A stretch of 32,500 nt of DNA from Acidobacteriota bacterium (GCA_039933435.1 JBDTOB010000002.1:1-32500); one strand, 5' to 3'; counted from the first letter of the stretch, positions 1-32,500 are shown. Program-made: numbers and translations. The notes: generated by a model from the letters alone, not told the origin.

Positions 1-1
1 G

Positions 2-583
2 GAGGAAGCCGAGCGCAAGAAGCGCGAGCTGCCGGAGCCGCAGCGCCAGCGGCTGACCTTCCTCCGCGGCGACCTTCGCGACTGGGCGGCCGACGAGCCG
101 TTCGATCTGATTCTCACGCCGTGCGCGTCGCTCACCCACCTGCTGACGCTCGACGATCAGATCGCGGCGTGGCGGCGCGCGCACGACAACCTCACCGCCG
201 GCGGCCGCTTCGTCGTCGATCTGGTGATGCCGAACCTGCCGGCCTATGCCGATTCGATGCAGACGCCACCGCGGACGCCGGTCGAGATCGACATCGACAC
301 CTGCGATCCGGCCACCGGAGAGCGGCTGCTGCGCTACAAAACGACGCGATACGTTCCGCACGAACAGCGCGCCGAAATCCGGTTCCTCTACGACAAGCTG
401 GCGAAGAACGTCGCCGTCGATCGCTACGTCAGCGACTTCGCCTCGCACGTCTACTATCCGCGCGAGGTCGAACTGCTCTTCCGGCTGACCGGCTTCGAGG
501 TCGAGAGCCGCTACGGCGACTACCGGATGCGGCCGCTCCGGAGCACCAGCCGGGCGATGATCTTCACAGCTGTGCGCCGCTAG
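2..583 (+). CDS. class I SAM-dependent methyltransferase, C-terminal part (5' end lies outside the window)
   Basis: The frame is open from nt 2 (no stop) to TAG 581-583. The translation ...FDLILTPCASLTHLLTLDDQIAAWRRAHDNLTAGGRFVVDLVMPN... looks like the central core of Rossmann-fold methyltransferases. A variable C-terminal region follows, ending MIFTAVRR. Confidence 0.7.
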   Translation, partial: EEAERKKRELPEPQRQRLTFLRGDLRDWAADEPFDLILTPCASLTHLLTLDDQIAAWRRAHDNLTAGGRFVVDLVMPNLPAYADSMQTPPRTPVEIDIDTCDPATGERLLRYKTTRYVPHEQRAEIRFLYDKLAKNVAVDRYVSDFASHVYYPREVELLFRLTGFEVESRYGDYRMRPLRSTSRAMIFTAVRR

Positions 584-727
584 GCCAGGCGCCACCACCG
601 GGCCGATATCCGCCGAAGGCATACATGAGCTAGAATAGGGCTCTACTAACAGAGCAGCGCCTCGTCCGGCACAGCCTCCCGCAGGCTGGCTCGATGGAGG
701 TGGTCTGTCCGCAGGCCCGGTGCATGA

Positions 728-1552
728 ATGGTTCGATCGTTATGCTGTCGTCCGGGCGTGCTGCCCGCCATCCTCGCCTTTCAGTTAGCCGCCGCGGCGA
801 CCTGTTTCGCACAACCCGACCCGCAGGCGCCGGCGCAGGCCCAGCCTGCGTCGCGGTCCCCCTGGTCTGTTGCCTTCTCGCATGATCGGGCGACCACCAC
901 CAATCTTGGCTTCCGCAACATCTGGACGGCCGACCGCGTCCAGCTGGGCTGGAGGAGGCCCGAAGACGGAGGCTGGTTCGTCTCCGCCGAGCGCCAGCAG
1001 CGCGGGTCGCTGACCGATGCCGCCCTGGCGGCACGGGGCTACCGGCGGCTGGGCGACTGGACGATCGCGGGCGGTGCGGGCGCCGCTCCGGGAGCGGACT
1101 TCCTGGCCCGCGGTTCGCTCGACGTGGAGCTCTCCCGCCGGGTTGTCGGCACCGTGGTGGCCTCCGCCGCCTATCGCTACCTCCACTTCCAGCAGGTTGA
1201 CGTCCATCAGGCGCAACCGGCGCTGACCTGGTATCACCCCCGGGGAGATGTCGAGGCGCGGCTCTACCTCTCGCACAACACCAGCACCGGCCGGACCTCG
1301 CCGACGATCCGCATCCGAACCGGCTACGCCGTGAACGAGCGCCTCGATCTCAGCGGCGGCTTTGCGTATGGCGATCGGATCTTCGACATCGCCTCGCTGC
1401 CGACCGGGACGTCCCACTCTCACGCCGCCTTCGCCCGGGTGCGTGTCGGGCTGACCGCCCGCGATTTCATCGCGCTCGGCGGCGTCCGCGCCCACGAGGA
1501 CCCCGCCTTCGAGTACCGATCGCTGTCGATCGGCTACGAGCGGACCTTCTGA
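728..1552 (+). CDS. outer-membrane beta-barrel protein (possibly YaiO-family)
   Basis: ATG at 728. Signal-peptide-like N-terminus MVRSLCCRPGVLPAILAFQLAAAATCFA/QPD. Alternating hydrophobic strand pattern throughout. The C-terminus ...SLSIGYERTF ends in Phe, the OMP beta-signal. The stop TGA 1550-1552 overlaps the next ATG (TGATG). The family assignment is by size and pattern only. Confidence 0.6.
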   Translation: MVRSLCCRPGVLPAILAFQLAAAATCFAQPDPQAPAQAQPASRSPWSVAFSHDRATTTNLGFRNIWTADRVQLGWRRPEDGGWFVSAERQQRGSLTDAALAARGYRRLGDWTIAGGAGAAPGADFLARGSLDVELSRRVVGTVVASAAYRYLHFQQVDVHQAQPALTWYHPRGDVEARLYLSHNTSTGRTSPTIRIRTGYAVNERLDLSGGFAYGDRIFDIASLPTGTSHSHAAFARVRVGLTARDFIALGGVRAHEDPAFEYRSLSIGYERTF

Positions 1553-2760
1553 TGGTGCCCGGCTTGCGCGCCGCCTCGATCTGGTGGGCCAGCGTGGCCG
1601 CCGGCGCCCTCTACGCGCTGACGGCGCTCGTCGTCATCGTCCGGCGCCTCGGCTTCGAGCGCCAGCGCCAGGTGCTCGACGCCGTCGAGGCCGGCCTGGC
1701 GGCTGGCGCCGCGGGCCAGGATGCGCTCGCCGCGGCGGTGGCCTCCGCGCCGCTGACGCTCCTCTGGGCGCTGGGCTCGGACGCCTCGGTACCGCGAAGC
1801 GTTCACCAGATCATCGCCGCAGCGCTCGTCCACCGACTCGGGCCGGATCGCCTGGCCGCGGTCGTCGACCGCGCCAGCGCCCGCAGCGCACGCCGCATTG
1901 CCGCGCTGCGCGCGCTGGCGCTCACCAGACAGGTGGACAGCTGGCGCCTGCTGCGGGCGGCACTGAACGGCTCGAGCCGCGAGGTCGCCGGCGCCACCGT
2001 CGCGCTGCTCGGTGAGCTCGAGGACCGGCGGGCGAGCGAACTGCTGGTCGAGGCGCTCACGACCGGCCGCTATCCCCGCTCACGGGTGGCCACAGCGCTC
2101 GAGAGCTCCGCCGAGGACATCGGCGACCTGCTGGTGCCGCTGCTGTCGTCCGACGACGCGCACGTGCGGTACTGGAGCGCGATGCTGATTCGCCGCCACG
2201 ACCTGCCGGGCATGAGCGGCTTGATCGAGGCCCTGACGACCGACTCGAACCCGATGGTCCGCAAGGCGGGGCTCTACGCGCTCGGCCGGATGGGCACCGC
2301 CCGTGCGGCGGAGACGGCGAGACGCTGCCTGGGCGATCCCGTGCCCTACGTGCGGGCCTACGCGGTGCGGGCGATTGCCGCGCTGGGGGTGCGGGCGACG
2401 CTGACCTCCGTCATTCCCCTGCTGGCCGATCGCGACTGGTGGGTGCGCACCGCCGTCAAGGAGGCGCTCGAACGCGCCGGGGCCGACATCGAGCACGCCG
2501 TGATCCCCTACCTGTCGCATCCCGATGCGTTCGCGCGCAATGGCGCCGCGGAAGTGCTCCAGAATACCGGCGGGTTCGAGCGGCTGCTGACGCTCGAGGC
2601 GAGCGGACCGTCGGACCCGCAGCGGCTGGTCCTGCTCGAGAAGCTCGCCAGCGCCGGTGGATTGCGGATGTCGGACGGCGTGCTGCAGCGGCTGCCCCCC
2701 TCCGCCCAGCGCCGCGCCCGGGCGCTGCTGACGACGGTGCGGCTCTCCGCGGAATCCTGA
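1552..2760 (+). CDS. membrane-anchored HEAT/PBS-lyase-repeat protein
   Basis: One N-terminal TM helix (IWWASVAAGALYALTALVVIV). Repeated units of about 30 aa of the D-x-x-VR-x-x-A-x-x-x-LG type follow: DDAHVRYWSAMLI, DSNPMVRKAGLYALGRMG, DPVPYVRAYAVRAIAALG, DRDWWVRTAVKEALERAG, HPDAFARNGAAEVL. Start-stop overlap with the upstream gene, and a 3-nt gap to the downstream GT2. Confidence 0.8.
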   Translation: MVPGLRAASIWWASVAAGALYALTALVVIVRRLGFERQRQVLDAVEAGLAAGAAGQDALAAAVASAPLTLLWALGSDASVPRSVHQIIAAALVHRLGPDRLAAVVDRASARSARRIAALRALALTRQVDSWRLLRAALNGSSREVAGATVALLGELEDRRASELLVEALTTGRYPRSRVATALESSAEDIGDLLVPLLSSDDAHVRYWSAMLIRRHDLPGMSGLIEALTTDSNPMVRKAGLYALGRMGTARAAETARRCLGDPVPYVRAYAVRAIAALGVRATLTSVIPLLADRDWWVRTAVKEALERAGADIEHAVIPYLSHPDAFARNGAAEVLQNTGGFERLLTLEASGPSDPQRLVLLEKLASAGGLRMSDGVLQRLPPSAQRRARALLTTVRLSAES

Positions 2761-2763
2761 ACC

Positions 2764-4158
2764 ATGCACACCCTCGTTGCCGTCATCGTCGGCGCCTGCT
2801 TCGTCTATCTGCTGGCCGTGTTCGCCGCCTTTGCGCTGATGCTCGCCGGTTCAGCGCTCGAGCACGCGCGGCTCGCGTACCAGGCCCGCAGCGAGGACTA
2901 CGGCGCAATCTCGGAGAGCCACTTCACGATCCCGGTCAGCGTGATCGCGCCGGCGTACAACGAGGAGGTCGTGATCGAGGCGTCCGTCCGTTCGCTGCTG
3001 GCGCTCGACTACCCCGAGTTCGAGATCATCGTCGTCAACGACGGCTCCACCGATCGGACGCTGGAGGTGCTGAAGGAGACGTTCGACCTCGAGCAGCGGG
3101 AGCTGTTCTACCGGCGCCGCTTCGACAGCCGCCCCGTGCGGGCGGTCTACCGCAGCCGGGTGCACCCCAACCTGATCGTCGTCGACAAGGAGAACGGCGG
3201 CAAGGCCGATGCGTTGAACGCCGGCCTCAATCTCGCCCGCCTGCGCTACATCTGCACCGTCGATGCCGATACCGTCTATTACCCCCAGGCGCTGCTGTCG
3301 AGCCTGCGGGTCCCGATGCGCGACCCGGCGACGGTGGTGGGAGTGACCAGCCAGGTGACGATCAGCCGCCGGCCGGAAATCGGCGGATATGCACGGGCCG
3401 GGACGCAGCGGGTCGACGGCAACGCGCTGACCGACTTCCAGCTGCTCGACTACATGCGGGCGTTCGTCAACAACCGGATTGGCTGGAGCCGCTGGAACTT
3501 CATGCTGTGCGCCGTCGGGGCGTTCGCGGTCTGGCGCCGCGACGTCGTCGAGGAGCTCGGCGGATTCTCCGGGGCCTTCACCTGCGAGGACATCGAGTTC
3601 ACGTTCCGGGTGCATCGGCACTTCCGGCGCGCCGGCGTCCCGTATCGAGTGGTGGCGCTGGCGGAGAGCGTCGGCCGCACCGAGGGGCCCGACTCCGTCG
3701 CCAGCCTGGTCAGCCAGCGGGCGCGCTGGCAGCGGGTGATCACCGAGACGGTCTGGCACTACCGCGGGATGCTCTTCAATCCGCGCTATGGATCCGTCGG
3801 CCTGGTCGGCGTGCCCTACTACGTGCTGGTGGAGGTGCTGGCACCGGTCTTCGAAGTGCTTGCGGTGGCGGTGTTGCCGCTGGCGTGGTGGCTCGGGGTG
3901 CTGGACCTCGGCGAGGCGGGGCTGATGCTGGTGGCGATGGCTCTGGCCAACGGCGTGCTCACCAACCTGGCGGTGCTGACCTACGCCCGGGGCCCGCGCT
4001 CCTACGCGCTGCGGGATCTGCTGCACCTGATGGGGCTGGGGGTCACGGACCTGTTCGTCTATCGTCCGGTGCTGATCTACGCCCAGGCGCGCGGGCTGAT
4101 CGACTTCCTGCGCGGCGACAAGGAATGGCACAAGTTCGCGCGCAACAAGAGGGGCTGA
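2764..4158 (+). CDS. processive family-2 glycosyltransferase, PgaC/IcaA/NodC-like polysaccharide synthase
   Basis: N-terminal TM helix, then IPVSVIAPAYNEE, IVVNDGSTDRT, ENGGKADALNAG, TVDADT (DxD), GAFAVWRR, TCEDIEFTFR and SQRARWQRV (the QxxRW signature of processive beta-glycosyltransferases). Several C-terminal TM helices follow (VPYYVLVEVLAPVFEVLAVAVLPLAWW...). Confidence 0.9.
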   Translation: MHTLVAVIVGACFVYLLAVFAAFALMLAGSALEHARLAYQARSEDYGAISESHFTIPVSVIAPAYNEEVVIEASVRSLLALDYPEFEIIVVNDGSTDRTLEVLKETFDLEQRELFYRRRFDSRPVRAVYRSRVHPNLIVVDKENGGKADALNAGLNLARLRYICTVDADTVYYPQALLSSLRVPMRDPATVVGVTSQVTISRRPEIGGYARAGTQRVDGNALTDFQLLDYMRAFVNNRIGWSRWNFMLCAVGAFAVWRRDVVEELGGFSGAFTCEDIEFTFRVHRHFRRAGVPYRVVALAESVGRTEGPDSVASLVSQRARWQRVITETVWHYRGMLFNPRYGSVGLVGVPYYVLVEVLAPVFEVLAVAVLPLAWWLGVLDLGEAGLMLVAMALANGVLTNLAVLTYARGPRSYALRDLLHLMGLGVTDLFVYRPVLIYAQARGLIDFLRGDKEWHKFARNKRG

Positions 4159-4228
4159 GGCGCCCCGCCGCGCCATTTTCTCCCGCCACCGCCGCTCCAC
4201 GATCGGGCCCTCCCGGAGCCGAACAGGG

Positions 4229-4257
4229 TTGACACGTCGGCGCCTGCCTCCTACACT
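4229..4257 (+). promoter_or_regulatory. sigma70-type promoter candidate for the efflux operon
   Basis: TTGACA (4229-4234), a 17-nt spacer, then TACACT (4252-4257). It lies in the 220-nt gap between the GT2 stop and the TolC-like start. The TTG that the ORF track uses as a start at 4229 is the -35 hexamer itself. Confidence 0.45.
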
Positions 4258-4378
4258 TCGCCAACACCTCAACAGAACATCGGTGGCAGCCAGCTGGCGC
4301 GAACGCTCGCGAAACCGGGGCGGGTCGCCGGGTTCACTCCAGATTGGTGCCCGAGGCGCGCATGAGAGACAGGAACGA

Positions 4379-5728
4379 GTGTTGCTGACGCGTGGGAACG
4401 TCCGGTGGGGGCTCCTGGCCCTGGTGCTTGGCCTGCCGGCCGCGGCGGCGGCCCAGGCGCCCGGCGCACCCGTGCTGACGCTCGGCCAGGCCGTCGCCGA
4501 GGCCATTGAGCACAGCCGGCCCGTCCGGATTGCCGCGCTGGAGGTGGACAAGGCGGGGGATGCCCAGCGCGCCCTGCGCACGCGGCGACTGCCCAACTTC
4601 GACGTCAAGGCGCTCTCGGGGACGCTCGTCGCGCCGCTGGATTTCACGTTCAAAACCGGGGTCTTCGGCGTCTTCCCGCAAATCGGACCCGTCCCCGGCC
4701 AGGACACCTCGATCCGCACCGACCCCCGCTTCAGCACGATCCTGCTCGGCCGCATCGCCCAGCCGCTCACCCAGCTCCGGAACATCGGCATCGGCCGCCG
4801 CGCGCTCGATGTCGGCCAGGACCTGGCGCGCCAGCGGGTGCGGGCCCAGGAGCAAATCGTCGCCCACAACGTCAAACAGCTCTATTACGGCCTGTCGCAG
4901 GCACAAAGCGGCGTGGTGGCCAACGACGCGGCGCTATCGCTCTATCGCGAGCTGGAGCGGGTGATGACGGAGTATCGCGAGCGCGAGTCGGTGCTGCCCG
5001 CCGACGCGCTGGTCGTCCGGACGGCGCTGGCCCGTCAGGAGCAGACTGGCCTGGTCCTCCGCAACACCGTCGCCACGCTGAGCGAGCAGATGAATGTGCT
5101 GCTCGGCAGGGACCCGACGCAGCCGTTCGCCATCGAACCGGTCGTGCCCCCGTCCAGTGTGGCGGTTGATGTCGCGGCGGCGCAGACCCGGGCGCTGGAG
5201 CAGCGGCCGGAGGTCACCGAGGCGCGACTGCAGGCCCGGCAGGCGGAGCTCGACTGGCAGCTGAAGCGCGCCGAGCGAACGCCGGAGGTCAGCGTCGCCT
5301 TCAATTATCTGGGCTTCTACAACTTCGAAGTGCTGCCGCGCCACGGAGCGACGCTCGGCCTCTACGCATCCTGGGAGCCATGGGACTGGGGTCGCCGGGC
5401 CGCGGAGGCCGACGTCAAGCAGCGGACCGTGGAACAGGCGGGCCTCGGCGTGCGCGAGGCCGAGGCGCTCATCCGCCTCGATGTCAGCAGCCGGGCGCGG
5501 AAGCTGGAGGAGGCGCGCGCGATGCTGCACGTGGCGGAGCTCGGGCAGGAGACCGCCCGTGAAAAACTGCGCGTCGCGCTCGAGCTGTTCAAGCAGCAGG
5601 CGACGCTGCAGCGGCAGGTGCTGGAGGCGCAGGCGTCCGCCGCCGAAGCCGACCAGCAGTATCAACAGACGCTCGGGACGTTCTGGTCGGCGCGGGCGGA
5701 ATTCGACAAGGCTGTCGGGGAGAGATAA
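4379..5728 (+). CDS. TolC-family outer-membrane efflux channel
   Basis: The reading frame is that of ORF 4229-5728. I place the start at GTG 4379 (or TTG 4382) so that the product begins with a signal peptide: VLLTRGNVRWGLLALVLGLPAAAAAQA/PG. It has the typical TolC N-terminus LTLGQAVAEAIEHSRPV and a two-fold repeated coiled-coil/beta pattern. The exact start is uncertain. Confidence 0.85.
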   Translation: MLLTRGNVRWGLLALVLGLPAAAAAQAPGAPVLTLGQAVAEAIEHSRPVRIAALEVDKAGDAQRALRTRRLPNFDVKALSGTLVAPLDFTFKTGVFGVFPQIGPVPGQDTSIRTDPRFSTILLGRIAQPLTQLRNIGIGRRALDVGQDLARQRVRAQEQIVAHNVKQLYYGLSQAQSGVVANDAALSLYRELERVMTEYRERESVLPADALVVRTALARQEQTGLVLRNTVATLSEQMNVLLGRDPTQPFAIEPVVPPSSVAVDVAAAQTRALEQRPEVTEARLQARQAELDWQLKRAERTPEVSVAFNYLGFYNFEVLPRHGATLGLYASWEPWDWGRRAAEADVKQRTVEQAGLGVREAEALIRLDVSSRARKLEEARAMLHVAELGQETAREKLRVALELFKQQATLQRQVLEAQASAAEADQQYQQTLGTFWSARAEFDKAVGER

Positions 5729-6862
5729 ATGAGGACGTCCCGCGCTCGGCGTGTGGCCATGGCGGTCATGTCTGCGGCGGTGGCCGCCGCCTGCCATGAC
5801 AGCGAGCCTTATCAGAAACCACTGACCCCGGTGCGGGTGCAGACCGTGGCCGCCGGCGTGGCGGCGCCCGGGGTGCGCTACTCGGCCAGTGTCGAGCCGA
5901 ACACCCGCGTCGATCTGGCCTTCAAGGCCGGCGGCTATATCCAGTCACTGGCGCGGACGAACGGCCGGGAGATCCAGGACGGCGATCGCGTCACTCGCGG
6001 CATGGTGCTGGCCCGCGTCCACACCACCGACTACGCCGAGAAGGTCAAGCAGGCACGGTCGCAGCTCGCCGAGGCGGAGGCCGCGGCGACGCAGGTGACC
6101 CAGGCGCACGCGCGTGCCACCCAGCTCTATCAGGCGCACGCCATTACCCGGCCGGAGCTCGAGCAGGCGGAGGCCGGACTCGCGACCGTCAAGGCCAAGC
6201 TGTCAGGCGCACGCGCGCTGGTGCAGGAGGCGGAGAACGCGCAGGCCGACACCGCCCTGGTGTCACCGATCGACGGCATCGTGCTCAAGCGCCTCATCGA
6301 GGTGGGATCGCTGGTCGGTCCGGGGAGCGGCGGCTTCGTGCTGGCGGACACGTCTTCCGTCAAAGTGGTGTTCGGGGCGCCCGATACCATGCTCGGCGCA
6401 CTCAAGGCGGGGGCGATCGAGGCGGTGACCAGCGAAGCGGTGCCGGGCCGGGCATTCTCCGGGCGCATCACCAAGATCGCGCCGACCGCCGACCCCCGCA
6501 GCCGGGTCTTCGACGTCGAAATCACCATCCCGAACCAGGACGGCGCGCTCAAGGTCGGAATGGTGGCGGTGGTGCAGCTGGCCGCGCGCGCGGCCACCGC
6601 CACCGCGGCCGCCGTGGAGGGGGGCGCGCTGGCGCTGCCGCTCAGTGCCATCGTCCGCTCCAAGGACACGCCCGACGGCTATGCGGTCTACGTCGTCGAG
6701 GAACGGGCCGGCGCCGCGGTGGCCCGCCGCCGCAATGTCGTCCTGGGCGAGATGCTCGGCAACCAGATTGCCGTCACCGGCGGCGTCCGCGCCGGGGAAC
6801 GCGTCATCATCAGCGGCGGATCGATCGTCAACGACGGCGAAGCCGTGCGGATCGTGCTGTAG
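5729..6862 (+). CDS. efflux RND periplasmic adaptor (membrane-fusion protein, HlyD family), lipoprotein
   Basis: The ATG directly follows the TolC-like stop (TAAATG). Lipobox-like AVAAAC with Cys22. Coiled-coil hairpin (QARSQLAEAEAAATQVTQAHARATQLY...). Lipoyl-like motif LVSPIDGIVLKRLIEVGSLV. Confidence 0.9.
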   Translation: MRTSRARRVAMAVMSAAVAAACHDSEPYQKPLTPVRVQTVAAGVAAPGVRYSASVEPNTRVDLAFKAGGYIQSLARTNGREIQDGDRVTRGMVLARVHTTDYAEKVKQARSQLAEAEAAATQVTQAHARATQLYQAHAITRPELEQAEAGLATVKAKLSGARALVQEAENAQADTALVSPIDGIVLKRLIEVGSLVGPGSGGFVLADTSSVKVVFGAPDTMLGALKAGAIEAVTSEAVPGRAFSGRITKIAPTADPRSRVFDVEITIPNQDGALKVGMVAVVQLAARAATATAAAVEGGALALPLSAIVRSKDTPDGYAVYVVEERAGAAVARRRNVVLGEMLGNQIAVTGGVRAGERVIISGGSIVNDGEAVRIVL

Positions 6863-6865
6863 ATC

Positions 6866-9800
6866 ATGACCCACGGACACTCGTCAGCCGACCTCATCCG
6901 CACCACCCACAACACCGCGCGGTTCTTCACCGAGAATCGGCACATCTCGTGGGTGCTCCTCATCGCCGTCCTTGCCTGGGGCGTGTTCGGCTACCTGCAG
7001 ATGCCCAAGCGCAAGGACCCCGACATTCCGGTGATTTTTGCCGCGGCCATCTGCGCCTGGCCCGGCGCCAGCGCCGAGCGGGTCGAGCAGATGGTCACCC
7101 GGCGGATCGAAGAACGCATGGCGGAGAACCCGCGCGTGCAGAAGATCGAGTCGATCTCGCGCAGCAGCGTCTCCATCGTCCTGATCGCGCTCGACGAGCG
7201 GACCAAGGGCAGCGACACCGGCAAGGAGTACGACGACATCAGCCTGCGGCTGAGCACGATCCGCGATCTGCCGGCGGGGGCCGGGCCGATCGAGTTCGTC
7301 AAGGACTTCGGCGACACCGCGGCGCTGATGCTGACCGTGACCAGTCCGAAGGTGGCCGGCGTCGAGCTGTCGCTCCGAGCCCGCAGCGTGCGCACCGCGA
7401 TCGAAGCCACACGCGGCCGGGCCGCCGCCGGCGCACGCGCGACGCTGATCGTCGCCTACCCTGATTCCATCGACGCCAGCATTCCCCGGCGGCAGCGCGA
7501 CCTGATTCTGCAGTACATGCAGCAGCGGGCCTTCGGCACCGATCACCGCCCGGTCGACGGCGCCGGCTTCGTCGGCATCGACCTGATCGCGCCCGGCGAC
7601 GATGCGGCGGTGCTCGGCTTCCTGCGCGGCGCGCTCGAGAACCGGCTGGTCCCGGCGGACTTTCATCCGGACGTGTGGGACCCCACCATCATCCGCGATC
7701 CCGCGCAGGCCGAAGCCCGTCTGGCGCTGGTCGCCGGCGACAAGTACAGCTACCGCGAGCTCGACGTCTACACCGAGCTCATCAAACGGGTGCTGCAGTC
7801 GGTGCCCCAGGTCTCCAAGATCTTCCGCGCCGGCCTGCTGCCCGAGCAGATTTTCCTCGAGTACTCCCAGGAGCGTCTCGGCGCGACCGGCATCCAGCTG
7901 ACCAGGCTGGCGGAGGTCCTCGGCGGCCGCAACGTCGTGCTGCCCGGCGGGGTCATCGATGTCGCCGGCAAGACGCTGACGGTGGATCCGTCGGGCGAGT
8001 TCAAGAGCGAGAAGGAGCTGGGGAACGTCATCGTCGGCGTCTCGGCCAACAACCGGCCGCTCTATCTGCGCGACGGCATGGAGATCAGCCGCGGCTATCA
8101 GACGCCGCCGCAGTATCTCAACTTTTACGACTGGAAGGACGAGCACGGCGCCTGGCAGCGCAGCCGGGCCATCACCCTGGCGGTGCAGATGCGCCCCGGG
8201 GAGCAGATCGGCCAGTTCGGCACTCACGTCAACGCCGCGCTCGACAGCCTCCGGGGGCAGTTGCCCGCCGACCTGATTCTCGCGCGGCCGTCCGACCAGC
8301 CGCTCCAGGTGGCCGAGAACATCGACCTCTTCATGAACAGCCTCTACGAGGCGATTGTGCTGGTCGTGCTGGTGGCGCTCATCGGCTTCTGGGAATGGCG
8401 GTCGGCGCTGGTGATGGCCATCGCCATTCCGGTGACGCTGGCGATGACGTTCGGGATGATGGACCTGCTCGGCATCGACGTCCAGCAGGTCTCGATCGCG
8501 TCGCTGATCATCGCCCTGGGCCTGCTCGTCGACGACCCGGTGGTCGCCGGCGACGCCATCAAGCGCGAGCTCGAGGACGGCCAGCCGCCGATCATCGCTG
8601 CGTGGCTCGGGCCCACCAAGCTGGCCACCGCGATCATGTTCGCGACCATCACCAACATCGTCGCCTACCTGCCGCTGCTGATGGTGCAGGGGGCGACCGG
8701 CAACTTCATCTACAGCCTGCCGATCGTCCTGGCCTGTTCGCTGATCGCCTCGCGGCTGACGTCGATGACGTTCATCCCGCTGCTCGGCTACTACCTGCTG
8801 CGGCCGAGTCGCCACCCTGAACCGTCGATCGAGGAGCGCCGCTCGCGCGGCTTCACCGGCGCCTACTATCGGCTCGGGGGATGGGCGCTGGAGCATCGCT
8901 GGGTGACGCTGGGGATCGCGATGCTGGTCCTCGTCGCCGGCGGGCTCGCGGTCACCGGTCTCAAAGTGCAGTTCTTCCCGAAGGACCTGTCGTATCTTTC
9001 GTATGTCGACGTCTGGCTGCCGGAGGACTCGACCATCGCCGGCACCAGCGCCACCGCGGCCCGGGCGGAGGGCATCATCCAGGAAGTGGCCGCCGAGTAC
9101 GGCCGCGAGCATCCGCGCAAGGACGGCGCTCCCGAGCAGGTGCTCAAATCGGTGACGACGTTCGTGGGCGGCGGCGGGCCGCGGTTCTGGTTTTCGGTGT
9201 CACCCGAACTGCTGCAGCCGAACTACGCCCAGCTGATCATCAACGTCTTCGACAAGCACGACACCGAGCACCTGATTGCCCCGCTCCAGCGGGCGCTGTC
9301 CGCCGGCGTGCCGGGCGCGCGCGTCGACGTCCGGCAGCTCGAGACCGGCAAGCCGGTCGGCATCCCGGTGTCGGTGCGCATCTCCGGTCAGGACATCGGC
9401 GAGCTGCGGCGGCTGGCCGCCGAAGCCAAGGCGGTCTTCGAGGCGGTGCCCACGGCCGACCGGGTCAGGGACGACTGGGGCAGCGAGAGCTTCCAGGTCA
9501 AGCTGCGCGTCGATTCCGACCGGGCGAACTTCGCCGGGGTCTCGAATACCGAAGTGGCGCTGTCTTCGGTCGCCGGCGTCAACGGTATCCCGGTGACGAC
9601 CCTGCGTGAGGGCAACCAGCAGATTCCGGTGGTGGCGCGGCTGCGGGTCGACGAACGGGCGCGGCTGTCCGATCTGAAGAACCTCTACGTCTACTCGACG
9701 TCGAGTGCGCAGCGCGTGCCACTCGGCCAGGTGTCGACCATCCAGTACGCCATGGACGTCGAGAAGATCCGCCGCCGCAACCAGTTCCGCACCATCACCG

Positions 9801-10501
9801 TCGCCACCTTCCCGGTGCCCGGGGTGCTGCCCTCGGAAGTCCTGGCCGAGGCGCGCCAGGGCCTGACCGCCATGGCGGCGACGCTGCCGCCCGGCTACAG
9901 GATGGAGATCGGCGGCGAAGAGGAAGAGCAGGTCAAAGGCTTCAAGGAGCTGGCGGTGGTGATGCTGGTGTCGGTGGGAGCCATCTTCCTGGCGCTGGTC
10001 TTCCAGTTCAGGAATGCCTTCAAGCCGCTGATCGTCTTCGCGGCGATTCCGTTCGGCGTCGTCGGCGCCCTGTTCAGCCTGGTGATCATGGGCGCGCCGT
10101 TCGGCTTCATGGCGTTTCTCGGCGTCGCCAGCCTGATTGGCGTCATTGTCAGCCATGTCATCGTCCTCTTCGACTTCATCGAAGAGATGCACGCCAAGGG
10201 GGAGCCGCTTCGGGACGCGCTGCTCGACGCCGGGATCGTGCGGCTGCGGCCGGTCCTCATCACCGTCGGGGCGACGGTCTTCGGGCTGATCCCGCTGGCG
10301 CTGCACGGCGGTCCGCTGTGGGAAGGGCTGTGCTACACCCAGATTGGCGGACTGACCTTCGCCACGGTGATCACGCTGGTGCTGGTGCCGGTGCTCTACG
10401 CCGTGTTCGTGCTGGACCTCAAGATCGTCACCTGGGATGCCGCCGCGGCGCATCCGGGCGGCTCGGGCGCCGGCGCCGCGGCGCCGGTCAGCGTGTCTTG
10501 A
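6866..10501 (+). CDS. RND efflux permease (AcrB/HAE-like), 1211 aa
   Basis: 3-nt gap to the adaptor gene. Twelve-TM layout with two large periplasmic loops. TM4 proton-relay motif ALGLLVDDPVV. C-terminal half repeat ...FLGVASLIGVIVSHVIVLFDFIEE... Confidence 0.95.
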   Translation: MTHGHSSADLIRTTHNTARFFTENRHISWVLLIAVLAWGVFGYLQMPKRKDPDIPVIFAAAICAWPGASAERVEQMVTRRIEERMAENPRVQKIESISRSSVSIVLIALDERTKGSDTGKEYDDISLRLSTIRDLPAGAGPIEFVKDFGDTAALMLTVTSPKVAGVELSLRARSVRTAIEATRGRAAAGARATLIVAYPDSIDASIPRRQRDLILQYMQQRAFGTDHRPVDGAGFVGIDLIAPGDDAAVLGFLRGALENRLVPADFHPDVWDPTIIRDPAQAEARLALVAGDKYSYRELDVYTELIKRVLQSVPQVSKIFRAGLLPEQIFLEYSQERLGATGIQLTRLAEVLGGRNVVLPGGVIDVAGKTLTVDPSGEFKSEKELGNVIVGVSANNRPLYLRDGMEISRGYQTPPQYLNFYDWKDEHGAWQRSRAITLAVQMRPGEQIGQFGTHVNAALDSLRGQLPADLILARPSDQPLQVAENIDLFMNSLYEAIVLVVLVALIGFWEWRSALVMAIAIPVTLAMTFGMMDLLGIDVQQVSIASLIIALGLLVDDPVVAGDAIKRELEDGQPPIIAAWLGPTKLATAIMFATITNIVAYLPLLMVQGATGNFIYSLPIVLACSLIASRLTSMTFIPLLGYYLLRPSRHPEPSIEERRSRGFTGAYYRLGGWALEHRWVTLGIAMLVLVAGGLAVTGLKVQFFPKDLSYLSYVDVWLPEDSTIAGTSATAARAEGIIQEVAAEYGREHPRKDGAPEQVLKSVTTFVGGGGPRFWFSVSPELLQPNYAQLIINVFDKHDTEHLIAPLQRALSAGVPGARVDVRQLETGKPVGIPVSVRISGQDIGELRRLAAEAKAVFEAVPTADRVRDDWGSESFQVKLRVDSDRANFAGVSNTEVALSSVAGVNGIPVTTLREGNQQIPVVARLRVDERARLSDLKNLYVYSTSSAQRVPLGQVSTIQYAMDVEKIRRRNQFRTITVATFPVPGVLPSEVLAEARQGLTAMAATLPPGYRMEIGGEEEEQVKGFKELAVVMLVSVGAIFLALVFQFRNAFKPLIVFAAIPFGVVGALFSLVIMGAPFGFMAFLGVASLIGVIVSHVIVLFDFIEEMHAKGEPLRDALLDAGIVRLRPVLITVGATVFGLIPLALHGGPLWEGLCYTQIGGLTFATVITLVLVPVLYAVFVLDLKIVTWDAAAAHPGGSGAGAAAPVSVS

Positions 10502-11873
10502 GGTACTCGACGAGCGCGTCCTTCTCCCCCGGCGTCAGATCGACGCCGTAGAGGTGCCCGTCGCGGCCGTTGCCGGGCAGCGCGGTGTCGTAGCGAAAGC
10601 TGCCCGCCGCGGCCGGGTCCGACACGAAGCCGCCGCGCTGCTGATCGTAGACGTCGCCGCCGCGGTAGAACACCGCCGGGCGCCGCTCGACCGGCTCGAG
10701 GAGGTCCCTGAGCGTCGGCACCGAGCCGTTGTGCAGGTAGGGCGCCCGGGCCCAGACGCCGTCGAGCAGCACGTTGGCGTAGCCATTAGAGACGTGATAG
10801 CCATCGAAGCGCCAGGGATAGCCCTGGCCCTGCGCGTTGGTGATCGCCGCGACCTGCGGAGTAAACGCCTCGAGCCGGTGCCGATCGGTCCCGACCTCCG
10901 CGGCCGGCGTGACCCTGCCGGCGGCCGCCGACTGCGGGGCATGGCAGGACGCGCAGCGGCTGGCGAAGAGCGTGGCCCCTGCCGCCGCGGCCACCTGATC
11001 CACCGCGAACGGATAGGGCGGCGGCGCGAGCGACAGCAGAAACGCCTCCACCGCCTCGAGCGCGGGCAGATCCAGGGAGCCGGGCGTGGCCCCCGCCCCG
11101 AGCGCCGAGTTCAGCGAGCTCTCCCGCAGCGTGCCGGCATTCCCGTCCCAGTGGCGGACATGCCCCTTCCGCGCCGCCTGATGCCAGATCGCCGGGAGAT
11201 CGGCGGTGCCAATCGAGGTGTCGTGCGACATGTCCGGCTTGTAGGGATTGAAGTCGTCGAACCGGCCGGGGCCGAAATCAGGCCGGGCATCGAACCACGC
11301 GAACCTGGCGCGCAGCTTGACAGTCTCGCGGCGGGTCCCCGGCACCAGCACGTAGCGGTACATCAGCCGGTCCAGCCACGAGAGCGCCGACTGCGCCTGG
11401 ATGATCGGCATCACCCGGTCGGCGGTGAACGCGTCGCTGGTGACGCAGGCCATCACGAAGCGCGAGTAGCGCTGGACGTCAAGCTGCTGCGCCGGCATTC
11501 CCAGGATGATGCGGGGCGCCGCCGAGGCGCTCTCCCTGACCGTGCCGACGTGGCAGGTGGCGCAGTTGAAGGCGGCCCGCGGCACCCCGACCGTCCGCTC
11601 GGTGATCCCGATGGGACGCGGCGCACCCGGCTCCGTCACGAAGCCGAGCGAGGCGTAGCCGCCGGGCAGCAGATCCGGACAGACCGCCGGGAGCGCTTTC
11701 CAGATAGCCGTCGGCAGCGACGTCCCCTCGGCGCCGATCGAGCCGTACTTGAACAGCGTCCCGGCCTCCTGCGGGTTCGTCCGCACTTCTCTCGCGACGT
11801 ACCACCAGAGAAGGCCTCCCCCGCCGGCCGCCAGGATCAGCACAGCCGCCAGCGCCCCGATCAGTTTTCGCAT
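10488..11873 (-). CDS. membrane-anchored di-haem c-type cytochrome, CCP/MauG-like C-terminal domain (paralogue 1)
   Basis: N-terminal TM helix MRKLIGALAAVLILAAGGGGLLWWYV. Two CxxCH motifs (FNCATCHVG, SRCASCHAP). C-terminal WARAPYLHNGSVPTLRDLL ... GHLYGVDLTPGEKDALVEYLKTR resembles the distal-haem domain of bacterial di-haem peroxidases. The 3' end overlaps the convergent RND gene by 14 nt. Confidence 0.8.
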   Translation of the reverse strand: MRKLIGALAAVLILAAGGGGLLWWYVAREVRTNPQEAGTLFKYGSIGAEGTSLPTAIWKALPAVCPDLLPGGYASLGFVTEPGAPRPIGITERTVGVPRAAFNCATCHVGTVRESASAAPRIILGMPAQQLDVQRYSRFVMACVTSDAFTADRVMPIIQAQSALSWLDRLMYRYVLVPGTRRETVKLRARFAWFDARPDFGPGRFDDFNPYKPDMSHDTSIGTADLPAIWHQAARKGHVRHWDGNAGTLRESSLNSALGAGATPGSLDLPALEAVEAFLLSLAPPPYPFAVDQVAAAAGATLFASRCASCHAPQSAAAGRVTPAAEVGTDRHRLEAFTPQVAAITNAQGQGYPWRFDGYHVSNGYANVLLDGVWARAPYLHNGSVPTLRDLLEPVERRPAVFYRGGDVYDQQRGGFVSDPAAAGSFRYDTALPGNGRDGHLYGVDLTPGEKDALVEYLKTR

Positions 11874-11880
11874 CGCGAGA

Positions 11881-13320
11881 CTATCTGCCCTTCAGGAACT
11901 CGAGGAGCGCCTGCTTCTCGTCAGCAGACAGATTGACGCCATAGAGGTGTCCGCCGTTGCCGTTGCCGCGCAGCGTCGTGTCGTAGCGGAAGCCCGCCCG
12001 CTCGGCCTCTGGGCCGAGCGAGACGAATCCCATGTTCTCGGGATCGTAGACGTCGTAGCCGCGGTAGAACACCGGGGTTCGCTTCTCCGCCGGCTCGAAC
12101 AGCTCGCGCATGTTGCGGACCGAGCCGTTGTGCAGGTAGGGTGCCCGGGCCCAGATACCGTCGAGCAGCACGTTCGCGTAGCCGGAAGTCTTCTGGTAGC
12201 CCTTGAACTTCCAGGTGTAGCCGGTCCCGATGGTGTTCAGCCGATCGGCGAAGGCCTGGGTGAAGACGTCGAAGCGCAGACGATCGGTGCCGACCGATTC
12301 CACCGGCGTGGTCTTGCCGACCTGCGAGCCGGCGGCGTCGTGGCACCTGGCGCAATAGAGCTCGAAGACCGGAGCCCCCTTCGCGGCCAGCGCCTGGTCG
12401 ATCGGAAAGGGATACCGCGGCGGCGGCAGCGTCCGCAGGAACTCGGTCGTCCAGTCGATCTCGTCGTGGTCCACCGTGTCCGGGGTCGCACCCGCCGAGA
12501 TCGAGGCGGCGATGTTGCGCTCGGCGGCGGAGCGGTTGCTGCCGTCCCAGTGGAGCGCCAGGTGTTCCCGCGCCTGCTGGTTCCAGACCGAGGGATAGTC
12601 GACCGTGCCGATGGTGGTGTCGTGCGCCATGTCGAACTTGAAGTCGGCCTTGACCGGATTGAAGGCGTCGAACCGTCCCGGGCCGAAGTCGGGGCGCTGG
12701 TCCATCCAGCCGAGGCGCTCGCGCATCTTCACCATCTCGCGCCGCGTGCCGGGGACGATGACGTAGCGATAGACCGCCGCATCGAGGCGCGGCAGCGGCG
12801 CCGCCGCTTCGATCGCCGCCATCACCCGGTCGACGGTGTAGGACGGACCGGTGGTGCAGCCGACCAGGAACCGCGCATAGCGCTGCAGGTCCAACTGGTG
12901 CGAGGGGGTGCCGAGCATCACGACGCGCGGCGAGGCCGCGGTCTGGCGGATCGTGCCGGTATGGCAGGTCGCGCAGTTGATGCCGGCGCGGGGGATGCCG
13001 ACGGTCCGGAGGGTGACGCCGACGGGTCGATCGTGGCCCGGCTCGTAGGTGAACCCGAAACCGGCGTAGCCGGAGGCCGGCAGCATGTCCGGGCAGACCG
13101 CGGGCAGCGCCTTCCAGATCAGGAACGGCATCGCCGCGACTTCAGAGCCAATGGACTGGTATTTGAAACGCTCGGACGGGTCCGCGTATCGGACCGGGAC
13201 ATCGCGCTTCAGGAAATACCAGAAGCCAAACGCGCCGATCCCCGCCACCAGGAGCAGCAGCGCCAGAAGACCGACGACAACGGTTTTCACGGCGCCGCGT
13301 TCAGGGCTTGCCTCGCGCAT
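11881..13320 (-). CDS. membrane-anchored di-haem c-type cytochrome, CCP/MauG-like (paralogue 2)
   Basis: Same frame as ORF 11881-13593. I place the start at ATG 13320-13318 (MREASPERGAVKTVVVGLLALLLLVAGIGAFGFWYF). GGAGGA lies just upstream on the minus strand (complement of 13324-13329). Two CxxCH motifs (INCATCHTG, LYCARCHDA). Same C-terminal motif set as paralogue 1 (WARAPYLHNGSVRNMRELF ... GHLYGVNLSADEKQALLEFLKGR). Confidence 0.8.
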   Translation of the reverse strand: MREASPERGAVKTVVVGLLALLLLVAGIGAFGFWYFLKRDVPVRYADPSERFKYQSIGSEVAAMPFLIWKALPAVCPDMLPASGYAGFGFTYEPGHDRPVGVTLRTVGIPRAGINCATCHTGTIRQTAASPRVVMLGTPSHQLDLQRYARFLVGCTTGPSYTVDRVMAAIEAAAPLPRLDAAVYRYVIVPGTRREMVKMRERLGWMDQRPDFGPGRFDAFNPVKADFKFDMAHDTTIGTVDYPSVWNQQAREHLALHWDGSNRSAAERNIAASISAGATPDTVDHDEIDWTTEFLRTLPPPRYPFPIDQALAAKGAPVFELYCARCHDAAGSQVGKTTPVESVGTDRLRFDVFTQAFADRLNTIGTGYTWKFKGYQKTSGYANVLLDGIWARAPYLHNGSVRNMRELFEPAEKRTPVFYRGYDVYDPENMGFVSLGPEAERAGFRYDTTLRGNGNGGHLYGVNLSADEKQALLEFLKGR

Positions 13321-13449
13321 CGGTCCTCCATGCGGGTCTCTGGCGTCTGGGCTGCCGCTCACGGCACCGGCCGGGAACGGCAACGTGGTGAGAAGAGAGA
13401 ATGCGACGGATGATAGCAGCAGGGGTCGGCGGCCGGCAACAGAGGTCGA

Positions 13450-13458
13450 TGATACACT
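13450..13458 (+). promoter_or_regulatory. extended -10 promoter candidate (TGnTACACT) for the cytochrome/FeS operon
   Basis: TGATACACT lies at 13450-13458 in the 154-nt divergent intergenic region, 16 nt upstream of ATG 13475. I found no good -35 hexamer. The leader would be very short and lacks a Shine-Dalgarno sequence. Confidence 0.3.
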
Positions 13459-13474
13459 TCGCCCGTTCCTCATC

Positions 13475-14407
13475 ATGCGGGCCCTGTTCTCGAGCGCAAG
13501 GCAGGCTCTCCTCGCGGGGTGCCTGATCACGGTTGCGGCGACGGCGGCAGCCGCCGGCCAGCGGTCGCCGACCATGGGTCCGAACGCCTGCATGAACTGC
13601 CACGACCATCAGGCGGAGAAGCTGTGGGCGACCACCAAGGACGGGCCGCCGCCAAAGAGCCATCTGAACAGCCTCAAGCAGCTCGAATCGACGAAAGGCC
13701 GGTCGTGGGTCCGCAAGCTCGCCGTCGCCAGCGCCTACGCGCCGGAAGCCGGATGCGTGCGGTGCCATGCCACGGTGACGGACGGAGATGCCGCCGCCGG
13801 CGTCAGCTGTGAAAGCTGCCATGGGCCCGGCCGAGGATACGCCGTGCTGCACCAGGACAAGGGCACGTACCAGGCCTCGGTGGCGGCGGGCATGTTCGAC
13901 ACCCAGGGCAAACCTGAGGCCTGGGTGCGCCTGTGCGTCTCCTGTCACGTCGTCGATGACCGCCGCTTGATCGCCGCCGGCCATCCGTCCGGCGACACGT
14001 TCGACGTCGTCAAGCAGGTCGTCCCGGTCGTGCACTGGAAGCGCGTCGAGGATCCCTCGGCCGTCGCCGCCGCCGGCCGCGCCGCCGTGACCGCGGCGCT
14101 CGACCGCCGGCGCGAGGCGACGACCGCTGCGGCCGGATCCGCGCCCCCCGGCACCGCGCCCCCCGGGCCGCCGGCCGCCGCGCCGCCGGCCGCGTCGTCC
14201 CCGGTGGCTGCCGAGGCCGTTCTCCTGGCGACGCTCGAAGATCTGATCCGCCGGGGCGCCTACAGCCCACGCGCCACGCCGATGCCGCCAATCCTCCCCT
14301 ATACCGGCCCCGACGCGGCGCTGCTGCGTCTCCAGCAGGAGATCATCGCCCTCGGCATCGAGGCGTTGCGCACCCGCCCCACCGCGGTGCGGCCGCAGGC
14401 ACGCTGA
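13475..14407 (+). CDS. periplasmic tetrahaem c-type cytochrome with Pro/Ala-rich C-terminal tail
   Basis: Start at ATG 13475, within ORF 13085-14407. Signal peptide MRALFSSARQALLAGCLITVAATAAAAG. Four CxxCH motifs: CMNCH, CVRCH, CESCH, CVSCH. The C-terminus has AAGSAPPGTAPPGPPAAAPPAASSP followed by a helical segment. Confidence 0.8.
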   Translation: MRALFSSARQALLAGCLITVAATAAAAGQRSPTMGPNACMNCHDHQAEKLWATTKDGPPPKSHLNSLKQLESTKGRSWVRKLAVASAYAPEAGCVRCHATVTDGDAAAGVSCESCHGPGRGYAVLHQDKGTYQASVAAGMFDTQGKPEAWVRLCVSCHVVDDRRLIAAGHPSGDTFDVVKQVVPVVHWKRVEDPSAVAAAGRAAVTAALDRRREATTAAAGSAPPGTAPPGPPAAAPPAASSPVAAEAVLLATLEDLIRRGAYSPRATPMPPILPYTGPDAALLRLQQEIIALGIEALRTRPTAVRPQAR

Positions 14408-14408
14408 C

Positions 14409-15947
14409 ATGGCGGCGAACCTCCTGACGGACACGGCTCCCTCATTGGAGCGGCTGCGCGAATATCCGTTTCTCGCCAGCCTCAGCGACACCGTCCTGCG
14501 GAAGCTGCAGCCGCACGTCGCCGAACAGCGACTGGCCGCCAGGGAATTGATCCTGCGGCTCGGCGACTACAGCGATGCCGCCTACTACCTGGCCGAAGGC
14601 CAGGTGGAGGTACGGGTTCCGGACGCGGAGACGGTCCAGCGGAGAGATCGCGAGGGACATGGCCGGCCCGCCACGGCCGGCGCCCGGCCGACGGGCGTCG
14701 CCGGCGCGATCGCCCGCCTGCGGCGCTCAGCCGGAGGGGGTCAGGCCGCCGCCGGGCGCCTCCCCGCCGGCGCCGCCACGACTGCGGCGTTCGAGCGGGT
14801 CGAACTGACCGCCGGAGACATCTTCGGCGAGATGGGGGCGCTGTCCCGCTATCCGGTCACCGCCGATGTGGTCGCGATCTCCGACGTGCGGCTGCTCAAG
14901 CTGACGACGCCCGGCCTTCGGCTGATGCTCAAGCAGCGCGAGCTGGCCGCCTTCCGGCAGTCGATCGAGGACCGCTACCGGGCGCGCACCCTGGCCTCGC
15001 ACCTGCGGGCCATCGAGCTGTTCGCCGGCGTGGATGAGGCCACCATCGACCGGCTCCGGGAGCGCGCCGAGTTGCTCGCCTTCGAGCCAGGCGCCGCCAT
15101 CGTGGTGCAGGGCGCGGCGCCGGACGGGCTGTATCTCGTCCGCGGCGGCCACGTCAAGGTCTCGATCGCCACAGCCGGGACGCCAGACGGCGGAGCCGTC
15201 ACCTACCTGCGCCGCGGGGAGGTGATCGGCGAAACCGGCCTGCTCACGGGCCTCCCCTGGACCTGCTCGCTCACCGCCATCGAGCACGTCGAGATGGTCC
15301 GGCTCCCGGTCGCGGAGTTCGCGGCGCTGGTCGACGCCTCCCCAACTGTTGCCGCCCGGCTGCGTGAGCTCTCGCAGGGCAGAAGCGCACAGCTCGACGC
15401 GCTCGCCGCCAGCCCCGAGGCGACGGCCCATCTCGAGATGGCCATCGGGACCGGGTTGATCAACGGACAGAGCGTGCTCCTCATCGACCTGACGAAATGC
15501 ACGGGCTGCGACGACTGCGTCACCGCCTGCGCGGACACGCACGGCGGCACCCCGCGGCTGCTCCGGCAGGGACCGGTCTACGAGGGATGGAACATCCCGG
15601 TGGCCTGTTATCAGTGCAGCGACCCGGTGTGCATGATCGGGTGCCCGACCGGGGCCATCACCCGGCCCCTGGGCGGCATCGAAGTGACCATCGACGAGGC
15701 CACCTGCATCGGCTGCGGCAACTGCGCTCGCCGATGCCCGTGGGGGAACATCATCAATGTGCCCCGCGCAGGCGTGGCCGCCGGACCGCTGGCGCAGGTA
15801 GCCACCAAGTGCGACCTCTGTATCGGACGGGACGCCGGGCCGGCGTGCGTGCAGATGTGTCCCCACGGCGCCGCGACGCGGATTTCGTTCCAGGACTCGG
15901 CGGAGGTGGCGCGGCTGTTCACCCGTCCGCGGCAGCCGCTGGCGTGA
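14409..15947 (+). CDS. cytoplasmic fusion protein: two CAP/cNMP-binding-type domains + DmsB/NrfC-type four-[4Fe-4S] ferredoxin
   Basis: The ATG is 1 nt after the upstream stop. No signal or Tat motif. Two beta-roll sensor domains are recognisable by GDIFGEMGAL...LLKL (about 14450-14950) and GEVIGETGLL...MVRL (about 15000-15360). Four Cys clusters follow (about 15480-15890): CTGCDDCVTAC, CYQCSDPVCMIGCP, CIGCGNCARRCP, CDLCIGRDAGPACVQMCP. Confidence 0.85.
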   Translation: MAANLLTDTAPSLERLREYPFLASLSDTVLRKLQPHVAEQRLAARELILRLGDYSDAAYYLAEGQVEVRVPDAETVQRRDREGHGRPATAGARPTGVAGAIARLRRSAGGGQAAAGRLPAGAATTAAFERVELTAGDIFGEMGALSRYPVTADVVAISDVRLLKLTTPGLRLMLKQRELAAFRQSIEDRYRARTLASHLRAIELFAGVDEATIDRLRERAELLAFEPGAAIVVQGAAPDGLYLVRGGHVKVSIATAGTPDGGAVTYLRRGEVIGETGLLTGLPWTCSLTAIEHVEMVRLPVAEFAALVDASPTVAARLRELSQGRSAQLDALAASPEATAHLEMAIGTGLINGQSVLLIDLTKCTGCDDCVTACADTHGGTPRLLRQGPVYEGWNIPVACYQCSDPVCMIGCPTGAITRPLGGIEVTIDEATCIGCGNCARRCPWGNIINVPRAGVAAGPLAQVATKCDLCIGRDAGPACVQMCPHGAATRISFQDSAEVARLFTRPRQPLA

Positions 15948-16741
15948 TGGCCGTGCCGACGCCGCGTCTCGCTCTCCGACCCGGCACCGTCGCGGTGACC
16001 GCTGCGGCATTGGCGCTGGCCTGGTACTTCGTGCCCCGCCTGGCCACGCTCTCCCCCCGGTACGGCGCGGGGCTCGGCTTCGGTATTCTGTCGGCTTTCG
16101 CCTTTACGATCCCCATGACCTATCCACTCAGGCGGCTGGGGATGGCGTGGCCGATGCGGCACGCGTCGGACTGGTGGCGCGTGCACGTCATCGCCGGCAC
16201 GGTGGCGTTTCCGTGTGCGCTGCTGCATCAGGGTGTCCGGCTGCCGGCAGGGCTCCTGGGTTGGATGATGATGGCGCTTGGGCTCTGGGCCACGGCCTTC
16301 GGCCTGCTCGCCGTCGTCCTGCAGCGGCGGCTGCCGGCGCTGCAGGCCTCTGCCAGGCTGACGGCGCTCCCTCCGGCGGACGTGGGGGCGGCCATCGAGC
16401 GCCTGCGCGCCGAGGCCGAGGCGCTGGCGGCCGATGCCTCGCCGGGCCTGGCGGCGTGGTATGCGCGGCGGGGGCGACCGGCGTTCGCCCGCGAGGGATT
16501 CGCCTGGCAGCGCCTGATCCGGCGCCGCCGCCCATCCGAGGGGTTCATCGACGATGCGATACCTGCTGCCGATCGCGATCGCGCGCTCGCGATTCATCGG
16601 CTCGCCGAGAACGCGCGGCGGCTCGAAGCGTGGAGCGATCGGCAGTGGGCGCTGCGGTGCGGCGTGTTGATACATGTGCCGCCGGCGATCGTGCTGCTGG
16701 CGCTCATCGCCTTCCATCTTTTCGCCGTCTGGTATTTCTGA
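15947..16741 (+). CDS. integral membrane protein, 5 predicted TM helices, putative di-haem b cytochrome
   Basis: Start at ATG 15947, overlapping the upstream stop (TGATG), within ORF 15497-16741. Two helices carry His pairs spaced 14 residues apart: H80/H94 (codons 16184, 16226) and H243/H257 (codons 16673, 16715). An Arg-rich soluble loop of about 110 aa lies between helices 4 and 5. Confidence 0.7.
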   Translation: MAVPTPRLALRPGTVAVTAAALALAWYFVPRLATLSPRYGAGLGFGILSAFAFTIPMTYPLRRLGMAWPMRHASDWWRVHVIAGTVAFPCALLHQGVRLPAGLLGWMMMALGLWATAFGLLAVVLQRRLPALQASARLTALPPADVGAAIERLRAEAEALAADASPGLAAWYARRGRPAFAREGFAWQRLIRRRRPSEGFIDDAIPAADRDRALAIHRLAENARRLEAWSDRQWALRCGVLIHVPPAIVLLALIAFHLFAVWYF

Positions 16742-16742
16742 G

Positions 16743-18857
16743 GTGACGAAACCCGATCATCCGGCGGTGGCCCCCAGGCAGTACGTGGTGCCATCGAGGC
16801 GGCGCTGGCCGGTCCTGATGCTGCTGGTGGCAGCGGCGCTGGCGGCGCTCGCGGCCGCGATCGTCTGGAGCGGCCGCCACCCGCTGGCCTCTCCCGGGCC
16901 GCTGGCGCCGGTCCACGCGGCCCTGGCGGGTCAACCGTGCGAGGCGTGCCATCGCATTGGCGGCACCGCGGCCGGCGTCGGCGACCTGCGCTGCGTCCGG
17001 TGCCATGCGCAGGGAGGCGGCCTCCGCCTCGAGCTGACCGCCCACGCCGGCAGCGTCGCCCGGTCGGCGGCGGGGTCCGGCGCTGATGCCGGGTGCGCAT
17101 CGTGTCACGAGGACCATCGCGGCGCCCGGACGCGCATCGCGGCGGCACCGGACCGGCAGTGCGTCAGCTGCCATGCCATGTCCTCGATGTCGCGCCACCC
17201 GGAGATCGCCGCACGGGCCGCCGGCGCCGCCACCGGGGAGGGGCTGCACTTCTCGCACGAGCGGCATCTGCGGGAGATCCGCCCGGCGTCCGGCAACGCC
17301 TGCCTGACCTGTCACGAACGGCGCGCGGACGCCGCGTTCTTTCTTCCGCTGGCGTTCGACCGGCACTGCGCCTCGTGTCACGAAAAGAACGACCGCCTCG
17401 AGTCTCCCGCGAACCCGGTCGATCCGCAGCTGCTGCTGCCGGTGGCCGCCGGTGCGAAGGGCCCGGCGCTGGTCGCGGCCGAGCGCGGCCGCCTGCAGGC
17501 CGTCGGCCTGCAGCACCGCGATCCCTGGGTGCTCGACAACCTTCGGCGCCTGCGGCGCGCGCTCGATCCCCCCGGTGTCGCCGGCGAGCGACTGGTCACC
17601 GAACAGTCCATCCGGGCGCTCGAAGCGGAGATCGCCGCCGCTGAAGCCGGTCGCCTGCCGCAGGAGCGCGCCGCGCTCGCCGCCGAGCGCGACCGCCTGC
17701 GCGCGGAGGTGGCCGAGCTCGACACGCTGGTCACCCCGGGAGGCGACGGCCGGCAGCCGCGTCCGGCGCTCGACACGCTGAAGACCGAGATCGACGCGCT
17801 GACGCCGGCTCCTGAATTGCGCCCACCGTCGCCGGCCGCATCCGGGATGCCGGCCCTCGCGTCAATCCCGGGTGACCAGCGGCGGCGTGAGCGCCTGCTG
17901 GCGCTGCTCGATGCCGTGTCCGAGCGCGGCGGGCCTGGCCTCACCGCCGCTGCCGCGGACCTGCGCCGGCAACTGCTGGCGCTGCCGGCGGAGAGGGGCG
18001 CCGACAGCGCAGACGCGGCCGCTCGCCTCCAAGTGCTGGACGGCGCCGCGGAGCGGCTCTCCGCGATGCCCGACCGCGGGGCAGCTGAGGCCGCCGCGGC
18101 GATCGCCGCACTGGCGGCACCGGCGGCAGAACGCCTGGCGGCGCGGCTGCCAGCCGCCAGCGCCGCCGCACGCGGTGTCCAGCTGGCTCGCCTGCTCGAG
18201 GCCGTGGCGGCCCGCGATCCGCGGCTCGCGACCCGGGTGGCGATTCTGCGCGACGCGCTTTCGGGCCTCGACCTCGGCGCCGACGGCCCCGCCTCGCTGC
18301 GCAGGCTGCGCGACCTGCAGCGGCGGTCACTCGAGCGACTGGATCTCGAACTCGAGCTCCACGACACCGTCCGGCTGCCGCAGGAGATGCCGGCGCCGCC
18401 GCGGCTGCAGGCGGCGCTGACCTCGATGCGGGACCGGCTGGTCGAGGCGCGCACGCATCTCGCGGCGATTGACGAGGGCGCACGGCTGCCGCCGCTGCCG
18501 CCCGCGGCCTCCCGCGAGGATCTGTCGCGCGCCGCCGCGGCGGTGGCGGCCGGCTGCGTCAAATGCCACGACGTCGAACGCGGCTGGCTGATGCCGGTCA
18601 CGGCCGCCAGACCGCGGCTCTCTCACGCGGCCTTCTCGCACGCGCCGCACACCGACCGCGTCGCCTGCGGCACGTGCCATCAGGACATCACGCGCAGCAC
18701 CCTGGCGTCAGACGCGAACGTGCCAGCCATCTCGACCTGCGCCACCTGCCACGGCACCCGCGCCGCGCCGGCGCGGTGCATCACCTGCCACCGCTATCAT
18801 CCGCCGCAGGGGCCGGAAGGTGGCTCCGTGTCGTGGACGGTGGCCGGACGTTTCTGA
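16743..18857 (+). CDS. membrane-anchored decahaem c-type cytochrome (c3-family-like haem modules) with long internal spacer
   Basis: Frame of ORF 16674-18857. The likely start is GTG 16743, 1 nt after the upstream stop. An in-frame start further downstream, before the TM anchor WPVLMLLVAAALAALAAAIVW, is possible. Ten CxxCH motifs: CEACH, CVRCH, CASCH, CVSCH, CLTCH, CASCH, then a gap, then CVKCH, CGTCH, CATCH, CITCH. FSHxxH motifs are also present (HFSHERH, AFSHAPH). Confidence 0.8.
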   Translation: MTKPDHPAVAPRQYVVPSRRRWPVLMLLVAAALAALAAAIVWSGRHPLASPGPLAPVHAALAGQPCEACHRIGGTAAGVGDLRCVRCHAQGGGLRLELTAHAGSVARSAAGSGADAGCASCHEDHRGARTRIAAAPDRQCVSCHAMSSMSRHPEIAARAAGAATGEGLHFSHERHLREIRPASGNACLTCHERRADAAFFLPLAFDRHCASCHEKNDRLESPANPVDPQLLLPVAAGAKGPALVAAERGRLQAVGLQHRDPWVLDNLRRLRRALDPPGVAGERLVTEQSIRALEAEIAAAEAGRLPQERAALAAERDRLRAEVAELDTLVTPGGDGRQPRPALDTLKTEIDALTPAPELRPPSPAASGMPALASIPGDQRRRERLLALLDAVSERGGPGLTAAAADLRRQLLALPAERGADSADAAARLQVLDGAAERLSAMPDRGAAEAAAAIAALAAPAAERLAARLPAASAAARGVQLARLLEAVAARDPRLATRVAILRDALSGLDLGADGPASLRRLRDLQRRSLERLDLELELHDTVRLPQEMPAPPRLQAALTSMRDRLVEARTHLAAIDEGARLPPLPPAASREDLSRAAAAVAAGCVKCHDVERGWLMPVTAARPRLSHAAFSHAPHTDRVACGTCHQDITRSTLASDANVPAISTCATCHGTRAAPARCITCHRYHPPQGPEGGSVSWTVAGRF

Positions 18858-18940
18858 TATAACCTCGGCTCTGCTCGCAGGATCCCGCCCGAAGGCGCGC
18901 CACGGCGGCGCCACGGCCGTGCCTACCGGGTTGAACGACT

Positions 18941-20650
18941 GTGACAGCCACACACATCACTTTTCAGGACGTTTTTCGTGAGCGCGCGGCACTTGCCCCG
19001 GACAAGCGCGCCTACACCTTCCTCGGCGATGGGGAACAGGTGTCGGCGACGCTCACCTATCGCGAGCTGGACGCACAGGCGCGCGTCATCGCCGCGGCGC
19101 TGCAGCAGCACGGCGCCGGCCGCGGCCGCGCCCTGCTGCTGTATCCTCCGGGCCTCGACTTCGTGGGTGCCTTCATGGGCTGCCTGTATGCCGGGGTCAC
19201 GGCCATTCCGGCATATCCTCCCCACCCGACGCGTCTCGAACGCACCCTGCCACGCCTGCTGTCGATCGTCGCCGACGCCGGTCCGGTCGCCGTGCTCACC
19301 ACCGGAAAGCTGCTCGACGGGCTGGCGCGCTCGCGGCCGCTGCCCGCCCCGCTCGAGGCGCTGTCCTGGATCGGCACCGACCTCCCCGGTTCGCCCGGCG
19401 CCCCCTTCCGCGAGCCCGGCCTCGGCTCCGACGCCGTCGCCTTCCTGCAGTACACCTCCGGGTCGACCTCCGACCCGAAGGGCGTGATGGTGACCCATGC
19501 CAACCTGCTGCACAACGAAACGCTGATCCAGCGGGCGTTCCGCCACGATGCCTCCACCGTTGTCGTGGGATGGCTGCCGCTGTACCACGACATGGGACTC
19601 ATCGGCAATCTGCTGCAGCCTATCTTCCTGGGCGGATCGTGCATCATGATGCCGCCGCTCGCGTTCCTGCAGCAGCCCATCCGCTGGCTCCGCGCCGTCA
19701 GCGCGTTCCGCGCCACCACCAGCGGCGGGCCGAACTTCGCCTACGAGCTCTGCACCCGCAAAGTCACCGAGGCCCAGCGTGCCACGCTCGACCTCGGCGG
19801 CTGGCACATCGCCTTCAACGGCGCGGAGCCGGTCCGCGCCGAGACGCTGGCGCGTTTCGCCGAGGCGTTCCAGCCCTGCGGCTTCCGGCGGAGCGCCTTC
19901 CTGCCCTGCTACGGCCTGGCGGAGGGCACGCTTTACGTCTCCGGCGACGAACGCCGCGACCTCGGCGCCGAACTGCGCGACGTCGACGCCCGGGCGCTCG
20001 GCGCCAACCTGCTCGCCCCGGCAGCCGCCGCTGCTGATGCGCGTTCGCTGGTCGGCTGCGGACAGAGCCCCCCGGAACAGGAGGTGGTGGTCGTCGATCC
20101 CGACACCCTGCACGAGGCCGAGGACGGGCGGGTTGGAGAGATCTGGGTGGCGGGCCCGAGCGTCGCCGCCGGCTACTGGAATCGCCCCGAGGCCACCGCG
20201 CAGACGTTCGGCGCGCGGCTGCCCGACGGCCGCGGCCCCTTTCTCCGCACCGGCGACCTGGGCTTCCTCTCTGACGGGCAACTCTTCGTCACCGGGCGGC
20301 AGAAGGATCTGATCGTCATCCGCGGGCAGAACTATTACCCGCAGGACATCGAGCTGACCGCCGAGGACAGCCATCCGGCGATCATGACCGCCGGTGCCGC
20401 CGCCTTCTCCGTCGAGGCCGACGATGGCGAGCAGCTGGTCGTGCTCGTGGAGGTGAACCGCCGCTACCGCGCCGCCGGCGGTGGAACCCTCGATCTCCCG
20501 GACATCCTGCGCGCGATCCGGCTCGCCGTCACCGACGAACATCAGCTGCAGCCGTGGGCGGTTCTGGCGCTCGATGCCTCCAGCATTCCGAAGACCTCGA
20601 GCGGCAAGGTCCGGCGGCATCTCTGCAGGCGGATGTTCCTGGAAGGGGGA
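18941..20650 (+). other. PKS domain: fatty acyl-AMP ligase (FAAL)-type adenylation domain
   Basis: N-terminus ITFQDVFRERAALAPDKRAYTFLGDGE. LQYTSGSTSDPKGVMVTHANLL. TGDLGFLSDGQLFVTGRQKDLIVIRGQNYYPQDIE. KTSSGKVRR. Domain borders are approximate. Confidence 0.85.
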
Positions 20651-23600
20651 TTCGAGGCGCTGGCAGAGTGGCGGTTCGCGGAGACTCCGGCGGACACGCC
20701 GCAGACGCCGCGGACTGTCGAGGCACCGGCACGCGAAGCCGCGACGCCTGACGTCGAGGCCATCCGGGCCTGGCTCATCGCCGAGCTGTCGGGCCGCCTC
20801 CGGGTCCCGGCGTCCGCGATCGACATCCGGGAGCCGTTCGCCAGCTACGGGCTCGATTCGAAGGAGGCCGCGATCCTCTCCGGTTCGCTCGAGGTCTGGC
20901 TTGGCCGCAGCCTGACGCCCACCCTGGCCTACGAATACCCGACGATCGAGAAGCTGGCGCGCCACCTTGCCGGAGATCCGGCGCCGCTGGCGGTGCAGAG
21001 TCCCGACGCCGCGAGGACGCCCGGTGATGCCGTGGCGATCATCGGCATCGGCTGCCGGTTTCCCGGCGCCGACGGCCCGGCGGCGTTCTGGTCGCTGCTC
21101 CGCGGCGGCGTCGACGCCATCACCGAGGTGCCGCCGGAGCGCTGGGCGATTGACGAGCTCTACGACCCCGATCGCACGGCCGCCGGCCGCGTCACGACGC
21201 GGTGGGGCGGATTCCTGCGCGACGTCGATCAGTTCGACCCCCAATTCTTCGGCATCGCTCCGCGCGAGGCGGCGCGGATGGATCCGCAGCAGCGGGTGAT
21301 TCTGGAAGTGGCCTGGTCGGCCCTCGAGGATGCCGGCCAGACCCGCGAGCGCACCGCGGGGACCCGCACCGGCGTCTTCCTCGGCATCTCGACCGCCGAT
21401 TACAGCCGCATGCAGATGGCGGATCGCGACGCCATCGATGCGTATGTCGGCACCGGCAGCGCCTTCAGCGTCGCCGCCAACCGCCTGTCCTACCTCATGG
21501 ACTGGCGCGGACCGAGCCTCGCGGTCGACACTGCCTGCTCCTCGTCGCTGGTCGCGCTCCACCTTGCCTGCGACAGCCTGCTGAGCGGCGAATCGACGCT
21601 GGCCCTCGCGGGCGGCGTCAACCTGATCCTGGCGCCGGACGTCACCATCAATTTCAGCCGCGCCGGGGTGATGTCGCCCGACGGCCGGTGCAAGGCCTTC
21701 GACGCGGGCGCCAACGGCTACGTGCGCAGCGAGGGGGCGGGCATCGTCGTCCTCAAGCCGCTGTCGCGCGCGCTCGCGGATCACGATCCCATCTACGCCG
21801 TCGTCCGGGGCACGGCCGTCGGCCAGGATGGCCGCACCAACGGCCTGATGGCGCCCAGCCGTGAAGCCCAGGAGGACGTCGTGCGCCGCGCCTACCAGCG
21901 GGCCGGCATCCTGCCGGGACGGGCCGACTACGTCGAGGCGCACGGCACCGGCACCCTGCTCGGCGATCCGATCGAGGCCGCGGCCCTTGGCGCCGTCATG
22001 GCCGAAGGGCGCGCGCCGGGGGCTCCCTGCGCGATCGGCTCGGTCAAAACGAACATCGGTCATACCGAGGCGGCGGCCGGCATCGCCGGTGTCATCAAGG
22101 TCGCGCTCTCGCTCCGCCACGGGCAGATCCCGCCGAGCCTCCATTTCCAGACGGCCAACCCGCATATTCCCTTCGATCGCCTGCCGCTGCGGGTGCAGTC
22201 GGAGCTCTCGGCGTGGCCGGAGCGGCCGACGCCTCATGTCGCCGGCGTCAGCTCGTTCGGGTTCGGCGGCGCCAACGCCCACGTCGTGCTCGAAGCGGCG
22301 CCGGCCAGCCCGGAAATGGCGCCCGCCGCGGCGGAGGTGCCGTCGATCCTGCCGCTGTCGGGCCACAACGCCGAGGCGCTCCGCGGCATGGCCGAGGCCT
22401 GGCGGCGCCATCTGGCATCGGACACGCTCGAAGGGATCGCTCACGCCGACGTCTGCGCCGCGGCCGCGCATCGCTGCCACCACCACGACCACCGCCTGGC
22501 AATCGTCTCGCGGACTCGCGGCGAGCTCGGCGAGCGCCTCGACGCCTACCTGGCGGGCGAGGCCCGCCCCGGCATGATCGCCGGCCGCGCCAGCGCCCGG
22601 CAGCACAAGGTGGTGTTCGTATTCCCCGGGCAGGGATCGCAGTGGCACGGCATGGGGCGTGAGCTCTACCGCCACCAGCCGGTCTTCCGCGAGGCGCTCG
22701 ATCGCTGCGACGCCGCCATCGAGCCGATCGCCCGCTTCTCGGTGCGGCAGGTGCTTCTCGACGACGCCGACCTCGCGGCGCGAGGGATCGACGTCGTCCA
22801 GCCCGTGCTGTTCGCCGTGGAAGTCGCGCTGGCCGCCCTCTGGCGTTCGTTCGGCGTCGAGCCAGCGGCCGTGGTCGGGCACAGCATGGGCGAGGTGGCG
22901 GCGGCGCAAGTGGCCGGAATTCTCTCGCTCGACGACGCCGCGGCCGTCATCTGCCACCGCAGTCTGCTGCTGCGGTCGGTGGGCGGTCGCGGGGCGATGG
23001 CGCTGGTCGAGCTGACGCGTGAGGAGGCGGCGGCCGCGATTGCGGGGCTCGAGGACCGGCTCGCGATCGCCGTCAGCAACAGTCCCCGGTCCACCGTCCT
23101 CTCGGGCGACCCGGAGGCGCTGCAGCAGGTGACCGCCGCGCTCGACGCGCGCGACGTGTTCTGCAGCCCGATCAACGTCGACGTCGCCTCGCACAGCCCG
23201 CAGATGGATCCGCTCTGTCCGCCGCTGCGCCAGGCCCTGGAGGGCATCACCCCGTCCGCGGCGGCGATCCCGATGCTCTCGACCGTCGCCGGCGGGTGGC
23301 TCGACGGCGCCTCGGCCGGGGCCGGGTACTGGGTTCGCAACCTGCGCGAACCGGTCCTGTTTGCCGGCGCGGTGGCGGAGCTGATCGACCAGGGCTACGA
23401 CACCTTCGTCGAGGTCAGCCCGCACCCGGTCCTGCTCATCCCGATGGAGGAGGCGCTCAAGAGCGCCGGCAGAGGGGCGATGGCGGTGGCGTCCTGCCGC
23501 CGGCACGACGACTGGGCGCTGCTGGCCGGCGTTGCTGCGCTGCACACCACCGGACATCCGATTCGATGGGAGACGCTCGGCGGGCCTCCATCCGGCCGCC

Positions 23601-26557
23601 ACGTGCCTCTGCCTCCGCCTGCCTGGCAGCGGCAGCGCTACTGGTTCAACGACGCGCCGGCGGCGGCAAGTGCCGGCCCGGCCTCCGGCGCCGTTCGCGA
23701 GCTCACCCTCGGCCGTCCGGCGTACTCGGCGCTGCACCCCGGCACGCTGACCTGGGATCTCCAGCTGTCCTCGAAGCGCCCGCGTTACGTGGTCGATCAT
23801 CAGGTGCGCGGGACGGTGGTCGTTCCCGCGACGCTGTATGCCGACGTCGCCCTCCAGGCTGCGGCGGCCGTCGAGCCCGGCGCCCATCCAGAGCTCGAGG
23901 AGTTCGAGTTCATCGAAATGCTGCCGCTCGATCGCGAGACGGAGACCACCTGCCAGGTGGCGCTGGTCGTCGCTGAGGAGCGCGCCCGCTTTCAGTTCTT
24001 CAGCCGCGACGCGGACGGAGCCTGGAAAGTCCACGCGCGCGGCACGATCGCGCTGCATCCGCCCGGCGTCGTCCCCGGCTTCGTCAGCGGCGAACGCCCC
24101 GCCGATATCGTGGCGCGCTGCCCCGAGGCGCTCGACGGGGCACGGCACTACGAGGCGCTGAGCACGAGGGGGCTGGAGTACGGCCCGGCGTTCCGGCTGC
24201 TCGACGCCGTCTGGCGCGGCGAGCGCGAGGCCATCGGGCAGCTCAAGCCGGGTCCGCGCCCGGCCGCGGGCGCCCGGCGGCTGCACCCGGCGGTGATGGA
24301 CGCGGGCATGCACGTCATCGCCGCGGCCGCCGCCGCGGAGGGCAGCGACACCTACGTGCCGGTCTCGATCGCCAGTGTCGTCGCCTACGGGACGGCCGAG
24401 GGTCCCCTCTGGAGCCATGCCAGGCTGACCGAGGCATCGGAGAGCGGCGCGCCTACACTGGTCGCGGACGTCACCTTCCTGGACGACGGCGGGCGTGTCG
24501 TCGTCGAGGCCCGCGGGATCAGGATGCGGCGGGTCGGCGCCAGCCGCCGGCCGCCCCAGGACGTCGCCGACTGGTTCTACGAACTGGAGTGGAAGCCACG
24601 CAGCGTCGCGCCGTTTGCCGCCCAGGAGGCCGACGTCCCGGTCGAGGCGCCCGGGCGCCCGTGGTTGATGTTCGCTGACGGCGGCGGCGTCGGCGAGATG
24701 CTCGCGTCACTGCTCGAGGCCCGTGGCGAACCGTGCGTTTTAGTGTTCGCCGGCGATGATCACGGTGCCCAGGCCCGCGGGCGCACGGTGCTGATCGATC
24801 CCGATGCCGCCGCCGTCGGCCGCCTCCTCGCCGACGCCGAGCATCGCGGCGCCGGCTATGGCGGCGTCATCCACCTGTGGTCGCTCGACTACGAGTCTCT
24901 CCAGCCGACGCTCGACGAGCTCCGCGCCGCGCAGCAGGTCATCTGTCAGAGCGCATGGCGGATCGTGCAGGCGCTGGCCGGCCTCGACCTGCCATCGCCG
25001 CCGCGGCTGTGGCTGGTCACGAGCGGGGCGATGTCGGTCGCAGGCCAGCAGGAGCCGGTGGCACTCGCGCAGGCGCCGCTGTGGGGCCTGGCGAACACCG
25101 CGGCGCACGAACACCCCGAGCTGCGGTGCACTCGAATCGATCTGAGCGACGCTGCGACGCGGGAAGAGATCGAGGCGCTGGTGACCGAGGTGCATGCCGC
25201 CGCGCCGGAAGACCGCGTCGCGCTCCGCGACGACATCCGCTATGTCGGACGGCTGGTGCCCGCGGCGCGGCCGCTGCGCATCCTCCGCTATGCCTCGCCA
25301 CGCCGCAAGGTGCTGGTCAACGGCAGGCCGGTGGCGCACCGCGCGGCCGCTCTGCAGGAACGCCGCTCGCAGGCGCGTCTCGATCCGGACGCCATCTACC
25401 TCGTGACCGGCGGCCTCGGCGGCCTCGGCCTGGCGGTCGCCCGCTGGCTCGAACGTCGCGGCGCCCGGCATCTGGCGCTGTCGGGCCGCAGCGCGCCTTC
25501 GCCGCAGGCTGAAGCGGTGCTGCAGGAGCTCCGGCGCGCCGGGACCCGGGTCACCGTCGTCAGCGCGGACATCGCCGACCGCGAACGCACCGCCGCGATG
25601 CTCGAGGCGCTCGATGCCGACGGACGGCCGCTTCGCGGGGTCATTCATGCGGCCGGAGTGCTCGACGACGGCCTGCTGCTGCACATGGACTGGGCGCGGT
25701 TCCAGACCACTCTGGGCCCGAAGCTCGACGGCGCCTGGAATCTCCACGAGCTGACCCTCGACCGGCCGCTTGATTTCTTCGTGCTGTTTTCCTCCGTCGC
25801 CTCGGTGCTGGGGTCGCCGGGACAGGCCAACTACGCGGCGGCGAACGCCTTCCTCGACGCCCTGGCCTACTACCGCCGCGCGCTCGGCCTGCCGGCGCTT
25901 TCGATCAACTGGGGTCCGTGGGAGGAAGTCGGCCTGGCGGCAACCCAGCCGGAGCGCGCCCGGCGCGAAGCCGAACGCGCCGGCCTGGTGCCGGAGCCCT
26001 CCGGGGAGCGGCCGCTGCTCGACCGGCTGGCGCTGCGGGGGCTGGACAGCTTCTCACCGGAGCAGGGCATCGAGATCCTCGAGCAGCTGATGCTGCGATC
26101 CGGGCCGCAGGTGGCGGTACTGCCCATCGACTGGCAGCAGTTCGCCGCCTTCTACCCGGGCTTCCGCACCGCACCGTCGTTTTCGCTCTTCCACGACGCC
26201 GGGCCGGCGGCGTCCGGACCGACGCCGGCGGATGCGGAGCCGGTGGCGCGGCCGGGGGCCTGGCTGCACGATCAGCCGCAGGAGCAGTGGCAGGCGCTCA
26301 TCGAAGACCGGCTGCATGAACAGGTGGCGCGGACGCTGGGCCTCTCCCCCGCCGCCGTCGACCGGCACCAGCCGCTGACCGCGCTCGGGCTCGATTCGCT
26401 GATGGCGGTGGAGCTCAAGAACTGGGCGGATGTGCACGTCGGCATCGTCGTGCCGGTGCGGCGGTTCCTCCGCGGGCCGAGCATTGCGCAGTTTGCCGCC
26501 GAACTGCGCGATGCCCTTCGCGATCGGGCCGGTGCCGCCAGCGGAGTGCGCGTCTGA
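18941..26557 (+). CDS. type I polyketide synthase, single module with loading didomain: FAAL-ACP-KS-AT-DH-KR-ACP (2538 aa)
   Basis: GTG start at 18941. Domain motifs are listed in the sub-features below. There is no ER, TE, R, C or sulfotransferase domain. The stop overlaps the next ATG (TGATG at 26555-26559). Confidence 0.95.
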   Translation: MTATHITFQDVFRERAALAPDKRAYTFLGDGEQVSATLTYRELDAQARVIAAALQQHGAGRGRALLLYPPGLDFVGAFMGCLYAGVTAIPAYPPHPTRLERTLPRLLSIVADAGPVAVLTTGKLLDGLARSRPLPAPLEALSWIGTDLPGSPGAPFREPGLGSDAVAFLQYTSGSTSDPKGVMVTHANLLHNETLIQRAFRHDASTVVVGWLPLYHDMGLIGNLLQPIFLGGSCIMMPPLAFLQQPIRWLRAVSAFRATTSGGPNFAYELCTRKVTEAQRATLDLGGWHIAFNGAEPVRAETLARFAEAFQPCGFRRSAFLPCYGLAEGTLYVSGDERRDLGAELRDVDARALGANLLAPAAAAADARSLVGCGQSPPEQEVVVVDPDTLHEAEDGRVGEIWVAGPSVAAGYWNRPEATAQTFGARLPDGRGPFLRTGDLGFLSDGQLFVTGRQKDLIVIRGQNYYPQDIELTAEDSHPAIMTAGAAAFSVEADDGEQLVVLVEVNRRYRAAGGGTLDLPDILRAIRLAVTDEHQLQPWAVLALDASSIPKTSSGKVRRHLCRRMFLEGGFEALAEWRFAETPADTPQTPRTVEAPAREAATPDVEAIRAWLIAELSGRLRVPASAIDIREPFASYGLDSKEAAILSGSLEVWLGRSLTPTLAYEYPTIEKLARHLAGDPAPLAVQSPDAARTPGDAVAIIGIGCRFPGADGPAAFWSLLRGGVDAITEVPPERWAIDELYDPDRTAAGRVTTRWGGFLRDVDQFDPQFFGIAPREAARMDPQQRVILEVAWSALEDAGQTRERTAGTRTGVFLGISTADYSRMQMADRDAIDAYVGTGSAFSVAANRLSYLMDWRGPSLAVDTACSSSLVALHLACDSLLSGESTLALAGGVNLILAPDVTINFSRAGVMSPDGRCKAFDAGANGYVRSEGAGIVVLKPLSRALADHDPIYAVVRGTAVGQDGRTNGLMAPSREAQEDVVRRAYQRAGILPGRADYVEAHGTGTLLGDPIEAAALGAVMAEGRAPGAPCAIGSVKTNIGHTEAAAGIAGVIKVALSLRHGQIPPSLHFQTANPHIPFDRLPLRVQSELSAWPERPTPHVAGVSSFGFGGANAHVVLEAAPASPEMAPAAAEVPSILPLSGHNAEALRGMAEAWRRHLASDTLEGIAHADVCAAAAHRCHHHDHRLAIVSRTRGELGERLDAYLAGEARPGMIAGRASARQHKVVFVFPGQGSQWHGMGRELYRHQPVFREALDRCDAAIEPIARFSVRQVLLDDADLAARGIDVVQPVLFAVEVALAALWRSFGVEPAAVVGHSMGEVAAAQVAGILSLDDAAAVICHRSLLLRSVGGRGAMALVELTREEAAAAIAGLEDRLAIAVSNSPRSTVLSGDPEALQQVTAALDARDVFCSPINVDVASHSPQMDPLCPPLRQALEGITPSAAAIPMLSTVAGGWLDGASAGAGYWVRNLREPVLFAGAVAELIDQGYDTFVEVSPHPVLLIPMEEALKSAGRGAMAVASCRRHDDWALLAGVAALHTTGHPIRWETLGGPPSGRHVPLPPPAWQRQRYWFNDAPAAASAGPASGAVRELTLGRPAYSALHPGTLTWDLQLSSKRPRYVVDHQVRGTVVVPATLYADVALQAAAAVEPGAHPELEEFEFIEMLPLDRETETTCQVALVVAEERARFQFFSRDADGAWKVHARGTIALHPPGVVPGFVSGERPADIVARCPEALDGARHYEALSTRGLEYGPAFRLLDAVWRGEREAIGQLKPGPRPAAGARRLHPAVMDAGMHVIAAAAAAEGSDTYVPVSIASVVAYGTAEGPLWSHARLTEASESGAPTLVADVTFLDDGGRVVVEARGIRMRRVGASRRPPQDVADWFYELEWKPRSVAPFAAQEADVPVEAPGRPWLMFADGGGVGEMLASLLEARGEPCVLVFAGDDHGAQARGRTVLIDPDAAAVGRLLADAEHRGAGYGGVIHLWSLDYESLQPTLDELRAAQQVICQSAWRIVQALAGLDLPSPPRLWLVTSGAMSVAGQQEPVALAQAPLWGLANTAAHEHPELRCTRIDLSDAATREEIEALVTEVHAAAPEDRVALRDDIRYVGRLVPAARPLRILRYASPRRKVLVNGRPVAHRAAALQERRSQARLDPDAIYLVTGGLGGLGLAVARWLERRGARHLALSGRSAPSPQAEAVLQELRRAGTRVTVVSADIADRERTAAMLEALDADGRPLRGVIHAAGVLDDGLLLHMDWARFQTTLGPKLDGAWNLHELTLDRPLDFFVLFSSVASVLGSPGQANYAAANAFLDALAYYRRALGLPALSINWGPWEEVGLAATQPERARREAERAGLVPEPSGERPLLDRLALRGLDSFSPEQGIEILEQLMLRSGPQVAVLPIDWQQFAAFYPGFRTAPSFSLFHDAGPAASGPTPADAEPVARPGAWLHDQPQEQWQALIEDRLHEQVARTLGLSPAAVDRHQPLTALGLDSLMAVELKNWADVHVGIVVPVRRFLRGPSIAQFAAELRDALRDRAGAASGVRV
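20750..20975 (+). other. PKS domain: ACP1 (loading carrier protein)
   Basis: FASYGLDSKEAAILSG. The phosphopantetheine Ser640 codon is at 20858-20860. Confidence 0.85.
21026..22294 (+). other. PKS domain: ketosynthase (elongating, Cys-His-His)
   Basis: VAIIGIGCRFPGA. DTACSSSL (Cys866 codon 21536-21538). EAHGTGT (His1001, 21941-21943). KTNIGHTE (His1041, 22061-22063). GGANAHVVLE. Confidence 0.95.
22610..23580 (+). other. PKS domain: acyltransferase
   Basis: VFVFPGQGSQW. IDVVQPVLFAVEVALAALW. GHSMGE (Ser1315 codon 22883-22885). VDVASHSPQM (His codon 23192-23194). Confidence 0.9.
23700..24540 (+). other. PKS domain: dehydratase
   Basis: HxxxGxxxxP motif in DHQVRGTVVVPAT (His1620 codon 23798-23800). 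A double-hotdog-sized region follows, with YGPAFRLL and HPAVMDAGMH. Domain borders are approximate. Confidence 0.85.
24570..25940 (+). other. PKS domain: ketoreductase (structural + catalytic subdomains), B-type
   Basis: YLVTGGLGGLG NADPH motif at about 25393. HAAGVLDDGLL with LDD at 25661-25669. SSVASVLGSPGQANYAAANAF with the catalytic Tyr2298 codon at 25832-25834. Confidence 0.9.
26290..26520 (+). other. PKS domain: ACP2
   Basis: LTALGLDSLMAVELKNW. Ser2486 codon at 26396-26398. Confidence 0.9.
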
Positions 26558-28374
26558 TGCTCAAGCAGACCCGCACACCGACGCGCCTCATCGACCCGGC
26601 GACCCGGGCCAAGGTCCCGATTGTCGTTCCCCTGCCGCCGTCCCGCTATCGCTCCTGGCAGGTCCTGGGAAACTTCCTCAGCCTCACGGCCGTGCTGCTG
26701 GCGCTGGCCGTGCGGCGCCGCCTCACCACCGAGGAGTCGGCGCGGCGGCTCCGCGAGCTGTTCGAGCGGATGGGCGGCCTGTGGATCAAAGCCGGCCAGC
26801 TGCTGTCGCTGCGCATCGACATCTTCCCGGTCGAAATCTGCCACGAGCTGTCCAAGCTGCAGAGCCGGGCCATCGGCTTTCCTGGCGAGATGGCCCGCCG
26901 CATCGTCGAGGAGGAGCTCGGCGGACCGATCGAAGACACTTTCGATGAATTCGGGGACGTGCCCTTCGCCGCGGCGTCGATCGGACAGGTGCACCGCGCC
27001 CATCTTCGCCACGAGGACGAATGGGTGGCGGTGAAGGTCCAGAAGCCCTACTCCTTCGAGACCTTCTCGCGCGACCTGGTGTTCATCGAATGGGTGGTGC
27101 GGGCGCTGCACCTGCTGCGCATCTATCCGCACATGCGCTGGGACGACGGGCTCTACGAGCTGCGCCAGATCATGCGCGAGGAGCTCGACTTCGACTTCGA
27201 GGCGTCGTCGATGCGGCGGATGCGCCGGACGCTGCGCAAGCACGACATCTACGTGCCGCGTGTGTTCGGCAAATACAGCACCGAGCGCGTCCTGGTCTCG
27301 GAGTTCATCCACGCGGTGCTGATGGCCGACTACATCAAGGTGGCGCTCAGCGAGCCGGCTCGCGTCGAGCAGTGGGTGCACGAGAACGGCATCGACTCGC
27401 GGCGGCTGGCCAAGCGGATGATCCACTCCCTCTTCAGGCAGCTGTTCGAGGACAACCTTTATCACGGCGACATGCACCCCGGGAACATCGTGCTGCTCAG
27501 GGACAACCGCGTCGCCCTCATCGACTTCGGGTCCACCAACTTTACCGAGCGCGAGTACCTGCAGAAGTTCCGGCTCTTTGCGCGGGCGCTGGCGACCCGC
27601 GACTACGCCAAGGCCGCGGACCTCTGCTTCATGCTGTGCGCGACGCTGCCGGCCATCGACATCGAACACGTCAAGGAAAAGCTGATCCGGACCATCCGCG
27701 CCTGGGCGACGCGGACGCTGGTCAAGCAGCTGCCGTATCACGAGAAATCGATCGACAACGCCACGATCGAGATCATGAAGGTGCTGCTCGGCTACAAGTG
27801 CACGATGGACTGGGGATGGCTGCGCATCCACCGCGCCATGTCGACGCTCGACGCGTCGCTGATTTACCTGTATCCCGACGTCAACTACACCAAGGTGGTG
27901 CAGCAGTACTTCGCCAAGGCGGATCGCCGGGACCTCGGGCAGATGCTCGGCCGCGGCATGATGATGCGCACGCTGGGAAGCGTCAAGACGTCGCTCGACA
28001 TCCAGGACCGCGTCAACGAGTACACCATGTTCCAGGGGTCGCTCATCCGCCGGCATGCCCAGGTCTTCCAGGGCGCGACCAACAAGTTTGCCGACGTCTT
28101 CGCCGGCCTCGTCGGCCTCCTCAGCGTCGCGGTGCTGGTGCCGGGCCTGGTGTTCGCGATGATCCTCAGCCAGCAGTTCTATCCGGACGCGACGCTGCAG
28201 GTGTTCGGAAGCCAGGTGGTGGCGCTGGCGAACAGGTTTCCGAAGTTCGAGCTGCGCGTCTGGGTGGTCATCATCGCGGTGAACTTCTATCTCTACTACA
28301 GCCTCAACAAGCTGAAGCGCCGGCTGCGCCAGAAGGATGTGCGGCAGCAGCACGAGCGCGTCGCCTCGGTATGA
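26557..28374 (+). CDS. ABC1/UbiB-family atypical protein kinase with C-terminal TM helices
   Basis: AAASIGQVHRA (Ala-rich loop). VAVKVQKP (Lys). YHGDMHPGNIVL (catalytic loop). LIDFGS (DFG). Two C-terminal hydrophobic helices (FAGLVGLLSVAVLVPGLVFAMIL, VWVVIIAVNFYLYYSL). The start overlaps the PKS stop (TGATG) and the stop overlaps the next start (ATGA). Confidence 0.9.
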   Translation: MLKQTRTPTRLIDPATRAKVPIVVPLPPSRYRSWQVLGNFLSLTAVLLALAVRRRLTTEESARRLRELFERMGGLWIKAGQLLSLRIDIFPVEICHELSKLQSRAIGFPGEMARRIVEEELGGPIEDTFDEFGDVPFAAASIGQVHRAHLRHEDEWVAVKVQKPYSFETFSRDLVFIEWVVRALHLLRIYPHMRWDDGLYELRQIMREELDFDFEASSMRRMRRTLRKHDIYVPRVFGKYSTERVLVSEFIHAVLMADYIKVALSEPARVEQWVHENGIDSRRLAKRMIHSLFRQLFEDNLYHGDMHPGNIVLLRDNRVALIDFGSTNFTEREYLQKFRLFARALATRDYAKAADLCFMLCATLPAIDIEHVKEKLIRTIRAWATRTLVKQLPYHEKSIDNATIEIMKVLLGYKCTMDWGWLRIHRAMSTLDASLIYLYPDVNYTKVVQQYFAKADRRDLGQMLGRGMMMRTLGSVKTSLDIQDRVNEYTMFQGSLIRRHAQVFQGATNKFADVFAGLVGLLSVAVLVPGLVFAMILSQQFYPDATLQVFGSQVVALANRFPKFELRVWVVIIAVNFYLYYSLNKLKRRLRQKDVRQQHERVASV

Positions 28375-29138
28375 CGCCCGTGCGGGGGGCGTGGGTCACA
28401 CACCCCTCTCCCAGATCCGCGCCGGCGCTGCGCCTGTTCACCTTTGCGCATTGCGGCGCGGGCACACGGCCGTTCCAGCTCTGGCCCGCGGGGCTGCCGG
28501 AGGCGGTTGAGGTCTGTCCGGTCCTGCTCCCGGGCCGCGAGGCACGCGCGGACGAGCCGCTGCTGACCACCATCCCGGAGATCGCCGACCGGGCGGCGCT
28601 GGCAATTGCCACCGAGCTCGACCTTCCCTGCGTGCTGTTCGGGCACAGCCTCGGAGCCTTGCTGGCGTTCGAAGTCGCGCGGCGGCTGGGCGAGACGGGG
28701 CGTCACGTCAGGCTGCTGGTGGTGTCGGCCTGCGCCGCCCCTGACGAGGCCGCGCCCGCGCTCCGGCCCGCCATCCATGATCTGGACGACGACGCCTTTC
28801 TCGAGGCCGTCGCTGGATTCGGGGCGCTGCCGGAGGAACTGCGGACGGACGGGGAGATGCGGGCGGCGATGCTGCCGGCGCTGCGCGCCGATTTCGCCGC
28901 CGTTGGGGGCTACGTGTTCACCGCGGGTGCCCGGCTCCCCGTCCCGATCACGGCGATCGGCGGGACCGAGGATGCGACGGTGTCGAGAGCCGCGCTGGAG
29001 GCGTGGCGCCGGCAGACGTCACGCCGCTTCTCGCTCAGCCTGCAGCCGGGCGGGCATTTCTACCCGGCCCGGTCACGGACGACGCTGCTGCGAATGCTGG
29101 CGCGAGAGATCCTCGCGGTCGATCCGAGCGCCGGCTAG
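28371..29138 (+). CDS. type II (discrete) thioesterase, alpha/beta hydrolase
   Basis: Start at ATG 28371, within ORF 27021-29138. LFTFAHCGAGTRPFQLW. GHSLGALLAFEVARRL nucleophile elbow. C-terminal ...GGHFY with the catalytic His. About 255 aa, as for GrsT/RifR-type editing thioesterases. Confidence 0.85.
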   Translation: MTPVRGAWVTHPSPRSAPALRLFTFAHCGAGTRPFQLWPAGLPEAVEVCPVLLPGREARADEPLLTTIPEIADRAALAIATELDLPCVLFGHSLGALLAFEVARRLGETGRHVRLLVVSACAAPDEAAPALRPAIHDLDDDAFLEAVAGFGALPEELRTDGEMRAAMLPALRADFAAVGGYVFTAGARLPVPITAIGGTEDATVSRAALEAWRRQTSRRFSLSLQPGGHFYPARSRTTLLRMLAREILAVDPSAG

Positions 29139-29455
29139 AAGGTGAGCCAGCGGTTGACGCGAAGGCGCTTCGCGCCTTTCCGCGAGGCCCGCGCCAGGTT
29201 GAGGTTCATGTCGCGCATCCACCCATCCCGCTTCTTGCGGTTGGAGCGGTTGTGGCGCGTGACGTAGACGTCCCCCGCCTCCGCCTGCGCGTCGGCGATG
29301 CGGCGGACGATCTGCTCCAGCGGCCGGAAAGCCTGGGTCTGCTTCCGTTTGCCCTTTTTGCCCTCGAACACGACGGTGGCGGTCGTCGCCCCGGCCGCGT
29401 CCCGTTCAATCACCGTCACCCGCCGTACGTTCTTGCCGAGTCGAAGCGCCTGCAT
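29135..29455 (-). CDS. small basic hypothetical protein (106 aa)
   Basis: I place the start at ATG 29455-29453, within ORF 29135-29650. GAGGGGG lies 5 nt upstream on the minus strand. MQALRLGKNVRRVTVIERDAAGATTATVVFEGKKGKRKQTQ...RHNRSNRKKRDGWMRDMN...NRWLTF. No motif that I recognise. G/C-rich third positions are consistent with coding. Confidence 0.55.
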   Translation of the reverse strand: MQALRLGKNVRRVTVIERDAAGATTATVVFEGKKGKRKQTQAFRPLEQIVRRIADAQAEAGDVYVTRHNRSNRKKRDGWMRDMNLNLARASRKGAKRLRVNRWLTF

Positions 29456-29535
29456 CGTGGCCCCCTCAGAACACCGAATGGCTGTTGAGGTGAGGAGTTT
29501 ACAACAGGCCGAAAAAAAAAGCATCAGGTTGGTGC

Positions 29536-29564
29536 TTGAACCGCGAGCCCTGCCCGGATAACAT
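29536..29564 (+). promoter_or_regulatory. sigma70-type promoter candidate for the 81-aa ORF
   Basis: TTGAAC (29536-29541), a 17-nt spacer, then TAACAT (29559-29564). AAGGAG (29604-29609) lies 7 nt before ATG 29617. Confidence 0.4.
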
Positions 29565-29616
29565 GCACCGCCAGCACCTGGCACATCCGTATCGCCACTT
29601 CCCAAGGAGCAGATGA

Positions 29617-29862
29617 ATGGCCGTCGAAGACAGCAGCAAACCCGCGGCAAAGTCGCCGATTATCGTGGATCTCGGCAAAAAGCGCCGGAAGTCCGTCAAG
29701 CGCCTGCGGCGCGGCACCGGGAAGCTGATGGATGAAGTCAACGCCACGCTGCAGGAACTGAAGAACGCCGGCACCGTCAGCGCCGCGGCGCAGCCGGTGA
29801 TTGTCGTCGTCCGCGAGCGCGCCCGCTCCGCACGGAACGTCTTTCCGTTTCCCGGCTTCTGA
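29617..29862 (+). CDS. small basic hypothetical protein (81 aa)
   Basis: Strong Shine-Dalgarno AAGGAG 7 nt upstream of the ATG. MAVEDSSKPAAKSPIIVDLGKKRRKSVKRLRRGTGKLMDEVNATLQELKNAG...VIVVVRERARS... No enzymatic motif. Confidence 0.6.
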   Translation: MAVEDSSKPAAKSPIIVDLGKKRRKSVKRLRRGTGKLMDEVNATLQELKNAGTVSAAAQPVIVVVRERARSARNVFPFPGF

Positions 29863-29890
29863 ACATCTCCGTGTCGTCTTCGCGCCTGGC

Positions 29891-30604
29891 TCAGCGCCGG
29901 GAGGGCCGCTGGCAGGTGTGGCGGGTCACGACCGCTTCGTGGTCGCACACTGCCAGCGCCGCAACGTGGGCGTCGATCGGCAGGTCGTAGACACGGCAGG
30001 CGCGGTCTTCCCCGCCGATCCCGAACGGGCCGGTCATCGTGCCTGCCCGCAGCCGTAACTGTCGCAGGTCCCCGGCGATACCCGTCCCGGTCGCCTTGAG
30101 ACAGGCCTCTTTCGCGGTCCAGCGCTCGAGCAGGGCGCGCACGGGATCCGCGGCTGCGGCGACCGCCTGCTGCTCCTCCTCCGAACAGCTCACGCGGGCG
30201 AGCCCCTGCAGATCCTGCAGCGGGCGGAGCCGCTCGAGGTCGACGCCGATGTCGATGCCGCGGGTCAGGGCAATCAGCGCCCGGTCTCCACTATGGGAAA
30301 CGCTGAAGCGCCAGTCGGCACCGGCATCATCGTCCAGCGCCGGTTTGCCGCGGGGTCCGTACCTGAATCGCACGGCCGCCGCACGCCGGCCCGAGGCCTC
30401 GGACAGCAGCTGCCGGAGCGCGATCCGGCACGCCGCGAACCGCCGACGGTCGGCATCGAACACGAACCGCTCGGCCCGGGCACGTTCGTCGGCCGCCAGG
30501 ACGTCCCAGTCCCCGGCTGTCGGGGCCCAGGCCTGCAGATCGACCTCGTAGACCTCGACCGTGGGCGTCGCGACGGTCCCCGTTACACGTCCGGCCGTTT
30601 GCAT
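29891..30604 (-). CDS. Sfp-type 4'-phosphopantetheinyl transferase
   Basis: YGPRGKPAL, FSVSHSGDRALIAL, IGVDLERL and WTAKEACLKATGTG match the conserved PPTase motifs in the correct order. 237 aa. Confidence 0.9.
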   Translation of the reverse strand: MQTAGRVTGTVATPTVEVYEVDLQAWAPTAGDWDVLAADERARAERFVFDADRRRFAACRIALRQLLSEASGRRAAAVRFRYGPRGKPALDDDAGADWRFSVSHSGDRALIALTRGIDIGVDLERLRPLQDLQGLARVSCSEEEQQAVAAAADPVRALLERWTAKEACLKATGTGIAGDLRQLRLRAGTMTGPFGIGGEDRACRVYDLPIDAHVAALAVCDHEAVVTRHTCQRPSRR

Positions 30605-30678
30605 AGGATAATCATCCGTGCTCCGTGCTCGCCGGCCGACGTGGACGGCTCGCCGCGGATGAAGCAGGTGTCGTCATC

Positions 30679-31422
30679 ATGAAGCTCACCGGACTCCTTC
30701 TTGCTGTGCTCCTCGGATTCGCTCCCCTTCCGCAGACGCAGCGGCGTCCCGCCACGGCAGCCCGCACCACCGGACAGGTGGCGCTGGCGGTGCGGGTCAG
30801 CGACCCTGCGGACGGTCCGATCGGCGGCGTCAAGGTGACGCTCGACGGTCCCACCCATCGTCAAGCGACAACCGAGGGAGGACGGATTGCGTTCGAGAAC
30901 CTGCCCGCCGGCACCTATCGTCTGCGGTTCGAGCGTGACGGATTCGTCACCCTGGAGCGCGAGGTGGTGGGGCGCGGCGGGACGCCGATCGACGTCAAGG
31001 TGACGCTGACGCCGGCGCCGGAGCCTCCCGCGCCGCCGCCCGCCGTGGCCCCGCCGCCGCCGCCGCCGCCAAGCGACGCCGCCCCGATCGCCCTGGATCT
31101 CCCGGCCTTCATCGAGAAGAACTATATCGGCCGTGACGCGCGGAAGATCTCGCCGCTCGGCTGTGCCGAGGACACCACCGCGACGCTCATCCAGCTCCAC
31201 GAGCCGCTGGCCGAGCACACCCATGCCACCGCTGAAGAATTCCTCTACGTGATTGCCGGCCAGGGCAGCGTCCGGATCGAGGCGCGTGACCAGGCGCTCA
31301 CCGCGGGGGTCTTCGTCCTGGTGCCGCGCGGCCTGTCCCACGCCGTCACGGTGTCGGGCAAAAGCCCGCTGGTGCTGCTGTCGATCCGTCCCGGTGAGGG
31401 TTGCGCGCCGCCGGCGCGCTGA
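30679..31422 (+). CDS. secreted two-domain protein: carboxypeptidase-regulatory-like beta-sandwich + Pro-rich linker + cupin
   Basis: Start at ATG 30679, within ORF 30625-31422. Signal peptide MKLTGLLLAVLLGFAPL. VKVTLDG...GGRIAFENLPAGTYRLRFERDGF. Linker PAPEPPAPPPAVAPPPPPPP. Cupin motifs HTHATAEEFLYVIAGQG and GVFVLVPRGLSHAV. Confidence 0.75.
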   Translation: MKLTGLLLAVLLGFAPLPQTQRRPATAARTTGQVALAVRVSDPADGPIGGVKVTLDGPTHRQATTEGGRIAFENLPAGTYRLRFERDGFVTLEREVVGRGGTPIDVKVTLTPAPEPPAPPPAVAPPPPPPPSDAAPIALDLPAFIEKNYIGRDARKISPLGCAEDTTATLIQLHEPLAEHTHATAEEFLYVIAGQGSVRIEARDQALTAGVFVLVPRGLSHAVTVSGKSPLVLLSIRPGEGCAPPAR

Positions 31423-31896
31423 TCATCGGCGCTTGCGCCGGCCGAGGCGCAAGACGATGTCGTATTCCGCCTTCGTCACCGGCTGCACCGAGAGACGGCT
31501 GCCTTTCCTGGTGACCACCATCTGCTCGAGCCCTGTGGTGGCCTTCAGGGTCGCGAGCGGGACTACCTCGGGGAACCGCTCGACGAAGGCGATATCGACC
31601 ATGACCCAGATTGGCGAGGCTTCGGAGCTCGCCTTGTCGAAGTACTTGTGCTCCCTGGTCCAGGCGAAATGGTCTGGGTAGCCCGGCCGGGCAATCTCGG
31701 CGAGGCCGGTCACGCCTGACGGATCGGCGTTCGAGGCGTAGAACAGCACGCCGTCGCCCTTCTGCATCTCGTCGCGCATCAGGTTGCGCGCCTGGTAGTT
31801 GCGCACCCCCTCCCAGCTCGCCTTGCCGTCCCGCTCGAGATCCTCGATCGTATAGGCGGCCGGTTCACACTTCATCAGCCAGTAGCGTCGCGGCAT
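31423..31896 (-). CDS. EVE (PUA-like, ASCH-related) domain protein
   Basis: MPRRYWLMKCEPAAYTIEDLERDGKASWEGVRNYQARNLMRDEMQKGDGVLFYAS... is the characteristic N-terminus of EVE-domain proteins. 157 aa. GGGGGAG lies upstream on the minus strand. Confidence 0.85.
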   Translation of the reverse strand: MPRRYWLMKCEPAAYTIEDLERDGKASWEGVRNYQARNLMRDEMQKGDGVLFYASNADPSGVTGLAEIARPGYPDHFAWTREHKYFDKASSEASPIWVMVDIAFVERFPEVVPLATLKATTGLEQMVVTRKGSRLSVQPVTKAEYDIVLRLGRRKRR

Positions 31897-31930
31897 GCGT
31901 CTCTCGCTCCCCCGATCCGGACGGCGCCGA

Positions 31931-32500
31931 TCAGAACCGCAGGTCGCGGAGGTAGGCGTAGCTGGCGGCGAGGCTCTCGAACGGCGCCTTGGCGACGTCG
32001 TGCTCGACGAAGTAGTGTTCGATGCCCGCCTCCGAGGCGTGCGAGAAGATCCGCTTCCAGTCGATGACGTCGCCGTGGCCGACGTCGGTGATCGCCGGCA
32101 GCAGTTGATCGATGGGGGCGGAGGCGCCGTTCGGGATCACCCTGGACAGCCCCTTGACGTGGACCAGCGGAAACCGTCCCGGGTACTTCTGGAAGTACTC
32201 GACCGGGTCCTTTCCTGCCGCTGAGATCCAGCAGAGATCGAGCTCCATCTTCACCAGCTTCGGATCGCAGGCCTTGAGCAGCTCGTCGTAGGGCAGCCGG
32301 CCGTCCACCGGCGCGAACTCGAAGTTGTGGTTGTGGTAGGCGAACTGGATGCCCGCCTTCCGGCTCGCTTCGCCGGCGCGGTTGAAGGTCTCGGCGATAC
32401 GCCCCCAGACGCCGGGCTCCTTGCGCATCGCCGGGTCGATCCACGGATTGACCAGGAACGTCTGGCCGATGGCGTTTGCGGCATCGAGCACCGCGGGCAG
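31931..32500 (-). CDS. sugar-phosphate isomerase/epimerase-type (xylose-isomerase-like TIM-barrel) protein, C-terminal part (5' end outside window)
   Basis: The frame is open to the window edge (no stop between 32491 and 32500). ...IQFAYHNHNFEF...MELDLCWI...FPLVHVKG...HYFVEHD... matches the metal-ligand pattern (H, D/E, H, E) of AP-endonuclease-2/xylose-isomerase-like TIM barrels. Confidence 0.75.
   Translation of the reverse strand: MPAVLDAANAIGQTFLVNPWIDPAMRKEPGVWGRIAETFNRAGEASRKAGIQFAYHNHNFEFAPVDGRLPYDELLKACDPKLVKMELDLCWISAAGKDPVEYFQKYPGRFPLVHVKGLSRVIPNGASAPIDQLLPAITDVGHGDVIDWKRIFSHASEAGIEHYFVEHDVAKAPFESLAASYAYLRDLRF

Follow-up and report, generated by a model that had tools for sequence, protein, structure and literature searches.

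A PtdDEFG-type four-gene module in an Acidobacteriota bacterium as a probable transmembrane electron-transfer core

Four closely spaced genes in an Acidobacteriota metagenome-assembled genome (MAG), encoding two multihaem cytochromes c, a membrane protein and a ferredoxin fused to cyclic-nucleotide-binding (CNB) folds, raise the question of whether they form a single redox unit, whether such a unit has been described, and in which direction it would pass electrons. They were analysed within a stretch of 32.5 kb (hereafter the window) and compared with related loci in other genomes.

Module layout and likeness to the Ptd system

All four genes lie on the plus strand. Gene 1 (PtdD-like; 13475..14407, 310 aa) encodes a periplasmic tetrahaem cytochrome c, gene 2 (PtdE-like; 14409..15947, 512 aa) a cytoplasmic protein in which two CNB domains are joined to a four-cluster ferredoxin domain, gene 3 (PtdF-like; 15947..16741, 264 aa) a membrane protein with five transmembrane (TM) helices that is predicted to be a di-haem cytochrome b, and gene 4 (PtdG-like; 16743..18857, 704 aa, GTG start) a membrane-anchored periplasmic decahaem cytochrome c. 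The genes meet at TGAcATG (14405..14411, plus strand, 1-nt gap), TGATG (15945..15949, plus strand, 1-nt overlap) and TGAgGTG (16739..16745, plus strand, 1-nt gap), and the four reading frames and three junctions have the coordinates and bases given in a preliminary description of this DNA. An independent gene call in a 97% identical relative (GCA_046597155.1, locus L004) recovered these four products, with lengths of 310, 512, 264 and 704 aa. Chance is excluded, because the best homologues match down to E = 1e-222 and different phyla keep the gene order.

The fusion gene (gene 2 type) is carried by at least 537 species genomes from many phyla, and more than 1551 homologues share the architecture of gene 2. 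The order of fusion gene, di-His TM protein and cytochrome with at least eight haems is kept in 66 of the 71 evaluable loci; in 54 of 66 loci the fusion gene is directly preceded by a cytochrome with at least three haems, and the complete set of four is syntenic in 48 of the 62 fully evaluable loci, which are spread over many phyla. Natural fusions of genes 2 and 3 into one protein also exist (P0131, P0153 and P0232). The earlier proposal that the four genes form a unit agrees with both the synteny and these fusion proteins. Five loci have genes 1 and 2 and are missing genes 3 and 4, so gene 2 is able to function with different partners.

The module had been called undescribed, which did not hold: the order of tetrahaem cytochrome, CNB–iron–sulfur protein, TM protein and decahaem cytochrome had already been named ptdDEFG in a 2023–24 preprint (bioRxiv 10.1101/2023.11.21.568154). 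There, ptdABCDEFG is a putative operon described from sequence only, its function being stated as completely unknown, and it is reported mainly from saline and marine MAGs; PtdA is a pentahaem cytochrome, PtdB a porin, PtdC an FAD/NAD(P)-binding oxidoreductase, PtdD a tetrahaem cytochrome, PtdE a CNB plus 4Fe-4S protein, PtdF a TM "ferric reductase-like" protein and PtdG a decahaem cytochrome. The accessions in its Table S7 (e.g. MBT5131321-24 and QTD51414-17) run in the order A-B-D-E-F-G-C in Nitrospina SI053_bin49 and A-B-D-E-F-G-x-C in Sulfidibacter and Acidobacteriota LB_AC_1 (bioRxiv 10.1101/2023.11.21.568154). The ptdDEFG genes and genes 1–4 have the same four product types in the same order, a link made through architecture and gene order, and the contigs of the published Ptd accessions were not among the matches listed in the genome scan. 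Each subunit could be compared with its namesake. The tetrahaem gene stands directly before the CNB–iron–sulfur gene, its stop 1 nt from the start of gene 2, as expected of PtdD; gene 2 combines cNMP_binding (1.6e-27) with Fer4_7/9/11 as in PtdE, although its Cys pattern fits four clusters and not the two 4Fe-4S clusters given for PtdE in the preprint; gene 3 follows gene 2 and has 5 TM helices and two HX13H pairs, while Ferric_reduct matches are weak and confined to its relatives; and gene 4, with ten CxxCH motifs and an N-terminal anchor, follows gene 3 as the decahaem PtdG follows PtdF. Loci recovered through homology with gene 2 comprise a pentahaem cytochrome, a protein of about 528 aa, the D, E, F and G products, an FHA protein and an FAD/NAD(P) oxidoreductase, and the layout of the type-A loci equals the A-B-D-E-F-G-x-C order of Table S7.

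In our case, no PtdA-like pentahaem gene was found anywhere in the 32.5-kb window, whereas one is present in 16 related loci. No PtdB-like porin occurs in the neighbourhood, the only barrel-type proteins of the window being a YaiO-like protein and an RND-pump OEP at a distance of over 7 kb, and no PtdC-like FAD/NAD(P) oxidoreductase is encoded in the window. The module is therefore best read, as far as its architecture and gene order indicate, as a core-only variant of the named Ptd system; in contrast to the mainly saline and marine ptd MAGs, its source is the present Acidobacteriota MAG, and the core itself has a much wider spread.

The cytoplasmic ferredoxin and its CNB domains

In gene 2, the ferredoxin domain (residues ~355-495; 15471..15893, plus strand) contains four Cys groups of the CxxCxxCxxxC type, at 364/367/370/374, 400/403/408/412, 433/436/439/443 and 468/471/480/484, and these 16 Cys, invariant across 20 homologues, would be enough for four [4Fe-4S] clusters. 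Together with the Pfam cNMP_binding and Fer4_11 matches, they bear out the description of gene 2 as two CNB domains plus four Cys groups. The domain is predicted at modest confidence (pLDDT 55-70), and NCBIfam profiles gave partial matches to HydN, DmsB, AegA, HybA and FDH-beta. Its best sequence matches in the PDB (residues 355-495) are the HycB/HydN/HDCR HycB3 proteins (7z0s_B, HycB, 1.8e-18; 7qv7_A, 3.9e-16), which have in common with it the four Cys groups, a cytoplasmic site and a role as electron wire. Unlike gene 2, these subunits are free-standing, about 180–200 aa long and bound to hydrogenase or formate dehydrogenase modules; CNB domains are absent from all of them, as is a pairing with a di-haem membrane protein and multihaem cytochromes c.

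Four Cys groups for four cubane clusters are also found in the DmsB, FdnH and NrfC ferredoxins, and DmsB/NrfC/HybA-type relatives, to which gene 2 has partial NCBIfam matches, are often periplasmic. Gene 2 might then be exported by hitch-hiking or by a cryptic signal and act on the outer face like FdnH or NrfC, but this is very improbable. It has neither an N-terminal hydrophobic segment nor a twin-Arg segment, in agreement with the earlier reading that it lacks an export signal, and no gene for a Mo or NiFe subunit lies nearby; in the natural fusions it stands before the N-in terminus of gene 3; and CNB domains are cytoplasmic modules. The statement that DmsB-type ferredoxins are normally exported was not borne out, as the closest solved relatives of this domain (HycB, HDCR HycB3 and the AOR iron–sulfur subunit) are cytoplasmic. 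The missing signal, the fusion order and the CNB domains thus all argue for a cytoplasmic iron–sulfur protein, as first suggested.

In the remainder of gene 2, the CNB domains are modelled with confidence, and residues 72-127 appear as a disordered insert; the cNMP_binding match (1.6e-27) falls into three stretches because this insert of about 55 aa splits CNB domain 1. Foldseek matched the beta-roll fold to the tandem CNB domains of PKA-R and PKG (1e-17 to 1e-18), the best structural matches to residues ~1-340 being such regulatory subunits (5j3u, 2.8e-18), with 6flo and 6hyi also among them, a class that takes in the nucleoside-binding kinetoplastid PKA-R. Like them, gene 2 has retained Gly-Glu in its phosphate-binding cassette (PBC); unlike them, it has no cassette Arg in either domain and no kinase partner, and is fused to a ferredoxin domain. 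CNB domain 1 (residues ~17-170; 14457..14918, plus strand; PBC GEMGALSRYPVTADVVA), which contains the variable disordered insert, has an invariant Asp153 in the homologue alignment but Val150 in the cassette PVTAD at what we take to be the Arg position, set by eye against the PKA/MloK1 motif. CNB domain 2 (residues ~195-325; 14991..15383, plus strand; PBC GETGLLTGLPWTCSL) has an invariant Pro283-Trp284 in place of CRP Arg82, W284 being the aligned residue in BLASTP against E. coli CRP. Gating of gene 2 by a cyclic nucleotide is thus unproven, because the phosphate-binding Arg is missing from both CNB domains.

The preliminary description had proposed a new, ligand-gated conduit with a small-molecule sensor on its iron–sulfur wire; in this reading, a cyclic nucleotide or some other small ligand bound to these domains would switch the wire. 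The pocket segments (G140/E141 and A152/D153/V154; G274/E275 and P283/W284) are indeed among the most conserved of gene 2 in both domains, and FHA-GAF-nucleotide cyclases adjoin the module in three lineages (L045, L085/86 and L089). However, the phosphate-binding Arg is replaced by Val in one domain and by Trp in the other, a cyclase occurs in few loci only, and the novelty falls to ptdDEFG, so that this proposal appears quite improbable.

The membrane protein and the multihaem cytochromes

The AlphaFold model of gene 3 (pLDDT 87, pTM 0.80) has five TM helices and, between TM4 and TM5, a helical insert of about 100 aa on the cytoplasmic side, and counts of Lys plus Arg place the N terminus and the insert inside and the C terminus outside. 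Five TM helices and two His pairs had been noted before and were recovered, whereas the spacing is HX13H (H80/H94 and H243/H257) and not HX14H. The four predicted ligands (plus-strand codons 16184-16186 for H80, 16226-16228 for H94, 16673-16675 for H243 and 16715-16717 for H257) are invariant in 52 diverse homologues of 17–45% identity, and the pairs are thus conserved as had been assumed. The window protein has no Pfam match; among its 52 relatives, weak family-level matches were found to DUF4405 (29), Ni_hydr_CYTB (16) and Ferric_reduct (8), which are di-haem membrane-cytochrome families of one Pfam clan. Against solved structures, the best Foldseek hit had E = 0.59, and a PDB profile search was empty.

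Like NOX, FRE, STEAP and MsrQ, gene 3 could hold two bis-His b haems on a pair of parallel TM helices spaced in an HX13H-like way, this bis-His spacing being the sole trait in common with the ferric reductase superfamily. Those proteins move electrons out of the cell from an NAD(P)H-flavin donor in the cytoplasm, and an FAD/NAD(P) protein is encoded near most relatives of the module. Gene 3 differs in its five TM helices, its 100-aa cytoplasmic insert and the lack of a fused FAD/NADPH domain, and the module differs in having an iron–sulfur wire in between and a set of c-type cytochromes as acceptor. A NOX-type six-helix domain was considered for gene 3 and rejected (no Ferric_reduct match; Foldseek to the NOX5 TM domain, 5o0t, E = 6, TM-score 0.17-0.20).

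Formate dehydrogenase-N (Fdn), and likewise the HybA type, resembles the arrangement proposed for genes 2 and 3 in that a four-cluster ferredoxin (FdnH in Fdn) sits on a di-haem b membrane subunit (FdnI) in a transmembrane path, and a weak likeness is seen in the partial FDH-beta match of gene 2 and in the Ni_hydr_CYTB matches of 16 of the 52 gene 3 relatives. The Fdn ferredoxin, however, lies on the periplasmic face, carries a TM tail and is Tat-exported together with a catalytic Mo subunit, whereas that of gene 2 lies on the cytoplasmic face; FdnI has four TM helices, another His pattern and a quinone site, from which gene 3 differs; and on the opposite side the module, unlike Fdn, has multihaem cytochromes c as partner. 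On the other hand, the design of cytoplasmic iron–sulfur protein, membrane cytochrome b and periplasmic multihaem cytochrome c is shared with Tmc, Hmc and DsrMKJOP of sulfate reducers and with Cbc of Geobacter, which use HdrD/CCG-type iron–sulfur and NarI- or NrfD-type membrane subunits, unlike genes 2 and 3. Neither gene matched such profiles, in line with the distinction drawn earlier, and partial matches only were obtained (HmcB, DsrO, TmcA and QrcA), each far below its cut-off.

Gene 1 has a signal-like N-terminal segment and CxxCH motifs at residues 39, 94, 112 and 154, matching the Sec-type signal and four motifs first noted; its C-terminal half is rich in Ala and Pro, and its profile matches are Pfam Cytochrome_C554 (7.9e-6) and NCBIfam Cyt554 (7.9e-8). 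Gene 4, for which a TM anchor and ten CxxCH motifs were likewise recovered, has the anchor after RRR (residues ~22-43; 16806-16871), followed by six CxxCH haem sites (residues 66-213; 16938-17381), a helical spacer of about 390 aa rich in Ala, Leu and Arg (17382-18554) and four further CxxCH sites (residues 605-683; 18555-18791), all on the plus strand. It matches Pfam Cytochrome_C7 and c3_2, and the ten haems in their 6+4 layout are kept in 58 homologues.

Direction, donor and regulation of electron flow

These features suggest that genes 1–4 probably encode a wire that moves electrons across the inner membrane, on a path from the iron–sulfur clusters through two b haems to 14 c haems. The four [4Fe-4S] clusters of gene 2 would serve as the wire on the cytoplasmic side, with gene 2 docking on gene 3, probably at the helical insert; gene 3 would hold two stacked bis-His b haems, one on the cytoplasmic side (H80 and H243) and one on the periplasmic side (H94 and H257), and pass electrons on to the membrane-anchored decahaem cytochrome of gene 4 and the soluble c554-like tetrahaem cytochrome of gene 1. 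We consider it reasonably likely that the four genes form the PtdDEFG-type inner-membrane core of a widespread complex transferring electrons from cytoplasm to periplasm along this path. Flow would most likely be outward, from low-potential iron–sulfur clusters to haem b and haem c, and, if so, cytoplasmic reducing power could reach periplasmic or surface acceptors without the quinone pool.

Nothing in the sequences fixes the direction, and electrons might run inward, given up by a donor in the periplasm or outside the cell and passing over the c and b haems to the iron–sulfur wire and on to ferredoxin or NAD(P)+ via a PtdC-like flavoprotein, with charge separation like that of Fdn generating membrane potential. 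Such a path would conserve energy, the gene 2/gene 3 pair is like FdnH/FdnI in its cofactor logic, and many of the carriers are bacteria of soils or sediments with abundant multihaem cytochromes. However, HycB-type clusters normally have lower potentials than b and c haems, and inward flow would therefore be uphill unless the donor were very reducing; moreover, no periplasmic dehydrogenase (hydrogenase, FDH or HAO-like) is conserved beside the module. Inward transfer is thus unlikely. As a counterpoint on the outward conduit, outward electron flow would dissipate membrane potential.

With regard to the donor, it had been stated that no flavin subunit is encoded and that the donor is unknown. 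This is true of the 32.5-kb window, in which no donor and no obvious terminal acceptor is encoded, but not of 34 related loci in which a gene for a Pyr_redox_2-FHA-Fer2 flavoprotein (FAD/NAD(P)-FHA-[2Fe-2S]) adjoins the module. For the outward conduit, this PtdC-like protein would probably be the donor in most genomes; because it is missing from the window, the donor here may be encoded elsewhere or be a ferredoxin.

Across the related loci, genes for FHA proteins (35 loci), Ser/Thr kinases (24) and PP2C (10) are associated with the module. Together with the adjoining cyclases and the PKA-like CNB tandem, they could point to a transmembrane redox sensor and not a bulk electron pathway, in which the haem and iron–sulfur chain reports the periplasmic redox state and the CNB tandem, as its output, feeds into signalling by FHA proteins, Ser/Thr kinases, PP2C or cyclases. 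This is rather unlikely: 14 c haems, two b haems and four clusters go far beyond the needs of a sensor, the linkage of further large multihaem proteins and a flavoprotein–ferredoxin fusion looks like a complete donor-to-acceptor chain, and the signalling genes of the relatives are all missing from the window. In the outward electron-transfer complex, the tandem CNB domains and the FHA, Ser/Thr-kinase and PP2C genes of the relatives would probably regulate electron flow.

Gene structure and c-type cytochromes of the module

The module consists of four genuine genes on the plus strand, gene 1 (13475-14407), gene 2 (14409-15947), gene 3 (15947-16741) and gene 4 (16743-18857), in a window of 67-76% GC whose module region is overlapped by many spurious ORFs. 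The junctions read, in order, TGAcATG, TGATG (a 1-nt overlap) and TGAgGTG. The junction sequences were reread, and a separate gene prediction for a relative with 97% identity (locus L004, GCA_046597155.1) returned the same four products of 310, 512, 264 and 704 aa, so that the ORFs and junctions of the preliminary description are borne out. Promoter and terminator scans of the 70-75% GC DNA gave nothing useful.

Genes 1 and 4 encode c-type cytochromes, and the translated sequences confirmed the signal and four CxxCH motifs proposed for the former and the TM anchor and ten CxxCH motifs proposed for the latter. The gene 1 product begins with a signal-like segment, and its CxxCH motifs lie at residues 39, 94, 112 and 154; it matches Pfam Cytochrome_C554, and the Nitrosomonas c554 model was matched below threshold. 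Its assignment as a lipoprotein was rejected: the sequence LLAGC resembles a lipobox, but the Cys sits within the hydrophobic core. In the gene 4 product an initial RRR leads into a hydrophobic anchor. Its haems flank an Ala-, Leu- and Arg-rich spacer of ~390 residues in a 6+4 layout, and this layout is kept in 58 homologues. Haem number varies among loci for gene 1 (3, 4, 7, 8 or 10) and is nearly always ten for gene 4. The non-haem spacer between haems 6 and 7 (window 17382-18554; residues 214-604; 396 aa) can be set beside the length classes of other decahaem spacers, which are 186-190 aa in most phyla and ~205, 312 and 396-416 aa in Acidobacteriota. An internal repeat in this spacer was considered and dropped, its best self-match reaching 33.9 bits against a shuffled-control maximum of 34.3.

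The CNB-ferredoxin fusion and the di-His membrane protein

The gene 2 product matches both the cNMP_binding family (1.6e-27) and the DmsB-type Fer4_11 model. Sixteen Cys residues in four groups (364/367/370/374; 400/403/408/412; 433/436/439/443; 468/471/480/484) are invariant across an alignment of twenty homologues with 48-69% identity, a pattern that fits four predicted cubane clusters. Residues 1-340 resemble the tandem CNB-A/B domains of PKA and PKG regulatory subunits (Foldseek 2.8e-18), and the cyclic-nucleotide-binding (CNB) folds are real; domain 1 is split by a variable segment (residues 72-127) that is disordered in the model. No HTH domain is present, and the identification of gene 2 as a CRP/FNR-type transcription factor was rejected.

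The N-terminus of the gene 2 product is hydrophilic, with no twin-Arg and no hydrophobic stretch found, as expected from the earlier claim that it carries no export signal. The nearest solved relatives of the ferredoxin part are the cytoplasmic formate hydrogenlyase HycB (1.8e-18), HDCR HycB3 and the FeS subunit of aldehyde oxidoreductase. Because these are cytoplasmic electron-wire subunits, the premise that DmsB-type ferredoxins are normally exported was too strong. An all-periplasmic arrangement, one of the rival explanations of the module, would place this protein on the other side of the membrane, where neither its N-terminus nor its closest solved relatives point.

No Pfam or NCBIfam assignment was obtained for the gene 3 product of the window. 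A word-indexed homologue search recovered only two proteins; the family came into view with a full HMMER scan against 1.84 billion representatives, which gave 722 relatives at E <= 0.001, mostly of ~270 aa. Across 52 relatives, whose identity to the window protein is 17-45%, just six columns show no variation, and H80, H94, H243 and H257 account for four of them. The two conserved His pairs described previously are therefore upheld with a spacing of HX13H in place of HX14H; apart from this spacing and an overstated novelty, the preliminary description was accurate in observation and largely right in structural inference. When the 52 relatives were scanned singly, weak Pfam matches appeared to DUF4405 (29/52), Ni_hydr_CYTB (16) and Ferric_reduct (8), all of which we take to belong to the Pfam two-haem cytochrome clan.

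The AlphaFold model of the gene 3 product is confident (pLDDT 87, pTM 0.80) and contains TM helices at residues 12-32, 40-58, 73-94 and 103-128, followed by a helical insert and a long helix ending in TM5 (238-262). By family-wide K+R counts, the N-terminus, the insert and the loop between TM2 and TM3 face the cytoplasm and the C-terminus lies outside, and on this topology one haem would be held by H80 and H243 near the cytoplasmic face and the other by H94 and H257 near the periplasmic face. The best PDB match of the model had E = 0.59 in Foldseek, with the NOX5 TM domain only at E = 6, and a profile search of PDB sequences returned nothing relevant, only coiled-coil noise from the insert. 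Since neither search gave a significant match, gene 3 is left without assignment to the NOX, FdnI, NarI or b561 fold. It defines a large membrane-cytochrome family (722 cluster representatives) without a Pfam model or a solved structural relative; a near-identical product in an Acidobacteriota MAG, found by cluster look-up, is annotated "hypothetical protein".

Recurrence of the module and its relation to the ptd operon

More than 1551 homologues of gene 2 with the identical domain set were found among the candidates scored, and relatives occur in at least 537 genomes in a scan of one genome per species. The carriers include Acidobacteriota, Rhodothermales and other Bacteroidota, Ignavibacteria, Gemmatimonadota, Planctomycetota and Zixibacteria, among others. 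Synteny was evaluated in the 80 best loci plus a few later additions, 71 of which had enough downstream DNA. The question raised earlier, whether the four-gene order recurs, can be answered positively: in 66/71 loci the fusion gene is followed on a single strand by the di-His TM protein and a cytochrome of eight or more haems; in 54/66 a cytochrome of three or more haems lies directly upstream of the fusion gene, and all four genes are present in 48/62.

Genes 2 and 3 are joined into one polypeptide in three Pfam-confirmed proteins, P0131 (771 aa), P0153 (828 aa) and P0232 (856 aa), and loci L055 and L067 contain single ORFs spanning both. These natural fusions are Rosetta-stone evidence of joint action; they also fit the predicted topology, because the cytoplasmic C-terminus of gene 2 joins the N-in end of gene 3. 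Five loci (L001, L009, L040, L071 and L074) keep genes 1 and 2 without genes 3 and 4. Because a MacB_PCD/FtsX-type permease takes the place of the latter two in L001 (9606-10847), gene 2 may serve other membrane partners too. Single long ORFs in L018 (9059-12376) and L077 (4735-7233) appear to join the di-His protein to the decahaem cytochrome, as a true fusion, a frameshift or an over-extended ORF.

Clustering and Pfam typing of the neighbours revealed recurrent contexts. Type A loci contain, in order, a pentahaem c552/c554-like protein, an uncharacterised ~528-aa protein, a 7-8-haem gene 1, genes 2, 3 and 4, an FHA protein and a ~770-aa flavoprotein with Pyr_redox_2 (FAD/NAD(P)), FHA and [2Fe-2S] ferredoxin domains. 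Type B loci contain an HbpS-like protein, an uncharacterised ~572-aa protein, a ~1230-aa decahaem-LVIVD protein, genes 1-4 (gene 1 with 3 haems), an FHA protein and the flavoprotein of type A, together with genes for PP2C phosphatase and Ser/Thr kinase; acidobacterial relatives frequently have the genes for HbpS-like and decahaem-LVIVD proteins. The flavoprotein-ferredoxin fusion, found in 34 loci, is the obvious candidate for an electron-input module.

The arrangement had been put forward as undescribed, which no longer holds, because a full-text literature search found one paper that describes and names it (bioRxiv 10.1101/2023.11.21.568154). The putative ptdABCDEFG operon of that preprint encodes a pentahaem protein with a beta-sandwich (A), a porin (B), an FAD/NAD(P) oxidoreductase (C), a periplasmic tetrahaem protein (D), a cyclic-nucleotide-binding protein with 4Fe-4S clusters (E), a transmembrane ferric-reductase-like protein (F) and a periplasmic decahaem protein (G), and its function is "completely unknown" according to the authors (bioRxiv 10.1101/2023.11.21.568154). 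By number, the accessions in Table S7 run A-B-D-E-F-G-C in a Nitrospina MAG, and A-B-D-E-F-G-x-C both in Sulfidibacter corallicola and in an Acidobacteriota MAG (bioRxiv 10.1101/2023.11.21.568154), the latter order being the same as in type A loci. Literature on combinations of cNMP, 4Fe-4S, multihaem, FHA and cytochrome b yielded only this preprint, and a survey of Desulfuromonadia cytochromes does not mention the module. None of the contigs or accessions published for ptd appeared among the module relatives when contig names and cluster look-ups were compared. On architecture and gene order, we classify the module of the window as a core-only variant of the named, biochemically uncharacterised ptd system that lacks three of the seven defining parts (A, B and C).

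The 32.5-kb window contains no pentahaem protein, porin, flavoprotein, FHA protein, kinase or phosphatase of the wider system, and hence presents a bare core. This shows DEFG to be the portable unit, with the pentahaem/porin and flavoprotein parts as exchangeable accessories. On the upstream side are genes for YaiO-like, HEAT-repeat and glycosyltransferase proteins and for an RND efflux pump, and then, on the minus strand and divergent from the module, a pair of paralogous genes for TM-anchored members of the di-haem cytochrome c peroxidase family (10488-11873 and 11881-13320; NF040606, 157 and 175 bits at a cut-off of 150; Pfam RoxA-like_Cyt-c). This adjacency was seen only here and in the 97% relative, and the pair are candidate local periplasmic electron sinks or acceptors.

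Downstream on the plus strand are an FAAL-ACP-KS-AT-DH-KR-ACP polyketide synthase (18941-26557), an ABC1 kinase (26557-28374) and a thioesterase (~28430-29138), and on the minus strand a PPTase (29891-30604). Homologous FAAL, TE and PPTase genes flank the module in another orientation in L085 (1-7577) and L086, whose gene 2 is 56% identical, and these shared flanks may reflect more than chance. A CarboxypepD_reg and cupin protein is encoded at 30625-31422 (+); larger CarboxypepD_reg-domain proteins adjoin the module in relatives such as L023 and L089, the link in the window being distant and uncertain.

Predicted electron flow and its control

The best-supported reading of the module is a transmembrane electron conduit, in which a cytoplasmic FeS wire would pass electrons to two b haems and on to fourteen c haems; in relatives, the input would run from NAD(P)H through FAD and [2Fe-2S] to the four [4Fe-4S] clusters. 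Two considerations favour flow from cytoplasm to periplasm over the rival, an Fdn-like loop with inward flow: clusters of the HycB type are as a rule much stronger reductants than b and c haems, and in most relatives a cytoplasmic NAD(P)H-type input is encoded along with further multihaem or putative outer-membrane parts on the opposite side. A quinone-free outward path would dissipate membrane potential, which would explain the heavy regulation (CNB, FHA, kinase, phosphatase). If the conduit model is right, the module would be a common inner-membrane electron route in Acidobacteriota, Gemmatimonadota, Rhodothermales, Ignavibacteria, Planctomycetota, Nitrospinota and marine Proteobacteria, and one that bypasses quinones and differs from the CymA, ImcH/CbcL, Tmc/Hmc and NOX solutions. 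It is relevant to extracellular electron transfer, periplasmic detoxification and the unexplained high ptd expression in oxygen-deficient ocean zones. The family is large and phylogenetically broad, its membrane subunit is missing from curated protein-family libraries, and the model is directly testable.

The CNB-ferredoxin fusion raises the idea of an electron wire under allosteric control; a redox-sensing device is a rival explanation, less well supported than the conduit. The cyclic-phosphate-binding residue is absent from both CNB domains: in domain 2 the invariant Trp284 aligns with CRP Arg82, and in domain 1 the phosphate-binding cassette reads PVTAD, in which Val150 occupies the Arg position and Asp153 is invariant, in a register that we set by eye against the PKA/MloK1 motif. 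Pointing in the opposite direction, the ribose-contacting Gly-Glu shows no variation in either domain, and few parts of gene 2 are as well conserved as the cassette segments. The overall picture is reminiscent, as an analogy only, of kinetoplastid PKA regulatory subunits, which bind nucleosides and are among the structural matches. Judged from these residues, some ligand or partner probably binds the pockets, and cAMP or cGMP binding of the classical kind is doubtful. In three lineages (L085 7674-9224, L089 3986-5557 and L045 7653-9278) an FHA-GAF-class III adenylate/guanylate cyclase adjoins the module, in place of the flavoprotein-ferredoxin fusion or alongside it, with PP2C phosphatase and Ser/Thr kinase genes nearby in L085 and L089, and gives a weak counter-hint of a cyclic-nucleotide link despite the non-canonical pockets.

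Taken together, these features allow a full reading that we regard as speculative and rather improbable as a whole. A PKA-R-like CNB tandem stripped of its cyclic-phosphate contacts would bind another ligand, perhaps nucleoside-like, or a partner and, with FHA/Ser-Thr phosphorylation in relatives, would gate the four-cluster FeS wire. The wire would feed a structurally new class of di-haem cytochrome (gene 3), and the whole would be a gated route, independent of quinones, by which electrons of cytoplasmic NAD(P)H or ferredoxin reach haem proteins of the periplasm across hundreds of non-model phyla; the acceptors here could include the two adjacent di-haem peroxidase-like cytochromes.

In the related loci L087 and L088 (1516-3780), genes upstream of the module encode a response regulator, a channel of the MscS type that bears a CNB domain of its own, and a small [2Fe-2S] ferredoxin, the last being a candidate direct electron donor.
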